A stretch of DNA of 64,000 nt from the IMG/VR virus record IMGVR_UViG_3300032308_002092, positions 64,001 to 128,000 of that record. One strand, written 5' to 3'. Both the position numbers and the translations under genes were made by a program. How positions within the stretch are numbered: the stretch's first letter is position 1; every line of letters begins with the position of its first letter. This DNA is from a virus. The notes under the pieces were generated by a model. The model was given only the letters and a program-made list of their open reading frames with translations, did no database searches and was not told the origin of the DNA. Below, one piece after another: positions 1-64,000 of the stretch.

Positions 1-540
1 CGGCTGAGACCAATAAACAAAAACCCACTAATCCCAGACCACCTACGATTAAAACAGTTACAGGATGAACATTGAGAATGCATCCGTCAATAAAGTTATG
101 GACAGTACAGCCTACGTTTTCCATACACCCACCTCTGATGTGATTCTAATCTTGCTCATTTCTTTTTTCTTCCTATCTAGTTCTTCAATTTTTCTTTCCA
201 GAAATTTAACTTTACGCCTGGGCTCGATAACGCCGGTAATCAGTAGCACGATTGTTAGTGTTCTAATTCATCGACCTCCCCTTGTTTCACCGCACGCCGG
301 TAGCCTGGTGCCTATCACCCGCCACTCTCCCTGACCATCCGCCCAATTACCAGCGTAAAACTCTTCTATTGAGACGTAGTAGTCCAACCAGACCCACCAC
401 CCAGCGACTCGGGTTGGGAGGTAGGCGAACCGCTCAACCTCTCGCACACCCCTATTCTCGTACTGCTTAGCGGCCTTCCATTTCATTTCCTAAACACCTT
501 TCTAGTTTCTGTAAAATCAATAGGGCCAACATACCCACTC

Positions 541-1634
541 CTATTTGTGGAATTTCTCAACGACGCTGCGTATCAGCAGCTCTCTCGTTTTACGTGGTAG
601 ATTTTGTACAAACAGTATCTCTATCGCGTAGTTGATCAACTCTTTCTCACAGCCTTTAACCCTGCTGCGGGTTCTAGTCATCTTGGTTGTCTTAGGGTCA
701 CCTAGAACATCCAGTAGTTGGTTGGTCATCACGTGTGCTATTAGCTCTATGGTAAGAGAGTAGTCGATTTGGGAAGGAGCATTTATCCCAGGGTGGGAGC
801 ATCGTATACAGTTTGTTATCAAGTCATTTAGCATCTCGTACTCAAACTCTTGTATCGGCTGTATTGCTATGTTTTGATGTGGTGCGTTGTAGGTTCTTTT
901 GCTCGCACCTAGCTTAAACACCTTGATGTGTGGGTGGTGGGTATTGTTGCTGTTGAGTGCAGAGATGATTCTGTCGTAGTGGTTCATACTAACTCCATCG
1001 AGTAGATAGGTTCTTTGTCGTTGGCTCTAGCTTTGAGTACCTTGAGCCAAACTATAGATTCTGAGTTGCCCCTTAGCGCTTCCTCGACGTGATCTCTGAA
1101 GTCTTCCACGAAGTCAATCGCCCTTATGTCTTGATTAATGATCCAACTTTGGCAAATGCCCATGACTTCACTCTTTACGCGGTCGCTTCTTCTAGCGCGT
1201 ATCTTCCTATCGCTGAAGATTCCAGCTATATTCTTAAGGTGATTACTCTCTTTGTTGGTGTAGACTTCTTTGCACATCAGGTGCCTGGCGTGTCTCTGAA
1301 TCGCATCTTGGTCTGTTACCAAGCGGATCCTAAAACTAAGGGTATCTACACTCAGCTTGCCGGTAGTGAGATCGAGCCTTATCTCGCTCGGCGTATCTAC
1401 GAACTCCACTTCCGCGTGGGTTAAGTGGGTTCTGCGTATCTTCTTTGCCAAGAGGTCCTTGGCATCGAGCACGTAGTCCCACCCGCCAAAAACCATATCC
1501 TTGGTCTCTAGCGTAACAACTTCTAGGTCGCCTAAAACCTCTAGCGTATGTCTGTTAGGGATGTAGGGTAGGATTCGCTTGGATATCTCATCCATCTCTT
1601 CGTAAACTGGATCGCGCCAAAGTGATCTGGTCAT
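541..1634 (-). CDS. Two hypothetical phage proteins (984..1634, 216 aa; 541..987, 148 aa)
   Basis: ATGA-coupled ORFs; AAGGAGG SD upstream of 1634; no recognisable motif. Confidence 0.7.
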
Positions 1635-1679
1635 AACAACCTCCTTGGTATTTTTATATATTCGGGAATCAAAACAGAG

Positions 1680-3086
1680 TTACTTGCCTGGGATCTTTAC
1701 TGTTTTAGACCAGGTGCGTTCTACGAACGGATGTTTTTCAGTACCGTCCTTCTCGATAACCCAAAGCACTTCTGGGAATCTTTGGTTTGGTCTTAGCCAG
1801 CTTTCTACACCTACGTCGCTGAAGTGTCCGTCAGTAAAAACTAGTGTCAAATCCGGGCTAGTCTTCAACACGTTCTTGAGTGTGTCTTCTAAGTCTGTGC
1901 CGCCCATCTTAACGTTGTTTCGTATGGTCTCTTGCCCTACTCGATCGCCCATCTTGTACGGTTGACTGTGGTACTCTTTATCAGAGAAGAGGTGTAGCGA
2001 GCACTTACGCGCGCCTGCTTTTAGGAACTCATCTACCACTTGTAGGAAGTTATTGAGCGTCTCTACGCTGATACTGCCGCTCGTATCGCACACTATGCGC
2101 AGCTTCGGCAACGGACCTTCCTTACTACCAGGGATCAGGTTTGGAAACCGCCTGCTCTTCCTAGTCCACGAATACCTACGGTCCTGCCCAGAAGCAGATT
2201 TCTTGATCGCAGCAAGTATGAGGGCTTTGTAGTTTAGTTCTGCTCGCCTAGACTTGATCTCTTCTAGCAGCTTGCTGACCATAGCGGGTAGTCTGTCATG
2301 ACCAGTAGATGACTTGATCATGGCTCGCTTCACCAGATCTTCCATGGCATCCAGCATCTCGTCTTCTTCTGCGTTGGCTTCCCAGCCGTGGCTGTCGAAC
2401 TCTTTTGGTATGCCCTTACCTTTACCCTTACCTTTGCTTTGGCCATCCCCATCACCATCTTCGCCGTCTTCGCCATCTTCTGGCTCTTTGTAGCGATCTT
2501 TTAGGCGTAGGAAGTACTGCTCCATGGTCTCGTTCTCTGGCCAAGGTGTCTTTTTGCCTTTGTCGTCTTCGTCGTGGAAGTTCTTGGCCAGCATGGCGTG
2601 ACCGGGACATAGTTCGTTTTGGCAAGCAGCGCCTTGCTGTAATTCTTCTATTGGCGGGCATTCCTTGCAGCCAGCCGGTAAGTCTCTGATGTAGTTGTTT
2701 ATTGCGAGATCTGCAGCGATATTTAGCAACTTACGGTTGTGGTTAGATATCTTGAAGAACGGCACACGTGTCAAATGTTTGTGCACTAAGTGAAACAACT
2801 CATGAAGTAGAACAGCTCTTCTATTTTCTTGACTTAGTTTCTTCACAAAAAACATAGGGTTAATGAGAAGCATATACTTCTTCTGATCAGCGCTAAAAGT
2901 AACACCAGCTGTATCTAGTTGAAAACTATAGGTAATGTCCATGCTTTGTAGCATAGAGCAATAGAAGGTGTTGTCCTTATAAATTTCATACAAAGCAGTC
3001 GCCAAAGCCTGAGAGCGTTCAGCCTCAGTTGTCGTGTCTTTAGCGGCTTTATCTGTAGATTTAAAAATAGTAGCAGGTGCGTTCAT
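1680..3086 (-). CDS. vWA domain protein with N-terminal HExxH putative metallopeptidase (DUF2201-like), partner of MoxR-type ATPase
   Basis: LLHELFH motif; MIDAS DTSGS, GGTD and FTDG motifs; acidic Gly linker; AAGGAGG SD. Confidence 0.85.
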   Translation of the reverse strand: MNAPATIFKSTDKAAKDTTTEAERSQALATALYEIYKDNTFYCSMLQSMDITYSFQLDTAGVTFSADQKKYMLLINPMFFVKKLSQENRRAVLLHELFHLVHKHLTRVPFFKISNHNRKLLNIAADLAINNYIRDLPAGCKECPPIEELQQGAACQNELCPGHAMLAKNFHDEDDKGKKTPWPENETMEQYFLRLKDRYKEPEDGEDGEDGDGDGQSKGKGKGKGIPKEFDSHGWEANAEEDEMLDAMEDLVKRAMIKSSTGHDRLPAMVSKLLEEIKSRRAELNYKALILAAIKKSASGQDRRYSWTRKSRRFPNLIPGSKEGPLPKLRIVCDTSGSISVETLNNFLQVVDEFLKAGARKCSLHLFSDKEYHSQPYKMGDRVGQETIRNNVKMGGTDLEDTLKNVLKTSPDLTLVFTDGHFSDVGVESWLRPNQRFPEVLWVIEKDGTEKHPFVERTWSKTVKIPGK

Positions 3087-3142
3087 GCTATCCTCCTTGT
3101 TGTTTATATTAGGATCGGGATATTACCTTGGACCGGTAGGGA

Positions 3143-3881
3143 CTATTGTCTTTCCCAAGGCTTTTCTGTCATGCACTCTGCGTGCCTAGGTGTGTCGCCA
3201 AATAACGCTCTGCAGAACGCAAAGGAGTGTTCGTACGTAGCTCGCACTCTACCTAGGTAGTATGAAGCAACTATGAGCATTATCAGTATAGATATGACGA
3301 ATATCATGTCTTTGTCGCTTCTTCGACTATCTATCACTCTGTTGCTCATAGGAACGTCCTCTTGAGCATGGCAGTCACATCCATGCCTTTCTCTCTACTA
3401 GCGGCTTCAGCAGCAGCCTTAAAGCGGTTCAGCAGTATGGCGGCAACTGCAACTGGGTCTGAGCCGTCTTGTATGGCGTTGGTTACCATTATATCGATGC
3501 TGTCGCTGAATAGCTTTAATCTAAGCGTCTCTGGATCCCGCTTGATCTTCTCCATGCCTAGATCTATTACGTCGGACATGTTTCTTCCTTGTCCTTTTCT
3601 GACCTTCTATAGGATCGGGATGGGGTCATTGCGAGCTTCTTCTCGTACCAAGTGGGAGGCGTTGGTGGTCTTTCTTGTGCGACTTTAGCGTGGGGCTCTA
3701 GGGGTGTTTCGTCGAACTTTTGGGGAAAGAGGGTCTTTTCTATGGCGTCCTCTTGGGCCTCTAACTGCTTCTCTTCTTGCTTCTTCTGTTTCGGAGTCTT
3801 TCGGTTAGATTTAATTTCCTTGTCTTTATCGTGTCTTCCGCGTTGCCTATGCCCAACTGGTATCCTGGGACCTGCGACCAT
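3143..3881 (-). CDS. Three small hypothetical proteins (3143..3349 with TM segment; 3346..3579; 3567..3881)
   Basis: Overlapping, co-oriented ORFs. Confidence 0.55.
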
Positions 3882-3950
3882 CCAGCACCCCTTATAGTAG
3901 TTACGCTTTAAATGTAACTACTATCATTATAATACGTGATGCTTGTAGGT

Positions 3951-4793
3951 CTATTTGGAGAGATCTTCTATTATTTTAGCGAGTAAGCTAGGATCTCTGT
4001 CTGAGATCCACCTAAGGTTCTTCCATGAGAAGAAATTATAGTAGTTCTGGCCTATCCCCGGGGTAGCCTGGTGCTCCAGCGGGGACGAGTGGGCTGGCTT
4101 AGAGGAAGTCAGCTGGGTAAATATGCGAATGTCGTTCGCTAGATCAGAGGAACCACCCTCTACGCGATCGTAGCTTACTCGGGCACATCTCGCTGCAGAT
4201 CGAATCAAGTTTGCGCCTAGGTCAGAGTTAGAGCGCTCCTCATCGGTGACGAAAGGTAAGTGCCACTCGTCCTCGCTCAGAGGCTTAGCGACACTGCTAC
4301 GTAGCGCCTCCTTCATGCACCTAGCCAGCTCTCTGATCTCTGGTTGGGCATCTGGGTGATCTCGTAGTCCGAAGAAGTTCTCGTAGGAGGTTCCGGTGCA
4401 GATAACCTTGATGTTGAGGTACGGTTCTAGTACGCGGTTAGAAATTTGTTTGTGCACCATCATGGAGCTCAGCATCTTGGCCGACTCCACGGCTCTATCT
4501 CTAGCTATAAGCCATACTATCTTCGCGTAGTGGATCTGGTCTTCGGTGAGTTCTTCGTTGGCCTGCATACCCTTCTGGTTCTTACCCCAGTGAACTGGCA
4601 TAGCTGGGTCGTCCATGACTTTTTGTATCATCTTCTCGATGGGTATGGCACGAGACGAGGCAGCGTTCCTGGAGAATACGCGGTGCGTCATAAATTCGGC
4701 ATGGATAAACCGCGGATATTCAAGAACAAACGTGGTGACTCTCTCGTTGAGGTCGTTTACAGAATCCTCTATTACGTTAGCGCTTATCGTCAT
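3951..4793 (-). CDS. thyX: FAD-dependent thymidylate synthase
   Basis: IHAEFMTHRVFSRNAASSRAIP, HKQISNR, AQPEI, ARCARVSY and HSSPLEHQA motifs; start moved to ATG 4793 behind GGAG. Confidence 0.9.
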   Translation of the reverse strand: MTISANVIEDSVNDLNERVTTFVLEYPRFIHAEFMTHRVFSRNAASSRAIPIEKMIQKVMDDPAMPVHWGKNQKGMQANEELTEDQIHYAKIVWLIARDRAVESAKMLSSMMVHKQISNRVLEPYLNIKVICTGTSYENFFGLRDHPDAQPEIRELARCMKEALRSSVAKPLSEDEWHLPFVTDEERSNSDLGANLIRSAARCARVSYDRVEGGSSDLANDIRIFTQLTSSKPAHSSPLEHQATPGIGQNYYNFFSWKNLRWISDRDPSLLAKIIEDLSK

Positions 4794-5073
4794 TGAATGC
4801 TCCATCATTGAAAGTGTCTCTGAGTCTGTCGAACGCGTGTGCCTTAAGGATGGTAATGGGGTCTGCACCTAGCACTGACAGTAGTTCGTCGATGGCTTTG
4901 TGCTCGTCACCGGGACTGTAGTCGGCAGAGTCTACCCACTCTATGTCATGCATAACATTTGCGAGTGCGTCGATAACTTTCTGCACGGCCAACCTGCGCA
5001 CATCTCTATCTCTGTTCTCGATAGCTAGGTCTTGCAGCTTGTGATAGAAGTAATCGTATGCTCCGCCGCTCAT
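4777..5073 (-). CDS. Hypothetical phage protein (MSGG.YDY...HDIEW..S.DY type)
   Basis: Clean 98-aa ORF in operon. Confidence 0.7.
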   Translation of the reverse strand: MSGGAYDYFYHKLQDLAIENRDRDVRRLAVQKVIDALANVMHDIEWVDSADYSPGDEHKAIDELLSVLGADPITILKAHAFDRLRDTFNDGAFNDDKR

Positions 5074-5079
5074 AGTCGC

Positions 5080-5382
5080 TTACTCCTTGTACTCTTTGAT
5101 CTTGGCCTTAATCTCTTCTACGGCTTCTTCAGCATCCTTCAGGGAGTCCTTGACATCTACGTCATCAGGGTACTTGCGTGCTTGTTGGCGCCAGAAGATG
5201 AGCTCTTCCTGCGCTGCGCGTAGCTGGGCCTTAAGCTCGTTTAGCGAGACCCTCTTCTCTAGAGCGTCGACTTGCGCCGCCTTAGCGTACCTGCTATCCA
5301 CCCAAGTGATTCCGCCAAACACAGTACCTGCCACTGCTACAATCGCAGTGAATAGCGTTAAGTATCCTTTTGCCTTGTCCAT
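5080..5382 (-). CDS. Membrane-anchored coiled-coil protein
   Basis: N-terminal hydrophobic helix followed by heptad-rich region; AAGGAG SD. Confidence 0.65.
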   Translation of the reverse strand: MDKAKGYLTLFTAIVAVAGTVFGGITWVDSRYAKAAQVDALEKRVSLNELKAQLRAAQEELIFWRQQARKYPDDVDVKDSLKDAEEAVEEIKAKIKEYKE

Positions 5383-5398
5383 AACGTATCTCCTTTAG

Positions 5399-5722
5399 TT
5401 AAAATTCTGAAGGCGTACCAACTGCGGTGCCGATACCATCGCCTTCGTCTTCGTTAAAAGTGTTGTCGCCATCGCCGTTCTCGTAGCCGTACATACTTCC
5501 AAAACCTTCTCCGTCGCCATCAGTAGAGCCAGTTAAGGGTCGTTTTGGAGATAATCTGATGATTGGGGAATCGTACTGATGGCCGCTACCCAACCCACCG
5601 CCAAAGACATACCCATATCGCTCTCCGTAGCCAGCGCCGTTGCCGTCTTGTGGGTATCCGTACTGACGATACCCATACCCGTTTATGGGTAGCACCTTCT
5701 CATTATCTTCGGTTTTACTCAT
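5399..5722 (-). CDS. Gly/Asp-rich small protein family member 1
   Basis: LPINGYG ... PSEF; start uncertain. Confidence 0.75.
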   Translation of the reverse strand: MSKTEDNEKVLPINGYGYRQYGYPQDGNGAGYGERYGYVFGGGLGSGHQYDSPIIRLSPKRPLTGSTDGDGEGFGSMYGYENGDGDNTFNEDEGDGIGTAVGTPSEF

Positions 5723-5736
5723 ATATTTATACTCAC

Positions 5737-6003
5737 TCACCAATCCGATGGGTTAAAATCGTCTCCATCGCCGCCACCATCCCCATCACCATCACCGCCG
5801 TCTCCGTCACCGAAGCCGTTTCCAAACGGATTGCCGTGCCCGTAGCCACAGTCATCGAAGCCGCGATTGCCATGGCCACAACCGTCACCACTCATGCTTC
5901 CATAGTCGTGGCCATAGCCGCAGCCAATGCCGTCACCCCCTATGTTTCCATAGGCTCCATCACCATAGCCATCTATATCGAACTCTTCCGTTAATACTTC
6001 CAT
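5737..6003 (-). CDS. Gly/Asp-rich family member 2
   Basis: FDIDGYG ... PSDW. Confidence 0.85.
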   Translation of the reverse strand: MEVLTEEFDIDGYGDGAYGNIGGDGIGCGYGHDYGSMSGDGCGHGNRGFDDCGYGHGNPFGNGFGDGDGGDGDGDGGGDGDDFNPSDW

Positions 6004-6006
6004 TAC

Positions 6007-6231
6007 TCACCACTCTGATGGCGGTATTTCTTCATCGCCGATACCGAAGCCATCTCCGTCGAATAGTCCATATACATCGCTACCGCTACCGTCCCCACCA
6101 CCAATGACATCCCCATATCGCGCTCCGTACCCATCGCCGTCGCCACGGCCATGGCCTGTACCGCCGCCGCGTTTATTGGTGTAAGGGTCTGCGTAACCGT
6201 AACCAATGCCATCTATCTCCAACTTATCCAT
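6007..6231 (-). CDS. Gly/Asp-rich family member 3
   Basis: LEIDGIG ... PSEW. Confidence 0.85.
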   Translation of the reverse strand: MDKLEIDGIGYGYADPYTNKRGGGTGHGRGDGDGYGARYGDVIGGGDGSGSDVYGLFDGDGFGIGDEEIPPSEW

Positions 6232-6237
6232 GTCACC

Positions 6238-6483
6238 TCACCAGTCCGATGGAGAGTAACCGTTGCCATCGCTATAACCATGCCCATCGCCGTCGCTTTC
6301 TCCGATATCGCCCCATCCTTCTCCGTCGCCGTTGCTATAACCGCATCCGTAGCCGTTGCCGTAACCTTCATCGTCAAAGGCGTCATACCATTCATGGTTG
6401 AGTTCTCCGTAACCGATGCCGTCGCCGTATGCGCCACTATCGCCATGGCCAAAACCGTCTATTGCCAACAGATATACTTCCAT
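6238..6483 (-). CDS. Gly/Asp-rich family member 4
   Basis: LAIDGFG ... PSDW. Confidence 0.85.
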   Translation of the reverse strand: MEVYLLAIDGFGHGDSGAYGDGIGYGELNHEWYDAFDDEGYGNGYGCGYSNGDGEGWGDIGESDGDGHGYSDGNGYSPSDW

Positions 6484-6487
6484 CTAC

Positions 6488-6733
6488 TTACCGCTCCGAG
6501 GGGTTGGTATTGAAATGGAGGTTACTGGCTGCGCCTTGGTAGCCGTATTCTTTATCGTACCCTCCGCCATCTAGCGCATGCTTCCAGTACGCGTCATCGT
6601 GGTAAGGGTGGCCACAACCGTCGCCATTGGATGCGAGAATATATCCTTCACCGTCTCCTCTGTTGTCACCGTTGTGCCAGCCATCGACTCCATCACCGTA
6701 CCCATCTATTTTTATCTCGTCTATTGTGGTCAT
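6488..6733 (-). CDS. Gly/Asp-rich family member 5
   Basis: IKIDGYG ... PSER. Confidence 0.85.
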   Translation of the reverse strand: MTTIDEIKIDGYGDGVDGWHNGDNRGDGEGYILASNGDGCGHPYHDDAYWKHALDGGGYDKEYGYQGAASNLHFNTNPSER

Positions 6734-6737
6734 CTGC

Positions 6738-6977
6738 TCACCGGTCTGAGGGGTTTAAGTGGGTGTGGTCTTCATCGTCTTCTATCCCCACACCATCGCA
6801 CCAACCTCCGTAGCTATCTCCATATCCCAAACTGTAGCCGGCATGAATCCGTATGCCGCAGCCGTGGCCGTCGCCATTAAAATCACCACCTTCTCTACAC
6901 GTGCCAAAGCCTTCGCCATTCAAGCGGTTATCTTCCGTACCCCAACCATTTATGTCTATCTTCTCTGCTACGATCAT
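6738..6977 (-). CDS. Gly/Asp-rich family member 6
   Basis: IDINGWG ... PSDR. Confidence 0.85.
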   Translation of the reverse strand: MIVAEKIDINGWGTEDNRLNGEGFGTCREGGDFNGDGHGCGIRIHAGYSLGYGDSYGGWCDGVGIEDDEDHTHLNPSDR

Positions 6978-6980
6978 TGC

Positions 6981-7199
6981 TCACCAGTCCGACGGGTCGT
7001 TAAGGAAGTAGTCTATCTCGCCAGAAGGCTCCAAATGACCGCTGTCTTGGCTGCCATCTTTGTACATAAAGTAGTAACCGAAGCCATCTCCGTTGAATAG
7101 TCCGTATATATCGCCGTAGCCAACGCCGTCGCCCACTTCGATCGTAGAAGACCAGCCGTCACCATAGCCATCTATTTCTAGGGTGTGCGTAGTTACCAA
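6981..7199 (-). CDS. Gly/Asp-rich family member 7
   Basis: LEIDGYG ... PSDW. Confidence 0.8.
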   Translation of the reverse strand: MVTTHTLEIDGYGDGWSSTIEVGDGVGYGDIYGLFNGDGFGYYFMYKDGSQDSGHLEPSGEIDYFLNDPSDW

Positions 7200-7462
7200 T
7201 CTGAGGGGTATCCTTCTGTTGAGCAGTAGCCTGTTATCTTTATAGGTGAACCGCTCCCGTCTCCAGTATGACTACCCCAACCATTAGAATAATCGTGGCC
7301 GCCACCATCGCCGTCGTCGTCTGTGTCAAAGTTAGTTGAGAACTGACCATAGTAGTGGCAGTACCCTTGTCCGTTGCCATTTTCAAACAACTTGTATCCG
7401 ATAAAGGATGCTGCGTCCTCTGATCCAATGCCAGTTATGGTTAGCGGTTCTGCCAACTCCAT
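7193..7462 (-). CDS. Gly/Asp-rich family member 8
   Basis: LTITGIG ... PSDW. Confidence 0.8.
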   Translation of the reverse strand: MELAEPLTITGIGSEDAASFIGYKLFENGNGQGYCHYYGQFSTNFDTDDDGDGGGHDYSNGWGSHTGDGSGSPIKITGYCSTEGYPSDW

Positions 7463-8277
7463 CTACTCAGCTTCCTGGTCCTTGGGTTGAGACTTCTTGG
7501 CGTGCTTGTTGCAAGTGTGTCTGATCCAGTAGCCTTCGTCTGGACCCACGTCCTCGCCAGTGCCGCACACTGAACATATGTTTCCAGTGATGATCTCGTA
7601 GGTGTCGGTTATACTGGTTATAACTTTGTCTACGTTGTCGCCATAGTCGTGCGTGTAGTAACACCGCAGTGTTCCAAACTTCTCTTTGATCTGAGAGAAC
7701 CTGATCCTGGGGAATAGCGAGACTAGTGTACCCACGTAGTTCTCGATTACTTGGTCCCAACCCTCAGGGGTCTCGATTGTCCTACCGCGTAGGTATTGAG
7801 AGAACTGCTCTGGGTACTTGTCGAATAGTTTTTTAGTAATGTCTTGGCTGCTCATTTTATCCTCACTCATACTCGTTGTGGAAACGGACTTCTTTGAGAA
7901 GAGGTCCCTGACCAAAGGCGTGGCCAAACTCGTCCACCTTGGTCACATTGATCGAGTCTGTATCCATGTGTTGCCAAACGACTACGTAAGCATGGAACGA
8001 CTCTGTCTGCGTAGGGTCTTGGAACAAGCCCAGGACCTTGTGCTTGCCATCAATCAGATAAGTCTTGCTTGCGTCGATTCTCTGTGATCTCTTTGATGAT
8101 GCGTACATTCTCTCTCCTTTTCTCGTCTTCGTTGATTATCTCTAACACTCTTTTGTTGTACTCTTCGGCCATAGACCTTATCTTTCGTATCCTATTTATA
8201 AGGTCTTCAGCTTCCTTATCCAAGGGAGATTTCCCTTTTGACTCTCGGTATGCCCTTAGGTCTATTACTTTAGTCAC
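7463..8277 (-). CDS. Three hypothetical proteins (7463..~7855 with QIKEKFGxLRxY and CxxC; 7863..8108; 8050..8277)
   Basis: Contiguous ORFs; QIKEKFG motif recalled as common in phage hypotheticals. Confidence 0.65.
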
Positions 8278-8939
8278 TTGCTTTCTTCTTTATCGATCTC
8301 TATGTTGGTCTTCTCTTTTAGGAATAGCCACTTAGAGATGTAGCTACTAGTTTCGACCGTGGATAGGTTGCGCAGCTCTTGGAGTTGCTTGATCTGGTTG
8401 CTACTTGCACCGGCGTTGTAGGCTACCAGAGCAAGGCTGGTTTGGCCATTGAAGATCTCGAGTAGGTGTCTGAATCTACAAGCGCCGATCAACAGGTTAA
8501 TCTCAGCTATATCGAGATCGCTTGGGTCTAGCTTTTCGATGCCGCAAGCTTTAGCGAACTCAGGGGCATACTGAGGCATGAGTTGTGTCAACCCGGTAGC
8601 ACCTACGTGTGACTTGGCTTTAGAGTCGAACTTAGACTCGATAGCGATAAGCGTCACGAACTGCTTCCTTGCTTCTTGGTTGTCGAAGATCTCCATAGCC
8701 ACAGATACGATCTGCCTAGCGATCACTTGCCGCCTAACGTCAGTCATCTGCGCGTTGACTATCTTCATCTGCATTAGAACGTAGTTGCCCAACTCCACAG
8801 AGTTAGCTTCTGCGCCAGGCTGTGGTGAAGCCTGAGGTTCATTTATTTCAACGACACCTTGCACTTTGTTGTTTGAGCAAGCCGTGCTCAAAAGTACTGC
8901 GGCTACAAACATGCCGACTTTAGATCTATAGTTCTTCAT
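8274..8939 (-). CDS. Lytic transglycosylase (SLT domain), probable lipoprotein
   Basis: IAIESKF (catalytic Glu), GATGLTQLMP, ALVAYNAG; LSTAC lipobox-like signal. Confidence 0.88.
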   Translation of the reverse strand: MKNYRSKVGMFVAAVLLSTACSNNKVQGVVEINEPQASPQPGAEANSVELGNYVLMQMKIVNAQMTDVRRQVIARQIVSVAMEIFDNQEARKQFVTLIAIESKFDSKAKSHVGATGLTQLMPQYAPEFAKACGIEKLDPSDLDIAEINLLIGACRFRHLLEIFNGQTSLALVAYNAGASSNQIKQLQELRNLSTVETSSYISKWLFLKEKTNIEIDKEESK

Positions 8940-8960
8940 ATACTCTCCTAGTAGTAACAT

Positions 8961-9455
8961 CTACTGTTTATTATCGGATCGGGATTTCCCGCCTAGATGT
9001 AGTAGCTGCCTTTCAATCATGTTTGTTTCCATCTTTTTATGGTCTAACGATAGGTTTCTAAGGTTGCGAATATCCACATACAAGATCTGCTTCTCGCCTA
9101 CGTTTGAGGGGTGTCCATACTTTATATGGACCGCTAAGTAAGTCTTTGTGCGTGGTATTTTTGTTATGAAGTTCATCTGGCCTATGGTTAAAGACCTGGT
9201 TCTGCGCTTGCCCTTTTTAGCCTTATCTATTTGATTAGATAGGTATTTAGTGAAACCACGATGCATTTCACATAACCACTCTTCAATCTTCACTGGGTCT
9301 TTGTGAAGAGATAGCGACAGCATGTCAAAAACAAAGTCTCGCATAACTACGTCTGTTGGTATTTCCTTGATGTCGTACTCTTTTAACCCAATGCTTACGT
9401 ACGAGAAACCCATGAACCTATGGATAGATTTTTCTATGTAGTTTGAGTTACTCAT
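8961..9455 (-). CDS. Hypothetical protein
   Basis: 164-aa ORF in operon. Confidence 0.6.
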   Translation of the reverse strand: MSNSNYIEKSIHRFMGFSYVSIGLKEYDIKEIPTDVVMRDFVFDMLSLSLHKDPVKIEEWLCEMHRGFTKYLSNQIDKAKKGKRRTRSLTIGQMNFITKIPRTKTYLAVHIKYGHPSNVGEKQILYVDIRNLRNLSLDHKKMETNMIERQLLHLGGKSRSDNKQ

Positions 9456-9471
9456 AGCTACACTCGCTTAG

Positions 9472-10596
9472 TTACTTGGCCTTGTTGAGCTTGATGTTAG
9501 CTTTCAGAACTTCTACGAGCTGAGGGTGCTTGGCTGCGAGGTCTTTGAAGAAGGTAGCTACGTTAGTTCCCTTACCGCTTTGGCCGCAGCTTCGAAGTAG
9601 GTCGATCGCCAAATCGCTTGGGATGATGCTGGCTACTTCGACCATCAAGTCTTCGCTGATCTCATTCTCTTTAGGCTCGCGTCCACCGTAGTTCTTGGAG
9701 ATAGACTCAATGGTTACTGAGATGTAGTCGCCCTTGTAGTTACTTGGGTTGCTCTGCTCTTTCAGCTTCTTGAGCGAAGCGGATTTGCTAGTGAGCAGAT
9801 CTTGCGCTGTAACTGGAGCTTCAGTGTGAACATACTTCCAGAACTCGCTGCCAATGCCTTTACCCAAGATGCTGATGCACAGCTGTCGGTGCATGGTTCT
9901 ATCTTCTAGACCACCCGACTTGTGAGCTGCGTTCAGCCTACTCCATGTACGAGGAGAGATGTATACTGAGTCCTTGCCCAAGGAGCTAGGCTCTTTGTAG
10001 ATCCAAGCGCCAGACTTCACGAAGTTTTGGATATGGTCGCAGAACTTGTTTGTCTCCATGAAATCAACGAAGCCGTTGTGATCATAGTCGATATCGAAGT
10101 GAACGAATCTGTCTTTAAGCGCTGTGTCTGCGGAGTTCGTATCGTACTCTGAGGACTCTGGGTTGTTAGATGTAGCGATTACCCAACCACTCGGTAGCTT
10201 ATAGTTAGGGCCGACGCCTCGACTAGCGTCAGTGAGCTGCATCAAGCAGTTCATTACCGCAGACGTAGATCTGAGCGACTCGTCGAGAAAGATGAGTCCC
10301 TCTGAGTCTTTACCTCGTGGCCAGAACTCCGGAACATAGTGCGTCGTGACCTTACTACCATCTTCCAGTCTTTCCTGTTGCGGTAAGCCGATGAAGTCAG
10401 GTGCTTCCAAGAACGCACAGCGAAGCATCAAGAAACCGAAGTCAGGGTTTCGCTTTCTTTGCTTCTCAACCCACTGCATGACCTGCTCAGTCTTGGAAAG
10501 ACCGGCATGGCCAATGAAGGATGGGTTCAAGGTGTATCCTTGCTTGCGGGCATTGAGGGCTAGATCGAGAACATCTGAAATTTTACTAGGTTTCAT
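9472..10596 (-). CDS. MoxR-like AAA+ ATPase
   Basis: Walker A GHAGLSKT, DFIGLP, Walker B LIFLDE, sensor SNN, ALKDRF, SPRTW. Confidence 0.85.
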   Translation of the reverse strand: MKPSKISDVLDLALNARKQGYTLNPSFIGHAGLSKTEQVMQWVEKQRKRNPDFGFLMLRCAFLEAPDFIGLPQQERLEDGSKVTTHYVPEFWPRGKDSEGLIFLDESLRSTSAVMNCLMQLTDASRGVGPNYKLPSGWVIATSNNPESSEYDTNSADTALKDRFVHFDIDYDHNGFVDFMETNKFCDHIQNFVKSGAWIYKEPSSLGKDSVYISPRTWSRLNAAHKSGGLEDRTMHRQLCISILGKGIGSEFWKYVHTEAPVTAQDLLTSKSASLKKLKEQSNPSNYKGDYISVTIESISKNYGGREPKENEISEDLMVEVASIIPSDLAIDLLRSCGQSGKGTNVATFFKDLAAKHPQLVEVLKANIKLNKAK

Positions 10597-10636
10597 TTAA
10601 ACTCCTATTGTTGTTATGGTCGATATTATTTCGGGA

Positions 10637-10915
10637 TCACATGAACTCTATGGAACTCTCGGGGTAACCTGGATCTGCGTCCATAGTTATTTTGTTTGCC
10701 ATGTCCATGGCCATATCTGCACTTTGTTTTGCAACATCTGCTTCTTTTTCATGACCTTGTTCTCTCATAATCTTTTCCGTAAGTTTGTACATCCTGTAGG
10801 CGTACTGCAAACTAGTTATGAGCGCTATGACTTCGTTATCGGTTAGGTTTAACGAGATGTATCCCTTGCTAAACTCATCATCATTAAAAAGTGAAGGCCT
10901 ACCTTTTTCGTCCAT
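10637..10915 (-). CDS. Hypothetical protein
   Basis: GGAGG SD; 92 aa. Confidence 0.65.
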   Translation of the reverse strand: MDEKGRPSLFNDDEFSKGYISLNLTDNEVIALITSLQYAYRMYKLTEKIMREQGHEKEADVAKQSADMAMDMANKITMDADPGYPESSIEFM

Positions 10916-10932
10916 GATTCCTCCACGGTTGC

Positions 10933-11178
10933 TTAATCTTCTTTTACCATCGTCTTCAGGAAATCAGGTAGTGCTGATACGTCTAGTTTTTTCTTACTTT
11001 TGGTTTTCTTAGGCTTGAACTCAGAGAAGAAGTGGGCACCCTCGTCTAGATCCATAAGTGAGACCTGCTTAGTCATGTAAGATATTTTCTGCTTAAAGTC
11101 GGGCTTAATAGCCTCTAGTTTCTCTACCTTACCGCCTCTGGCCAGGTATTGCTCTATGGTCTCTTTCATTCGTTCCAT
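10933..11178 (-). CDS. Small protein with SutA-like RNAP-binding motif
   Basis: ETIEQYLARGGKVEKL resembles the SutA (E)FLxRGGKV motif; recognised by eye only. Confidence 0.5.
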   Translation of the reverse strand: MERMKETIEQYLARGGKVEKLEAIKPDFKQKISYMTKQVSLMDLDEGAHFFSEFKPKKTKSKKKLDVSALPDFLKTMVKED

Positions 11179-11238
11179 CCTTGTCTGTTGGGTATAAGAA
11201 CCTTGTCATCGTTCATCAGAAATAAGATCGGAGATTAT

Positions 11239-12015
11239 ATGGCAGCTGATAAGTCAGAATCACTAGAAGTGGTAAACTCTGGAATAGATTGGCAACTTAG
11301 GCGCATATACTGGGGGTCGTTAGACAAATCAGACTCCGAAGATAAAAGTGAGTTCTGCTGGGCTACAGTAGAGCACATGGTTAGAGCCATGCACAAGATG
11401 TATCAGATCAACAACAAGCCTATCGAGCTCCACTTCAACTCACCCGGTGGCGATGTCTATGATATGCTTAGGCTTATGGATGAGATTGAATCCGCTCCCT
11501 GTCAGATAAGGTTCATAGGATCGGGGATCATCGCTTCGGCCGCTACGTGGATCATGTGCGTAAGCGACCACAGATCACTGCACAAGAACACCGTAGTTAT
11601 GCTACACGACGGCCACGAAGGCTTCATCGGTAGCCATACCGACACGCAGATCGCCGCTAGCCACAACCGCCAACTGCAAGACCGACTGTATGAAGTTTTT
11701 GCAGCCAACTCTAGGATGCCTACCGTGTTCTGGCAAGACCTCATGCAGCGCGATTTATACCTTAGAGCAGACGAAGCCAAGATGCTAGGGCTGTGCGACG
11801 AAGTCATTGAGCCACGTAAGCGTGGTGGTGTTCGCAAATCCAGACAAGCGATCCTATCTAACCACCCTGATCCTTCTGAGTTGCAGAAGCTCACCAAAGA
11901 GCTGTATAAGCGCATTGATCGCAGGAAGCCATCTAAGTTGGATATCTCGTACAAGCAAGAAGAAGTGGAAGAAGCTCTGGTTGAGACCCACGTCGATGCG
12001 CCCGTAGAAGGCTGA
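11239..12015 (+). CDS. ClpP-like protease
   Basis: LHFNSPGGDV, ASAATWI (Ser), VMLHD (His), RDLYLRADEAKMLGLCD; start at ATG 11239 after GGAG. Confidence 0.85.
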   Translation: MAADKSESLEVVNSGIDWQLRRIYWGSLDKSDSEDKSEFCWATVEHMVRAMHKMYQINNKPIELHFNSPGGDVYDMLRLMDEIESAPCQIRFIGSGIIASAATWIMCVSDHRSLHKNTVVMLHDGHEGFIGSHTDTQIAASHNRQLQDRLYEVFAANSRMPTVFWQDLMQRDLYLRADEAKMLGLCDEVIEPRKRGGVRKSRQAILSNHPDPSELQKLTKELYKRIDRRKPSKLDISYKQEEVEEALVETHVDAPVEG

Positions 12016-12189
12016 TCAGCCTATTTCTTGGTTTCTTTATTGATGTGGTGTAAGGTTTTAGCCTTTTCTTCGTTCCATTGCGTAGTGAACATCGTACGCT
12101 CGATCTCAACTATCCTGGCTGTTAGACCGTCTATCTTCTTTTGCAGATCTTCTACAGTTGGTTTTTTAACCTTACTAGCCTTAGTTTTA

Positions 12190-13164
12190 TCAGTCATCGA
12201 AGCCGACTTTGCTTGGCTTAGTGAAGTTGTTTTTAACTTTCTTGTTGTGCTCGACAATATCTTTGACAATCTTTGCGACTGATTCGTCCTTGATTCTATG
12301 TCTGATTACGATTTCAGTTATGTGGGCTGCTGATAGGAAGTTCGCATTGCTGTCCAGTATAGCTTTCTTCTCTTCATCTGAGGCTTCTCTCTTGGCCACG
12401 AATTCAAATAGTCTAAGTCTTTCTTCTGCTTTGGGTGGTTGAAGTTCTAGCATGAGGTCGAAGCGACCAGGTCTGTCACTTAGGCTTGCCAACAGCCTTT
12501 CTGGGGTGTTGGTTGTGGCGACTATGAACGTAGGTAGCTTGAAGGTGTCGCCCATGCCATCGAGTAGGTTCAGCAACCCCGCGTCGACTGACCTAGCTCC
12601 TTCAGAGTCAGTGTTTCCGCCACCGATGTCTTCCATCACGAAGATAAGCCTAGTAGCAGACGCTGAATACTTAGAGTCTGTAGCAAGGAACTCCTGCATA
12701 TCATCTGCGTCTATCTTAGATGTAGGCCATATGATCACCACAGTGCCCTTGTCTTCTTCCACGGCTTGCTCACAGAACATGGAGATAGTTGCGGTCTTGC
12801 CATATCCAGGAGCGGAGTAAAGTAGCACACCTCTTTTGGGCTTTATGTTAAGTTCTTCGTACACAGCTAACTTAGAGAAGAAGCTGTTCGCCTCCTTCAG
12901 GATAGAGCTCGTGTTGACCAGATCTACCAGAAGTCGCTTACTGATGAGGTCGATCTGAGACAGCTCTACCTTGCCGCCTTTGTTAACGGCTTGCCAAATG
13001 CCTGGTTTTATCGAGTACTTTGGCGCTGCGCTCTTCTTTTGGTACTTGAATTGCCATAGTTTATCTTGGTATTGTAGCGCTAGGTCTGATTCACCTATAG
13101 CGTCGCCTTCACTTAGGGAATTGAGGTCTACTACTCTATGGACCTTAAATGCCTTTTTTCTCAT
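12190..13164 (-). CDS. AAA ATPase
   Basis: RGVLLYSAPGYGKT, VMEDI, LLNLLDG, ATTN, DRPGRFD. Confidence 0.88.
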   Translation of the reverse strand: MRKKAFKVHRVVDLNSLSEGDAIGESDLALQYQDKLWQFKYQKKSAAPKYSIKPGIWQAVNKGGKVELSQIDLISKRLLVDLVNTSSILKEANSFFSKLAVYEELNIKPKRGVLLYSAPGYGKTATISMFCEQAVEEDKGTVVIIWPTSKIDADDMQEFLATDSKYSASATRLIFVMEDIGGGNTDSEGARSVDAGLLNLLDGMGDTFKLPTFIVATTNTPERLLASLSDRPGRFDLMLELQPPKAEERLRLFEFVAKREASDEEKKAILDSNANFLSAAHITEIVIRHRIKDESVAKIVKDIVEHNKKVKNNFTKPSKVGFDD

Positions 13165-14011
13165 CTGTAATCACCTTTTTCCCTATTTATGTGCTTAGTT
13201 TTAGACTTAGCCCTGTATATGTATTTGTTTGTTTGATCTCTCTTGTCGTCGTGTCTAATCACTTCCCAGCCTTCTCCATCGCTGCTGAATATATGGAGGC
13301 TGTCTGAGTCTGGCTTTGTGATGGCTATCGAAGATCTGCTTAAGACGGTGTCGTTTACGTTTAGCTCGCCGACTGGTTCGAAGCCGAGATCGAAGCCGAA
13401 GCTGTTGGTGAGCTTACGGTCGCCGTTCTCTAGGGTGTGCGCATGGTTCGGCTTATCATCGCTGTGTCTAGAGCGAACATTGACTCTGATGAATCTATTG
13501 TTTCCTTTTTGCTTCACCCTTATCCAATTATTCGACATACTCAAACTCCCTCATCCCGGCTGGAGTTAGGACAGATATCTTGGCTTTTAGATCGGGCAGG
13601 ATAGCCCACTCGTAGTGTAGGAGGCCTATGGTGCCACCTTCTTTAGAGGCGTTTTCTATGGCTATTAGGAACGCGTCTTCGTGCTCAGAGTCGCGCTTGC
13701 CGTGTAGCTTCTCGTCCATTGCTTTCTTTGTGAACACACCATCTTCTATTAAGCGAAGTATGATGCTCTCAAGGGGTACTGTCCTCGTCACTAGGCGCAG
13801 GCACTCTAGCTTCCTCAGAATCAGTGGGGATGTTACACTCACTTGGAACCTCCAGATCTACATATAGATATGCGAAAGAAGATAGCCAATTCTCTGCGAA
13901 CCTTACGGCCTCTATCTGGTCTAGGACCGAGAACTCTACCAAGAGTAGCTTCTCGTGCTTAAGCCGCCAGACGTTGCCTATCTTTCTCTCTAATTTAAGC
14001 TTCTTACGCAT
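13161..14011 (-). CDS. Three small hypothetical proteins (13161..13544; 13528..13842; 13769..14011)
   Basis: Overlapping co-oriented ORFs. Confidence 0.55.
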
Positions 14012-14077
14012 TGGTTACCATGGTCCTAAGTTTAGATCACTAAGTCTATAGTACCACTTGTTTGACCAATCAGTCAA

Positions 14078-14965
14078 TTACATGTCGTCTGGGTGTCTTA
14101 TACCTAGAAAGGACTGAAAAACAGGGAACCTAGGCTTGTCTTTCTTGCCTGCTTCTTGACTTTTAACCTTGGCTATCTGGCCGAGGTACTTGTCGCGGTT
14201 GCTCCATATCTGTTTGCGTAGGGCGTCGTCGAAACCGGTCCCACATTTGAAGATAACGCCATCCTCGGATTGTAGGATCAGACTCCCTAATGTCTCCATC
14301 GGTACCATATTCTCTTTGTGGGAGGATCTCTTCGTGTGACCTAGCTCATCTAAAGTAGCCTCATTCGCGTTGTGTAATCTCTCTTCAAAGCCGATGATCT
14401 TAGCCTCGAAGTCCGTGAACTGCTTGACCTTACCCAGCAGACCTTCCTTAAGGGTAGACCTACCGTTCTTGTATCGACCACTTGGTTTTCTAACCATGAC
14501 GCCTTCGTAGCCCTCAGATAAGGACTTGGCCTCATACTCTAGCAGCTCATCTACGGAGTGTATCAGCTTATGCTCGACTATCTTGATCCTGGGTAACCCT
14601 AGTCGCCTAACGAACTCGCTGGCTTTGTGATATCTGCTCTCGAAGGGTTCGTTCAGGTCGTTGCCGATGAGGTCGAAGATATGGTAGCTGAAGTCCGGGA
14701 TACCAGACTCTGACATGACTCCAGATGAAGATGAGTGGAAGGTGTTGCCAACGGTTAGCTCACCGTCGAAGTTCAGATCATACTCACAGATCTCTTCTAG
14801 GAATTGTCTGATGTATCCGTTTGGAATAGGTTTGAACTTACGAGATAGTACTTGCTTGTTTAGGACTAGGCACCTTATGCCGTCCAATTTAGGAGATGCG
14901 AGAACAGGGAAGAGTAGAGAACTTACGTCCTCTACTGTATCTGCTAACATAGGTTTTGTTATCAT
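14078..14965 (-). CDS. ATP-dependent DNA ligase
   Basis: KPMLA, motif I SPKLDGIR, FDGEL, YEGVMVR, KVK, CGTGF, PRFPVF. Confidence 0.93.
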   Translation of the reverse strand: MITKPMLADTVEDVSSLLFPVLASPKLDGIRCLVLNKQVLSRKFKPIPNGYIRQFLEEICEYDLNFDGELTVGNTFHSSSSGVMSESGIPDFSYHIFDLIGNDLNEPFESRYHKASEFVRRLGLPRIKIVEHKLIHSVDELLEYEAKSLSEGYEGVMVRKPSGRYKNGRSTLKEGLLGKVKQFTDFEAKIIGFEERLHNANEATLDELGHTKRSSHKENMVPMETLGSLILQSEDGVIFKCGTGFDDALRKQIWSNRDKYLGQIAKVKSQEAGKKDKPRFPVFQSFLGIRHPDDM

Positions 14966-15006
14966 TAGACACCTCGTTTGATATACGAGATGGGATCGGA
15001 AAGATC

Positions 15007-15735
15007 TTACTTAGTCTCTTCTTGAATTACTTCTAGTGGCACCATAGAACCAAAACCAGGGGTTCTGGTGTCAAGGTAGGAAACTACACCAGTGACTTCG
15101 CCCTTGGCGTTGATCATCGGCGACCCTGAACTACCGGGTGCTACGCCGATAGTAGTGTCAGTACTTACGCCGCTGAATACGCATGCCTCTACATCGCCGA
15201 AGATGGTCTCAATGGTTTTCCAAGAGAACACTTCTCCTTTGCAGTCTTCTTTGCTTTTCTGCATCGGTATCTCTACTTTACCCTTACCCACGATCATTCC
15301 GCTAGTGACGGACAAAGCGCGTCCAGCTGGGAACCCTACGACCCATGCTTCTTCTCTGGCTTGCTTATCTTGGGATAGCTTAAACGCTGGAGCATCACTC
15401 GGTAGCTTGTCCATGATGCAGAGATCACCCTTACCAGATAGCTTAAACTCTGAGAGAGTAAAGCCAACGCCATCGCTGTTGACAGCGGACTTACCCAGGG
15501 GAACCACTTGCTTGATCTTAAAGACGTCGCAGATATGTCCAGCGGTAACCAAGGTTGGCTCGCCGCCAATTTCCATGGCAAAAGCACTGCCAACGAATTG
15601 TCCGTTGATCTCAACTCGGTAAACTTTGTCTTCTGATCTCTCAGCGATTGAGATTGGGTCTAGCTTAGCAGAGCTAACCGATAGTGCCGTGATAGCTGCG
15701 ATAAACGCGCCCACTAGTAGGGAGATTGGGTCCAT
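15007..15735 (-). CDS. Secreted trypsin-like serine protease
   Basis: Signal peptide; VTAGH, GDLC, PGSSGSP catalytic motifs. Confidence 0.85.
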   Translation of the reverse strand: MDPISLLVGAFIAAITALSVSSAKLDPISIAERSEDKVYRVEINGQFVGSAFAMEIGGEPTLVTAGHICDVFKIKQVVPLGKSAVNSDGVGFTLSEFKLSGKGDLCIMDKLPSDAPAFKLSQDKQAREEAWVVGFPAGRALSVTSGMIVGKGKVEIPMQKSKEDCKGEVFSWKTIETIFGDVEACVFSGVSTDTTIGVAPGSSGSPMINAKGEVTGVVSYLDTRTPGFGSMVPLEVIQEETK

Positions 15736-15902
15736 GAATCACTCCTTTAGAGGGAGCACCACTTACCTACGAACGTGTAGCTGGGTCCTGCCCTTAGTTT
15801 ATAGACCATTGCCTCAGCCACAGCCATACTTAATTATACTACGTATTTTGTCCGACTGGTCAATAAGCTGATGAATAGAGTGGCTAAATAGATAAACACT
15901 TA

Positions 15903-16250
15903 TTATCGCTCACCTATTTGGTCTTCTAGCTGCTCTAGGAATTGATAGTTGAATAGGACTTTGTCTGAGTTTTGCCTTATGGCCTTAAAAAGGTCATCTT
16001 GGAAGACATCTTCTTTTCCTTCGTGGAGGGCTTTACAAAGTGCACCCCTGAACGTGTCTTGGGTGTCTACGTTGGGGTTTTGCTCGAAGTTATCTGCTGC
16101 TTTTTGTAGGTAGTCTGGTAGATGTAGGTCAAAATGTAGCCAAAAGTCAAGAACACCCTTGGCATCAGATGGGTCGATCTTCAGGTTCGTAAGCTTGTGT
16201 ACATTTACTTCGCTGCTCATTTCTTGATCTCCATTCTTTATTCTCATCAA
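15903..16250 (-). CDS. Hypothetical protein
   Basis: Clean ORF of ~105-115 aa. Confidence 0.6.
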   Translation of the reverse strand: MMRIKNGDQEMSSEVNVHKLTNLKIDPSDAKGVLDFWLHFDLHLPDYLQKAADNFEQNPNVDTQDTFRGALCKALHEGKEDVFQDDLFKAIRQNSDKVLFNYQFLEQLEDQIGER

Positions 16251-16496
16251 GGGTTATACGATGATTGACCGTCCAGACAGTCGAACGTAGTTGCATCAAA
16301 TACTTACGCAAAGCCCCTTGCTTGAGGTACAATTATCCTTACCACTGCTCATCAACGGAGGCTGCAATGAATTTCTGTATTCCACAATCCAATCAGCATA
16401 TTGGCGTTCGCCTTACATATATTATGGGCTACTACCAAGCCACCTCTGTTTAGTACAAATTAACATCTCCCATGAGAACAAAGGACGCGGAAAGCT

Positions 16497-17486
16497 ATGC
16501 TTACCGATAAGCGACTTGTCTATAGACCGTTTCACTACCCACAGGCCTTCGAGTACTTCACGAAGCAGCAACAGGCACACTGGCTACCTACTGAAGTCAA
16601 GATGTCGGGCGACATAAAAGACTACAACGAGAATCTAACTGAAGCCGAGAAATCAGTGGTCATCAAGATCCTTCGTTTATTCACCAGCATTGAAGTGGAT
16701 GCTGAAGACTATTGGAACCAGGTATCCAAGTGGTTTGGCGGTCACCCAGAGATAGCTCAGATGGCAGCCTCGAACGCTTCGATGGAGGCAATTCATATTT
16801 GGGCCTATGACTACTTGAACACGAGCCTTAACTTGCCTCTGTCAGAGTACGAAGCATTCCTCAAAGATCCAGCGATGATGGCCAAGAAGGAGCGTCTGGG
16901 GCAAGTTTTGGGCAAGGTCAAGACACTTGAGGATAAGGCTGTTAGTTTAGCTGTCTTCTCTGCCTTCACTGAAGGGGTGTCTCTGTTCTCAAGCTTCGCG
17001 GTGCTTATGAGCTTCTCCAAGGCCAACAAGCTAAAGGGCGTAGCTAACGTCGTGGCATGGTCCGTGCGTGATGAGTCGCTCCATAGCGATGCTGGCTGCT
17101 GGCTGTTTCGTACCTTGGTAGAAGAGAGGCCACATCTGCTCACGGACGACGTCAAAGAGCGCGTCATCGACGCCGCTCGTGTAGCAGTGTCGTTAGAGGA
17201 CGACTACATTGATGCCGTGTTCTCTAATGGCGAGATAGAGCACATCTCTAGCAAAGACCTCAAAGCCTACATTAGGTTTAGGGCCAACACGAAGCTGAAT
17301 GACCTTGGCCTCAAGAAGAACTGGAAATCAATTGATATGGAAGCCGTCAAGCGCATCACATCTTGGTTTGATGTAATGGTTTCCGGTAACGAGCACGCAG
17401 ACTTTTTCGCTGTTAAAAGCACTGCGTACTCCAAGGGCAACGTAAACTGGGATACTCTGGACTTCGACGCGGAGAAATACAAATGA
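16497..17486 (+). CDS. nrdB: Ribonucleotide reductase class Ia beta subunit
   Basis: YRPFHYP, HWLPTEV, EAIHIWAY, EGVSLFSSFA, RDESLH, HADFFA. Confidence 0.95.
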   Translation: MLTDKRLVYRPFHYPQAFEYFTKQQQAHWLPTEVKMSGDIKDYNENLTEAEKSVVIKILRLFTSIEVDAEDYWNQVSKWFGGHPEIAQMAASNASMEAIHIWAYDYLNTSLNLPLSEYEAFLKDPAMMAKKERLGQVLGKVKTLEDKAVSLAVFSAFTEGVSLFSSFAVLMSFSKANKLKGVANVVAWSVRDESLHSDAGCWLFRTLVEERPHLLTDDVKERVIDAARVAVSLEDDYIDAVFSNGEIEHISSKDLKAYIRFRANTKLNDLGLKKNWKSIDMEAVKRITSWFDVMVSGNEHADFFAVKSTAYSKGNVNWDTLDFDAEKYK

Positions 17487-19174
17487 AAACCCTAGAAGAA
17501 CTTAAAGCAGAAGGTTCCGCCCCAAGCTGGCTCAATGACCCAGGGCTTCAGACTTTGCGTGGCGGGTATCTACAGAAAGATGAGACGCCAAAGGAAATGT
17601 GGCTCAGAGTGTCTAACGCCTCTGCCGACAGACTAGGTAAGCCTGAGCTTGCTCCTCGATTCTTTGAGCTGTTCTGGAATGGATGGCTTTGTGGTAGCAC
17701 CCCCGTCCTGGCTAATATGGGGACCCAACGTGGTCTACCCATCTCTTGCTTCGCGAACCACGTACCAGACACCACTACAGGTATCTGGCAAGGCGCCCAT
17801 GAGATCGCTATGTTGAGTAAGTTCGGCGGAGGCGTAGCTTCGTACTGGGGCGACGTCAGAGCTAAAGGCTCGCCTATATCTACTGGTGGTACTACGGAAG
17901 GCATAGTCCCCTTCCTAAAGGTATACGACTCTACTATCGTGGGTGTCAGCCAAGGCTCTACTAGACGTGGCAGCATGGCGGTTTACCTACCATGGGACCA
18001 CGGCGACGCCCTGGACTTCCTCAGGATTCGCCGCCCAGAGGGAGACGTCAATCGTCAGTGCTTGAACCTACACCATGGTATTTGCTTAGACGACAACTTC
18101 TTTGACCTGCTAGCAGCAGGGGATAAGAAGGCGCGTGAGTTTGCCTCAGAACTATACAAAGCTCGTTTAGAAACCGGTGAGCCTTACGTCTTCTTCACCG
18201 ACAACGTGGCTAGGAACAGACCACAAGCCTACAAAGATCTAGGGCTAGAGGTTAAGACCAGTAATTTGTGCTCAGAGATAATGCTCTATACCGATCCAGA
18301 GCACACCTTCGTATGCTGCTTGTCGTCCATGAACCTCACCAGATGGGAAGAATGGAAGAACACCGACGCGGTCTACTTGGCTACGTGGTTCCTAGAAGGC
18401 GTCATGTCGGAGTTCATCGCTAAGGCAGAAGGTCTTCCAGGCATGGAAGCTGCGGTTAGGCACGCCAAGAAGGGCAGAGCTTTAGGTCTTGGCGTACTAG
18501 GCTTTCACTCTATGCTGCAAGACAAAGGACTAGCGTTCGGCGACTTCGGAGCTAATATCTTGAACAAAGCTATCTTCAAGAAGATGCGTGAGGAAGCCAC
18601 TAGAGCAAGTCAAGAAATGGCCAAGGAGTACGGTAAGCCAGAGTGGTGCAAGACTACGGACCAAAGGCACACTCACCTACTTGCAGTCGCGCCAACTGCG
18701 TCGAACAGCGTAATTTCTGGCGACTGCAGCCCTGGGATAGAGCCGTTCAACGCCAACGTGTTCGTGAAGAAGACTGCCAAAGGTACGTTCATCACCTACA
18801 ACCATAGTCTAAAGAAGCTACTGGCAGACAAAGGTAAGGACACCGAAGAAGTATGGCGACAGATATCTGGGGACTCTGGTTCCGTTAGGAGTTTGGAGTT
18901 CTTATCTGAGCAAGAGAAGGCTACGTTTCATACCGCTTTTGAGATCGACCAAAGAGATGTAGTAGATCTAGCAGCGGACAGACAGAAGTATATCGATCAA
19001 GGTGCTTCGAATAACTTATTCTTTGCAGCAGACGTAGATCCAAACTACTTCCACGCGGTTCACTTGAGAGCATACAAGAAAGGTATAAACACCTTGTATT
19101 ATTGCAGAAGCAGCTCGGTTCTGAGAGCGGATATCAGCTCAAGAGATGGAGATTGTAAGGCCTGTGAGGGATGA
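17483..19174 (+). CDS. nrdA: Ribonucleotide reductase class Ia alpha subunit (short form, no ATP cone)
   Basis: STPVLAN, GLPISCF, SNLCSEI, FVCCLSS, AVAPTAS, TLYY, C-terminal CKACEG. Confidence 0.95.
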   Translation: MKTLEELKAEGSAPSWLNDPGLQTLRGGYLQKDETPKEMWLRVSNASADRLGKPELAPRFFELFWNGWLCGSTPVLANMGTQRGLPISCFANHVPDTTTGIWQGAHEIAMLSKFGGGVASYWGDVRAKGSPISTGGTTEGIVPFLKVYDSTIVGVSQGSTRRGSMAVYLPWDHGDALDFLRIRRPEGDVNRQCLNLHHGICLDDNFFDLLAAGDKKAREFASELYKARLETGEPYVFFTDNVARNRPQAYKDLGLEVKTSNLCSEIMLYTDPEHTFVCCLSSMNLTRWEEWKNTDAVYLATWFLEGVMSEFIAKAEGLPGMEAAVRHAKKGRALGLGVLGFHSMLQDKGLAFGDFGANILNKAIFKKMREEATRASQEMAKEYGKPEWCKTTDQRHTHLLAVAPTASNSVISGDCSPGIEPFNANVFVKKTAKGTFITYNHSLKKLLADKGKDTEEVWRQISGDSGSVRSLEFLSEQEKATFHTAFEIDQRDVVDLAADRQKYIDQGASNNLFFAADVDPNYFHAVHLRAYKKGINTLYYCRSSSVLRADISSRDGDCKACEG

Positions 19175-19928
19175 AATAAAAGTTAAAATTTGCACAAAAT
19201 GTAATCAAAGCAAGTCTGTTTCTATGTTTTCTAAAAATAACGTAAAGCAAGATAATTTAATGCCTTCTTGCAAGGACTGCAATAGGAAGTATTATGTTGA
19301 TAACAAAGAAAAAATTAAAGAAAGAGTTGCTAATTATTACGAAAAGAACAAAAAGGAAATAATTAACAAACAGAATGAGAAATTAAAACTAAATGAAAAT
19401 AGGCAGAAGTATAGAGATTATCAGCGAACATATCAGAGAGAATACCGTCGACTTAATAAAAAGACTCTCAAAAAGAAGCCACTAAGCGATCGACAAAAGG
19501 CGATGCGCCGCCAGAATTTTATAGAGTGGGCTATACGCAATAAGGATGCGCTACGCTCATATAAAAGAAAAAGGCTGTCTAGCAGCTTGTTATTTCAATT
19601 AAGAAACAGACTGTCTTCTAGACTAAGGCATATCCTATGTGGAAACACCCATAAGAGTAAAAGTACTGAAAAAATAATAGGATGTACAATGGATTTTTTA
19701 TTTCAGTATCTGGGTGTCGACAGTTTGGGAAATATTACAGATCTACATTTAGATCATATATGTCCTTGCTCACAAGCACAAGATCAAGAAGAATTACTTA
19801 AACTGCAACACTATTTAAACTTACGGCTAATTAAGGCTTCAGAAAATCTAAGTAAGTCTGATAAAAGAACCCCTGAAGCAGAAGAGAAGTGTCTTCAACT
19901 GCTAAGTAGGGAGTGGATAAACGCATAA
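19146..19928 (+). mobile_element. Free-standing HNH-type putative homing endonuclease
   Basis: N-terminal CTKC/CKDC zinc motif, LHLDHICP..HYLNLRLI..ENLSKS; visibly more AT-rich than flanks; overlaps the nrdA 3' end. Confidence 0.8.
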
Positions 19929-19994
19929 CACAATGGTGTTGACAATACCAAAACTCGCTTATATGACTCAGACTGCAAAGCGTGTGAGGGGTGA
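19929..19994 (+). pseudogene. Relic duplicate of the nrdA 3' end
   Basis: 19971-19994 GAC TGC AAA GCG TGT GAG GGG TGA = DCKACEG*, same peptide as the NrdA end but with different codons; no start codon in frame. Confidence 0.85.
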
Positions 19995-19995
19995 G

Positions 19996-20346
19996 CTACC
20001 CACCGTAGTAGAACGGTGAGTCGGGTAGGTAACTGAGTAGGTGTATGGTTTTATTGAGTCCAGTGTACGAATCGACTATAGTTTTTGTTCCCCATCGGTT
20101 TATATTACCTCTGTTGATAATAATCTTGCCAAGTTCTTTACCGTTAGAGTCGATGACTATCAGCAACACGTGTGTATCGAAATTAACAATACCGGGTAAA
20201 ATGAAGTTGATCTGACTTGAATCCAAAGATAGGTTGCCACTGTAAGCGTTTTCTTGTTTTACTACGTATTTTCCTAGATAAACTGTCTCTTTCATGCGTT
20301 CTCCTTTATTACTTCTTGGTTCTCTCGATATACGCTTCGATCTCAC
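19996..20346 (-). CDS. Hypothetical protein
   Basis: ORF, probable start at MKETVYL after AAGGAG. Confidence 0.55.
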   Translation of the reverse strand: MRSKRISREPRSNKGERMKETVYLGKYVVKQENAYSGNLSLDSSQINFILPGIVNFDTHVLLIVIDSNGKELGKIIINRGNINRWGTKTIVDSYTGLNKTIHLLSYLPDSPFYYGG

Positions 20347-20917
20347 TTAGTGGCACCGGGGTGAAGTTCCAGGCATCGACACCCACGTGGATCTGCTGTC
20401 CGCGGAATCTTTGTGCGTTGTGGGTATGTCCATGGATCAGATACTGCCCGTGCTGCTCTGGTCTACGGTCTAGGTACCTAAGGTCGTTCCTAGAGCTTGT
20501 CATCCTAAAGAGCTGTTTGAACCAGCCCACCGCTTTCTGCTTCTTACTGGGGGCGAACGGGTAGTGCTTGATCTGTACGTCTTCGCCTGCTATGTTTAGC
20601 CATAGGTCCTCAAGCACATACTCAAAGCCGAAGCTGAGCATCTTTCGAGGTGAGAAGTCGTGGTTACCACGAACTAGTATCTTCCTGCCGTTTAGCCTAT
20701 CCATTATCTTAGTGCAAGAGATTATGTTCTTTACGAAGAAGCAGTCTCCGACCCACACGCAGATGTCTTCTGGTCCGACTACGGAATTGTAGTTCTTGAT
20801 CAGAGTCTCGTGCATCTCAGTGAGATCCGCAAACGGTCGGTTGCAGAGTCGAATCACGTTCTTGTGGAAGAAGTGTGGGTCTGACCAGAAGAATACTCTA
20901 GCATTTCCAAGATTCAT
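20309..20917 (-). CDS. Calcineurin-like metallophosphoesterase
   Basis: SDPHFFH, VGD, RGNHD, HYP, HGHTH, VGVD. Confidence 0.9.
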   Translation of the reverse strand: MNLGNARVFFWSDPHFFHKNVIRLCNRPFADLTEMHETLIKNYNSVVGPEDICVWVGDCFFVKNIISCTKIMDRLNGRKILVRGNHDFSPRKMLSFGFEYVLEDLWLNIAGEDVQIKHYPFAPSKKQKAVGWFKQLFRMTSSRNDLRYLDRRPEQHGQYLIHGHTHNAQRFRGQQIHVGVDAWNFTPVPLSEIEAYIERTKK

Positions 20918-20982
20918 GTGACCCTCCGTATTTTGTTATTATGATCGGGTATAACTACCTAGTAACCCAAGGAGGATATACT

Positions 20983-21249
20983 ATGCCTATCGTAGCTGCT
21001 AGTCTTAAAGCCAAGATGGAAACTAGGATTCTAAACGAATTGAAGAAAGCATTCTCAGCCGATGGCGCAGCTAGTCCAGATGCGCAGAAGAACTGGGCAG
21101 CTATCGCTAAAGCGGTATCCGCTAGTGCAGAGGACATCTGCGCTATGTTGCTCACAGAGGCTCAGGTTGCGCCGGGTATCCCGGTCGCGACTGCAGGCTC
21201 ACCGGCTGCCCAAACTGGAGCAACAACTTCCCCGGGAAAGCTACTTTAG
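20983..21249 (+). CDS. Small probable virion/baseplate-associated protein
   Basis: C-terminal VAPGIPVATAGSPAAQTGATT motif; AAGGAGG SD; GTATAAC upstream. Confidence 0.5.
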   Translation: MPIVAASLKAKMETRILNELKKAFSADGAASPDAQKNWAAIAKAVSASAEDICAMLLTEAQVAPGIPVATAGSPAAQTGATTSPGKLL

Positions 21250-21849
21250 TCTATAAGACCTAATCACGTTCTTGTTGTTCTTCTTTCTCTCTTCTTCGAC
21301 CTTCTTGCGAGTATCTTGGTTCTTCTGTTCGATCTCATCGAACGCGGTTACCTCTATCTTAGGCTTGTTCTTTAGCTTCTCTTGAGTTAGGTTCTTGAAT
21401 ATAGAGACAACGTTCTCTTCAGGTGCTTGCTCTGTGGTCTCTTCGCTAAGGTCTTCTACTAGTTCTTTTTCGTTCATCTCTGTCTCCTAAGTCTTATCTA
21501 TTATAAGCCAGCCCCTCAGTTACTTCCAGTTCCTTCCTTGAAAGGAGTTGGTCTGACGTTGCTCATCTAAATCAGTAGGTTGCGCGTAAATGGCCGCAAT
21601 GTAGTGGCTTAGATCGCCATGCTCTTGCACACTAGTGTACCACTTAGATACCGAGTAGTCTAGTAAATGAGCCGTGATATCATCAGCTTTTGAGTCAATG
21701 CTGTACCAGTGATGGCCATCTTTGATATACCTAGTGGACTCTGTGACCCTAGAGTTACGGTCAGTAAAGAATAGCACCACGCAGGTACTAGACTTCACAT
21801 GGGAAGAGATCTCTTGGTTGCCTATAGTAATAAGACTCTTGATCATCAT
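21241..21849 (-). CDS. Two hypothetical proteins (21241..21477; 21520..21849)
   Basis: Good SD sequences. Confidence 0.6.
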
Positions 21850-21889
21850 GTCTAACCCTCCCGTTTCATAAGATATATTATATCGGGAA

Positions 21890-22186
21890 TTACGCTTCGG
21901 ATGGATACTCACTATCGTCGCCGTCACCGCGACCATCGCTATTTCCGGTATTGCCATCGCCGTCGGTGTGGCCATAATTAGTGCCAAAGCCGTAGCCATC
22001 CCCGTGGGTAAGTATGAACTGCTCGTCTGCATCTCTGTGACCAGACGCATACCCATCCCCTTCTAGGCAGAAGAAGTAGAAACAATGGTGCTGATCATTT
22101 CCATAGCCGTTTCCACTCATATATTTACTCATATACATAGAGTGGGGTGATCCGCTACCATCTATTTCTAGCTTGCCTGTGATCAT
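21890..22186 (-). CDS. Gly/Asp-rich family member 9 (isolated)
   Basis: LEIDGSG ... PSEA. Confidence 0.8.
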   Translation of the reverse strand: MITGKLEIDGSGSPHSMYMSKYMSGNGYGNDQHHCFYFFCLEGDGYASGHRDADEQFILTHGDGYGFGTNYGHTDGDGNTGNSDGRGDGDDSEYPSEA

Positions 22187-22677
22187 TTATCATACTTCCT
22201 AAACCTAGGTTTAGTGAATAATTCTTTGACACAGTAGTCCCATTTGTCTTTTGCCATATTGATCTTGTTTCGATCGATGTAGGTGCTGATCAAACAACTA
22301 TCGTCATCGTGGTCCTGGTCTATAGCGTGGCCTAGCTCGTGGTACATGGTCATCCTAAGATCGGGCGTCTGCGGGTCGATCACTATAGATCTGATCACGC
22401 CATACTGTGGGGTAGCTTTGTCTTTGAATGAGTTAGATTCCCTCATCCACCCCCACCTACTACGGTGGACACCGATAGTGTTGTCTTCTAAGTCGCCCCA
22501 TCGAATACTAGTTATGGTCTCTTTGGCTACGTTGCACTCTTTGCGGTAGTCGGTATTCTCGCAATCTGCAAAGAACTGCTCTACGTATGGTCTGAGATCA
22601 GGGTCTATGTCCATGTCGTCGACCAACGTAGAGCCGCAAGAGGATAGTAGTGGCAGCAAAACAAGTAGCTTTTTCAC
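22183..22677 (-). CDS. Lipoprotein zinc metallopeptidase
   Basis: MKKLLVLLPLLSSC lipobox; HELGHAIDQDH. Confidence 0.75.
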   Translation of the reverse strand: MKKLLVLLPLLSSCGSTLVDDMDIDPDLRPYVEQFFADCENTDYRKECNVAKETITSIRWGDLEDNTIGVHRSRWGWMRESNSFKDKATPQYGVIRSIVIDPQTPDLRMTMYHELGHAIDQDHDDDSCLISTYIDRNKINMAKDKWDYCVKELFTKPRFRKYDK

Positions 22678-22700
22678 GCGAACACCTCACTGACACTGCT

Positions 22701-23819
22701 TCACTTTACTTGGAACTTATACTCATCTTGAGTTACAAGTCGGAACGTAGACCCGCCGTCTACAGAGATCTCAAGAGCGAGAGCGATCTGTGTTGCTGGG
22801 CCTTGGAAGTAATCGATCGAGAAGGAATGCCATCCTGGTAATGCCCATGCGGTACCGTTCTTGGATTGCGGAGGATGTAGACCGTCGTTGTCGATGATCG
22901 TGATCTCGCAATCGCCAAGGCGGAATCTTGCACCGTCGTCGCTGGTCAATCTGAAAACACACTTGTCGTCTTTGCAAGCAGGTAGCTCGATGAATCCTCG
23001 GTATTGGATGCCGTACCATGTTGTCTTCGTAAATGCCGGCGTAAAGGTGCCTGGGTAGCCCAAGCTTGACTGCCTGTTGAATATAGACAGATCGTTGACC
23101 TTAACCGAGGAGACGGGCGTCATGGAGCTGTAGTTGGGTATCGAAGGCGTGTTGACTGCAAGGTCGTATACGTTGCCCTTGAGACCGAATGACCAGCAGC
23201 CGCCAGCGCAGCCATCGTTGATCACAGTCGTGCCGTTAGCGCAAGTGATAGTGGTCTGACCCAGCGAGTTAGTGCCTAGCGTACAGCCGACGCCATCTTT
23301 TCCGTCTTTACCATCCTTACCAGCAACACCTGTGTTACCAGTATCGCCTTTGTCACCCTTAGGGCCTTGGAGGAGTTTGTAAGCAGTCGAGTCGGTACAG
23401 CGAACCCATCCGTCTGACGTGACTGTGCAAGACGTTCCGTTAGTTCCATTGGTTCCGTTAGTTCCATTAGCACCCTTGTCGCCTTTATCTCCCTTATCTC
23501 CTTTGTCACCCTTAACGGAGACAAACTCAAATGCCAATCCATTAGGACACTTAACCTTAACCATGCCGCTCTCTACTTTGGAGATGCACTGGTTACAGTC
23601 TTTTGAGTTAGGAAAGGCAGGTGGCAGAGCAACTGTTTGACCGCCAGTACATGTAAGCGATGCGCCATCTGGTGTGACTGTGCAAAGCCCGAGTTCTTGG
23701 TCCTGCATGTCTACTGAGCCTTGTGGTGCTTCCTCACCCGGAAGAGGGACAGTCATTGTGGGCTCGCCACCACATGCGGAAATCAACAACGGAACTATAA
23801 AAACAAACCTCTTAAGCAT
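22701..23819 (-). CDS. Lipoprotein with collagen-like repeats and C-terminal PA14 domain
   Basis: ISAC lipobox; GDK/GTN/GKD triplets; FRLTSDDGARF, IIDNDGLH, IDYFQG. Confidence 0.85.
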   Translation of the reverse strand: MLKRFVFIVPLLISACGGEPTMTVPLPGEEAPQGSVDMQDQELGLCTVTPDGASLTCTGGQTVALPPAFPNSKDCNQCISKVESGMVKVKCPNGLAFEFVSVKGDKGDKGDKGDKGANGTNGTNGTNGTSCTVTSDGWVRCTDSTAYKLLQGPKGDKGDTGNTGVAGKDGKDGKDGVGCTLGTNSLGQTTITCANGTTVINDGCAGGCWSFGLKGNVYDLAVNTPSIPNYSSMTPVSSVKVNDLSIFNRQSSLGYPGTFTPAFTKTTWYGIQYRGFIELPACKDDKCVFRLTSDDGARFRLGDCEITIIDNDGLHPPQSKNGTAWALPGWHSFSIDYFQGPATQIALALEISVDGGSTFRLVTQDEYKFQVK

Positions 23820-23832
23820 ACTCTCTCCTTGT

Positions 23833-24414
23833 TTAGAAATTAAATCCACCGGTTACATAGAAGCTTTGTTGTAAAGTAAAAGCAGCACCAAGCGACAAAG
23901 AACTGAAGTCCCTGATATACATAAGCCCGACATCTGGCTCGTACTTGGCTTTAGCGGTTGCGGTACAGCACGAGTCAACCGTGGCATATGGTTGAGTCTT
24001 AGACATACCGAGCAAGAACATCAGTCTGTTTGGGTCAGACACAGTTACCTTCTTGATCTCGGTGCGGATGCGGACGCGTTCGATGTAACGCACTGGAGCT
24101 TCCTTCCTAGATCCAGAAGTATCGCCAACGTTGATATTGAAACGGTTCACGTTGATGTTGTTAACATCTGTTTGAACACCGTCTTTGTCACAGCAAGGAT
24201 CTACCTTATCTACGACCTTAATCTCAGGCTTAGCAACCACTGGCTTGACAACCGCAGGCTTAGTAACTACAATGGTCTTCTTTGGCTTAGGCTTTGTCGC
24301 TTTTTTAAGCGGACACGGAGCCTCTGTTTTAGCTTTCTGCTCTGTTGCTTCGCAGACAGAACCCAAAGCAATACTGGGTAAAACCATTAGATACAAAATA
24401 CCAAGACGCTTCAT
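23833..24414 (-). CDS. Exported Cys-rich protein with C-terminal amphipathic beta strands ending in Phe
   Basis: Signal peptide; terminal FYVTGGFNF resembles an outer-membrane beta-signal. Confidence 0.55.
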   Translation of the reverse strand: MKRLGILYLMVLPSIALGSVCEATEQKAKTEAPCPLKKATKPKPKKTIVVTKPAVVKPVVAKPEIKVVDKVDPCCDKDGVQTDVNNINVNRFNINVGDTSGSRKEAPVRYIERVRIRTEIKKVTVSDPNRLMFLLGMSKTQPYATVDSCCTATAKAKYEPDVGLMYIRDFSSLSLGAAFTLQQSFYVTGGFNF

Positions 24415-24424
24415 ACTATCTCCT

Positions 24425-24700
24425 TTACTTGATTTTCCTAAGACGCAACCTAGTACCTGATGGATTGATTCTCTCGTCTTTCGTTAGCGCACTAGACACA
24501 GCAGAGCTGCAGTACTGTGCAAGCTCTTCCTCGCTAGAGTTCTTCTTCGTTGTCAGCTCGCCTGACTTAAAGACATCAAACAGCTTTTGTGCCACTTGGC
24601 TTTTAAAGCTCTTGTTCTTTAAGAGCTCTTCGTCAATACTAAGCTTGAGCTCTTCTGCTAGCTGGCATACGATTTGATAAATAGCTTCTTTTTGCGACAT
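24425..24700 (-). CDS. Short distant relative of the ribozyme-associated paralog family
   Basis: MSQKEAI...FKSGEL...ELAQYCSSAVSSALTKDERIN aligns by eye with ISGEV...LRSYASSVVANWFNKAPQIN. Confidence 0.55.
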   Translation of the reverse strand: MSQKEAIYQIVCQLAEELKLSIDEELLKNKSFKSQVAQKLFDVFKSGELTTKKNSSEEELAQYCSSAVSSALTKDERINPSGTRLRLRKIK

Positions 24701-24733
24701 GGCAATCTCCTTTGAGGAATGATAAGATCGGAA

Positions 24734-26028
24734 TCATTCGATGTTGTACCCTAGTTCCTTCGCTCGCTTTACGGAAAGGGTTCCTCTCTCTTCTCCAGGT
24801 CGCTTGGTTCGATCTACGCCGTAGCGTTCGAAGTTAACCCACTTGCCATCTAGCTCAGCTAACTGATAAACGATCTGCTGATCGTCGATGAACGAGTGGC
24901 CAACGCCATGCTGTTTAACCAGAGCCTCTACGGTTTCTTTGTATTCCTCGAAGAACCGCTTAACCTCTGCTTTCTTGCGGTCTAGCTCGACTAATTTAAG
25001 ATGCAGTTGTGTTAGTGACATGATCTTCTCCTTTTAGTAGTGTTTCTATAGCTTTCTCGGTCTCGTAGATGTCTATGAACTTCTGGAAGTCTTTTCTGTA
25101 GATTGCAGAGTCGTGCAAGATGAACCAGGAGTATCCCATTGAGCGATCCGAGGATAGCTTGAAAGGACTACCCAAGCACTTGCGTGCGATTCTAACTGTG
25201 CTCAACCAATCTGCGGTAATATTCCTGCACATCCTACCAGCATCTGAGTACTCGCGAAGGGTACAGTTAGATCTAGATCTAATAGTGTTTCTTTTAGCCG
25301 AGGCCTTGTTCTTGACAACTGCATAGCGAAGCATGGTGATGATGTGTTCGCATGTTGTGTCATTATAGAGATTACGCAGATTACAGGGCTGCAAACCGCA
25401 AGACTTGTGCATAACACCTCCGATAGATACTGATGTCTATCGGATCGGGATCTTAATCTTTGATTACTGAGAGGTGTCGTGGCTTGGCTAGCTTGGTGGG
25501 CTCTGGCTTCACTTTGGCTTTAGTGGGTTCTTGCTTTGGCTTGGGCTGAACACGTGGCTTAGTTCCATCCATCACGGACATCGCTTGCTTTAGCTGTGCA
25601 GCTATGACCTCTGACATCTTGGTTGGCTCGCCGTTGAACTGAATCATTGGGTTGTACCCGGAATCGACTGCACGCTGAAGGTGCTCTAATCTCTCTACGT
25701 TAAGATTCATCAGCCTATCTCTAAGGTCGTTCTTATAGAGCGCATGCGAAGCATTTTTGTTAGGTTGCTCTATCTGAGCTAAAAGTTCTTTCATCTCGCT
25801 GTGGCTCTTGTTGGCTGCCTTCATATGTATCTGTGCAGCCTTGGGAACCTCTAGCTCTGCTAGGTGCTCTTTGTAAAAAGCTAGGATGTTGGTCATCATC
25901 CTTAGTACGTATCTGTGCTTGCTTATCTTGCTAGATAGGTAGTACCAGGCTGTGAGAAAACCTAAAGCAAATGAACCAGAGATTAGTAGTGTAACGGCTA
26001 CGGCGGTCTTATCCATGGTTGTGTCCAA
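24734..26028 (-). CDS. Three hypothetical proteins (24734..25021; 24996..25412; 25453..26028 with N-terminal TM)
   Basis: Co-oriented ORFs with SDs. Confidence 0.6.
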
Positions 26029-26036
26029 TCACAACT

Positions 26037-26561
26037 TCAATCGTTGTTCTGCTCATCTTCTTGAACCTTAGAGTACACTAGTGCTGCTAACTCAGCTGTT
26101 GTTAAGCCTGTTTTCTTAAGTCTATCCCTGAATTCTTTTAGCTTCTTGGGGTCGGCATTGTGGCGACCTCTGTTCGCCTTCTCTGGGATATGTCTTGTGT
26201 TATCAGCAGCGTACCCATTTGAGTTTTTCTTACGATCTGGGCTCAGCTTTTCTCCCGCTTTCTTCTCTGCGTTCTCGAAGCTACTTGCCAACTTAGCATT
26301 AGACTCTGATTTGCCTTTGGACTTTGGCGTCGCGGTGCCGTTGCCGTGGTTCTCACGGCGGCGCGCCTGTTGCGCCTTATTCTGGGCCCTTTCCGGGTGT
26401 CCCACTGTCTGCCTGGCTGAGTTGAGCTTCTTCCTACATGCCCCGCATCTGACACCAGGTCCACCACCTGGGACGTCGGTATTGCATCTAACGCACTTAG
26501 ATTTCTCAAGTATTTCGTTTGCCATCTTGTTTATTTTCTCTGAGAGATCTAAGTCGTCCAC
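26037..26561 (-). CDS. Basic protein with CxxC-CxxC, possibly virion-internal
   Basis: GGTATAAT late-type motif upstream; ILEKS and LKKT motifs. Confidence 0.55.
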   Translation of the reverse strand: MDDLDLSEKINKMANEILEKSKCVRCNTDVPGGGPGVRCGACRKKLNSARQTVGHPERAQNKAQQARRRENHGNGTATPKSKGKSESNAKLASSFENAEKKAGEKLSPDRKKNSNGYAADNTRHIPEKANRGRHNADPKKLKEFRDRLKKTGLTTAELAALVYSKVQEDEQNND

Positions 26562-26610
26562 GTGAAACCTCCGATAATAGCTATACTATTATACCACCGA
26601 CACTGCCTCG

Positions 26611-27419
26611 TCAGTCTTGCTCTAAATGCTTGTATTTATTGAGAGTATAAGTTAGGCGCTTCATGATCTCTGTTATCACGGTCTTGAACTCTGAACTAGA
26701 AGATACATCCGCCAATACGTCATAGTATAGGTCAGATTGGTTCTCTATGTGCTTCATCGCTTCTTTCTTTAGTTCTTGCTTTGTTGCGTTCATTCATTAT
26801 CCTCGCGTATAGGTAGTACTCTAAGTATAGAACTCTGTCGAAGTTGTAGCCAAAGGTGTTCTCAAATATCGTCTCTGGCTCTATCAGCTCGAGATCTTTT
26901 AGCATGATGATTAGGGCCATTAATAGGCTTCTGGGTTCGTCTCTATTTAGAACCATTGGTTATCCAAGTTTCATGGACAGATCATCTACTGACTTAAATG
27001 GGATTATACTTCTCTGATCTTGGTCCCAGGTGCATTCGTACACGCGACCGTTGCGAGTCACTACGCCCACCATGAAGCCATTGTCCTCTATATCGGTTAC
27101 TATAGCAATTCGATCGTCTTTCGTGTACCACATGCCTAGCAAATCAAACTCGTCAGGCTCGGTCGGCATGTCTTCAATCACTACATCTAATTCGACTAAC
27201 TTCAGGTGTGAGTACTTCGTGTCTCTCAGATTCATCTAAAACTCCTAGTGGTTTACAAACGTCTTCTAGGAGAAACAACCCACGATACAACATCGACCAT
27301 CCGGTCTCGGTACGGAACTTAAACCAGACGAAGTCATTGACCTCTCCGCCTAGTGGTAGCACTATCTGCTTACCATTCAACTCATAGAGAGACATCGGCT
27401 CCAACATTAAGCCGCTCAT
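26611..27419 (-). CDS. Four small hypothetical proteins
   Basis: Overlapping ORFs 26611..26793, 26732..26956, 26960..27235, 27174..27419. Confidence 0.55.
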
Positions 27420-27870
27420 ACTCCCTCCTCTTCCTCTCGTTGACTATAGCCATGGTTGCTAACTTGTCTGCCATCTCGTTGTACTGGTCACCAGAGTGAC
27501 CCTTAACCCACTTAAACACCAGATCTCTTTGATCTATCATCGATAGGATTTTTACCCAGATATCTTTATGGGCTATTGGATTTCCGTTGGCGGTCTTCCA
27601 GTTTCTCTTGATCCACCCGTCGGTCCAACCTTTGTTTATAGAGTTCACGATGTACTGCGAGTCGGTGTAGACCGTAGTTTTAGTCTTAGGGTCGACACGC
27701 TTTAGGCCTTCGTGTACCGCAGAAAGTTCGCAAAAGTTGTTGGTAGTGTTCTCTGAAACGTATCCGCAGTGTTGAGCCACTTGCCCACTAGGGTAGATTA
27801 TTACACAACCCCACGAGCCCTCTCCGGGATTCGGAGAGCAGGCGCCGTCGGTGTAAAGCAGTATCGTCAT
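27382..27870 (-). CDS. rnhA: Ribonuclease HI
   Basis: YTDGAC..NPG, TTNN.CEL, YTDSQY, WVKGHSG...NEMADKLA. Confidence 0.93.
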   Translation of the reverse strand: MTILLYTDGACSPNPGEGSWGCVIIYPSGQVAQHCGYVSENTTNNFCELSAVHEGLKRVDPKTKTTVYTDSQYIVNSINKGWTDGWIKRNWKTANGNPIAHKDIWVKILSMIDQRDLVFKWVKGHSGDQYNEMADKLATMAIVNERKRREYERLNVGADVSL

Positions 27871-29174
27871 ACTTGTTTTGCTTTGATGTAACCTAAGAGC
27901 ATCTTGTCATACTCGCTTAGGTTAAAGGTTACCTTGATCTTTTGAGAGATGAGCATTAACTCGTACGCTAATCTCTCTTGCTCTCTTTGTCTTTGCAGTC
28001 TTTCGCCACTGTACTCGTTGTCGTAGTTACCATAATACTCAGGCTCTTCGTACGTGCCGTAGCCTTGGTAAGTACTATACATTTTGCTTAGCCAGTGGTT
28101 TGTAAGAGAACTTATCTTTCCACGCTAGTCGTTGAGCTTCCGACCATGGTCCGCCACCTTCTTCGATGATCTTGGCTCTTTGCGCAAGCCATCGATCGCC
28201 ATCCGAGGACTTATTGACTTGCTTTATGAACGGAGAGTCCTCAATTGGGACTAGGTAACCTTCCTTACCCTTCCTTAGAGTGATCTCTAGCGATTCGCTT
28301 GTTTCCACGAAGAGCCTTAGATCTTCTAGACTGCACTCATAGTAGGTACTGCCACCAGCTTGGTGACCTAGTCTGATCTTAGTCACAGAGGCGTTCTCGT
28401 CTGCAATCTCTTCGATGTCATCCATGCACAGAAAAAGAGTATTCTTGGTTGTATGTAACTTAGATGTCATAAATAGAATGTTACCGGTAACTTCGTATCC
28501 GCTTTTCAAAACTTTCTCCAATGCTGTTACTATTCGGTCTGGATGATATGATATCGGAATCGATACTAATCTGGTGGTAGTTTGACTTTATACGCCGTAT
28601 ATGTGATCGTTGGGAACCTGTAGGGGAACAAGAAACTCGAGAAGAAAGGATCTTGAGAATGGTCGCGGACTTTAAACGGTACTGGCTCGACAATGAAGCC
28701 ATTGTCATTGAGGTCTTCTAAGCAACCGTCGTAGTAAGACAGACCCTCTTTTCCTGACCATGTTAGAGACTTGTCCCGGGGAAATATTACTGGTGTCTTG
28801 CCCTCCAATAGGACAGTCTCTACGTCTTTGAGTAGCTTCTCTCTAACTTCTTTATTTCGCTCTAACCTATTATTTTCAATCTGACTTTTAATCTTCTGAG
28901 CAAGATTCATATTTACCTCCTTCTTTCTTGCTGTAGGTAAAATAAGCTACCTATGAATTTGTAAACCCCCACCTTAATCTTTTGTATCTTTGCCTCTGAA
29001 GATATCTCTGTAGTACTTAATGTCCTGCAGCTGACGCATGCGGTTAATATCATCTGCCATCCTGCGTCTGTCTTGCTCTTCGGAAGAGCCGTAGCTGCCG
29101 CGACCTAGGAATATAGGTATCATGCCAATCAATATAAAAACTGCCAACAATATAAAAAATACGTCCGTGCTCAT
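27867..29174 (-). CDS. Four small hypothetical proteins (27867..28082; 28075..28521; 28566..28910; 28974..29174 TM)
   Basis: Co-oriented ORFs. Confidence 0.55.
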
Positions 29175-29194
29175 TAATCCTCTAATTGAGATGG

Positions 29195-29344
29195 GTGAAG
29201 GGTGGGAACCGCGTAGCCCAAGCTTCGAACTTGAAGGTACCGTTCCCTCTACGCAACTTAGGCGCGCGTAGCCTATCTAAGAACAACCCGGGGTTTTAAG
29301 TCCTTCGATTCTTAGGGACAGCCTATGCTTTCTTCTCCCCTCAC
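29195..29344 (-). ncRNA. Candidate structured ncRNA (two pseudoknots plus T-loop hairpin)
   Basis: Intergenic; closing stem GUGAGGGG/CCCUUCAC; GUCC/GGAC with CUAAGAA/UUCUUAG; UAGGC/GCCUA with UACGC/GCGUA; CAAG-UUCGAAG-CUUG inside GGGAAC/GUUCCC. Confidence 0.45.
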
Positions 29345-29372
29345 ATATTTGGGGCTTGCACGGACGCATCCG

Positions 29373-29879
29373 TCAAAGAGTCTTAAAGAGATTCTTATTG
29401 GATTTATACTCGTAAAAGAAATCATTAAGTAATTTCTCAACACCCCCTGCTTCACGTATTTCACTTAGTGTTAGTGTATATGTTCTCATTATGTGAGGTG
29501 CTGGACCTTCATTATGGTCTATGAAGAAGTAACAATGTATTAACTCATGATAAACTATTTGTTTAACCTCCTCCTCAGAGAGGTTTAGAGCATCAACAAA
29601 GCTTACTATTATTAACGGCATTATGTATATGCCCATCACGCCTATGGCTTGACACGTGCCTACTGCGGTTTTGTCCGGCATATTTCCAAAGACTATTTGC
29701 GGTCTCTCTTTAGTAGAGCAGCTTAAGCCGTGACTATCGCATGTGGTGATAAAGCGGTCTACCAAGTCTTCTAGAAAGACATCAGATTTTCTTGGCCCAT
29801 CATACCTAGTGGTGCAGCAAGATGCTAAGATAGAGTAGAGTATGATAAGTATTTTTATTCGATAGTGCAGTCTATACAA
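29373..29879 (-). CDS. Lipoprotein zinc metallopeptidase (second copy)
   Basis: ILASC lipobox; HELIHCYFFIDH; downstream HIM Met-turn-like. Confidence 0.7.
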   Translation of the reverse strand: MYRLHYRIKILIILYSILASCCTTRYDGPRKSDVFLEDLVDRFITTCDSHGLSCSTKERPQIVFGNMPDKTAVGTCQAIGVMGIYIMPLIIVSFVDALNLSEEEVKQIVYHELIHCYFFIDHNEGPAPHIMRTYTLTLSEIREAGGVEKLLNDFFYEYKSNKNLFKTL

Positions 29880-31183
29880 GGAGCGTCCTTCTTATTATCT
29901 CGTCTGTTATTAGTTTTGCTGCCTCTTTGTGTATCACAGAGTTGTCGCGTGGCACAGTGGTTACCCTATCTATGGACCCACTGGAACTCAATAGCAACAC
30001 ATTCACCTGATCTCCATTGGAGCTTAGTTGTATTACTTTAGCGTAATGGTTTCCGTAGCTGCAGTAAACAAACGGAGAATCTCCATAGCCTTCGCACAAC
30101 CAGAAGTGCCAGTCGTCGCGAAGAAGAGAATTAGGAGGCATAGACACGTCAGGTTTGGTCTTAGGACGAGTGAACACTATTGTGTCTTCACCGTCTAGTC
30201 CTTTGATTGTCTTAATCGATGAATTTGCCATCTTTTATACAATGCCCCCTGAAGTAGTAGCCTTGTTTATCTAGGCACTCTTTTCTGTCTTGATCGATAC
30301 ACGACTTCACCATAAATAGAAACATCACAGAAACTAAGATCGTCAGCGCCAAGCTGTATGCAAACCTTGTCACGTAATTGTCCTTATCCATAGCCTACTC
30401 TTGTTGTGCTTTATTGAGATGGTCGGCAGCTGCTCTAGTCCACTCCACGTAGATTTGATCAGGGTACAGTCTGCCGAACCACGTTATGTCGCAGCCCGGA
30501 GTCCAGAAGTACCAGTTCCAGGTAGGGTGGTCGTTTAGCGCGTTGTTCCTAGCTGCTTTAGATCTGTTTGCTTCTTCTTGTAGCTTTTGCAGATCACCTT
30601 TTAGGTAGTAAAGTACTGCGTCTTCCATGCCTCTTATTGTTTCAAAGGCTTTGAGAACGTGTTTCTCCCATAGTTTACCAACGCCGTGTTGTCTATTGAG
30701 CATCAGCGTAGCATAAACTAAGTTCAACTGGTAGTGCTTGTAGACTGTAAGTGCCTCAATCAAAGCAAGTGGGCCTCTCAACCAATTGAGCAAGAAGTAC
30801 CATATGATGCGCCAGCCAGCAAAGTGCATCTTTAGCTTAAGGGTTGGGATACAGGCTATCAGCTGAGCAAACCCCAGTACTCCCAGCTTGTTTCGGCCAT
30901 CTGTGGACGACGGTGTTATCAGCCCACCAGTTTTAACTACGTATCTAAGCATAAGGATGTGGTCGATGGTTGACCCGCCAAGCATAGCACCTAGGAACAT
31001 GTCCCTGCTAGATGAGTTTGGGTAATCCTTTTGCGCTATTGCCGCTTCTGGGTTGCGCCAGACTCTGCCGTCTCGGTCAATGCACTGAGACACGTATAGA
31101 GATGCTTCGTAGTCGCCAACATGAGAAAACATCCCTGCGTATAGGGTGCTGTCGCCATGTACTTCTTTGTATTTTGGGTTCAT
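29872..31183 (-). CDS. Hypothetical proteins (29872..30231; 30395..31183, 262 aa)
   Basis: Clean ORFs; AGGAGG SD before 31183. Confidence 0.6.
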
Positions 31184-31252
31184 ATATCCTCCTACTCAGG
31201 GTTATACCGAGAGGGTGGGGTGGTGTGGGCGCGCCGTAGCAGTGTCAGGTGT

Positions 31253-31312
31253 AGACTCGTCAGTCGCGTATACAACGCGAGACCAAGAGCGTGGCTACTC
31301 TTGGTTTCGTCT
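31253..31312 (-). ncRNA. Type II hammerhead ribozyme HH-a
   Basis: AGAC-GAAA-CCAAGAG(8)CUCUUGG-UC/-UCGCGU(5)ACGCGA-CUGACGA-GUCU; GUC cleavage between 31281 and 31280. Confidence 0.92.
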
Positions 31313-31819
31313 TTAGCCAACCAAAGCCCTAAGGTGCTCTGGGATTGAGGAGAGGTCGAGTTGCTTTGCTTTGTTTTGGCGAGGGGTCTTAGCTGGCTTG
31401 CTAGCTACCATCTCAGCCCTAACATTAGCAATGAAGTTTTTCACTTCAACGATCTTAGTTTCTTCTGCGCCTGAAGCAATAAGATTCTTGAGTACCTCAG
31501 TTGCTTGCTTGATCTGTGGGTTAGTACGGCTACCAGGGTTTTTAGCTTCATACTTGCCGCCGCCGTTGATCTGAGGTGCCTTATTGAACCAGTTAGCTAC
31601 GACGCTAGAAGCGTAAGACCTGAGTGCTTTGTCGTCATCTAGCTTACCAGCCGAGCGCTGTGCCAAGACGACTTCGCCAGAAATGAAGCCTTCAAGCATA
31701 AGGCTAACGATCTCACGACGTTGCTCTTCAGTTACGTACGAAGAAATGGGGGCACTACTATTAAAACTAGAACCAAGGACCTGCTTAGTATACGTTACGA
31801 CCGCTTCATTTTGTTTCAT
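31313..31819 (-). CDS. Ribozyme-flanked paralog A (168 aa, unknown function)
   Basis: Shares RSY..S...NW..K.P..NGG.K...KNPGSR and C-terminal DLS.[IL]PEHL..LVG with 40126 and 43512. Confidence 0.85.
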   Translation of the reverse strand: MKQNEAVVTYTKQVLGSSFNSSAPISSYVTEEQRREIVSLMLEGFISGEVVLAQRSAGKLDDDKALRSYASSVVANWFNKAPQINGGGKYEAKNPGSRTNPQIKQATEVLKNLIASGAEETKIVEVKNFIANVRAEMVASKPAKTPRQNKAKQLDLSSIPEHLRALVG

Positions 31820-31843
31820 GGTAAAACTCCTATATAGAAACAT

Positions 31844-31900
31844 TGACTCATCAGTGCTGGAACCTACCAGCAGATACCCTTGGTATCGGGTATTTCGTCA
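31844..31900 (-). ncRNA. Type II hammerhead ribozyme HH-b
   Basis: UGAC-GAAA-UACCC(8)GGGUA-UC/-UGCUGG(6)CCAGCA-CUGAUGA-GUCA; AUC cleavage between 31873 and 31872. Confidence 0.92.
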
Positions 31901-33936
31901 TTAGTCTATTGCTGCGTAGTCATCTGGGAAGAAGGTTTCTTCTTCCATCTGACGGCTATTGAAGTCTAGCTGCTCATACACATCGTCTTCATAGTCGGAC
32001 AAATAGATATAATCTTGGTTGATTTGCACCGTGTTCACGACCATACCATCGGGCATAACCACGGTTGAATTAGGATCTTGTTGCGAAAGAATCTTAATGA
32101 GTTCTGAAACCAGCATATCAAACCTCCTTTATTTACTTGTGCATATTGATTCGGGAATCATGACCTGAGTGTTAGTCTAGTTCCATCTGGCATCGTCGTA
32201 TAGCTTACGTCGGATGGTAAGGCACTGGTCACTCTAGTGAAGGTTTCTAGTTGCTTGCCTTTACCATCGAACGATCGCGCGCAGCCTGTGCCATCACACA
32301 AGATGAATGAGTCTTGGTTGTAAGTCTGAGCCATGCTCTTCATCAAGTCAAACAACGACCAGCCTATGGTGTTAGGCGAACCACTTACAAGCCAAACATT
32401 CTCCATCTGATCTTTGTAAGATCCTCTGACGTACGTAGTTTTAAACCCATTCATCCTAATGAAGAAGCCTAGCTGCTCATGATCCTGCATATTTCTAATG
32501 TCGTCTTTGTCGCTTTTGTCTGCGGAGATCAGAGCGAAGATAGTATCTAAATCTAGTTTCATGTTAACCCCACTTTCGTTTGTTTGCTAAAACACAAAGT
32601 ACACCAAAGAATAAAGATATTAAGAACTTGAAAAAAGCATACTCAAGATTGCCGTTAATCAAATCAAACCATCCAAATACCTGTAGGAAGATACTTACGA
32701 TAAACAGCGCGATGGCTAAGTTCACTTGCCTCTCCTTACGATCAGGAGGATCGCGGTAATTATTTTCTTAAAAAAGTCAATCATCTTTCTCTCCTTCTTT
32801 TTCTGGGTGAAATTTATCGAGCACCTTAGCGAAGATCATCAGCAGCAGTACTGTTACTGCGAGCCCACCGATTATTGATATCGGTATCGCGACTCCAATA
32901 GCTATAACGTAAAGCAATATACTCATTAGCTAACTTCCTCGCTTTCCTCGTAGATGTACCAGTCATTGGGCTTAAGACTAGCTGTCTTCTGCTCATACTC
33001 GTGTTTGCCGTATGAATACGCGAAGGCTCTGCCGTTCCAAACTATGAACGGAGCTGGGTGATCTTTGTGTGAGATCTTAGCTCCCTTGAGGGCCTCAATC
33101 AATGCTTCTTCTAGAGTCATGATCAGCTCCAATCGTTAGGGTCTTTGTTTTTGCCCTTGACTTCTTCGTAGAAGATAATACAAAGCAATCCCACCATGAA
33201 GATGCCACCAAAGAAACCCGCTATAGAAATTGCAGCCATGAATCCTGTTAATGCTGAGTCCACGATATTACTCTCCTAGTATTTGTTGCTCTATTTGTTG
33301 CGTCATATATTTGTCTAACGTGAACTGAATAACATGGTTGTGAACATCTTTTACCTTTAGATAAACCGAATGAGGTGTTAGATCGCCTCTTGAATTCAGA
33401 TAGCAGTTCGCTACTAGCTTAAAGGAATAAGGGGTTTTTGGATGTTTTATGGTCTTAGATACTGTGGTGTACGACTTACCTTTTCGCTTAGCACACTCTT
33501 TAACAGCATAATGGTAGTGAGAGATAAGGGCGTCTAGGGTAAATTCGCTGCCTTCTACTGGACCCAGGCTTAGGTCTATGATTGTTCTATGCTCTCCAGT
33601 AACCGTAAATAAACACATGTTGCTAACCCCTACTCGTTATCGTTGAATAGTATTGGTTTCGGATACTCACTTAAGGTCTTGTGTCTCTGAGTAGAGAAGG
33701 TGTGACATAGAGTCCATCACCACAAGAGTACTCTGCTTGCCATACTTAGACACCATGTCTGCCTTGAGGGAGCGAAACTCAGCTCTACACTTCTCTCGCT
33801 CTGCGACTTCTCTGAAGTATTGTCTACCCTCGGCGGCCTCGTAGTAAGAGAGATCAGCTATGGATACTATAAATTTTTTGATTAGCTCGCAATTGTAGTT
33901 CATGCAACCTCCAATAAGATATTGGATCGGGATCAC
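31901..33936 (-). CDS. Run of small hypothetical early genes (31901..32116, 32158..32562, 32926..33132, 33268..33618, 33667..~33903 and several <60-aa TM peptides)
   Basis: Co-oriented ORFs, several preceded by the CCGA motif and SD. Confidence 0.55.
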
Positions 33937-34163
33937 CTATCGGATGGGTTGCCGTGGCCGTTATCGCATAAGTCTTCTCCACAGCCAGCGCCACCGCCAC
34001 ACCCATCACCATAACCGTTGCCATCGCCATAGCCATCACCACTAGGGCTGCAATTACTTAAACCACAGCCATAACCATCGCCGCTTTTCTTAATATAGTT
34101 GTCACCATTGGGTCTACCGTAATGGTAACCGTAGCTAAAACCATCTATTTCTAGAGATTCCAC
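33933..34163 (-). CDS. Gly/Asp-rich family member 10
   Basis: LEIDGFS ... PSDR. Confidence 0.82.
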   Translation of the reverse strand: MESLEIDGFSYGYHYGRPNGDNYIKKSGDGYGCGLSNCSPSGDGYGDGNGYGDGCGGGAGCGEDLCDNGHGNPSDR

Positions 34164-34169
34164 GATAGC

Positions 34170-34388
34170 TCACCAATCAGATGGGTAGTGATCGAACCGA
34201 TCTTCGGTGCCACTACCGCAACCATCACCATACTCATCGCTATGTCCATCACCTCTGCCATAACCGTCGCCGTCAGCAGTGCCACCACTTAAACCCCAAC
34301 CATCACCATCGCTGTAAGTATGACTATCGCCGTTGGCCATGCCGTAACGATCGCCGTAACCAAAAGCATCTATTTTTAGAGATTTCAT
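34170..34388 (-). CDS. Gly/Asp-rich family member 11
   Basis: LKIDAFG ... PSDW. Confidence 0.85.
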   Translation of the reverse strand: MKSLKIDAFGYGDRYGMANGDSHTYSDGDGWGLSGGTADGDGYGRGDGHSDEYGDGCGSGTEDRFDHYPSDW

Positions 34389-34408
34389 GGTTTATTCTCA
34401 GTCTGAGA

Positions 34409-34744
34409 TTAAAGCCACTTATTCAAGTCAGCTTTCATCACAAAGATATCCTTACCGAAGATCGTACCAGCTTCGTTTAGCACAGTCTCAGCCTGAGGAC
34501 CTTCGACGCACAGCTGGCCGAGACCCTTGGTCGTACCCCATCGGTGGATGTTGTAGGCGTTGTCAAGCCTGATTCTCTCGCTGGAGAGGCGAGTAACGAA
34601 GCCGATGAATACCCAACCGCGATCCATGACTGCGATGACTAGATCGCCGTTCTCATAGTCAAGCTTAGGCTGAGGTGCGCCTCGCAAAGACTCCTCAACC
34701 TGACTGTTGATTACATAATTACCGAATAACTTACTCTTAGCCAT
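34409..34744 (-). CDS. DUF6948-like phage protein
   Basis: VMDRGWVFIG...LDNAYNIHRWGTTKGLGQL..EGP, recognised from memory; own CCGATA motif and AAGGAGG SD. Confidence 0.7.
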   Translation of the reverse strand: MAKSKLFGNYVINSQVEESLRGAPQPKLDYENGDLVIAVMDRGWVFIGFVTRLSSERIRLDNAYNIHRWGTTKGLGQLCVEGPQAETVLNEAGTIFGKDIFVMKADLNKWL

Positions 34745-34881
34745 AATAAACCTCCTTTGTTTCTGTCTATATTTATATCGGAAATGATACTCTGTGGACC
34801 GTTACAATCCTCTTTCGCTGTTATACATCAGAAATACAATCGCAACAGTGAAACCAAGTATAAGTAGCGCAAATACACTCA

Positions 34882-35097
34882 TTAAGAAATCTCGCTTGCT
34901 TCTACGTATTGGCTGAAGATTTCTGGGTATCTTTGTACGTAACCGTTGTCTTCTAGGAAGTAGTACAGAGCTACACCAGGTGGTACTTCGTCATCGAAGT
35001 TGCTCCGCCAAGCGTAGTCTTCGAAGTCACTCGTAGTTAATCCCGTGACCTTAACACACAGCTTATCTACTTTGTTCATGTAAGACTTGAAAGACAT
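34882..35097 (-). CDS. Hypothetical protein
   Basis: 71-aa ORF. Confidence 0.55.
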   Translation of the reverse strand: MSFKSYMNKVDKLCVKVTGLTTSDFEDYAWRSNFDDEVPPGVALYYFLEDNGYVQRYPEIFSQYVEASEIS

Positions 35098-35155
35098 ACA
35101 AACCCCTTATTGAAGACACCCCATCGTTGGGATATATAATCTGGTTTCGGGATTC

Positions 35156-35350
35156 TCACCAGTCTGATAGATCATCGTAGCCATAACAGTCACCGTAGCT
35201 CTCTCCATCACCATTTCCATAGCCGTATCCGCTACCACTACCGTCGTATTCTGTAATGATGATGATATTAGGGCCTTCAGAGCCGCTGTCGCCGTCACCG
35301 TTATAGTGGCCGTCACCACAACCCCAGCCATCTATTTCTAGCTTGTCCAT
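35156..35350 (-). CDS. Gly/Asp-rich family member 12
   Basis: LEIDGWG ... LSDW. Confidence 0.82.
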   Translation of the reverse strand: MDKLEIDGWGCGDGHYNGDGDSGSEGPNIIIITEYDGSGSGYGYGNGDGESYGDCYGYDDLSDW

Positions 35351-35356
35351 TGCTCT

Positions 35357-35596
35357 TCACTTATCTGACGGGCCGTGATGGCCCTTGCCACTGCCATCTC
35401 CAACAACGAGATCTTGCCCCAGACAATTTAGATCATAACCATAGCCATCGCCATTAGGGAGGCTGTCTCCGTAGCCACAGCCATACCTCTCTCCATCGTA
35501 GCCATAACCATAGTTCCCATGGACACCACTGCCATCGCCGCAGAAGTAACCGTGAAAGCGTCCATAACCTAAGCCGTCTATGTCTAGCTTGTCCAT
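35357..35596 (-). CDS. Gly/Asp-rich family member 13
   Basis: LDIDGLG ... PSDK. Confidence 0.85.
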   Translation of the reverse strand: MDKLDIDGLGYGRFHGYFCGDGSGVHGNYGYGYDGERYGCGYGDSLPNGDGYGYDLNCLGQDLVVGDGSGKGHHGPSDK

Positions 35597-35599
35597 GGT

Positions 35600-35896
35600 T
35601 TATGCTTTACGCTTCTTCTTTTGGCCGTCTTTGATGGCCTGAACCTCTGCTTGGTCAAGCGGGACACCGTGGCGGTACCAGCTATCACCCCACACCGCGC
35701 CGTCTTCCCAGTAGGTTATAGCAGGGCTACCCTCACGATGTAACCTACCTTGGCAATACCAATACTCGGTGTCTACCTTGCCGTCTTCGCTATAGTAGAC
35801 AATGGCAGGGCCATCCACACGATGTGGAACACCCTCCTCCAGGTATCGCTCGGACTCTACCTTACCGTTTTCGTAGTGTTTCTTAACGCACTCCAT
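35600..35896 (-). CDS. MORN-variant / HRxDGPA repeat protein
   Basis: YENGKVESERY..G.PHRVDGPAIVYY and LHREGSPAITYW repeats. Confidence 0.75.
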   Translation of the reverse strand: MECVKKHYENGKVESERYLEEGVPHRVDGPAIVYYSEDGKVDTEYWYCQGRLHREGSPAITYWEDGAVWGDSWYRHGVPLDQAEVQAIKDGQKKKRKA

Positions 35897-35908
35897 AAAT
35901 CTCCTTGA

Positions 35909-36148
35909 TTACCAATCTGAAGGCATGTCATGATCATCACCTGAACCCCAGCCGTTGCCGTGGTTGTAGGACGTATCACCATAGCCAACACCATCGCGAT
36001 AAATTGGGTGATAGCCACGACCATGGAGATCACTGCCACCATTGCCCCAGCCATCCCCACTCGCCATGGAGTATTCACCTTCTCCCTCGCCGTTACCATC
36101 CCACCAACAGTCTGGTGAGCCGTCGCCATCTATGTCTAGCTTTTCCAT
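35909..36148 (-). CDS. Gly/Asp-rich family member 14
   Basis: LDIDGDG ... PSDW. Confidence 0.85.
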   Translation of the reverse strand: MEKLDIDGDGSPDCWWDGNGEGEGEYSMASGDGWGNGGSDLHGRGYHPIYRDGVGYGDTSYNHGNGWGSGDDHDMPSDW

Positions 36149-36155
36149 AAGTTAG

Positions 36156-36422
36156 TTACCAATCTGAGGGTTCTAAATCTTCCCCATCACCAGCACCATC
36201 TCCACCGGTGTCGCCACCAGAACCGTCGCAATAACCATCACCGCCGAGGGTGGTATAACCGCTGCCTCTTCCGTCGCCGGTTCCAGTGCCGCAGTCGCCG
36301 TCGCCATAGCGATCGTCTGGTATAGAGGGGCTATAGCAACCTATACCGCCGTCCCCATTAGGGGACGTTCTGTCTACACCACAACCAAATCCATCCACAG
36401 CGAGCTTGCTTTCTAATATCAC
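36156..36422 (-). CDS. Gly/Asp-rich family member 15
   Basis: LAVDGFG ... PSDW. Confidence 0.82.
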   Translation of the reverse strand: MILESKLAVDGFGCGVDRTSPNGDGGIGCYSPSIPDDRYGDGDCGTGTGDGRGSGYTTLGGDGYCDGSGGDTGGDGAGDGEDLEPSDW

Positions 36423-36434
36423 TTAATATGTCCT

Positions 36435-36668
36435 CTACCAGTCAGAAGGGTCACCCTCAGGCTGTATCTCATGGAATTGGATGAATGTCATAGAATCGGA
36501 TTTTGTGAGTTCGTGTTCGCCGTAGCCATAGCCGTCACCATTTGGTTTGGTTCTGCCTATGAAGCTATCTGGCGTTTTTACGCCCTCTCCAAAGCCGTCG
36601 CCATGTATCCTACCGTATTGACCATAGCCGTAGCCAACTCCGTCTACGATCGTCTCGCCTATCTTCAT
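36435..36668 (-). CDS. Gly/Asp-rich family member 16
   Basis: TIVDGVG ... GDPSDW. Confidence 0.82.
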   Translation of the reverse strand: MKIGETIVDGVGYGYGQYGRIHGDGFGEGVKTPDSFIGRTKPNGDGYGYGEHELTKSDSMTFIQFHEIQPEGDPSDW

Positions 36669-37134
36669 GGGTCCTCATATCCATTAAAGCTGCCCGCCAA
36701 GAAAAGCCGCCCGCCAAGAACGCTATTGAGCTTAACGTAGTTAAACTCTTCTTTTGAGGTTCGCTTAAGTGTTTCAAGCATAAATAGCTTCTTGGCTTCC
36801 TCTGATTCCATCACTTTGATACCATCTACCCAGATGCTGCATTCCGGACTACATATCTCTTCATACCCAGCCTTATATCCAGCAGCGGACACCTCTTCTA
36901 AAGTGAGAGGCTGGTCTTTGATGGCCTCATACATTTCTCGCACCTGTTCATACGACACTTCTGTTTTGCGATGAGGACCCCCAGTTTGTTGAGAGCCGTT
37001 CTCACTACCTCCTTGACCATTATGGGAAACCATTAGGCCCATCACTATAAACGCCGCCGCCGCACCCATTACTTACCCTCCTCTTTCTTACACAACACCT
37101 ATCTTCATAGGTCCTCATATCCATTAAAGCTGCC
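36658..37134. repeat. 37-bp direct repeat (36658..36694 and 37098..37134) flanking ORF 36665..37069
   Basis: cctatcttcatRggtcctcatatccattaaagctgcc, one mismatch. Confidence 0.9.
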
Positions 37135-37405
37135 ACCATTTACGTGGGGTGCGTGGGACACTTGCATGAGGATGCGGCTTTTCTATCTCAAGGTGCCGAA
37201 TGGCTACAACATCAAATAGCTCTATCCCATTCGTGTTGCGACCCTCTTTATCAACGTAAACACAGGAAGCAACCCCCGGAGCAAACAGCACCATTAAATA
37301 AAACGCCGGTGACCAATCAGCGCGTTCGTTGAATTCAACAAACGAACCCACTAGTCCGTTTCTAAGTGTGATCTCGTCCCAAGCCTTTAGTTTTGTAATA
37401 TCCAT
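36665..37405 (-). CDS. Two hypothetical proteins (36665..37069 with N-terminal hydrophobic segment; 37124..37405)
   Basis: GGAGG SDs. Confidence 0.6.
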
Positions 37406-37445
37406 AATGGCCTCCTTTTTATAGTAATTTTAATACACTAATCAT

Positions 37446-37755
37446 TCCCAAACTTCAATCTCACCAGTCAGCTCAACTACCTGAACCGGCTCACCTTAGG
37501 TATCTCAAATACAGAAACATCCTCGTCCCTTAGATTTTCAGTCTTGCCTATGGGAATTCTTATCTCATACAAAACCCCATCGCTACCTGTCACGCGAGTG
37601 TATCCACGTTCTTTCAAGCTTGAGAGCTGCTCCCTCGTGAGGTCCTCAAAGATTTCTATGGGCACAGGTCCTTTGTCTGTCAAGAACCCTTCTTCAATTA
37701 ACCGGTCAATTACTTTAGACATATTACAAACTACTCCCAAACTTCAATCTCACCA
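37446..37755. repeat. 21-bp direct repeat (37446..37466 and 37735..37755) flanking ORF 37477..~37722
   Basis: tcccaaacttcaatctcacca exact in both copies. Confidence 0.85.
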
Positions 37756-37951
37756 CTCCGAAGGGGTCTCCCTTAGTATCCCTGTCTCTTGTACCTGCAA
37801 AATGGGCACCGAACAACAGTCTAACATTACCTTGAGAACCGAAGTCCTCATCAAAGACTGGCAGGCTTCGTCCCATGCCTCACACTCCAACTACATACAG
37901 AACGAAGATCCCTATCAGGATGGCAGCCCAAACCCCAATTAGTATCTCCAT
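37750..37951 (-). pseudogene. Possible decayed 17th Gly/Asp-family gene
   Basis: Ends CCT TCG GAG TGG TGA (PSEW*), preceded by GGA GAC one base out of frame; no intact frame. Confidence 0.35.
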
Positions 37952-37964
37952 AGTCCCTATCCCC

Positions 37965-38440
37965 TTAAAGCAGGCTCAGTATGAAGCCTAGCACCACCAA
38001 GAACACCCAAAGCACCACAGAGTACAAAACAACAGTCAAGTACCATAGCCACAAAGCGGTCATCCCGACTATCTCTCTGAAGCCGGGGATAGACATCAAA
38101 CCGCATACTGCAGCTATAGCCAACACCAGTACGACCACCCTTGCCAGTAAGCGCCGCATAACCCCTCCCCATATCGTGATTCATATACCTTCGGAATATA
38201 ACTCAAGGGTCTGATGCCCACTTCCCACCCCTACTTAAACTTACAGCTCAAACCAGCTTTATTCAGGCCGTTATATCTATAGCAAATCACTTCGCTATTC
38301 TCTAGTCTGTACACACCAAAACCAACCGCCTTAGCTTCGCTAAAGCCATACTCACCGTCAACACCTCCATCAACGTTAGGCTCAGATACCCTAAAAGTAC
38401 ATCCGCTCAATACAATCAATCCAACCACTAGCACCTTCAT
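37965..38440 (-). CDS. Small membrane protein (37965..38159) and small lipoprotein (38231..38440, LSGC)
   Basis: Hydrophobic segments / lipobox; GGAGG SDs. Confidence 0.6.
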
Positions 38441-39470
38441 AAACCCCTCCCCACAATTACCCTACAACTATCCATTATCAATTCGGAATCCCATACCTTA
38501 CCTTCCCCAAACCCTGGGTGGAAGATATAGTAACCGCCGTAACTAACTTATAAACCCCTAAAATAACCTCTTATAACAACCTATACCCACCTATACCCAG
38601 TTATAACTACCTACTAATCCCTATACCCTCAAATACCCTAATCCCCTACGTAACTACTACTATTAGATACACTTAAGTGCCAAAACCTACCGTAACTAAC
38701 ACGTACGTATCACCTTAACCCCATACCATTCCCAACCAACCACCTATACCAGTTAGTAGCACGAAAGGGATAGGGAGTGGACTGGTAGAGTTATAGTGAT
38801 AATGATCCTCACCATTACTATAGGAAAGACATAAAAACTATAGTGATTTAACTAGCCTAGGGCGAGCCTATAGGCAGGTTGTTTCCGCCCACAACTATCC
38901 CTACTCTCGCAACAACATCTCTCACTTGTGGCCACGCCGCGGTAACCTATAGGGTTACAAATCACCACGGTTTTGCCCACCTATAGGTTTACAGGTCGGG
39001 TATCCTGCTCCCTCCTACCCTATCCCTACAGATACCTCCCGGGTGGTTTGCGTGTTGTCCTAGGGGTAAATCGGGTGTCGAGGAAATCATTAGGCTTTTT
39101 GGTAGTTGGGTTGGGAATGGTGCTTTCCCCTAGGGGTAAAATGAGATAGGTGGGTGGCTTTGTTGATATTGCTAGAGATTTTAGTTTCGGGATGATAGGA
39201 GTGAGAGAAGTCCTAGGGAGTTTTGCTCGTTTTAGGGCTTCGGGTGTGGGGCGTAGCAGTGTCAGGTGGTTTGGTGGGGTTGTTGGGCTACGGGGTGGGA
39301 TAATGATATCAGTGAGTTACGGGTGTTTTGGTGGCGCGAGTTGGTGCGCTTAGGGCTGGGGGTTTATATACACTTTTATTTTGTGGTCTTGAGTTGTAGT
39401 TGGGAGAGTAGGATAAGTAGGGTGCGAATTCAAGTTGTTTGGGGGTGGCTATGATAAGCCCGTAGCCCAA
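38441..39470. other. Largest non-coding region, with C-rich to G-rich skew switch; candidate replication origin
   Basis: C/A-rich 38441-38760, G/T-rich 39060-39460; repeated cctata, cgtaacta and cctaggggtaaa. Confidence 0.5.
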
Positions 39471-40012
39471 TCAGACTATATACTCTTCGTCTAGTGGCTC
39501 ATCGTATAGGTGAGCTATGGAGTGCCATGGTCCTGGGACTGTGAAGAGGTCTAAGTTGCCAGAGCGTATAGCGTGAGCCTTAGCCATAGCTTCGTCCATG
39601 TCAGAGTGAGAGGAAACTACCCACGTCACTAGGTTGTGGACTTCGGAATCCACCTTCACGATAGTGTCGAAAGTAGAGTGGTCGTACATCACGAAGTACC
39701 TAATAGGTTGCATAACATAGTCTCCTTACTTAATGGACAAGTTAATGAAGATGAGAGTCATTATCAACAAGAATATAGCCGCTGTGCCTGGATCCATCAC
39801 TCTGTCTCTTCCACGGTTATGGTGTAGGACTTGTCGTACTGGTCCTTCACTATGATGGTGCGCTTAGGTGACCTAAAGCTACCGTCTTCGTTTAAGTCCA
39901 TCTTTATCTCTACGTTCCTGAGCTTTATCTCAGTCGCCTTAGGTATGGCCGCAGTGATCACATGAGTGATATAGTCGCAGTATGCTAATCTCAACCCGCT
40001 TGACTTAAACAT
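39471..40012 (-). CDS. Small hypothetical proteins (39471..39713; 39797..40012)
   Basis: AAGGAG SDs. Confidence 0.6.
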
Positions 40013-40050
40013 AGTCGTTCCTCCTTATATAGGGGATGGTATCGGAAACC

Positions 40051-40113
40051 GGACTCATCAGCATGGCTATCAGCCATGGACCTAGGATCTCGAGCGAGTC
40101 CTAGGTTTCGTCC
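40051..40113 (-). ncRNA. Type II hammerhead ribozyme HH-c
   Basis: GGAC-GAAA-CCUAGGA...UCCUAGG-UC/-CAUGGCU(3)AGCCAUG-CUGAUGA-GUCC; GUC cleavage between 40079 and 40078. Confidence 0.92.
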
Positions 40114-40125
40114 TCGGTTACGGAC

Positions 40126-40572
40126 TTATCCCACCAGGGATCTCAAGTGCTCGGGTAGTGCGGAGAGGTCCACAGTCTTGGCAGCAGACTTAGGCTGTGG
40201 GCGGTTAGCTTCAATGAACGCTTCGAGCTCAGCTGTAACTTCAGATCCCTTAGCGATCAGAGCCGCTTTGAGAGCTAGAGCTTGCTTGAACTCTGGGCTA
40301 CCAGATCGGCTACCAGGGTTCTTGACTTCGTGCTTGACCCCACCGTTGAGGGCAGGTGACTTACGGAGCCAGTTGCTGAGCAGACCTGAAGCGTAGCTTC
40401 GCGCCTTAGCTTCGCTGTACTCCTTGCTCAAGCTGATCTCTCCGTTCATGAGTCCCGCTACGAGCATACCGATTGCTTCCTTGCGTTGCTCACTAGTTAG
40501 GGTGACTGCTTCCGCAGTTACTCCAACGATTGACTGTACGATCTCTACGACTGCCTTTGATTGTGACTTCAT
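40126..40572 (-). CDS. Ribozyme-flanked paralog B (148 aa)
   Basis: RSYASGLLSNWLRKSPALNGGVKHEVKNPGSR; VDLSALPEHLRSLVG. Confidence 0.85.
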   Translation of the reverse strand: MKSQSKAVVEIVQSIVGVTAEAVTLTSEQRKEAIGMLVAGLMNGEISLSKEYSEAKARSYASGLLSNWLRKSPALNGGVKHEVKNPGSRSGSPEFKQALALKAALIAKGSEVTAELEAFIEANRPQPKSAAKTVDLSALPEHLRSLVG

Positions 40573-40590
40573 ATGTAACACTCCTTAATT

Positions 40591-40647
40591 AGACTCATCA
40601 GTGCCAGAACCTACTGGCAGATACCCTTGCTATCGGGTATTTCGTCT
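40591..40647 (-). ncRNA. Type II hammerhead ribozyme HH-d
   Basis: AGAC-GAAA-UACCC(8)GGGUA-UC/-UGCCAG(6)CUGGCA-CUGAUGA-GUCU; AUC cleavage between 40620 and 40619. Confidence 0.92.
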
Positions 40648-40651
40648 TAAG

Positions 40652-40801
40652 TTACCGACAGTAGTGATCGGCGTAGTTGCAGTAGAAGTCATAGACTTCG
40701 TCGTCAGTCCACGAGTCACAAGAGTAGTCTACGTCATCGTTTCCCGCTGCGATCATCTGAGCGAGGATGATGTTCACCGTAGTGCGAAGCGAACCTCTCA
40801 T
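40652..40801 (-). CDS. Unlisted 49-aa acidic peptide (MRGSLRTTVN...DHYCR)
   Basis: AAGGAG SD and CCGATA motif upstream; stop 4 nt before HH-d. Confidence 0.6.
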   Translation of the reverse strand: MRGSLRTTVNIILAQMIAAGNDDVDYSCDSWTDDEVYDFYCNYADHYCR

Positions 40802-40948
40802 ATGAAGCACTCCTTGGTTAATCAACCTTGGTTGGTTGATAGTTATATATGGTATCGGGAAACTGGGGCTGCATCGGATCGTGGGGCCGAGGTGTGGGTT
40901 CGGGTGCTGGGCGTAGCAGTGTCGGGCTTCACGCAGACACCCTCGGTA

Positions 40949-42139
40949 TCACTCCAGACCCTTGCAGGAGCTAGCGTCGTTGCTCTCGTTGGCCTGACAA
41001 GCCACGTACTTCTCGCTGCTTTCCTTGGAGTTAGCCACCGAGATCTCACCTACTACGTTGATGGAGGTGTTGACTACAACTCCGCCCACGATAGCGTACA
41101 CACAGTACAAGACCACTAGTTCGATGCCCATTATAATGCCCCTTATAAACCTTAAAGCCCACTTAAACTGCCATTCTAATAGCTAGAATGGTATTCTAAA
41201 ATCTAGTATGTTATACTTTGCCCTTACCCCGGCAAGTTCTGCTTGTAGTACAAGTCACCCCAGTCGATGTAGAAGTCCTCGACCTTAGCGTGATCCCAAG
41301 CGTCGGACCACAGCTTGATATCCTCGTAGCTATCCATGCTCATCTCCCTGCCAGTCACCAACTTAAAGGCATCGTTCATGAACATATTAGCGTCTACGTA
41401 GTCATGCGAAGCGCACTCATGCTTATGGTTGTGCTTGTTAGCTTCGCATATATCAACCATAGTGGCTAGACCAAGCTCAGCCATCAGTAACTCGGAGAAC
41501 TTTTCTGCTATCTGTTCGTGTAGCTCTACTTCGAAATCCATCGTTCACCCCGGTAAGTTGTCTAGTATAAAGTTAAGCTCTTCTACTACTTCGTCGGAAA
41601 CAGGTTGATCTAGTGCCTCATCAGGTACATCTGGGTAGTATTCCAGCTTGAATTCGTCCCAAGCGAACTGCATTAACTGTCTAAGCGTAAGTTCGTTCAT
41701 TGTCCACCTCTTTCTTCTAAGGCTTGATACACTCGCTTCAGTAGCTCTGTGGGTTCGGTATAGAAATCATCCTTATCTAACTGCACCATATCCAGGTTTA
41801 TCAGCGCCTGACTGAACCTCATATCGGGATAGGTCCTCAAGTAGGTCTCTAGTATCCGTAGTAGCTCCAAGTTAGCATGTAGTCGGACGCTCGTTGGTTG
41901 ACTCATAATAACCTCCTAGTTACATATAGATATAGATTCGGATACGACTATCAGAACCACTCACCCTTTCTTACAATCACCACTCTACTCGCTGTATTGA
42001 CTATCATCGCTCTTCTCCTTCTGCCATCGGAGAAGTATCTCATAGCCTCTTGTAAAGCAGAGAATGAGTGTATAGTCATGAAAGACCGTGCATCAGTTGA
42101 GCCGTGCCAAACCTGAACTTGATACATAATAAACTCCAA
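40949..42139 (-). CDS. Small hypothetical early genes (40949..41131, 41224..41541, 41697..41906, 41951..42139)
   Basis: Co-oriented short ORFs. Confidence 0.5.
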
Positions 42140-42254
42140 TGTGTAAGAGAACTTTGTTATTCTCTTATTAATAATATATAGTTACGGGAATTAAATTCCC
42201 CTGGGCGTAGCAGTGTCAGATAGTGGTATAATACCCTTAGGTTAAGGAGAACAC

Positions 42255-42731
42255 ATGGAAAAGCTAATCAAGCATAGCAACGGGCAGTGGACACTAGTTA
42301 AGGCCAAGGACACTAGTAAGCACGGCAACTTCGGTGGTGGTAACTCCTTTGACGGAGGAGACCAGTATGTCCCCTCTAAAGAGGGTATTGCAGCAAACGC
42401 GGCTAGAGCAGCGGAGCAGAAACGCCTAGAAGCAGAAGCGAGCGCAGTATCGGCTGCACACAAAGATGTAGCCGACAGAGGCGAAGTTCGCCGACGCACC
42501 GAGCCGCCGAAAACCGTAGAAGATCACCCACTACACGGCGAGTTAGTTAATCACTTCAAGAACAAGCATGGGTTGGACCATCACGCTGCGTTTGCTGCGG
42601 CTACTCATGTCATGACTTCGGGCCTCGGCGAAAAGACTCATGAAAGTGACTCAGATAAAGCAGCTACTGGTTCTGGAGCAGCCGAGGCCAAGAAGATCCT
42701 GGCTGGTAAGGTTAAGACCAAGATCTCTTAG
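42255..42731 (+). CDS. Isolated late-type gene, possibly head-internal protein
   Basis: GGTATAAT and AAGGAG upstream; N-terminal MEKLIKHSNGQWTLVKA; Ala/Lys/His-rich. Confidence 0.6.
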   Translation: MEKLIKHSNGQWTLVKAKDTSKHGNFGGGNSFDGGDQYVPSKEGIAANAARAAEQKRLEAEASAVSAAHKDVADRGEVRRRTEPPKTVEDHPLHGELVNHFKNKHGLDHHAAFAAATHVMTSGLGEKTHESDSDKAATGSGAAEAKKILAGKVKTKIS

Positions 42732-42736
42732 TCGTC

Positions 42737-43003
42737 TTATATAAGACCTTGTTCACTCAGTTGCTTCATCAGTGAATCATCATTCTTAGACCCAAAGACT
42801 CTCACTACATCCTCATAATCACATAGTTCATCGGGGTCGTCGTGACATACGAACGCTAGTCCTTCGACTGTCTTCCACACTGAGAACTCATATATGCAGT
42901 GAACTCCTGTCTCTACGTAACCATCAGGTTCAGTGATTGAGCCATCGAACATCTTCCCCGCTTCTAACTCTGCAACAAGTTGATCGACTGTGAACTTACT
43001 CAT
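42737..43003 (-). CDS. Acidic 88-aa protein, paralog of 43080..43346
   Basis: TGVH.IY.F.VW.T.EGL.F.C..DPDE shared. Confidence 0.8.
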   Translation of the reverse strand: MSKFTVDQLVAELEAGKMFDGSITEPDGYVETGVHCIYEFSVWKTVEGLAFVCHDDPDELCDYEDVVRVFGSKNDDSLMKQLSEQGLI

Positions 43004-43020
43004 AGTGACTCCTTAAAGTT

Positions 43021-43080
43021 AGACTCATCAGTGTGACTCTTAGTCACAGACTATCTTCGTTTCGGAAGATAGTTTCGTCT
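43021..43080 (-). ncRNA. Type II hammerhead ribozyme HH-e
   Basis: AGAC-GAAA-CUAUCUUC(6)GAAGAUAG-UC/-UGUGACU(3)AGUCACA-CUGAUGA-GUCU; GUC cleavage between 43049 and 43048. Confidence 0.92.
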
Positions 43081-43346
43081 TATGCGAGACCTACTGCACT
43101 CAGCTGCTGATCAAGAGTGTCGTCTTCCTTATCCTCCTCGAAGAACCGCTTGACATCGTCGTAAGTTAGTATCTCATCGGGGTCTTCAGTGCATATGAAC
43201 CTCAAACCTTCGTCAGTGTCCCACACCTCGAAGTCGTATATGGAGTGAACACCGGTGCTCACGCCTCCGTGTGACAGGAACTCACCTGCAGTTAGTCTAC
43301 CATCGGCGATCGCTTCTTCTAACTCTCTGACTGTGATCTTACTCAT
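43080..43346 (-). CDS. Acidic 88-aa protein, paralog of 42737..43003
   Basis: Shared motif with 42737..43003; GAGGAG SD. Confidence 0.8.
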   Translation of the reverse strand: MSKITVRELEEAIADGRLTAGEFLSHGGVSTGVHSIYDFEVWDTDEGLRFICTEDPDEILTYDDVKRFFEEDKEDDTLDQQLSAVGLA

Positions 43347-43511
43347 GACTTCTCCTCATGTTGTTCACACATTAATAGAATCGGAAAACACACTAATAAA
43401 TATTTAAGTTTTTCAACTCATTTATTTATTAATAATATATAGTTTCGGAAACTATATCCCTGGGCGTAGCAGTGTCAGTGGGTACGGGCACCACGCCCGC
43501 ACCCAACTCAC

Positions 43512-43961
43512 TTAGCCAACCAACTTCTGGAGGTGCTCGGGAAGCGCTGAGATATCCACGGTCTTCTCGGTCTTCACCGGAGCGTTGGCTGCGATGAACA
43601 TCAGGAGCCCAGTAGGAATCTCCTTGCCTTGCTCAGCCAAGTACTTCTTAAGCGCGATCGCTTGCTTGTACTCATTGCTCCCACTTCGTGAGCCTGGGTT
43701 CTTAGCTACGTACTTCACTCCGCCATTCAACTCGGGCGACTTACGTACCCAGTTGTCCAGCAGTCCCACCGAGTAACTCCTCATCTTCTCGGGAGTGTCG
43801 TGCTTAGCCCGAGCACCCGCGCTCATATCAATCTCACCATCAACCAAGCCTTGTGTGATCAGAGTCAAGCACTCTTCTTTCTGCTCCTTGGTCAACTTAA
43901 CTCCGGGAGTAAATCCCTCGATCCCACTCACGATCGCTACGACTGCATCTACTTGCTTCAT
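43512..43961 (-). CDS. Ribozyme-preceded paralog C (149 aa)
   Basis: RSYSVGLLDNWVRKSPELNGGVKYVAKNPGSR; VDISALPEHLQKLVG. Confidence 0.85.
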   Translation of the reverse strand: MKQVDAVVAIVSGIEGFTPGVKLTKEQKEECLTLITQGLVDGEIDMSAGARAKHDTPEKMRSYSVGLLDNWVRKSPELNGGVKYVAKNPGSRSGSNEYKQAIALKKYLAEQGKEIPTGLLMFIAANAPVKTEKTVDISALPEHLQKLVG

Positions 43962-43979
43962 GTAACACTCCTTAAAGTT

Positions 43980-44036
43980 AGACTCATCAGTGCAACCACT
44001 TAGTTGCAGATACCCTTGCTATCGGGTATTTCGTCC
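43980..44036 (-). ncRNA. Type II hammerhead ribozyme HH-f
   Basis: GGAC-GAAA-UACCC(8)GGGUA-UC/-UGCAAC(6)GUUGCA-CUGAUGA-GUCU; AUC cleavage between 44009 and 44008. Confidence 0.92.
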
Positions 44037-44162
44037 TCACTTCTTCTTGAACACTAGTTCCTTAATCACATCGGATACAGTCAGAACTGCGAATCCCCCG
44101 ACTAGAACAACCATCAACATCCACGAGAGTTGCCAGAGATAGATCAGGTAAATCAATTCCAT
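44037..44162 (-). CDS. Unlisted 41-aa membrane peptide
   Basis: AAGGAGG SD; MELIYLIYLWQLSWMLMVVLVGGF...; TGA abuts HH-f. Confidence 0.55.
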   Translation of the reverse strand: MELIYLIYLWQLSWMLMVVLVGGFAVLTVSDVIKELVFKKK

Positions 44163-44380
44163 CGGATCCTCCTTGTAGAGATAGTTAGAATCGGGGAGGT
44201 TATTCTCACCCGTTTCCTTCAGTAAGGGGAGGTAATATCGGGAAGTATACCCGCTAGCCTCTGCTTACAGGGAACCCCTTGTTTCGGAAGTACCGATGAG
44301 GGTGCCTAAACACTCTCTACATACTACTTTTACAACTATTGCCATAAGGGATAAACAACCATACCCACCGCCCTTACCCT

Positions 44381-45043
44381 CTATAGACGCCCACTAGCCT
44401 TAAAACGACTCTTGGGTACTGGTACCCCAAGCTCCTTACATGCCTTCTCAGTTATCTCCCGCTTCCTGAGCCACTCCTTAAGCCTTGCCTTCTCCGCTTC
44501 CACTTCTAGCGCTACCTCACGAGCTTCCCTCTCCCTCGCCTCTCTGTACTTAGCCTCGCCCTTAGCACGAGCCACGGCTATCATCTTAGCCTTTGCCTCT
44601 TCTCTCGTCATCCCGCTGTAGTCGGGTCTAGGCTCGGCCGGCTTAGGCGGCACCGCGTTTGCCACAACGGCGACACCGGATATCTCCGCATCTAGGTAAC
44701 GAGCCTTGGCCCAGATCGCATCGATCTTGTCTTGGCTCAGCCATACCGATGCAGGCTTCTGGTTCTTGTCACGGTTGCAGGTCATGCACAAAGGAACCAC
44801 GTTTAGGCGCTTGGTGCCGGTAGTCTCGACGAGGACGAAGTCACCGCCGTTGCACTTCGGCACGAAGAAGTGGTCTAGCTCCATGCCGTTGTCGTTGGCA
44901 CCGCAGTTGGCACAGGCGCAGTCAAAGGCCTTTAGCAGCTTTAGGGTGTAGCTGCGGCGGAAGCCTTGCTCCCTAGCCGAGTAGCGCTTGTACGAGTTCT
45001 GATCTGTTTTGTATAGGGATGGGTCTTCACTTGGTCTTGTCAC
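44381..45043 (-). CDS. HNH endonuclease with basic C-terminal extension
   Basis: CANCG, LDHFFVP..GG, NVVPLCMTCNRDK. Confidence 0.8.
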   Translation of the reverse strand: MTRPSEDPSLYKTDQNSYKRYSAREQGFRRSYTLKLLKAFDCACANCGANDNGMELDHFFVPKCNGGDFVLVETTGTKRLNVVPLCMTCNRDKNQKPASVWLSQDKIDAIWAKARYLDAEISGVAVVANAVPPKPAEPRPDYSGMTREEAKAKMIAVARAKGEAKYREAREREAREVALEVEAEKARLKEWLRKREITEKACKELGVPVPKSRFKASGRL

Positions 45044-45114
45044 GATTGTCTCCTCATATCACGTAGACGAGGAGGGTATGGGATCGGGGAATATTGGGGG
45101 TAGGGCCGATCGAC

Positions 45115-45714
45115 TTACTTCAGGAACAAGGCTCTTTCTGCTTGGCGGCGCCTAGTTAGGCCAGCCATCACTTGGCCTTTTGCTTTATCCCACTTTAAGA
45201 ACTCATCTGCGGCTTCTTGGAACTTACCCTCGTTGACTCGCTTAAGTAGGGTGGATCCACTTAAGTTACCGACGCCGCAATTGTATGCGAAGCTAACTAG
45301 CGCGGAGAACTGGTTGTCGTTTATGTTCGAGGTGACTAGATCATTTACTTGTTTGCAGAACCTCTCTAGGTCTGTTGTCTTTCTCTGGTCCGCTTGGACT
45401 TGGGTCCACTGCGTGTTTGGTCCGATCTTCGTGGGCTTGCCCTGCGCATCTAGGTTGAAGTAGTCTAAGCCGGTTGATCCCCAGCCGACTGTCCAAGGGT
45501 CGCCTGACATATTTTCCCAACCCTTGACCCTCTTACTTAAAATCTTTCTTAGTTGTTGGGCTAGGGCTGAGGCCGGGTCCGCATAGGCCTTTAGGACGCA
45601 AGACTCGTAGGACTTTATCAAGTCCATGCCTTCTTTAGTTATAGTTCTCACTTTGTCGTCTCCTTCTTTTGGAGGTTCAGGGATAATATTCTTCACCATA
45701 TCGAATACGTTCAT
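45115..45714 (-). CDS. Phage lysozyme (GH24-like endolysin)
   Basis: LIKSYES...AYAD, WTVGWG, NQFSALVSFAYNCG, STLLK, GLTRRRQAE. Confidence 0.9.
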   Translation of the reverse strand: MNVFDMVKNIIPEPPKEGDDKVRTITKEGMDLIKSYESCVLKAYADPASALAQQLRKILSKRVKGWENMSGDPWTVGWGSTGLDYFNLDAQGKPTKIGPNTQWTQVQADQRKTTDLERFCKQVNDLVTSNINDNQFSALVSFAYNCGVGNLSGSTLLKRVNEGKFQEAADEFLKWDKAKGQVMAGLTRRRQAERALFLK

Positions 45715-45929
45715 CTTTGCTCAACCTCTATTAGCTTATCTATTATGGCAGATACTGCGGCCCTAGAGTAGGAGCCATCCCCGGTTCGCTTAAAACCAAC
45801 CGCGTCTGCGCAGCTAGTATAAGTTCCGTCTGCCCTCTTCTTCATCTTTGCTAGAGGGCAGGTTTCACAAACCGACTGTGAAAAACTGTTGCATGAGTCC
45901 GTGTCTGCTATGATATATAAGTGTTCCAT
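45711..45929 (-). CDS. Small Cys-containing hypothetical protein
   Basis: Likely start MEHLYII; coupled to lysozyme by ATGA. Confidence 0.5.
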   Translation of the reverse strand: MEHLYIIADTDSCNSFSQSVCETCPLAKMKKRADGTYTSCADAVGFKRTGDGSYSRAAVSAIIDKLIEVEQR

Positions 45930-45953
45930 GTTTGTATTATAACAGGAAATGAG

Positions 45954-46736
45954 ATGACGAACCCAATAGATAAGCCAAACGCCCCTACTCCTGTATCGCC
46001 CCAATCCTATAATAGTTATATGCCACCCAATATACACGACTTTAGTGTAAAGAGGGATTCCTTTAATGAGCTTATACAGAACAGAGGGATCAGGTTCCTT
46101 CACTCTAAGGCTTACCCGTGCTCAAACATGAAGAGCCTGAGTGACAACAACCACGATCCGCTTTGTCCCCACTGCGATGGAAGCGGCATACTATACTACG
46201 ATACAAAAGAGATATTTGGTTTCTTCTCGTCTAATTCAATCGAACGTCAGTTCGAGAAACAAGGCGTCTGGGAGATCGGTACCGTAGTGGTCACGTTCCC
46301 AACTGAGTATCCAGATGGCGTCGAAGCAGACTTTTCTATGTTCGATAAGGTACAAGTTACTGATTTTACAGTAAGATTATGGGAACTAAAGGAGTTTGAG
46401 ACTAGGGTCGGGCTTATACAAAAACTAAGATATCCAATAGTTAAAACAGCTAGGATTGAAGCCGCCAATAACTCCACTAGAAAAGAATACATTGAGGGAC
46501 AAGACTTTAATATAGTTGATGGAAGTATAGCCTGGATTCAAGGAAGACAGCCTCCCGAAGGACAGGTGTACTCTGCTAATTATTACTGTAAGCCAGTGTA
46601 TATAGTGCTGAATCCGATGAGAGAACTAAGGGTGACACAAGAGATGTCAGGAACGGAGAAGACAGCTAGGAGAATGCCGCAGCAGGTTGTTCTTCGTAGG
46701 GACTTCTTTGTTAATGGCCCAGAAACACTGAAGTAA
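45954..46736 (+). CDS. Probable neck/head-completion protein
   Basis: First gene of late block; YPC..CPHCDGSG motif; position. Confidence 0.55.
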   Translation: MTNPIDKPNAPTPVSPQSYNSYMPPNIHDFSVKRDSFNELIQNRGIRFLHSKAYPCSNMKSLSDNNHDPLCPHCDGSGILYYDTKEIFGFFSSNSIERQFEKQGVWEIGTVVVTFPTEYPDGVEADFSMFDKVQVTDFTVRLWELKEFETRVGLIQKLRYPIVKTARIEAANNSTRKEYIEGQDFNIVDGSIAWIQGRQPPEGQVYSANYYCKPVYIVLNPMRELRVTQEMSGTEKTARRMPQQVVLRRDFFVNGPETLK

Positions 46737-46784
46737 GCCCCTTGAGACCGTATAATGGTCTATAGGGAATACGGAGATTAGCCA

Positions 46785-48248
46785 ATGCCACAGTTCGCGT
46801 CTAAGAAGCAGTACAGGATGATGATGGCTATCATGCACGGTGGCAAGGGCAAAACATCGCGTGGCGATAGTGGTCCACCAAAATCTGTAGCTGAGAAATA
46901 CTCTGGGGGCGGCAAAGATCTGACCGAGTCTAAGGGTAAAGAAGACAGGGGTGGACGATGGGACAAAGAAAAGAAGGCCAAGCACTCCGAGAAGGCTAAG
47001 TTTAAAAAAGCAGACATCAAGGGTGTTGGAGTCATCGTTCAGAACGACGAAGGTGCTATCCTTATAGGCACCAACCCCGAAAACGGCCAGAAGATGCTTC
47101 CAGGTGGCGGTGTCGACGATGGCGAGCTTCCGATGGAAGCAGCTATTAGAGAGCTATCTGAAGAGTCTGGCTTAGAGGCTCAAGAGGCCAAAGAATTAGA
47201 CGCTGACGAATATGGCGCGGTGTTTCTGGTTAGGAAGTTTTCTGGTTCACTAAAAGATACTAAAGAGATGGTTGATGCCAAGTTCGTATCCGTTAAGGAT
47301 ATCCCCTGGCACAAACTAAGGGAATGCTGTATCCCTGGGCTTAGCAGATTTGTGTCAGAGCAAATGAAGAAGTCTAAGAAGCTCGACGACATGCTTTATC
47401 TAGAGAAGCTAGAGAAGAATATTATTCGCTCATCTCAAGTAGCTCATGCTGTGTACGAGATGACTCATGGCGATGCCTTAAAGCTGATTGGCAATAAAAC
47501 ATTTCGCATACTTCGAGATGGCATCAAGGGCATGGGCGACGATGAAGTCAAAGAGATCGAGATGGGACCATATACGATGGTCGTCAGAAAGCACGTCAAC
47601 GACGTGTACTCTGGGCACATACGCGACGGACACAAAACAATCCATAATTTTGTAAACAGATCTCTCCCTGCTCTCACAGGTGAGCTGATGAGCGTGTTCG
47701 AGTGGTACCTACCAGAAGATATCCCAGATCTAGAGATAGAAGAAGACGACAAGCTTTCTGACGATACCCTAGATAGTGGTATCGAAAAAATGATCCACAA
47801 CTATAGAAACTACAATTTAGCAGATGTCTACGATGAGATGGAGTCAATCAGGCAAGAAGTCAGGCACGGCGTTGCGGTTGACCTACAGCAGATCGAAGAT
47901 AGGGTTGGCAAGCTCATAGATAAGCTCGAGTCTAAGTTGGATGACATGTCTGATAAGCACAACTCTCTAGCGCGAGAGCTTGGCTCTGACATAGACGAGT
48001 TGGAATCTAAGTTAAGGGAACTTAGAAGCAAAGTGCCCGATAAAGACGATAAGACGGTTGTCAACGCTGTTTCTCAAGAAACACCTAATGTAGGTAGGGT
48101 TCTAGACACGTTTTACAACTATCTGTCAAAACCAACTGTGACGATAGAACCCAATGGAAGGATTCAGATATCCTTTTCTTCAGACTGGTCAACCCTGGAT
48201 CAGGGTAATTTCTTAACCGATCTGAAGGCGAAAGTTGCTAAAAAATGA
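46785..48248 (+). CDS. NUDIX hydrolase domain plus coiled-coil protein in virion gene block
   Basis: Nudix box GGVDDGELPMEAAIRELSEESGL. Confidence 0.8.
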   Translation: MPQFASKKQYRMMMAIMHGGKGKTSRGDSGPPKSVAEKYSGGGKDLTESKGKEDRGGRWDKEKKAKHSEKAKFKKADIKGVGVIVQNDEGAILIGTNPENGQKMLPGGGVDDGELPMEAAIRELSEESGLEAQEAKELDADEYGAVFLVRKFSGSLKDTKEMVDAKFVSVKDIPWHKLRECCIPGLSRFVSEQMKKSKKLDDMLYLEKLEKNIIRSSQVAHAVYEMTHGDALKLIGNKTFRILRDGIKGMGDDEVKEIEMGPYTMVVRKHVNDVYSGHIRDGHKTIHNFVNRSLPALTGELMSVFEWYLPEDIPDLEIEEDDKLSDDTLDSGIEKMIHNYRNYNLADVYDEMESIRQEVRHGVAVDLQQIEDRVGKLIDKLESKLDDMSDKHNSLARELGSDIDELESKLRELRSKVPDKDDKTVVNAVSQETPNVGRVLDTFYNYLSKPTVTIEPNGRIQISFSSDWSTLDQGNFLTDLKAKVAKK

Positions 48249-49875
48249 TAGACTACAAGGTGAGTCAACTCAGACTCTACTTGTCGAGTAGAGGTGTCTC
48301 TCAAGATACGATCGAGACCATAATCGATAGTATTAACTCCTCAGCTCAAAGTCAGATAGCCTCAATACTTGAGAACAATGTATTCGCCGCCTCTCAAAGA
48401 GCAGAGGAGATGAGGGCAAAAGGCTTTATATCCGAGATCGTCGTCAGACCTACCGGGAGTGGTCTGGAGATAACGACCGATAGTGGTAATCATGATTTTA
48501 GTAAACAACCCTTTCCAATGCTAGATAGGTTGCTCGCTAAGGGTAAGGTCTCTAAAGACGGATCTATGTATAAGACCATACCTATCGGCTCCAATAATAA
48601 AAATATGACAACTGTGGTTAAGGATGTTGCTGCGGGTGTGAGTTCTATAAGGGACTCCAATGACAAGCCAAGATCTTTGACTGAAGCGGTTAATAGCATG
48701 GCCCAATCTTTTGGACTGGGTGCTAGACCTATGATTAAGACGTCGGAGTCAAAACCCCAATCTCAAGTACAATTTAGAACAGCGAGCAGTAAGCAGGATA
48801 GAAACACCCAGTGGGTTCAACCTGGCATAGATGCTGATATGACTCCTATCTTGAATGAGATAAATGCAACGATGGCAGCCGATATAGAAAACGCAATAGA
48901 CTCTGCTATTAGAGAGCACCAGATGGAGATAGACTATGCCATTCGCAATGCCTGAGATAGCTGTCTCTAAGTTAATAAGCCATGGATTACAACAACTTAG
49001 GGCGGACGAAGAATCCTTTAGAGATCTTTTTTGCTACTTAAGTCACGACCCATTTATGATCGATGCTTACGGACCAGCCTACGTAGATAGGTTGTGGGAA
49101 TGGTTTAACACCGATAAAATAAGGGTTATTCAGGGCTGGTCTCTAAATATGCAGAGCGTGCCATGCTACTCTATAACTCTATCTTCTGAGGTTGAAGATG
49201 AGTCTACGGCAGCTCTGAGCGACTACTATGGTGACGCTGAGTGCAGCGAGCTACTTGTATACCCAAAGATAGTGAATCTTGATATAGGGTGTCACGCAAG
49301 TAAATCCCCAGATCAAGTACTTTGGCTTTACTACATACTTTCATACCTTCTGTTTAAAAATAAAAGGTATGCAGAATCAATGGGTTTGGAGCTACAGACA
49401 GCTACAGCATCAGACTGGGCTAGGGAAAACGGCAAGACCCCAGAGAACATCTACACTAGATGGGTAAGAATGCGAGTAAAATCATGGGATACACTAATAG
49501 GAGATAGGTTCTCAGGACCTTACGATTTGGAAATAGAATTAGACGTAGAAAGGCTTAACAATGAGCAAGAAAACACAGAAGAATAACCCGCAACCTGCAC
49601 CAGTGAGTCCAGAGCCTGCAGTGGTTGATTGGGCTGCTATTGCCGCTCTAGAGAAGCAGGCTCTAGAAGCCGCTAGAAAGATTGAGCCAATCGTAAGCAG
49701 TGAGCCAGAGGCTTTATCGTTTGAAGACTGGTGGTTACTCCGCGAAGTCCTCATCAATAAGCCCGGCCATTATAAAGAGATACTCAAGGCTGACTTCAAT
49801 GCCCGCGGCCTGAGTAAGAAAGAGCCGCTTGAGCGGTGGGACTGGGCTGGTAAGCAGTTTGGACTTAAGTGGTGA
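48245..49875 (+). CDS. Three putative neck/tail-completion proteins (48245..48955; 48936..49586; 49561..49875)
   Basis: Overlapping ORFs directly before the sheath gene. Confidence 0.5.
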
Positions 49876-49969
49876 GCTAAGTAGGGTTTTTGAGTTAGAT
49901 AATCCTCAACTACCCACATAGGTTATAATGAAGAGTGATCTTTTAGGACTAGGATTGGAGGTCAAATAA

Positions 49970-52528
49970 ATGGCTATTAGTGTAAGTTTCAACGGTGCGA
50001 CGATTTTTAAGCCGGGCGCATATTCTCGTCGTTTCATCGACTTAGGCGGAAACCTGCCACTCGGACCTGCTGGTCTTATCGCTATCCTCGGGGAAGCAGA
50101 TGCTGGTACGCCAGGTGATGCAGAGGTTGACATCAAGGACAATTTCTTCACCGCAGACTCTATCTCTGTTGCTCGCGACAAGTATAGGTCGGGTCCGATT
50201 CTCGACGCTCTCAACTTCTTGTTCTCGCCTGCATCTGACGGCGCCATCCCAAATGGTGCCCAGGTAGTTTGGGTTTACAAGACGAACTCCTCTAGCAGAG
50301 CATCGCTTGCTTTAGCAAATAGCTACGGCACAGCAAGGGCTCGCGAATGGGGCGTTGGTGGTAACAGGGTTACTGCTCGCGTAACGCTCTCTGGTGCAGG
50401 TCAGGCAGAAGCGGCAAGCGCAGCACTCAACTTTAACGCTGAAGAGCTCCAACTCGGCGGCGGCACGCCAGTCGACGGATCTGTTCTTGCAGTTCCTCCT
50501 ACTGGTTACTACTTCGACGTTTCTTCTGCAACCACCAACTACAGAGTGTGGTTCGATGCTGGTTCACAGACCGCTCCTGCTGCTGCGAGTAAGACTCTTG
50601 TTCAAGTTGTTGTTGGGCCATCTGATACAACTGCTCAAGTTCTTACTGCACTTAAGGCTGCTCTTGAAGGCTTAAGTGGAAATCCATTCTGGGCAACCAT
50701 CAATGGGACCCATATCTTCATCAAGATTAGGTCGTTCGGTGCAGCTCTGCTTCCATCGAGTATCGGCACCATCCCAGCTACAGCAAGTATCTCTACTGAT
50801 TCTGGCAGCGGTCATTGGCTCAACTCTAGGTCTTTCTCTTTCAGAGCAAACGGCGGATCAGTCGTAGGACCAGTAACGCTTTCTGGTGCAGAAGCGAACC
50901 ATGACACACTCGCTGAGATCGCAAGTGAACTAAATGCTCTTCCAGCATTTAACGGCGACTTGGTTGCATCCGTATCTGGTCAAACAATCGTATTTAAGTC
51001 AATCGCTGTTGCCAACAAGCATCGCGACGGTTTCTCTGAGACCTTCGAGCTCGTTGACTCTACTGCTGGTGATTTGGCTGCTCTTGGTCAAACTGCTGGT
51101 CTCAAGCTTCCTTCTGCTGAGCCACGCGCTAGCATCAAGATCGACCAGAAGCGCGACCTGCTCGTCGAAGAGTCTACTCTCGGCGGAAACGCAGTTCTTA
51201 CTTTTGGTCACGACGGCTCTGGCGGTGTAACTTCTGCAAGCGTGTCTGTGACAGCAAGCCAGGTTACTATCACTACGAACCTTGGATCTGAGTCTTTTGA
51301 CAAGGCTGCATTCACAACCGTTAAGCAGCTAGCTGATGCAGTTGAGCTTCTTCCTGGTTGGGAAGCTGCTGTTTCGAACACTGTGTACAACTCCCTACCT
51401 CTTTCCGTACTTGACGTAGTTTCTACTGTCGGCGCTCTTAAGACAGCTGCTGGCGCTAAGCCTGCTCGTATCAAGAAAGATGCGTTTGAAGTTGCTCAGT
51501 TCTTCGCTCAATCCCAAAGCGTTGAAGCCGTCGGACAATCCGTAACTGGTCTTCCAGAGGCTCTGATTGAAACATTCCTTGCTGGCGGAGCAAAGGGCGC
51601 ATCGCTCTCTAGCGACATCGTTGACGGTCTAGCTAAGTTCGAGAAGTTCCACGTTAACTTCGTTGTTCCTCTCTTTAGCCGCGACGCTACTGCTGATATT
51701 GCTGACAGCCTTACTGACGCTGGATCTACATACACGATCGACGGTATTCACCAAGCGGTTAAGACACACATCTCTTTGATGAAGACAACTAAGAGACGCA
51801 GTGAGCGCCAAGGCGTTCTCTCACTCAAGAAGAGCTACGATGACTGTAAGACTTCTGCTGGGACACTTGCAGATGCCAGACTCCAGTTGGTAATCCAAGA
51901 TGCTCGTCAGATCGATGCAGCTGGTAACATCAAGTGGTTCCAACCATGGGCTCTTGCCTGCTTGGTCGCTGGCGCTCGTGGTGGAGCTCCTATCGGTCTA
52001 CCTCTGACGTTCAAGTTCTTGAACCTCTCTGGTATCCGTCAGACAGCTCAACCTATGACGACTGCAGAAGCAGATATCGTAGTCGACTTCGATCCAGATG
52101 TCCAGTATGATGACGCAATCCAAAGCGGTATCACCTTCTTGGAAGCTCCTCAGACTGGCGGATTCCGCGTAGTTGTTGATAACACAACTTACGGCATCGA
52201 CAACAACTGGGTATACAATCGTGCCAACGTTCTGTATGCTGCTGACATCATTGAGTTCAACTTCCGTAATGCGATGGAATCGCGCTACGTAGGTGTTAAG
52301 AATACTGTTAGGGCTTCTGAAGTCAAATCGACTGCTGAATCCGTAATGGCTACGTTCTTGGCTCAAGGGATCACAGTTAGTACGAATGATGCCCCTCAAG
52401 GCTTCCGCGATATGAGCGTACGTATTGAAGGCAATACGATCTACATCACGGTAACCGTGAAGTTGGTCGAAGGAATTGACTTCGTACTCAACGACATCAC
52501 TCTCCAGAGAGCTACTCAGCAAGCCTAA
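49970..52528 (+). CDS. Contractile tail sheath protein
   Basis: N-terminal FNGATIFKPGAYS, ILGEADAG; C-terminal RVVVDNTTY...VEGIDFV; 852 aa; precedes tube genes. Confidence 0.88.
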   Translation: MAISVSFNGATIFKPGAYSRRFIDLGGNLPLGPAGLIAILGEADAGTPGDAEVDIKDNFFTADSISVARDKYRSGPILDALNFLFSPASDGAIPNGAQVVWVYKTNSSSRASLALANSYGTARAREWGVGGNRVTARVTLSGAGQAEAASAALNFNAEELQLGGGTPVDGSVLAVPPTGYYFDVSSATTNYRVWFDAGSQTAPAAASKTLVQVVVGPSDTTAQVLTALKAALEGLSGNPFWATINGTHIFIKIRSFGAALLPSSIGTIPATASISTDSGSGHWLNSRSFSFRANGGSVVGPVTLSGAEANHDTLAEIASELNALPAFNGDLVASVSGQTIVFKSIAVANKHRDGFSETFELVDSTAGDLAALGQTAGLKLPSAEPRASIKIDQKRDLLVEESTLGGNAVLTFGHDGSGGVTSASVSVTASQVTITTNLGSESFDKAAFTTVKQLADAVELLPGWEAAVSNTVYNSLPLSVLDVVSTVGALKTAAGAKPARIKKDAFEVAQFFAQSQSVEAVGQSVTGLPEALIETFLAGGAKGASLSSDIVDGLAKFEKFHVNFVVPLFSRDATADIADSLTDAGSTYTIDGIHQAVKTHISLMKTTKRRSERQGVLSLKKSYDDCKTSAGTLADARLQLVIQDARQIDAAGNIKWFQPWALACLVAGARGGAPIGLPLTFKFLNLSGIRQTAQPMTTAEADIVVDFDPDVQYDDAIQSGITFLEAPQTGGFRVVVDNTTYGIDNNWVYNRANVLYAADIIEFNFRNAMESRYVGVKNTVRASEVKSTAESVMATFLAQGITVSTNDAPQGFRDMSVRIEGNTIYITVTVKLVEGIDFVLNDITLQRATQQA

Positions 52529-52554
52529 TAGCCAACCTAAACAGTAGGTGAGTT

Positions 52555-52590
52555 AAACCCCATATCCTAGGATATGGGGTTTTACTTTAT
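52555..52590 (+). terminator. Intrinsic terminator after sheath
   Basis: Perfect palindrome aaaccccatatcctaggatatggggttt followed by T-rich tract. Confidence 0.8.
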
Positions 52591-52674
52591 GCGTGATACA
52601 ATATGAAAGTGATGTGCCATTGTGGCCTTCACTCTAAGTATTATGGGTTCTAGAGTCCCAAGGGAGATTATACA

Positions 52675-53253
52675 ATGGCAGGGAAGAAAACCTCTTTAAT
52701 TACAGGCAGTAACGCCAAGATCAAGATCAATGGCGTTACGTTGGCTTATGCAACCGATGTGAGTTTTGACGTAACAGTCCAAACCATCCCAGTAGAGACA
52801 ATGGGTCGCTACGAAGTTCTGAGCAATGAGCCAATTGCTACTACAGTTCAGGGTTCTTTCTCGGTGGTTCGATACACTAATCGCGCTAAGGCAAACAACA
52901 TCTCAGGTGCTGCTGCAAACGGGAACGGTATTGGTCGCTGGGGAACTCGAGCTGGTGGCGAAGGCGGTGCAATTGCTGGTCAAAACAGCGGTATGTCTAC
53001 GCATGTAAACCCTGGTGACATCTTGACATCGACAACTGTAGATATCGAGATCTATCAGAAGTTTGTAAACGATCCTAACGACCCAACTGGTCAGACTAGA
53101 TTTAAGCGTCTTACGGACTGCCGAGTAACCAGACAGTCTGGCTCTGTAAACAAGCGCGGAATCCTTACAGAATCCTATCAGTTTGTTGGCGAGCTCGCGG
53201 ATGACGACAGCTTCACACAGAAGATCTCTGGTGAGGAAGACCTCAGTAACTAA
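52675..53253 (+). CDS. Tail tube protein 1
   Basis: ITGSNAKIKINGVTLAYAT..., position after sheath. Confidence 0.75.
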   Translation: MAGKKTSLITGSNAKIKINGVTLAYATDVSFDVTVQTIPVETMGRYEVLSNEPIATTVQGSFSVVRYTNRAKANNISGAAANGNGIGRWGTRAGGEGGAIAGQNSGMSTHVNPGDILTSTTVDIEIYQKFVNDPNDPTGQTRFKRLTDCRVTRQSGSVNKRGILTESYQFVGELADDDSFTQKISGEEDLSN

Positions 53254-53265
53254 GTTCGCTTACAG

Positions 53266-53311
53266 CCCAATATAGCCTATCACTACGTAGAGTAGAATAG
53301 GCTATATTGGG
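53266..53311 (+). promoter_or_regulatory. 15-bp perfect hairpin overlapping the SD of tube 2
   Basis: cccaatatagcctat / ataggctatattggg; SD GGGAGG at 53309-53314. Confidence 0.7.
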
Positions 53312-53318
53312 AGGTTTC

Positions 53319-53909
53319 ATGGCCAACAAAGCTCCATTCTTCATTAGTGGTGGAAATGCGAAGTTACGCGTAAACGGCGTAACCTTAGCGTATGTTACCG
53401 ATTTCAAATACTCTATTAAGATCAATCATACAGATGTCAGAATACTCGGCGTGTACGAACATGACACAGCAGAACCTATGTCTTACGACGTAGACGGAAG
53501 CTTTACTATAATCCGTTACGTAGAGGGCATGGTCAAGAGAGCCAAAGACAAACGTCAAGCAGTACCCAACGGTGCCAGCAATGCCGGTAACGGTGTTGGC
53601 AGCTGGACTAGGGGTTCGAGCACAGCTATTGGTAGACTTAAGGCGGGTCAGTTCAATGACGGTCGCGCCAATGAAGCTTTAGATCCGAGCACATTCCAAA
53701 ACTCTACGTGGTTCGATATAGAGTTCTATCAGAAGATCGGCAACGGCCAAACCGGCGTGGCTCGCATACGCAACTGTAAAATTACCAGTGCCGAGTCCCA
53801 AGTGGGTAAGCGAGGTCTCATGACCCAGACCTTCACGTTTATCGCGAATGCAGTAGATGAAGACTCCTTTATTGCAAACTCATCGGGCGTTGGTCAAACT
53901 ACGGCGTAA
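53319..53909 (+). CDS. Tail tube-like protein 2
   Basis: ISGGNAKLRVNGVTLAYVT, paralog of tube 1. Confidence 0.7.
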   Translation: MANKAPFFISGGNAKLRVNGVTLAYVTDFKYSIKINHTDVRILGVYEHDTAEPMSYDVDGSFTIIRYVEGMVKRAKDKRQAVPNGASNAGNGVGSWTRGSSTAIGRLKAGQFNDGRANEALDPSTFQNSTWFDIEFYQKIGNGQTGVARIRNCKITSAESQVGKRGLMTQTFTFIANAVDEDSFIANSSGVGQTTA

Positions 53910-53918
53910 GGATATCTA

Positions 53919-54500
53919 ATGTCTAGATCTGGTTTTGATAGAAGCGGCGGCAAAATAGTAGATAGGGTTGCCAATAACCTACTCTCTAATATAGGCAACA
54001 TATCAACCAAGCCTGAAGCTAAGTACCACACGGGTGCGCGGTGTGTAGTTAAGGTGAATGGTGTACTAGTCGGTTTTGCATTCTCAGTATCCTGGTCTAT
54101 CCAAACAGAGAACCAAGAGATACGCACCATAGATGAGTATCTACCAGTAGAGCTAGCGCCCAGCATGGTCTCTGTAAGTGGGACAATGGGGACGTTTGTT
54201 ATACCGGGCCGTAGTGCTACTTCAGAGCGACTACAGTCTAACGCGTTGTCTTTTATGCAAAACAAATACATCACCATAGAGATCTCAGACTCTGCTACTG
54301 GCACCCTGTTATTCAAGACTAACAAGGCGGTCATAACTGGACAGTCGACCAGCATTCAGTCAGAGCAGATGTCTGTGACACAGCTAACCTGGAAGGCAAT
54401 CGGTTGGCAACATGAGTTTGCCCCAGAAGAGCCCACCGAATCCGGTGGCGATAGACTAGTCTCTGGTGTTAAGAATTTCGCTAAAACTTTGGGCTTTTAG
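53919..54500 (+). CDS. Tail tube-like protein 3
   Basis: TGARCVVKVNGVLVGFA, same pattern. Confidence 0.6.
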   Translation: MSRSGFDRSGGKIVDRVANNLLSNIGNISTKPEAKYHTGARCVVKVNGVLVGFAFSVSWSIQTENQEIRTIDEYLPVELAPSMVSVSGTMGTFVIPGRSATSERLQSNALSFMQNKYITIEISDSATGTLLFKTNKAVITGQSTSIQSEQMSVTQLTWKAIGWQHEFAPEEPTESGGDRLVSGVKNFAKTLGF

Positions 54501-54525
54501 TATAATCCATTGATGGAGGATAATC

Positions 54526-54906
54526 ATGGAACTACCATCACGCGAGAAGACTTTCTACTTTGATCACACAGGTGAATCTGGCTTTAGGTATGAGGGTCAC
54601 TTCACTATTAAGTGTAGGCTGAATACAGCAGAGAAAATTTCTAGAGAGAACGAGATCTCTAGGCTACTTGGGGATTCAACCAACCCAACCAGGGAACTAC
54701 AGTCCCTGGCACTATGCCTTGCGACGTGCCGCGTACATGTTATCGATGCCCCCGAGTGGTTTAAGCAGACTAGAGGTCTTTTAGAAGACGACTCTGCACT
54801 TGCTGAACTATATATTAAGATTATGGACACCACCGACGAGTGGCGCAAAGAGGTGTCTAAGAACGCCTCTAAGACAGATAAAAAAGAAGAGCAAGTGGGA
54901 AACTAG
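54526..54906 (+). CDS. Tail assembly chaperone (gpG-like)
   Basis: Between tube and tape measure genes; ends in G GGA AAC TAG. Confidence 0.75.
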   Translation: MELPSREKTFYFDHTGESGFRYEGHFTIKCRLNTAEKISRENEISRLLGDSTNPTRELQSLALCLATCRVHVIDAPEWFKQTRGLLEDDSALAELYIKIMDTTDEWRKEVSKNASKTDKKEEQVGN

Positions 54907-55367
54907 ACGCGGATAGGGAAGATGATTCCCTCTCCGCTTTAGAAGCCATAGATAAACTCACCTACAACATAGCTCGTGCTGCTCTAAGCACCGAGCAATC
55001 ACAACTATTATTCCTACGCTCCTGGTGGTCTAAGTACTATAATCGTCCATTAAAAGATCCGCTATTACAAGAGTATACGCTAGAAGACCTGTATTACGAG
55101 TACAGGGACAAGGTTGAGCGCGAAGAGGCTGCTCAAGAAGCCTCTGAAGAAGCTACTGATAATATAGAACAGAAGAAGATAGACGAAGCCATGGCTTGGG
55201 CGGAAGAGGAAGAGCTGAGAGAGCAAGAAGCGCTAGCTCAGGAGCCAACTGACACCGACACCTTATCTGAGGACGACAAGGCCTGGATGGAGGACCAGCT
55301 CGAGCAGGCTAAGGCTATCTACGGTGAAGACTTTGGCGAAGATATAGTAGAGGACTTCGATGGCTGA
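54897..55367 (+). CDS. -1 frameshift extension of tail chaperone (gpGT-like)
   Basis: Slippery GGGAAAC 54897-54903; -1 frame open for 154 codons to TGA 55365-55367. Confidence 0.85.
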   Translation, partial: GKLDADREDDSLSALEAIDKLTYNIARAALSTEQSQLLFLRSWWSKYYNRPLKDPLLQEYTLEDLYYEYRDKVEREEAAQEASEEATDNIEQKKIDEAMAWAEEEELREQEALAQEPTDTDTLSEDDKAWMEDQLEQAKAIYGEDFGEDIVEDFDG

Positions 55368-58245
55368 CAACGACGATATCAATAGCCGTAAAGACAAGAA
55401 GCATATCAACGAGCGCACCGACAGCTTCATGAAGCCGTATGTAGAGGCTGTCGATAAGTTCAATAGATTGAAAAATCTAGAAACCAAAGGACTTAGAGAC
55501 CAAGAGCGCGACTGGCACGAAGAGCAGGAATATTACGATACACTTCAAAAACGCTATGGCCACATATACGAAGACGCACTAGGCACTCCAGAAGGCTCTA
55601 AAGAAAGAGTCGCTCTAAATAGGATGGAGAATCGTCTAACTCAAACAAAAGAGAGAGTGTCTACTCTTGGCGATAATTATGTTCAAAATCTAACTGAACA
55701 CGACCTGATGCTTCGCGAGCGTATGGCTAACCAGGTGCGCGAGCATGCCAATAAGGACATGTCGCTAAAGTCCTTGCCTTTCGCTGCAAGAGCTCACGCC
55801 ATGCATCGAGCAAAAATCCTGGTCGAGAGCGGTGGTATTAATGAATCAAGGATACAAGAGGGTAAGGAACAGCTAGCAGCTAAAGCAGATACTCAGCGAG
55901 CTTCGTTGTTTGAAACCATCAGCAATATGAGCAATACCGATGAGCTTGATAAGGAGTTTCTAGGCAAGGCAAAAAAGTTAGAGACAACTAAGAGAAGAGC
56001 TGTAACGCTAGAGGCCGCAGAGCAAGTAATAAAGAGCAAGGGCTTAGATACCGAGAGCGTACTAAAGTCAAGCGAAGCCAAGAGAGAAAAGATACTCGCC
56101 CAGAGAGACAATCTAGCTCTACAATACAAGGTCTCGCAGGGTAAGACTGGTACCATGGACGAAGAGTCTAGTAAGCTTAATGATTTAACCAATAAGTTTC
56201 TAGATGCTCAGCAGAAATTTATCGACGCGCTCGACGAGTCACCAGAGGCCCTGGAAGATTTCAAGAAATCAGTGGTCGATGCTGGCAAAGCCATGGATGA
56301 TCAGAATAAGATCGTCAAGGAGATGAATAGGCAAGGCAAGGATAGCGGGAATCGTGGAAGCATGATTTCTGTCCTTGACGCGGCATCTGCTGGGATACAA
56401 GCAGCGGGTAAGTTGTATACTTACGGAGCAGTTACTTCTGAGAATCAACAGATGGCGCAAAGAGCGCAGTTTGCTAGAATACAAAACCAGACATTCATGG
56501 AGCACTATGGTGCATCCCAAGGCGACATGATGGCGTTGGCAATGGTACAGTCGCAAGCCGCAGGTCGATCTACAGAGAAGGGCAACGAACAAGGCAAAGA
56601 CATGTTAATCGGTCAGACTATAGACGCAGCAGGTGCGGGTATTAGTGCTGGCCTAGATATATCTGCTGCGTCTGGTAGTACTTTAAATCCAGTAGGTATT
56701 GCTGCTAAGGCCGCAAAAGAAGCCGCAAGGCATGCAGAAGCGCTTGGTATGCGAGGCATAGATGTGACTCGAGGCATTTCTGTAAACCAAGCAAGCATAG
56801 AAGGCTACCAAAACCGATACGATTTATCTAGAGCTACAAATGAGATCAAGGGCTCTGCGATGCAAGAGTTCTACAATCAGTCCGCAACCAACTTTGCTGC
56901 GTCTTCTGGTTTTGGCCAAAGAAGAAGCGACGTTTTCTCTGAGATGCAGAAGAGCAGACTAGGGATGGCAGGTCTAGGAGTTAGCACCGAAGAACAAGCA
57001 GCGATGTACCAGACTGCGGCTCGCTCAATGGGTGACGTGTTCACGAAACGCGGCGCAGCAGGCATGCAGGCTGCGGTCAGTAGAGCTGCTGAGGTTGGAG
57101 TCTCTGGCGTAACTTCTGGACAAGATTACCTCGCTAGAATCGGCCAAGTAGCTCAGGTTGGTGGTAGCGATAAGCAGATAGAAGACATCTTGGCCAACGC
57201 TGTCGCAAGAGGCGTAGATGATGCTAAGTCATTTGGCGACATGGTAGACTCCCTAACTCAACTATCTGGATCGTCAGCTGCATCTGGTATAGATGTTACC
57301 GGAGCCACTAACGCAGGCATGCTTCGTAGTTTGGACTCTACTAGAGGCAATGGTCTCGATCAGAGATTGAACTTAAATGCGGTAGAGAAAGGCATGCAAG
57401 CTGTAAAAGCAATGTCCTCCGATACTGGGCTGACATTTGCATCTCTGATAGAGCAGGCTGACCTGTCCAATAAGTTCTCAGATATGTCTATGCCTGGTAG
57501 GGCTAACGCAGCTGCTGTGAGTACAGAGGAAGCAAGGACCGTTCAAGGACTATTGAAGGCCGGCGAAACGAAGCTAGCGAAGACCACTGCAGAGAGACTC
57601 GGTATCTCAGAGATGTTCTTTGATCAATCTGGGGAGCTGCGCGAAGACGCACAGAAAAGAGCTTCTGATTTTGTAGAGACGAAACGCTCTAAGATCATGT
57701 CGAATTTGTCAGCGCTGACGACCGATAAAGATCAAATTGAAAGAATAAAGAGCGGTAATCTAATACCGGGCGACGATGCGATAGTAAAGGCCAGTGGTTT
57801 AAATAGAGAGGGGCTTGCTTCACTTGGTAATGGCGAATTCTCTAAAGAGGAATTGAAACAAATAACAGGTGACGCAGCCGCAGCTCAGATGAGCACTAAA
57901 GTAGCTCCAGCTACCGGTAAGGCTAGGATGTCTGGTGCCGGGGAGGAAGTTGGTGGTGGTCTAGGCAAGATAGCAGCGGAGATGAGCAGGATAGCTACGT
58001 CACTCGAGCCACTAAAGGCAATGACTAAAGCTACTACAGCCGCAGGCGAGATGAAGTTGGATACAGGAGCATTCGATGGCTCTGTCGCCAACTTTACCGC
58101 AGCAGTGGATAAATTTATCGCAGCTATAGGCGAAAAAGGCGGACCTGGTTCTTCAGTAAAACCGGCAACATCGACGACCACAGTACAACCAGCTAGTGAT
58201 ATTCGGCCGAATATGAGGAAAAGCTCACCTAAGGCTTTACAATAA
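55360..58245 (+). CDS. Tape measure protein
   Basis: 961 aa, helical Ala/Gln/Ser-rich; follows frameshifted chaperone. Confidence 0.8.
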   Translation: MADNDDINSRKDKKHINERTDSFMKPYVEAVDKFNRLKNLETKGLRDQERDWHEEQEYYDTLQKRYGHIYEDALGTPEGSKERVALNRMENRLTQTKERVSTLGDNYVQNLTEHDLMLRERMANQVREHANKDMSLKSLPFAARAHAMHRAKILVESGGINESRIQEGKEQLAAKADTQRASLFETISNMSNTDELDKEFLGKAKKLETTKRRAVTLEAAEQVIKSKGLDTESVLKSSEAKREKILAQRDNLALQYKVSQGKTGTMDEESSKLNDLTNKFLDAQQKFIDALDESPEALEDFKKSVVDAGKAMDDQNKIVKEMNRQGKDSGNRGSMISVLDAASAGIQAAGKLYTYGAVTSENQQMAQRAQFARIQNQTFMEHYGASQGDMMALAMVQSQAAGRSTEKGNEQGKDMLIGQTIDAAGAGISAGLDISAASGSTLNPVGIAAKAAKEAARHAEALGMRGIDVTRGISVNQASIEGYQNRYDLSRATNEIKGSAMQEFYNQSATNFAASSGFGQRRSDVFSEMQKSRLGMAGLGVSTEEQAAMYQTAARSMGDVFTKRGAAGMQAAVSRAAEVGVSGVTSGQDYLARIGQVAQVGGSDKQIEDILANAVARGVDDAKSFGDMVDSLTQLSGSSAASGIDVTGATNAGMLRSLDSTRGNGLDQRLNLNAVEKGMQAVKAMSSDTGLTFASLIEQADLSNKFSDMSMPGRANAAAVSTEEARTVQGLLKAGETKLAKTTAERLGISEMFFDQSGELREDAQKRASDFVETKRSKIMSNLSALTTDKDQIERIKSGNLIPGDDAIVKASGLNREGLASLGNGEFSKEELKQITGDAAAAQMSTKVAPATGKARMSGAGEEVGGGLGKIAAEMSRIATSLEPLKAMTKATTAAGEMKLDTGAFDGSVANFTAAVDKFIAAIGEKGGPGSSVKPATSTTTVQPASDIRPNMRKSSPKALQ

Positions 58246-58258
58246 GATGGGTCCATGA

Positions 58259-59986
58259 ATGACTATTAAACAACCAGACTGTAGAGTTATAGTTTTTAAT
58301 CTCGATGAGAGAGAGGGCTCTAATTTAAAAAATTCTGCAGTAGCGCCAATCGGGTCTACCGAGATAGATATCAGTTCTAATGTGATATCTGTAAAAACAA
58401 GTAAAGCCAAGTCTTCCGCATCCGGCACATTTGCCATACAACTCGACTCATCCAGCAACTGGGTATCGCTGATAAGCGTCGGTAGCTGGATCTCTATTTT
58501 TATTGACGAGAAACAAATCCCAGACCTCTCTCTTGTCCAATGGGAGCAAGACTCACTTAAATGGATTGGGCGCATAGATACGGTTAGAGCAACTCGTCAA
58601 GTCGATCAAACCACGGGTGCGTGGATAACGACCTACACCATATCTGGTAGAGACTGGGCTTCTGCCTTAGAAGCAATGATATACATCGATACTATTGCCT
58701 CAGAGTCTCCAAAGGCATTGGCGGCTGCACCGGGCAACTCTGGTGTTGGTCAGGCTACTCGTTTTGTTTTTGACGATAAGGTTAGAGGTCTGTACAACAA
58801 GGGCGTCGTAAGTTCAAGCGACATCGCAGAGATGCTGTTGGATATATGGGGCAAGCAAGGAAGCGCTTTCAATATAACATCTAGCCTAAGCGCAGAGATG
58901 GCAGAGCGCTTTATGCCATTCGCCCCATTTTACCTACCGGGTAGCATCCCACTATACATGGGTAAGACACCAGAGTTTCGCCTGTCATCTATTGTTGAGC
59001 GCAAGTACGGTAAGCTCGTTAGAGAAGGTGAGTACGAGAATAATGTGGAAGCGGCTGGGGCATTTGACTACACGACCATATTAGGCGTGAACTCCATATG
59101 GCAGGTTCTTAACGCTACCACTACTGTTGGCGGTATCAACGAAATACTCGCTGATCTTGATTTTTCAGATGGGTCACCAAACATGACCATATTTAAGCGG
59201 ATCAGGCCGTTCTCTCTGAAAAGAGAAGGGTTGTCGCTTTCTTCTTTGCTGCCTTTTTCTTCGCCATCTGTGTCTGTGCTTGGATCTGATCACAAATCTG
59301 AAATAACATCCTCCTTCTTCCTACTGCCTAAGACCTACATAGATACCGCGAACATCCTTTACGTTGACGTCGGCGGCAACTGGGGTGATGTGATTAACTT
59401 TATTGAGGTAATGCCGGTTCTATCGCTGTGGCCAAGCTTAGAAGTACCTAAGGCGGTATTCAAGGGCAATAACGCTATCTACAGTATACCCAGCTATACA
59501 ATCAGTGGTTTTAAACCTATACGCATAGAAGTCACTATGTTCCCACTAAAGAGCGACGGAGCTCCTGACATAGTAGGAATCAGAGATTGGCTCGAAGTGC
59601 TACAAGAGTGGTACTTCGACACGCATAAAATGTTAAATGGTACTGTTGTATTCTCTGGTCAGAGTGGCTACATATCCGTTGGAAACAACATCTTGTTTTC
59701 AGCAAACTCTATATCGGATGCTAGCTTCGTATCGACTAGTGGGATACCTAATTTTGGAAGCGGTAATGATCCGCACATCTTGGCCCACGTAGAGAGCGTT
59801 TCCCACTCAGTAGAAAAGAACCCAAATGGTGCACTAAACTACACAACTACGGTTCAGTTCGTTAGAGGTATTATTGTCGACAATGAAGGGTCTTCTAAGA
59901 TAGCGAGCGGAAACAGTGGTTTTGGAGTTGATTCAAAGGCGCCGAGCGATCCTAAAAACAACAAAAATGTCTTGGTGACTAAGTGA
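58259..59986 (+). CDS. Baseplate hub-like protein
   Basis: Position; SGTFAIQL, ISGRDW, HVESVSHS..TTTVQFVRG. Confidence 0.6.
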   Translation: MTIKQPDCRVIVFNLDEREGSNLKNSAVAPIGSTEIDISSNVISVKTSKAKSSASGTFAIQLDSSSNWVSLISVGSWISIFIDEKQIPDLSLVQWEQDSLKWIGRIDTVRATRQVDQTTGAWITTYTISGRDWASALEAMIYIDTIASESPKALAAAPGNSGVGQATRFVFDDKVRGLYNKGVVSSSDIAEMLLDIWGKQGSAFNITSSLSAEMAERFMPFAPFYLPGSIPLYMGKTPEFRLSSIVERKYGKLVREGEYENNVEAAGAFDYTTILGVNSIWQVLNATTTVGGINEILADLDFSDGSPNMTIFKRIRPFSLKREGLSLSSLLPFSSPSVSVLGSDHKSEITSSFFLLPKTYIDTANILYVDVGGNWGDVINFIEVMPVLSLWPSLEVPKAVFKGNNAIYSIPSYTISGFKPIRIEVTMFPLKSDGAPDIVGIRDWLEVLQEWYFDTHKMLNGTVVFSGQSGYISVGNNILFSANSISDASFVSTSGIPNFGSGNDPHILAHVESVSHSVEKNPNGALNYTTTVQFVRGIIVDNEGSSKIASGNSGFGVDSKAPSDPKNNKNVLVTK

Positions 59987-60981
59987 TAAAAGACTCCTCC
60001 ATATGGCGTGATATAAGCAGTATCGCAGTAGTGCCGAACAACCCTATTGTTACTGGGGTTGTAGTGGATAAAACGGACGATAAAGAGCTCGGTAGCGTCA
60101 GATACTTTGTCGATGTGGCATCTAATGGTAGACGCTATCAGATACAATGCATTCAAATGGTTCGCTTCGGTAGCCCGTACAACTACGAGCAGTACACTTA
60201 CACCAAGATGGAGAACATAATCCCTCCGGCTTTGCCTGATGTCAACCCACTAGACTACGGTTTAAAATCTGGGGACACAGTTATAGTTGCTCAGTTGTCT
60301 GGCTCTGAGGGGGTGATACTCGGCGCTGTCAAACACCCTAAGCGTAAAAGCCAAGTGCCAGCCGATGACGTTGGCTACGAGTCTTGCTACAATGGCATTA
60401 AGACCCAGATAAAGAAAGATGGTAGCTACAAAATTACCTTTCAAGGCAAGCCGTTGCCCACAGTTGATGCGCAACTAAAGCTACCAATCATGACGCCAAC
60501 CCTACCAGACGCATTAGCATATAACCCGCTCATATCGGGTAGTAGCTTTGGTTTCGACGAGAAGGGTGGCTACGAGGTTACTGATGCCTCCGTCGTCTTG
60601 CCGCAGAGCATCAAGATCGACAAAGCTGGCGGCACAACTACTATCACCTCTGGCTTGGTGACTATAGCGATCGACAAGAAGACTCAGAAGATAGATGTGT
60701 CTTGTATCGACGCTGCAATATCTGCGAAGAAGTCAGTGAAGATAGATACAACTCAGCTCGAGATGTCTGGCCTTGCTGGAGTAAAGATCAAGGGTGCCAA
60801 GATAGCCATTGGCTTCGGTGGCGTCGAGCTCATCGACTCTATCATACAACTAATCGACAACATTGGCCTTTTGGTCATACCACACCACTTGGGTCCCTGC
60901 TCACCTGTGTCTGCCTCTCCTACGTGGGCGCAGATACTGGCACTGAAGGTTAAACTATCCCTGATCAAAGGCAGTCTATAA
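59983..60981 (+). CDS. Baseplate central spike-like protein
   Basis: OB-fold-like N-terminus (GDTVIV..GVILG) and beta-helix-like C-terminus. Confidence 0.6.
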   Translation: MIKDSSIWRDISSIAVVPNNPIVTGVVVDKTDDKELGSVRYFVDVASNGRRYQIQCIQMVRFGSPYNYEQYTYTKMENIIPPALPDVNPLDYGLKSGDTVIVAQLSGSEGVILGAVKHPKRKSQVPADDVGYESCYNGIKTQIKKDGSYKITFQGKPLPTVDAQLKLPIMTPTLPDALAYNPLISGSSFGFDEKGGYEVTDASVVLPQSIKIDKAGGTTTITSGLVTIAIDKKTQKIDVSCIDAAISAKKSVKIDTTQLEMSGLAGVKIKGAKIAIGFGGVELIDSIIQLIDNIGLLVIPHHLGPCSPVSASPTWAQILALKVKLSLIKGSL

Positions 60982-61001
60982 TAGTCGAGGGGGTGTTGTA
61001 G

Positions 61002-61943
61002 ATGCCAATAAGAGAAGCAAGTAAAGCCGTAAATGATGCTGCACAAGCACAATTAGGAGGGCTAGTAACTTCTATTGCAAAATCTATTAATTCCAGAAAA
61101 AGCCCATACGAGCCAATAGTAGAGAACTGGTATAAGTCGCTCCCGTATGCCTTTATTGCTACTGACTCTAGTGGCGCACAAAAATCATTCAACCTCCCAC
61201 TAAACCCCAACAACATCAGTATAACTACGCATTTTGCCACCAACGTTATTGCAACCATCGGTGGGACCGTAGAAGAGCATGCGCCACAGCGCTACTTCGA
61301 TATCTCGATATCTGGCACGACCGGTATAGCTCCTCAGCACATCGAGGAGTCGCCGGTAGTGTCTAGGCCTAACACGGCGATCGATGGCAGAACAGCCTAT
61401 ACGCCAGAGTTCAATCTAGGTGCGCTAACTGGTGGGTTCTTCGCCAAGACTACTGGACAGTTGGATAACGCTCTAAATAAAGCACGTGACATTCTTGGCG
61501 GATCTAAGAAGCACGAGTCTGGAGTTGCAGCTGCGTCTAGTGGGTACGCAGCGTTCCACAATTTCTATAAATTCTTACTAGCAAACAAGAACCAGCTGTC
61601 AGGCGGCGGCTCTTCTATTGCTGGGTTTGGCTCATCTAGCAAGGCGCAACCACTTAGGTTCCTTTCGTACAAAGACAACCAAGAGTATAAGTGTGCAATT
61701 TTGCGCTTTGAGCTGATTCGCTCAGCGGACAACCCAATGCTCTACAACTACAATATACAGCTTAGGGCTTACAGCCTTAGCAGCACTGGTTTTAGCGATT
61801 TTAAGGAGCTGGGAAACTTGCGTCTACAAGTACTTGGCTTGGGTGGTGACTCTTCTACGCTCTCTAGTTTTAAGAACAAAATATCGGGTGCGAAGGCAGG
61901 AATAGCTGCAGTGTCTGGCGCCTTTAAATCGTTTGGTAGGTAA
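61002..61943 (+). CDS. Baseplate/tube-initiator-like protein
   Basis: FNLPLNPNNISI..TIGG..ISISGTTG..LYNYNIQL pattern; position. Confidence 0.5.
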   Translation: MPIREASKAVNDAAQAQLGGLVTSIAKSINSRKSPYEPIVENWYKSLPYAFIATDSSGAQKSFNLPLNPNNISITTHFATNVIATIGGTVEEHAPQRYFDISISGTTGIAPQHIEESPVVSRPNTAIDGRTAYTPEFNLGALTGGFFAKTTGQLDNALNKARDILGGSKKHESGVAAASSGYAAFHNFYKFLLANKNQLSGGGSSIAGFGSSSKAQPLRFLSYKDNQEYKCAILRFELIRSADNPMLYNYNIQLRAYSLSSTGFSDFKELGNLRLQVLGLGGDSSTLSSFKNKISGAKAGIAAVSGAFKSFGR

Positions 61944-61946
61944 CCG

Positions 61947-63542
61947 ATGACTAGTGCGATCGAGACTGGCTTCTCACAGATGTCAGACCTAAACCTCTGG
62001 CTGAAGAACAAGCTGAGTGAGACCTTCACGCTCGCCGACATCCCTGCCATCATCAAGATACGCTACCCGTATATCGTTGAGAACTGGGGTATAGTCAAAG
62101 ACTCACTACTACAGCGTCTAGACAGTTATCAGGACCCATACCGTTTACAGCGTGAGATCGGCACCTTTGACTCACTGGTCAAGGCTCAGCTGGCTGGCGC
62201 AACCACTACTCCATCTGAGACCAGGCTTCTATCCAGATATTACTCGGTGTTCGACGCGCTGACAATAGAAGAAGTAGTTCTCACGAAGCCAGAGTCAGTA
62301 ATCGTTGACTCCGAGACCAAGCGAGTAGAGACCTTCACGAAAACTACGTTTCTCAAGATCCGAGCGGATCTCGTTGTGGCTAGGGATCAAGTCGCCGACA
62401 ACATCGGAGGCACTGACCCAGACTACAACCGCGTGTACAACAGAAGTCCAGTGCGCCAGACTCTAAACAAGGGCATAGACGAGATACAGCTGTCGTCACA
62501 GTTTCAGCAAGGTGTCTACCTAGTCGACACTATCCTGGCCAACGAGCAGATCATCAAGGGTGATGCAGCTATTGATCCCTTCGCGTTTGCTCGTTCTAAC
62601 GCAAACAACCCAGACTTCAATATCGGTCAGTATGCCTCAGGCAGGTTGGTTCGCATGCAGTACGGCGAGACTCTGCAGCAGCTGGCACAGCGCACCTTGG
62701 GTAACCCGGATCTTTGGTACGACATCGCTATCGCCAACGGGCTGAAACCACCGTACGTAGATGAGATCGGAGTCCAAGTGTCTCTGATCAGCAACGGTAA
62801 CGGCAACCGAGTCAACATCGCCCAGATCGGCCCCAACAACGTACTCAATCGTGACAGATTCTATTTGAATCAAATCATACTATTACAGTCCAACACTGAG
62901 CGAGTCCCAGACCAAAGGGTCATAAGGTCCATCACCGAGATCCCAGTATCTGGGGAGTTGGTGCTAGAGCTCTCTGGAGACGAGGATCTGGACAAATACG
63001 CTTTGGCGGACTCTGCGTACATACGGGTGTTTGCAGCGCAGACGATCAACTCTAGCTTCTTCGTCTTGATTCCATCTGGGACACCTCCGGATCCAAACCA
63101 GATCCAGAAGACAACACCTTGGTTTCTCAGGAGTAAGAGCGAGGACGAGCGCCAGGCAGGCGTGGATCTCTATATTGGCGACGACGGAGATCTGTCGTTC
63201 ACGCCGGCCGGCGATGTTCAGCTGAGCTACGGCGCAGCCAACGGTATGCAGGCATTACTGATACTTCTGAGCACTGAGGCAGCCTCGCTCGCTAGACACC
63301 CAGAGTATGGTGTGGCCTACAACATCGGCGACAAGAATACCAACGCAGCAATTACCCGCCAGAAGTTGGCAGAAGCCGTGGGAGATCAGATACTTCGTGA
63401 CAGAAGGTTCGACCGCCTTAAGACTTTGACAGTAGAATTACTAGATGGGGCAAGTGGATACAAGGTGTTCGTAGAGGTGGTCTTGGCTGGTGGTCAGTCT
63501 GTTATACCGATCTCATTCTCCGTCAACACCCAAGTAGATTGA
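61947..63542 (+). CDS. Baseplate wedge protein with LysM-like and C-terminal gp25-like domains
   Basis: GETLQQLAQRTLGNPDLWYDIAIANGL; HPEYG...ILRDRRF. Confidence 0.65.
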   Translation: MTSAIETGFSQMSDLNLWLKNKLSETFTLADIPAIIKIRYPYIVENWGIVKDSLLQRLDSYQDPYRLQREIGTFDSLVKAQLAGATTTPSETRLLSRYYSVFDALTIEEVVLTKPESVIVDSETKRVETFTKTTFLKIRADLVVARDQVADNIGGTDPDYNRVYNRSPVRQTLNKGIDEIQLSSQFQQGVYLVDTILANEQIIKGDAAIDPFAFARSNANNPDFNIGQYASGRLVRMQYGETLQQLAQRTLGNPDLWYDIAIANGLKPPYVDEIGVQVSLISNGNGNRVNIAQIGPNNVLNRDRFYLNQIILLQSNTERVPDQRVIRSITEIPVSGELVLELSGDEDLDKYALADSAYIRVFAAQTINSSFFVLIPSGTPPDPNQIQKTTPWFLRSKSEDERQAGVDLYIGDDGDLSFTPAGDVQLSYGAANGMQALLILLSTEAASLARHPEYGVAYNIGDKNTNAAITRQKLAEAVGDQILRDRRFDRLKTLTVELLDGASGYKVFVEVVLAGGQSVIPISFSVNTQVD

Positions 63543-63549
63543 GGCAAAA

Positions 63550-64000
63550 ATGGCAGTAGAATTAAAGACGTACAACGAAATTTTGGGCCAACTGGTCCGT
63601 AAGATCATTGCCGACACCTCGGTCAACGACCTCGCTACGGGTTCCGTGTTGCTTACCCTGCTTGAAGCAGTAGCAGCTAATGACTTCGACAACTCTACTT
63701 CCATACTGAGCGTCCTAGAGACCCTCAACATCGACGCTATCCGCAACCAAGACTTGGACTCCAGAGCTGCAGACTACGGTCTGACGAGAAAGCCTTCCCA
63801 GAGGGCAACTGGCTTCATACAAATCTCTGACTCCGCGATCACCAAGAGAGCCACTTCGCTGTACGCGGTAAAGCCGCCACCGATCGCGGGCTCTAGCATC
63901 ATCTACGTAAATAACGCAGCAGGATGGAGTCCCACTGGGACTTTGTTTATCGGCCGCGGCACTCAGCAGTTCGAAGGTCCAGTATCGTACACCTCTATCG
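63550..64000 (+). CDS. Baseplate J-like protein, N-terminus (runs off the window)
   Basis: MAVELKTYNEIL...GSVLLTLLEAVA...DLDSRAADYGLTRK...ATG. Confidence 0.8.
   Translation, partial: MAVELKTYNEILGQLVRKIIADTSVNDLATGSVLLTLLEAVAANDFDNSTSILSVLETLNIDAIRNQDLDSRAADYGLTRKPSQRATGFIQISDSAITKRATSLYAVKPPPIAGSSIIYVNNAAGWSPTGTLFIGRGTQQFEGPVSYTSI

Follow-up and report, generated by a model that had tools for sequence, protein, structure and literature searches.

Promoter-like box cores in stem-loop III of four hammerheads of type II from an uncultured phage

A descriptor scan of the 151,207-bp genome of an uncultured phage detected exactly six type II hammerhead ribozymes, all of which were on the (-) strand and inside the window, that is, the 64,000-nucleotide stretch of DNA analysed here. 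The ribozymes, each located by the descriptor scan and by its fold, and the genes that they lead or flank are as follows:

31253..31312, (-) strand: HH-a, type II, core CUGACGA, GUC cut (also identified by sequence)
31313..31819, (-) strand: paralog A, 168 aa, with HH-b at its 5' side and HH-a at its 3' side
31844..31900, (-) strand: HH-b, type II, in the leader of paralog A
40051..40113, (-) strand: HH-c, type II, 3' of the paralog B stop codon
40126..40572, (-) strand: paralog B, 148 aa, lying between HH-d and HH-c
40591..40647, (-) strand: HH-d, type II, in the leader of paralog B
42737..43003, (-) strand: gene led by HH-e, 88 aa, in tandem with its paralog 43080-43346 upstream
43021..43080, (-) strand: HH-e, type II, between the tandem paralogs 43080-43346 and 42737-43003
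43512..43961, (-) strand: paralog C, 149 aa, led by HH-f
43980..44036, (-) strand: HH-f, type II, in the leader of paralog C

HH-a begins directly 3' of the stop codon of paralog A, whose family gave no Pfam or PHROG match and had no recognisable domain. The minimum-free-energy fold of HH-b was the canonical three-way junction. Stem III consists of 6 bp with an 8-nt loop in HH-b, HH-d and HH-f, and of 9 bp with the 6-nt loop CGAAAC in HH-e. The cuts were predicted at 31873/31872 for HH-b, following an AUC triplet, and at 40620/40619 for HH-d, 43049/43048 for HH-e and 44009/44008 for HH-f; judging from their motifs, the six ribozymes would be expected to cleave in vivo.

The six motifs resembled the type II hammerheads of prophages and phages (Perreault et al. 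2011, PMC3088659; RF02276) in their permuted architecture, open stem II and CUGANGA / GAAA / UH core, in the loop closure of both stems I and III, and in the presence of several copies between genes or bracketing single co-directional genes (PMC3088659). The proposed role of the prophage hammerheads is to cut long phage transcripts into gene-length mRNAs (PMC3088659). Unlike the RF02276 class, only HH-d was detected by the Rfam model (Hammerhead_II), at 29.4 bits and thus under the gathering score of 37. HH-b, HH-d and HH-f also differ from the class of Perreault et al. in having AUC in place of GUC and an 8-nt loop III in place of a tetraloop. Among 143 foreign type II hammerheads, GUC was present in 132, AUC in two and a tetraloop in 78, and AUC is known to be disfavoured among natural hammerheads (PMC3185496, PMC1636495).

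The genome also contains a dispersed, strand-specific box. Its strict core, W-H-Y-CCGA-W-H-Y-N-A, occurred 35 times on the (-) strand and once on the (+) strand, with 5.6 occurrences expected per strand, and the same box was found in the relatives G002 (20 vs 0) and G001 (7 vs 1). At 27 clean sites, A at +8 (positions are counted from the first C of CCGA) was invariant, and G was absent from -3 to -1 and from +4 to +6. These sites lay 27-102 nt upstream of ATGs, most of them at 27-60 nt, and the box may be a promoter. Sigma70-like sites were depleted in the phage (7 vs 20.5 expected), and no RNA polymerase gene was found in its genome. The box has a CCGA(T/A) core in common with sigma28 (FliA/WhiG) promoters, whose -10 element is (-15)GCCGATAA(-8), with A-11 flipped at the fliC promoter, and neither element has a conserved base at -7 (PMC12784957). 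However, no -35-like element of the TAAA type was found within 50 nt of the 27 clean sites, the base preceding CCGA is C or T in the phage box and G in the sigma28 element, and the invariant A at +8 is additional to the latter. A tie to sigma28 may also lie in a phage ORF resembling sigma region 2, which gave its best, weak matches to FliA/WhiG (NCBIfam E 2e-5) and a PDB profile match to 6pmi_F (E 0.015), with scores far under the family cut-offs and no detectable region 4. In G002, eight boxes have TATAAT at +17, an arrangement more in keeping with an activator box of the -30 type than with a -10 element; this hexamer was not present at +17 in the ribozymes of our phage.

We found that four of the six hammerheads, HH-b, HH-d, HH-e and HH-f, carry the core of this promoter-like box within stem-loop III:

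31881..31892, (-) strand: box core in HH-b, TACCCGATACCA (-3 to +8), all core positions of the dispersed box matched
40628..40639, (-) strand: box core in HH-d, TACCCGATAGCA, with G at +6 (0 of 27 clean sites)
43057..43068, (-) strand: box core in HH-e, CTTCCGAAACGA, with C at -3 (0 of 27 clean sites)
44017..44028, (-) strand: box core in HH-f, TACCCGATAGCA, with G at +6 (0 of 27 clean sites)

The original prediction had read ATACCCGATA in stem-loop III of HH-b, HH-d and HH-f and CTTCCGAAAC in HH-e, and both readings were confirmed. The former occurs in the genome exactly three times, on the (-) strand at 31884-31893, 40631-40640 and 44020-44029, and spans A15.1, the 5' strand of stem III (UACCC) and the onset of the 8-nt loop GAUA(C/G)CAA; the latter lies at 43058-43067. 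The sites offered for comparison were likewise present, TTCCGAAAC at 43442-43450 and TACCCGATC at 20944-20952, and the 9-mer TTCCGAAAC is common to the HH-e box and the canonical site at 43442-43450. The claimed match to the dispersed box held at the informative positions (Y at -1, CCGA, W at +4 and A at +8) in all four ribozymes, whereas W at -3 and H at -2 were matched in HH-b, HH-d and HH-f only; over the core, HH-b fits completely, and HH-d/HH-f and HH-e have one miss each. HH-a and HH-c have a CCGA-free stem III, as had been noted, but the description of both as simply 3'-flanking did not stand, as HH-c also leads the gene 39797-40012. A full canonical box, TTTCCGATACCAT, lies 3' of HH-c (40037..40048, (-) strand, first C 40045), beginning 6 nt past the HH-c 3' end and 33 nt before the ATG of that gene.

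The distance from the first C of CCGA to the predicted cut is 17 nt in all four ribozymes and is thus the same in the two stem III designs; the earlier figure of about 10 nt before the cleavage site was fair, as the last conserved base of the box, A at +8, lies 8 nt before the cut. The two designs have in common CCGA and A at +8, which are five high-information positions of the box, as well as W at +4, A at +5, A at +9 and G at +10. The RNA context of these bases differs, A8 being in the loop in HH-b, HH-d and HH-f and paired in the fold of HH-e. The AUC triplet of HH-b, HH-d and HH-f puts U at box position -3, where A or T is found in 27 of 27 clean sites. On the other hand, the ribozyme boxes have GGG at +10 to +12, where real sites are A/T-rich. 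To the type II class as described so far, four copies carrying the phage's own promoter-like box in stem-loop III are an undescribed addition.

HH-b, HH-d and HH-f are copies from one ancestor and form a single cassette family (repeat families D4, D5 and D10), and HH-e, which has 26 identical nt in common with HH-f (repeat family D13), is probably related to the latter; the four CCGA ribozymes therefore represent one or two independent events, not four. Among HH-b, HH-d and HH-f, only 1 of 18 positions of stem-loop III was variable, as compared with 8 of 18 in stem-loop I (Fisher p 0.018), in which three pairs were fully compensated, and the genes that they lead have merely 51-59% DNA identity. 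Judging from this comparison, stem-loop III of the three ribozymes is under a sequence-level constraint that base pairing leaves unexplained. Its sole variable position is +6, which is moderately informative in the box. One possible explanation for the resemblance is coincidence followed by duplication, in which CCGA arose by chance in one ancestral hammerhead and was inherited by HH-b, HH-d and HH-f, HH-e obtained it by chance or descent, and the likeness to the box has no function. The single cassette family and the HH-e/HH-f repeat agree with this, CCGA is just a 4-mer, CCGAWNNNA is expected in ~3% of random 60-nt stretches, and the match was spotted post hoc. However, coincidence does not account for a stem-loop III that hardly varies next to a stem I that covaries, for a 17-nt offset that is identical in two designs, for the rare AUC triplet or for the foreign hammerheads, of which 4 of 143 had CCGA and none of 143 had CCGAWNNNA in stem-loop III. 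We consider this explanation unlikely.

The embedded copies were then scored with a position weight matrix trained without the four ribozyme sites and ranked over 821 CCGA sites; higher ranks obtained earlier were circular and were discarded. The leave-out log-likelihood ratios were +2.85 for HH-b (rank 47 of 821), -0.7 for HH-d, -1.9 for HH-f and -2.3 for HH-e. The four sites ranked 47-83, with almost every bona fide site above them, and equally good scores were reached by 2.6-6.5% of the CCGA sites in coding regions, a share (~3-6%) that also speaks for coincidence. With respect to the claim that the same DNA is both promoter and ribozyme, the match of sequence and spacing was thus upheld, whereas promoter activity was not, given the weak leave-out scores and the off-consensus bases at +6 and -3.

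These scores, and the presence of +6 and -3 bases that are absent from real sites, agree with a second explanation, namely that CCGA is a fossil of a pre-hammerhead promoter or of the ribozyme lineage and is silent now, and that stem-loop III is kept because its RNA hairpin has another reader, such as a protein of phage or host that either attaches to the hairpin at the 3' end of the upstream cleavage product or tunes cleavage. A foreign hammerhead, L033:1436-1493, has a very similar stem-loop III, with 6 bp, the loop GACAGAAA and CCGA at the same 17-nt distance ahead of the cut. The dispersed box was not found in its contig, and an RNA-level or ancestral origin is therefore possible. The capture of an old promoter would also fit the relatives L002, L004, L005, L007-L009 and L014/15, in which a plain box without a ribozyme precedes the homologous gene. 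In L004/L005, the box lies 61 nt before the ATG (62-70 nt in our phage), with a hairpin in the leader and the same Shine-Dalgarno sequence (SD; AAGGAGTGTTA) after it. Among the relatives, a hammerhead precedes the homologous gene in L017/G005 only, which does not use the box and has a stem III without CCGA. The invariance of stem-loop III indicates constraint, which would be expected of a DNA and an RNA reading alike. However, the tertiary contact of type II hammerheads is between loop I and the 3' tail, with none known for loop III (PMC3088659). This and the rarity of CCGA elsewhere make it improbable that CCGA serves the tertiary structure of the RNA alone. Moreover, the bases common to the two designs stand in differing structural contexts, which a linear DNA word fits better; no candidate RNA-binding partner was identified; the led paralog family is without a recognisable domain; and a dead copy would not be expected to stay invariant at 17 of 18 positions while coding identity fell to 51-59%. 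We regard a fossil or an RNA-level constraint as possible, and as only slightly less likely than the overlap considered next.

We tentatively prefer the hypothesis of a working promoter-ribozyme overlap, in which the phage's promoter box persists in the embedded CCGA as a probably weak copy, while giving it somewhat less than an even chance. In its favour are the strand bias of the box and its use by G001 and G002, the sigma-like ORF, the depletion of sigma70-like sites and the lack of a detected RNA polymerase gene, the fit of HH-b at every core position, the rarity of CCGA in stem-loop III of foreign hammerheads, the constant 17-nt spacing, the near-invariant stem-loop III, the AUC triplet, and the relatives, which have a plain box ahead of the homologous gene or, in L017/G005, a hammerhead without CCGA where the box is not used. 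If the hypothesis is true, one DNA stretch serves as promoter and ribozyme. The box (W-T-Y-CCGA-W-H-Y-N-A) would have been written into stem-loop III, the hammerhead part that tolerates arbitrary sequence. Transcripts from canonical boxes 150-400 nt upstream would cross a short gene into the ribozyme, which would cut after C17. The stem III hairpin would then form the end of the upstream mRNA product, which would bear a 2',3'-cyclic phosphate. The downstream mRNA would have a 5'-OH and open at the base of the stem I hairpin, after which come CUGAUGAGUCU, the SD and the ATG. The embedded boxes may also fire; with a sigma28-like geometry, RNA polymerase would start ~3 nt before the cut, at A14 in HH-b, HH-d and HH-f and at G14 in HH-e, giving a transcript with a 5'-triphosphate that is devoid of the ribozyme 5' half and could not cleave. 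Initiation and cleavage would therefore provide the same leader and coding body. The prediction of "nearly the same mRNA" from both routes is geometrically sound if the box is a sigma28-type -10 element, because the start would then fall 3 nt before the cut (PMC12784957). The canonical boxes that would feed the ribozymes are:

32143..32157, (-) strand: canonical box of the short gene 31901-32116, first C 32154; transcripts would enter HH-b
40847..40861, (-) strand: canonical box CCCGATACCATATATAAC of the short gene upstream of HH-d, first C 40858
43373..43451, (-) strand: two canonical boxes upstream of gene 43080-43346, first C 43384 and 43448; would read into HH-e
44183..44244, (-) strand: two canonical boxes upstream of gene 44037-44162, first C 44194 and 44241; would read into HH-f

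No terminator-like site was found between these boxes and the led genes, which therefore need no promoter of their own. This position behind canonical boxes argues against the overlap, as do the weak leave-out scores, the bases at +6, -3 and +10 to +12 that depart from real sites, the variability at +6, the common ancestry of the four copies, the TATAAT arrangement of G002 and the similar hammerhead of L033.

The original prediction further proposed a possible switch between linear and ligatable forms through the choice between 5'-PPP and 5'-OH; for paralogs A and B, the ligatable form might be circular. Each of these two genes lies between two hammerheads (HH-b/HH-a and HH-d/HH-c), and a doubly cut RNA would therefore bear a 5'-OH and a 2',3'-cyclic phosphate, ends that are substrates of RtcB-type ligases. 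However, the switch was left without support, as the phage yielded no recognisable gene for RtcB, Rnl1 or Rnl2, and we consider it highly improbable. Spliced or circular products of gene-flanking prophage hammerheads were sought by Perreault et al., and none were found (PMC3088659). In addition, paralog C has a plain 10-bp hairpin 3' of its stop codon, at the place of HH-a in paralog A, and bracketing is therefore not fixed in the paralog family.

The standardised 5' UTR proposed here is similar to that of a synthetic insulator, RiboJ (Lou et al. 2012), in which a hammerhead-type ribozyme between promoter and ribosome-binding site reportedly strips variable upstream RNA and is said to leave a fixed, hairpin-first leader, so that expression is independent of the transcription start. 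RiboJ is engineered and placed downstream of the promoter, whereas the present ribozymes are natural and have the promoter-like box within them. In the haloviruses HF1/HF2, a hammerhead with a variant core lies just upstream of the early helicase gene in an archaeal host, and the 5' end mapped for the major transcript is within 3 nt of the ribozyme cut (PMC3088659). Transcript "start" and cleavage site therefore coincide there, although this was interpreted in favour of cleavage rather than of an overlapping promoter, and the ribozyme was not reported to contain a promoter motif (PMC3088659). A further case of shared sequence is a chloroplast rolling-circle RNA replicon (2005, reviewed in PMC3185496), in which transcription begins within the very 6-7-bp motif that holds the hammerhead GUC cleavage site, and the 5' ends of primary and processed RNAs are therefore near-identical with different chemistry (PMC3185496). 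That replicon is copied from an RNA template by a chloroplast polymerase (PMC3185496), whereas the phage has a double-stranded DNA genome, a DNA box and mRNA products.

The virus record is a single contig of 151,207 bp, of which the window is the middle, and represents a tailed phage with genes for tail sheath, baseplate and ribonucleotide reductase. Short leftward genes are densely packed at about 30-45 kb of the window, a region for which Megablast against deposited phages gave no match. Scanning the whole genome with a structure descriptor identified six type II hammerheads and no more, each of them on the minus strand and inside the window. Three of them (HH-b, HH-d and HH-f) lead the paralogous genes A (31313-31819), B (40126-40572) and C (43512-43961), whose products share 37-44% protein identity and have no match in Pfam or PHROG.

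Type II hammerheads of the phage (window coordinates)
31312-31253, minus strand: HH-a, 3' of the stop codon of paralog A
31900-31844, minus strand: HH-b, in the spacer from a short gene's stop codon to the Shine-Dalgarno sequence of paralog A
40113-40051, minus strand: HH-c, 3' of the stop codon of paralog B and also 5' of the gene at 39797-40012
40647-40591, minus strand: HH-d, in the spacer from a short gene's stop codon to the Shine-Dalgarno sequence of paralog B
43080-43021, minus strand: HH-e, between two tandem paralogs of another small gene
44036-43980, minus strand: HH-f, in the spacer from a short gene's stop codon to the Shine-Dalgarno sequence of paralog C

The catalytic core is complete in all six, in the order CGAAA, stem III, UC, stem I and CUGAUGA (CUGACGA in HH-a). 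The descriptor assigns 4 bp to stem II, 6-9 bp to stem III and 6-7 bp to stem I, and stems I and III are closed by loops with stem II open, as in the type II permutation. The canonical three-way junction is the minimum-free-energy fold in five of the six, and HH-a deviates in stem II only. Rfam reported nothing in the window at the gathering level; at the E-value level, its model RF02276 reported HH-d alone (29.4 bits against a gathering score of 37, E 0.017) and none of the other five. Since Rfam found only this sub-threshold hit, we relied on our own structure descriptor. Among HH-b, HH-d and HH-f, three pairs of stem I are changed on both sides (CTGG/CCAG, CCAG/CTGG and CAAC/GTTG). The outer pair of stem II is changed on both sides between HH-b and HH-d (T-A to A-T), and in HH-f on the 5' side only, leaving a G-T wobble. 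Descriptor and covariation together support the predicted fold, despite the sub-threshold Rfam score. Most type II members have a pseudoknot between loop I and the 3' tail (PMC3088659); in the phage hammerheads, short pairings of 3-4 bp between these parts can be proposed from visual inspection, such as AAGU in loop I of HH-f with ACUU in its tail. We also noted an element, GATACCGAGGGTGTCTGCGTG (window 40925-40950, minus strand), that is like stem III, the cut site and the start of stem I of HH-d (ATACCCGATAGCAAGGGTATCTGCCAG), without the loop and without any CUGAUGA. It lies immediately upstream of one CTGACACTGCTACG repeat and, judging from this likeness, may be a decayed hammerhead copy.

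The original prediction placed an early promoter-like motif in stem III of the four 5'-leader ribozymes only, and this placement was borne out. ATACCCGATA is present in exactly three copies in the window, one in stem-loop III of each of HH-b, HH-d and HH-f; HH-e carries CTTCCGAAAC at the top of its longer stem III; and stem III of HH-a and HH-c lacks CCGA. The accompanying description of HH-a and HH-c as 3'-flanking is right for HH-a and needs correction for HH-c, which is not merely 3'-flanking since it also precedes a gene; a full canonical box begins 6 nt past its 3' end. ATACCCGATA extends from A15.1 through the 5' strand of stem III (UACCC) into the beginning of the 8-nt loop. CCGA starts exactly 17 nt before the predicted cut, both in HH-b, HH-d and HH-f (6 bp plus an 8-nt loop) and in HH-e (9 bp plus a 6-nt loop). 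The two designs have in common CCGA and the A at +8, which are the informative positions of the box, together with W at +4; they also agree at +5 (A), +9 (A) and +10 (G), and the common bases occupy differing RNA contexts. In all four, the box is intergenic, on the same strand and 62-70 nt from the ATG.

Among HH-b, HH-d and HH-f, stem-loop III varies at 1 of 18 positions and stem-loop I at 8 of 18, with three pairs fully compensated (Fisher p 0.018), and the genes that they lead are only 51-59% identical in DNA. A near-invariant stem-loop III beside a covarying stem I points to something that reads its sequence, beyond its pairing. The cleavage triplet of these three ribozymes is AUC, which is thought to be disfavoured among natural hammerheads (PMC3185496, PMC1636495). 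For comparison, we assembled a set of 143 type II hammerheads located on 88 other viral contigs; in this comparison set, AUC was found in 2 and GUC in 132. AUC sets U at position -3 of the box, where the clean sites, i.e., the 27 boxes upstream of genes used for the box statistics, all have A or T.

The dispersed motif itself, also part of the original prediction, proved to be real. Expectation-maximisation on all 821 genomic CCGA sites, narrowed to the 27 clean sites, gave the consensus W-T-Y-CCGA-W-H-Y-N-A-T. All 27 have A at +8, G is absent from -3 to -1 and from +4 to +6, and no conserved column indicative of an upstream element was found from -50 to -4. On the minus strand the strict core was counted 35 times and on the plus strand once, against an expectation of 5.6 for each strand. 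The distance from a clean site to the start codon downstream is 27-102 nt, mostly 27-60 nt, and about half of the leftward spacers of at least 25 nt hold a box. The same box and strand bias were found in two related records, G002 (20 versus 0) and G001 (7 versus 1). Matches to sigma70-type promoters are depleted at 30000-46000 of the window (7 versus 20.5 ± 4.5 expected from shuffles), which is compatible with transcription of the block through a non-sigma70 signal. General embedding of the box in a hairpin, like N4-type structured promoters, was rejected, as a stem of at least 5 bp was found in 32% of sites versus 27% of shuffles. At 15211-20929 of G002 (loci L259-L260), eight CCGA boxes each have TATAAT or TATAAA exactly 17 nt past the first C; in this subset the box looks more like an activator site near -30 paired with a host -10, resembling the T4 MotA box in this placement. 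The proximal boxes of this phage showed no such hexamer at +17.

The -10 element of sigma28 (FliA) is (-15)GCCGATAA(-8), with A-11 flipped out (PMC12784957). The phage box agrees with it at CCGA and W at +4, and differs in having Y instead of G before CCGA and in not having AA at +5/+6; the sigma28 -35 element (TAAA-type, about 15 nt upstream) is missing from the 27 clean sites. With sigma28 geometry, the start would be 14 nt past the first C of the box. At the shortest sites, the ATG is 27-32 nt from the box and the Shine-Dalgarno sequence lies at +19 to +27, so that there is no room for another start geometry. A 221-aa ORF outside the window (genome 38984-39649, plus strand; 1402-2067 of locus L001) is a weak homologue of sigma-70 region 2 (Sigma70_r2, 19.8 bits with a cut-off of 24; FliA_WhiG, 24.5 bits with a cut-off of 189.6), and we found no region 4 in it; FliA/WhiG proteins are its best matches. 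A profile built from 12 of its homologues matches FliA (6pmi_F, E 0.015), and one homologue is called a 'specialized sigma subunit' by a JGI source. On this homology, its product is a candidate reader of the CCGA box. Genes for a phage RNA polymerase were not found; for PF00940 this negative is weak, as its control matched no control genome.

We assessed how well the ribozyme copies fit the box. The ranks of the four sites in the full-training model (10, 25, 28 and 49) were rejected as circular because three near-identical copies sat in the training set, and training that left the four sites out was used instead. The resulting log-likelihood ratios were +2.85 for HH-b, -0.7 for HH-d, -1.9 for HH-f and -2.3 for HH-e, and 2.6-6.5% of coding-region CCGA sites score as high as the ribozyme copies. 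All four copies have A at +8. HH-b agrees with W-H-Y-CCGA-W-H-Y-N-A throughout the core; the others deviate by G at +6 (HH-d and HH-f) or C at -3 (HH-e), bases that 0 of the 27 clean sites show at these positions. None of the four has the A/T-rich stretch of the real sites (T at +9, A/T at +10/+11), the bases at +9 to +12 being AGAT in HH-e and AGGG in the other three, in which GGG at +10 to +12 is paired with CCC of stem III. These weak scores and never-seen bases favour the main alternative, namely that the element was captured or inherited within the lineage and is now constant for a reason at the RNA level. The same alternative gains from a foreign hammerhead (locus L033, 1436-1493) with a very similar stem-loop III, the loop GACAGAAA and the same 17-nt offset, on a contig without box use. 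We regard it as a serious possibility, albeit a somewhat doubtful one.

Pure coincidence appears unlikely in view of the rare AUC, the invariant stem-loop III and the 17-nt offset in two designs. It is further disfavoured by the comparison set, in which most stem-loops III are tetraloops; CCGA anywhere in stem-loop III was found in 4 of the 143 foreign hammerheads and CCGAWNNNA in none. A scan for stem-loop III of the type of HH-b, HH-d and HH-f found the L033 case as the only true hammerhead; a 19-nt identity in locus L277 is not a ribozyme and is probably due to chance. Since HH-b, HH-d and HH-f are one family and HH-e and HH-f have 26 identical nt in common, the four cases represent one or two events. 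In relatives, only a plain box, with no ribozyme, stands before the homologous gene; in L004 and L005, the box lies 61 nt ahead of the ATG and is followed by a leader hairpin and the same Shine-Dalgarno region. L017 alone among the relatives has a hammerhead ahead of this gene, with no use of the box and no CCGA in stem III. An RF02276 search of five related records found nothing and also missed this L017 hammerhead seen by the descriptor, so its sensitivity is low. A pattern scan of viral contigs for the same arrangement gave 0 matches; one of metagenomes gave at least 120, with no hammerhead among the matches listed, and is uninformative.

The reading that we tentatively consider most likely is that the CCGA box in stem-loop III is a real, working overlap of promoter and ribozyme. 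The phage may possibly have combined promoter and self-cleaving ribozyme in a single dsDNA element of 57-60 nt, so that polymerases initiating within it and those coming from upstream would yield the same hairpin-capped leader and coding body. Read-through transcripts would be cut after C17, so that the upstream mRNA would have the stem III hairpin as its 3' end and the downstream mRNA would start with a 5'-OH at the base of the stem I hairpin. Initiation at the embedded box would occur about 3 nt before the cut, at A14 or G14, and the transcript would have the same leader with a 5'-triphosphate and without a functional ribozyme. The two products would differ only in 5' chemistry (PPP versus OH), a built-in natural insulator, and could form two mRNA pools differing in stability. 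Counting against the overlap, along with the weak scores, the never-seen bases and the L033 case, canonical boxes (first C at 32154, 40858, 43384/43448 and 44194/44241) are already present upstream of the led genes, and no terminator-like site was found between these boxes and the led genes. The further proposal of a switch to a ligatable form seems very improbable, as genes for RtcB, Rnl1 and Rnl2 were not found in the phage; circular products were sought for similar prophage hammerhead arrangements and none was found (PMC3088659).

Gene-flanking hammerheads of phages have been on record since 2011 (PMC3088659). If true, the overlap would be the first natural example from a DNA genome of initiation and ribozyme processing arranged so as to meet at a single mRNA 5' end. 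Such an element would work like the synthetic insulator RiboJ, of which it would be a natural counterpart, and would be a DNA-level parallel to peach latent mosaic viroid, in which initiation and cleavage sites coincide (PMC3185496); the hammerhead case of the haloviruses HF1/HF2 is another parallel (PMC3088659). It would also be a warning for transcript mapping, since 5' ends at ribozyme cuts could be starts or cuts, separable only by end chemistry. Even if the box were silent, the frozen stem-loop III beside a freely covarying stem I would still need explaining.

Several other sequence features of the block were noted. The canonical box at 43448 is the centre of a perfect 21-nt palindrome, ATATAGTTTC-C-GAAACTATAT (window 43430-43452, minus strand), and has the 9-mer TTCCGAAAC in common with stem-loop III of HH-e, 380 nt downstream. 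A word of 17-21 nt, CTGACACTGCTACGCCC, is found in five copies after gene ends, often followed by a C-rich, G-poor tract or a CCGA box.

Copies of CTGACACTGCTACGCCC (window coordinates)
31228-31248, minus strand: copy directly 3' of HH-a
39245-39265, minus strand: copy after a gene end
40905-40925, minus strand: copy after a gene end
42199-42219, minus strand: copy after a gene end
43458-43478, minus strand: copy 3' of a 10-bp hairpin

Its core, GACACTGCTACGC(C), is kept in distant relatives (the word is present in L004, L005 and L016). The word could serve as a 3'-end or termination signal, perhaps of the rut type, or belong to a terminator-promoter module; its reading as a host sigma70 promoter was rejected, as a correctly spaced -10-like hexamer was found in just one of the five copies. 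HH-e alone separates the tandem paralogs at 42737-43003 and 43080-43346 of the window (minus strand), which encode 88 aa each (MSKFTVDQL... and MSKITVREL...) and obtained no family assignment. A run of small repeat-rich genes of Gly/Asp type (window 33970-36640, minus strand) contains GCCATCGCCATAGCC-like DNA repeats (families D1-D3, D6 and D7), and a 37-nt direct repeat is present at 36658-36694 and 37098-37134 of the window, the two copies being 97% identical and 440 nt apart.

Follow-up and report, generated by a model that had tools for sequence, protein, structure and literature searches.

Clustered hammerhead ribozymes of prophages cut in vitro and in E. coli, and they were proposed to process long transcripts into single-gene mRNAs, with circular products also considered; the identities of the hammerhead-flanked genes were not constant (Perreault et al. 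2011, PLoS Comput Biol; PMC3088659). The locus described here, centered on a gene referred to as paralog B in an uncultured phage, resembles those prophages in that co-oriented, intergenic type II hammerheads bracket one same-strand gene and, as read from its sequence, is a further example of an arrangement known in phages since 2011. It differs from them in three respects: (i) one protein family without a Pfam assignment, represented by three paralogs in this genome, has retained its ribozymes across an entire clade; (ii) a terminator-like hairpin alternates with the 3' ribozyme; and (iii) a loop I pseudoknot is not detectable. Both the lineage-wide tie of hammerheads to a single protein family and the natural interchange of a 3' ribozyme with a hairpin are what this locus adds.

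A second precedent comprises the ribozyme-associated phage genes that led to the twister-sister, pistol, and hatchet ribozymes (Weinberg et al. 2015, in the accounts given by PMC4604425 and PMC6765202). The idea that certain phage genes recur beside self-cleaving ribozymes applies equally to paralog B; compared with the genes mentioned in those accounts, the paralog B family has no annotated domain and its ribozyme link is confined to one lineage. The purpose of bacterial and phage hammerheads is still an open question (PMC6765202), and the locus leaves that picture unchanged but constitutes a clean test case, with the three paralogs in one genome representing three variants of the hammerhead layout. 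The two ribozymes flanking paralog B, HH-d on the 5' side and HH-c on the 3' side, display the same topology and the same core as the Rfam family Hammerhead_II (RF02276), but differ from it in having a longer stem III and no evident counterpart of the 3'-tail pseudoknot seen in the Rfam consensus.

Viroid and retrozyme monomers, as well as engineered Tornado RNAs, are also released by flanking self-cleaving ribozymes, with ends that can be joined by RtcB or tRNA ligase; these highly self-paired RNAs rely on cognate or identical tandem-repeat ribozymes or on an engineered end-joining stem. The paralog B locus shares with them an RNA segment predicted to be freed by flanking ribozymes with ligatable ends, whereas its ribozymes have unrelated stems, the ends can form 4 bp, and the segment is an ordinary coding sequence.

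The two hammerheads and the predicted unit between them

Coordinates refer to the window, the whole 64,000-nt stretch of DNA that was analyzed, which belongs to a 151,207-bp (151 kb) virus record from an uncultured phage, 91% complete. The viral loci and contigs compared with this genome are designated by L numbers such as L003, L068 to L186 being from IMG/VR. The features under discussion are collected in Table 1; according to the ORF list, the genes surrounding the 541-nt unit lie on the minus strand.

Table 1. Positions of the ribozymes, genes, and intergenic elements in the window
Feature	Position	Strand	Remarks
HH-d, 5' type II hammerhead	40591..40647	-	Full core; stems I and III closed, 4-bp stem II open
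HH-c, 3' type II hammerhead	40051..40113	-	Full core; GUC site, 7-bp stem I, 7+3-bp stem III
Paralog B, 148 aa	40126..40572	-	Phage protein family without Pfam, PHROG, NCBIfam, or PADLOC match
Predicted excised unit, 541 nt	40619..40079	-	Derived from both predicted cut sites; hairpin at each end
47-nt leader of the predicted cut mRNA	40573..40619	-	Stem I hairpin at the extreme 5' end, then CUGAUGAGUCU, then AAGGAG (40586-40581)
Upstream ORF, 49 aa	40652..40801	-	Stop codon 4 nt ahead of HH-d
Promoter-like element TTTCCGATACCAT..TATATA	40025..40048	-	Directly past HH-c, before the next gene (ATG 40012)
TYCCGAWM(N2-4)ATAT, examples	40036-40048, 40849-40861, 43440-43452, 34772-34784	-	Genome-wide motif scan
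TGACACTGCTACGCC motif	31233-31247, 39250-39264, 40910-40924, 42204-42218, 43463-43477	-	99 sites in the fetched loci and this genome
Six hammerheads	31900-31844, 31312-31253, 40647-40591, 40113-40051, 43080-43021, 44036-43980	-	Descriptor scan
Paralog A unit	31253..31900	-	Hammerhead 31900-31844, ORF 31822-31313, hammerhead 31312-31253
Paralog C block	43021..44036	-	Hammerhead 44036-43980, ORF 43961-43512, GC hairpin (about 43479-43505) and TGACACTGCTACGCC, 88-aa gene, hammerhead 43080-43021

In the 5' to 3' direction, HH-d comprises AGAC, GAAA, stem III (UACCC/GGGUA, 8-nt loop), UC at the predicted cut, stem I (UGCCAG/CUGGCA, 6-nt loop), CUGAUGA, and GUCU, and HH-c comprises GGAC, GAAA, stem III (CCUAGGA/UCCUAGG), UC at the predicted cut, stem I (CAUGGCU-GAU-AGCCAUG), CUGAUGA, and GUCC. 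Both display the type II core (CUGANGA, GAAA, and an NUH triplet with A15.1-U16.1), represented in HH-d by CUGAUGA, GAAA, an AUC site, and G10.1-C11.1, together with type II stems (stem II of 4 bp, stem I of 6-7 bp, stem III of 5-10 bp) and G-C pairs beside the core. Cleavage is predicted after C40620 in HH-d, between 40620 and 40619, and after C40079 in HH-c, between 40079 and 40078. These positions match exactly the 541-nt unit at 40079-40619 proposed in the first-pass annotation, which had also correctly placed the paralog B ORF between HH-d and HH-c, here recognized as two complete type II hammerheads; the junction that it gave, AUCCUAGGUC followed by UGCCAGUAGG, agrees with the two predicted ends of the unit.

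The Rfam Hammerhead_II model assigns HH-d 29.4 bits (E 0.013), below a gathering score of 37 that is the curators' cut-off and not a structural requirement, and HH-c is not reported by Rfam in the window; Rfam is insensitive to the hammerhead variety in this genome. A covariance model built from 18 ribozymes of this group, R1, scores HH-d at 68.7 bits and HH-c at 61.1 bits, both belonging to its training set, and recovers the training ribozymes; it also detects ten more, scoring 46-72 bits, among related contigs, two of them in first-set loci and eight in further contigs. The 30 sequences of the first search, 22 of them distinct, were aligned by fitting to the model, a procedure that favors pairing; in this alignment 97.8% of the cells are paired and 14 of the 16 pairs show changes on both sides, against 0 of 500 shuffles as high and 22-36% paired in slid controls. 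A loop I pseudoknot, a contact typical of published type II hammerheads, was sought with (i) the 3' tail, where the longest helix averages 3.88 bp versus 3.86 bp for shuffled tails; (ii) the 5' flank, with 3.88 versus 3.78 when shuffled; and (iii) loop III, where pairing is no better than in shuffles. Because this pseudoknot does not exceed the shuffled controls, the cleavage speed at cellular Mg2+ is uncertain.

Of the 541 nt of the unit, the ORF with its stop codon accounts for 447, and the leader and the trailer for 47 each. The ribosome-binding site, with the Shine-Dalgarno sequence AAGGAG, is located 8 nt past the ribozyme, ahead of the paralog B ATG at 40572. The minimum-energy fold of the unit (z-score -0.46) contains both terminal hairpins, stem I in the leader at the start and stem III at the end, and shows no end-to-end helix, the ends sharing only 4 bp.

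Paralog B and its protein family

The homology of paralog B to the doubly flanked paralog A (31313-31822), asserted in the first-pass annotation, was confirmed at 39% identity (E 4e-34), and paralog B is 56% identical to a third copy, paralog C, at 43512-43961. At E ≤ 0.001 the family numbers 833 cluster representatives, whose lengths all fall around 150-170 aa; no longer fused forms were found, and several paralogs per phage are the norm. A conserved segment, NW.RK..LNGG.K..KNPGSR, is basic in character. Pfam, PHROG, NCBIfam, and PADLOC gave no usable match to the family, a PDB profile search gave none, and a phage collection gave no match by protein or DNA. The AlphaFold model of paralog B is all helical (pLDDT 89); searches with this model by Foldseek (PDB, BFVD), VIA-align wide, and ESM Atlas returned only unnamed viral clusters, the best VIA-align wide Z of 5.2 being on a helical model.

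Two further members of the family deserve mention. A short relative in the window (24428-24733, minus strand) covers profile positions 2-84 with E 2.7e-09 and has no hammerhead nearby, and in a 51-kb viral contig (L003, 1590-2645) a nine-tRNA array, including one tRNA-Sec-like by score, lies just upstream of a family gene.

Six hammerheads in one genome

A descriptor scan of the complete 151,207-bp record disclosed six hammerheads, all intergenic, all on the coding strand, and all within 12.8 kb (31253 to 44036) on the minus strand like the genes; by chance, 100 simulated genomes averaged 0.18 such elements and contained 2 at most. In paralogs A, B, and C a hammerhead ends just ahead of the ribosome-binding site: these 5' ribozymes start 0-6 nt past the upstream stop codon and end 5-19 nt before the Shine-Dalgarno sequence. 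Paralogs A and B have a second hammerhead that begins at most 12 nt from the stop codon, and paralog C has a GC hairpin behind the gene instead, with the next ribozyme one gene further along. The 3' ribozymes of A and B have no stem sequence in common, as had been stated from first inspection, and their cores also differ (CUGACGA in A versus CUGAUGA in B).

One stem III, UACCCGAUAGCAAGGGUA, is common to the three 5' hammerheads of this genome (31900-31844, 40647-40591, and 44036-43980), the first of them deviating by one loop change, and the 5' hammerheads of the paralog B orthologs (L052, 1393-1455; L058, 922-984) display another stem III and the same stem I. This pattern suggests gene conversion between ribozyme copies, or an exchange of ribozyme halves. 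Separately, an ORF of 32-41 aa encoding a hydrophobic, membrane-like peptide lies directly before the 5' hammerhead of several family genes (window 44037-44162; L057, 702-800; L061, 3800-3913; L065, about 2637-2760).

Association of the ribozymes with the family among relatives

In a maximum-likelihood tree of 61 family proteins, ribozyme-linked genes occupy 15 of the 16 rows of one clade and two of the three rows of a separate clade, the remaining 44 rows being without ribozyme. The 15 linked genes of the main clade include seven flanked on both sides, six with a 5' ribozyme only, and two with a 3' ribozyme only; in the three-row clade, L015 and L051 carry a 5' ribozyme, and the 24-kb L015 contig contains a single hammerhead, directly before the family gene. 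A 5' ribozyme is therefore present in 15 of the 17 linked genes, both ribozymes in 7, and a single ribozyme in 10.

The paralog B orthologs of L052/L053/L054 and L058 are doubly flanked, with 75-80% identity in L052 and L058. Their 5' ribozyme keeps stem I and has a different stem III; their 3' ribozyme has a different stem I and a stem III that is kept in L052 and diverged in L058. Since L052 and L058 are doubly flanked though one stem of each ribozyme has been replaced, the arrangement appears older than a recent copy, as the first-pass annotation had argued. The neighboring genes differ: in L052 and L058 the upstream gene is a 64-aa ORF unrelated to the 49-aa ORF of the window, with the ribozyme kept, and in L052 the 71-aa downstream gene is missing, with both ribozymes still accompanying the family gene. 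The family genes of L060, which encodes a paralog C ortholog, and of the more diverged L066 and L067 likewise have a ribozyme on both sides, the stems differing from case to case, the ribozyme of L060 that corresponds to 43080-43021 lying about 40 nt past the stop codon of the ortholog. Family members in L055, L057, L061, and L065 have only a 5' or only a 3' ribozyme. In two of these loci (L055, 9929-12695; L065, 1873-4671), one paralog carries the 5' ribozyme only and a second, about 2.2 kb downstream, the 3' ribozyme only; the ribozyme pair therefore brackets a multi-gene block that starts and ends with family members.

Outside this group, hammerheads are entirely absent from two complete phage genomes (166-177 kb) in which the family is present. 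Rfam at the gathering score found no ribozyme in the window and 17 viral loci, and at E ≤ 0.5 in 40 further loci it gave one weak Hammerhead_3 match, overlapping an already-found type II site; no other Rfam ribozyme class was found beside the ribozyme-less relatives in these 17 and 40 loci. Type II hammerheads with this stem II (GAC/GUC) and this core occur in at least 119 viral contigs, none of which encodes a family member. Among the matches listed, 17 of 80 contigs contain two or three hammerheads 220-3400 nt apart, and predicted gene-sized, ribozyme-bounded units are frequent in viral contigs among these matches.

The proposal that double flanking is under selection for this protein family thus stands in part. 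The link itself is kept in one clade (15 of 16 genes), but double flanking is not a property of the family as such: it is found in only 7 of the 17 linked genes, the 3' place being otherwise taken by a hairpin. Likewise, family genes are associated with ribozymes in 17 of the 61 tree rows and are free of them in 44, which speaks against flanking as a family-wide trait, as do the same-type ribozyme contigs without the family. The link between gene and ribozyme is real and old within one phage lineage; it is no rule for either partner, because 44 relatives have no ribozyme and at least 119 contigs have the ribozyme and no family member.

Hairpins and promoter-like elements at the 3' position

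The five clade genes without a 3' hammerhead that were read directly each have a GC-rich hairpin in its place, followed by the same intergenic motif; a more distant relative, L063, has a terminator hairpin and U tract there, and L065 displays the same hairpins. Distant relatives display a promoter-like sequence upstream, a hairpin downstream, and no ribozymes. The hairpin and motif behind paralog C were also considered as another known ribozyme class, a candidate rejected with no Rfam match at E ≤ 10.

The 3' ribozymes mostly have promoter-like elements behind them, and the element located directly past HH-c is found behind the orthologous ribozymes of L052 and L058. On the coding strand, about 25 start codons are preceded, at a distance of about 25-40 nt, by the motif TYCCGAWM(N2-4)ATAT; this motif has 32 matches on the minus strand versus 10 on the plus strand and is a candidate phage promoter of unfamiliar type. 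A search for a T7-like RNA polymerase, suggested by the resemblance of TGACACT to the SP6 promoter, gave no match, and the control search likewise gave none.

Proposed function of the flanking ribozymes

The two hammerheads probably act in cis to set the ends of an mRNA, releasing paralog B as a 541-nt, hairpin-capped, single-gene message. This reading is based on the intact cores, the covarying stems, the position, strand, and conservation of the ribozymes, and the alternation of 3' ribozyme and hairpin; actual cleavage, the transcript start, and any stabilizing effect are inferred. The transcript would start upstream, probably at the promoter-like elements near 40860-40925, pass through the 49-aa ORF and paralog B, and continue toward the next gene. 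Each ribozyme would fold during synthesis and cut itself, yielding an upstream fragment that ends in stem III with a 2',3'-cyclic phosphate and a downstream fragment that begins with a 5'-hydroxyl followed by stem I. [quoted passage not shown] Paralog B would be freed with a hairpin at each end, and its stability and dosage would be uncoupled from those of its neighbors, the expectation of a stabilizing effect drawing on what is generally known about 5' hairpins and about 5'-end-dependent decay.

The 3' ribozyme would perform the same job as the terminator-like hairpin behind other family members. Given that this hairpin swaps with the 3' ribozyme and that promoter-like elements mostly follow that ribozyme, the ribozymes seem to sit where transcript ends are made, and ribozyme-defined mRNA ends are the best reading of the alternation. 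Because sister genes show this swap, small synthetic constructs could test directly whether the ribozyme acts as an mRNA end-former. The idea that cleavage unmasks the ribosome-binding site was considered and rejected: its predicted accessibility is 0.54 before and 0.56 after the cut, and since this is unchanged no gain in translation is evident.

Three other explanations were weighed against the setting of mRNA ends. The ribozymes could represent a timing or dosage switch that keeps paralog B linked to its neighbors or splits it from them, with folding controlled by Mg2+, by a phage factor, or by ribosomes translating the upstream ORF, which stops right beside the ribozyme; we regard such regulated cleavage as unlikely. 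At each of the three 5' ribozymes stem II begins 0-6 nt past the upstream stop, a distance at which its 5' strand would be covered by a ribosome terminating there, and the failure to detect a stabilizing pseudoknot would suit a slower, tunable ribozyme. Nevertheless, no aptamer-like or alternative structure was found, the consensus cores point to constitutive cutting, and cutting leaves the predicted accessibility of the ribosome-binding site as it was. Regulation was also raised for phage hammerheads by Perreault et al. 2011 (PMC3088659).

Still less likely, the flanking would reflect the history of gene cassettes more than any benefit to paralog B, with hammerhead halves traveling with the cassettes or serving as recombination linkers, as neutral or selfish modules. 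Stems are reassorted among ribozymes: in L052 (385-443) and L057 (1798-1854) the stem I of HH-c is combined with other stem IIIs and followed by a different gene, the three 5' ribozymes of the genome share one stem III where the paralog B orthologs carry another, and the same ribozyme type flanks many unrelated genes in the at least 119 viral contigs. On the other hand, intact cores and compensatory stem changes over deep divergence indicate selection on cleavage itself, and the placement relative to stop codons and ribosome-binding sites is precise.

The least probable explanation, to which we give very little credence, is a circular mRNA, in which the 5'-OH and 2',3'-cyclic phosphate ends of the 541-nt unit would be joined after both cuts. 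The joining could fall to RtcB of the host or to the hammerhead reaction running backward, within a hybrid ribozyme that takes its stem III from HH-c and its stem I from HH-d and has GGAC/GUCU as stem II. Such a circle would be exonuclease-proof and translatable, with CCUAGGUC followed by UGCCAGUAGG at the expected junction; if real, here and in the doubly flanked relatives, it would constitute a natural circular, translatable phage mRNA, and the flanked protein family would be a cargo needing the circular form. Established hammerhead chemistry provides ends suited to RtcB, and seven family genes, with differing ribozyme stems, are flanked on both sides. The 4-bp pairing of the ends put forward in the first-pass annotation is indeed available, between GGAC 40113-40110 and GUCU 40594-40591, and the hybrid core would be complete, with the same stem II as the native ribozyme 44036-43980. 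However, this match arises because a stem II of the form xGAC/GUCx is common to nearly all ribozymes of the group, and in paralog A it amounts to only 3 bp. Hammerhead equilibria, moreover, favor cleavage. The features of circular RNAs, namely cognate ribozymes, an end-joining helix, or high self-pairing, are replaced here by unrelated stems, no end helix beyond 4 bp, and a z-score of -0.46, and the minimum-energy fold keeps the ends apart. The 91%-complete genome contains no phage RtcB (PF01139) and no Rnl2-type ligase (PF09414), and 10 of the 17 ribozyme-linked family genes have only one ribozyme. Exact searches of viral contigs disclosed neither a junction of the circle type, with the HH-c stem III running into the HH-d stem I, nor an empty-site chimera, in which the HH-d stem III meets the HH-c stem I. 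Circular or spliced products of clustered hammerheads were also sought by Perreault et al. 2011 and none was found (PMC3088659).

A conserved intergenic motif

The 15-nt motif TGACACTGCTACGCC is almost invariant between genes in phages whose family proteins are only 30-40% identical. It was not met as a described motif in the searchable literature, where matches occur only in unrelated papers. The motif contains a hexamer resembling the -35 element of sigma-70 promoters and is usually located behind a GC hairpin or terminator T tract, 15-55 nt before the TYCCGAWM..ATAT element. In L060 (about 1132-1142) and L066 (about 2380-2393) it is inverted beside the 3' hammerhead and points into the family gene, where it might drive an antisense transcript.
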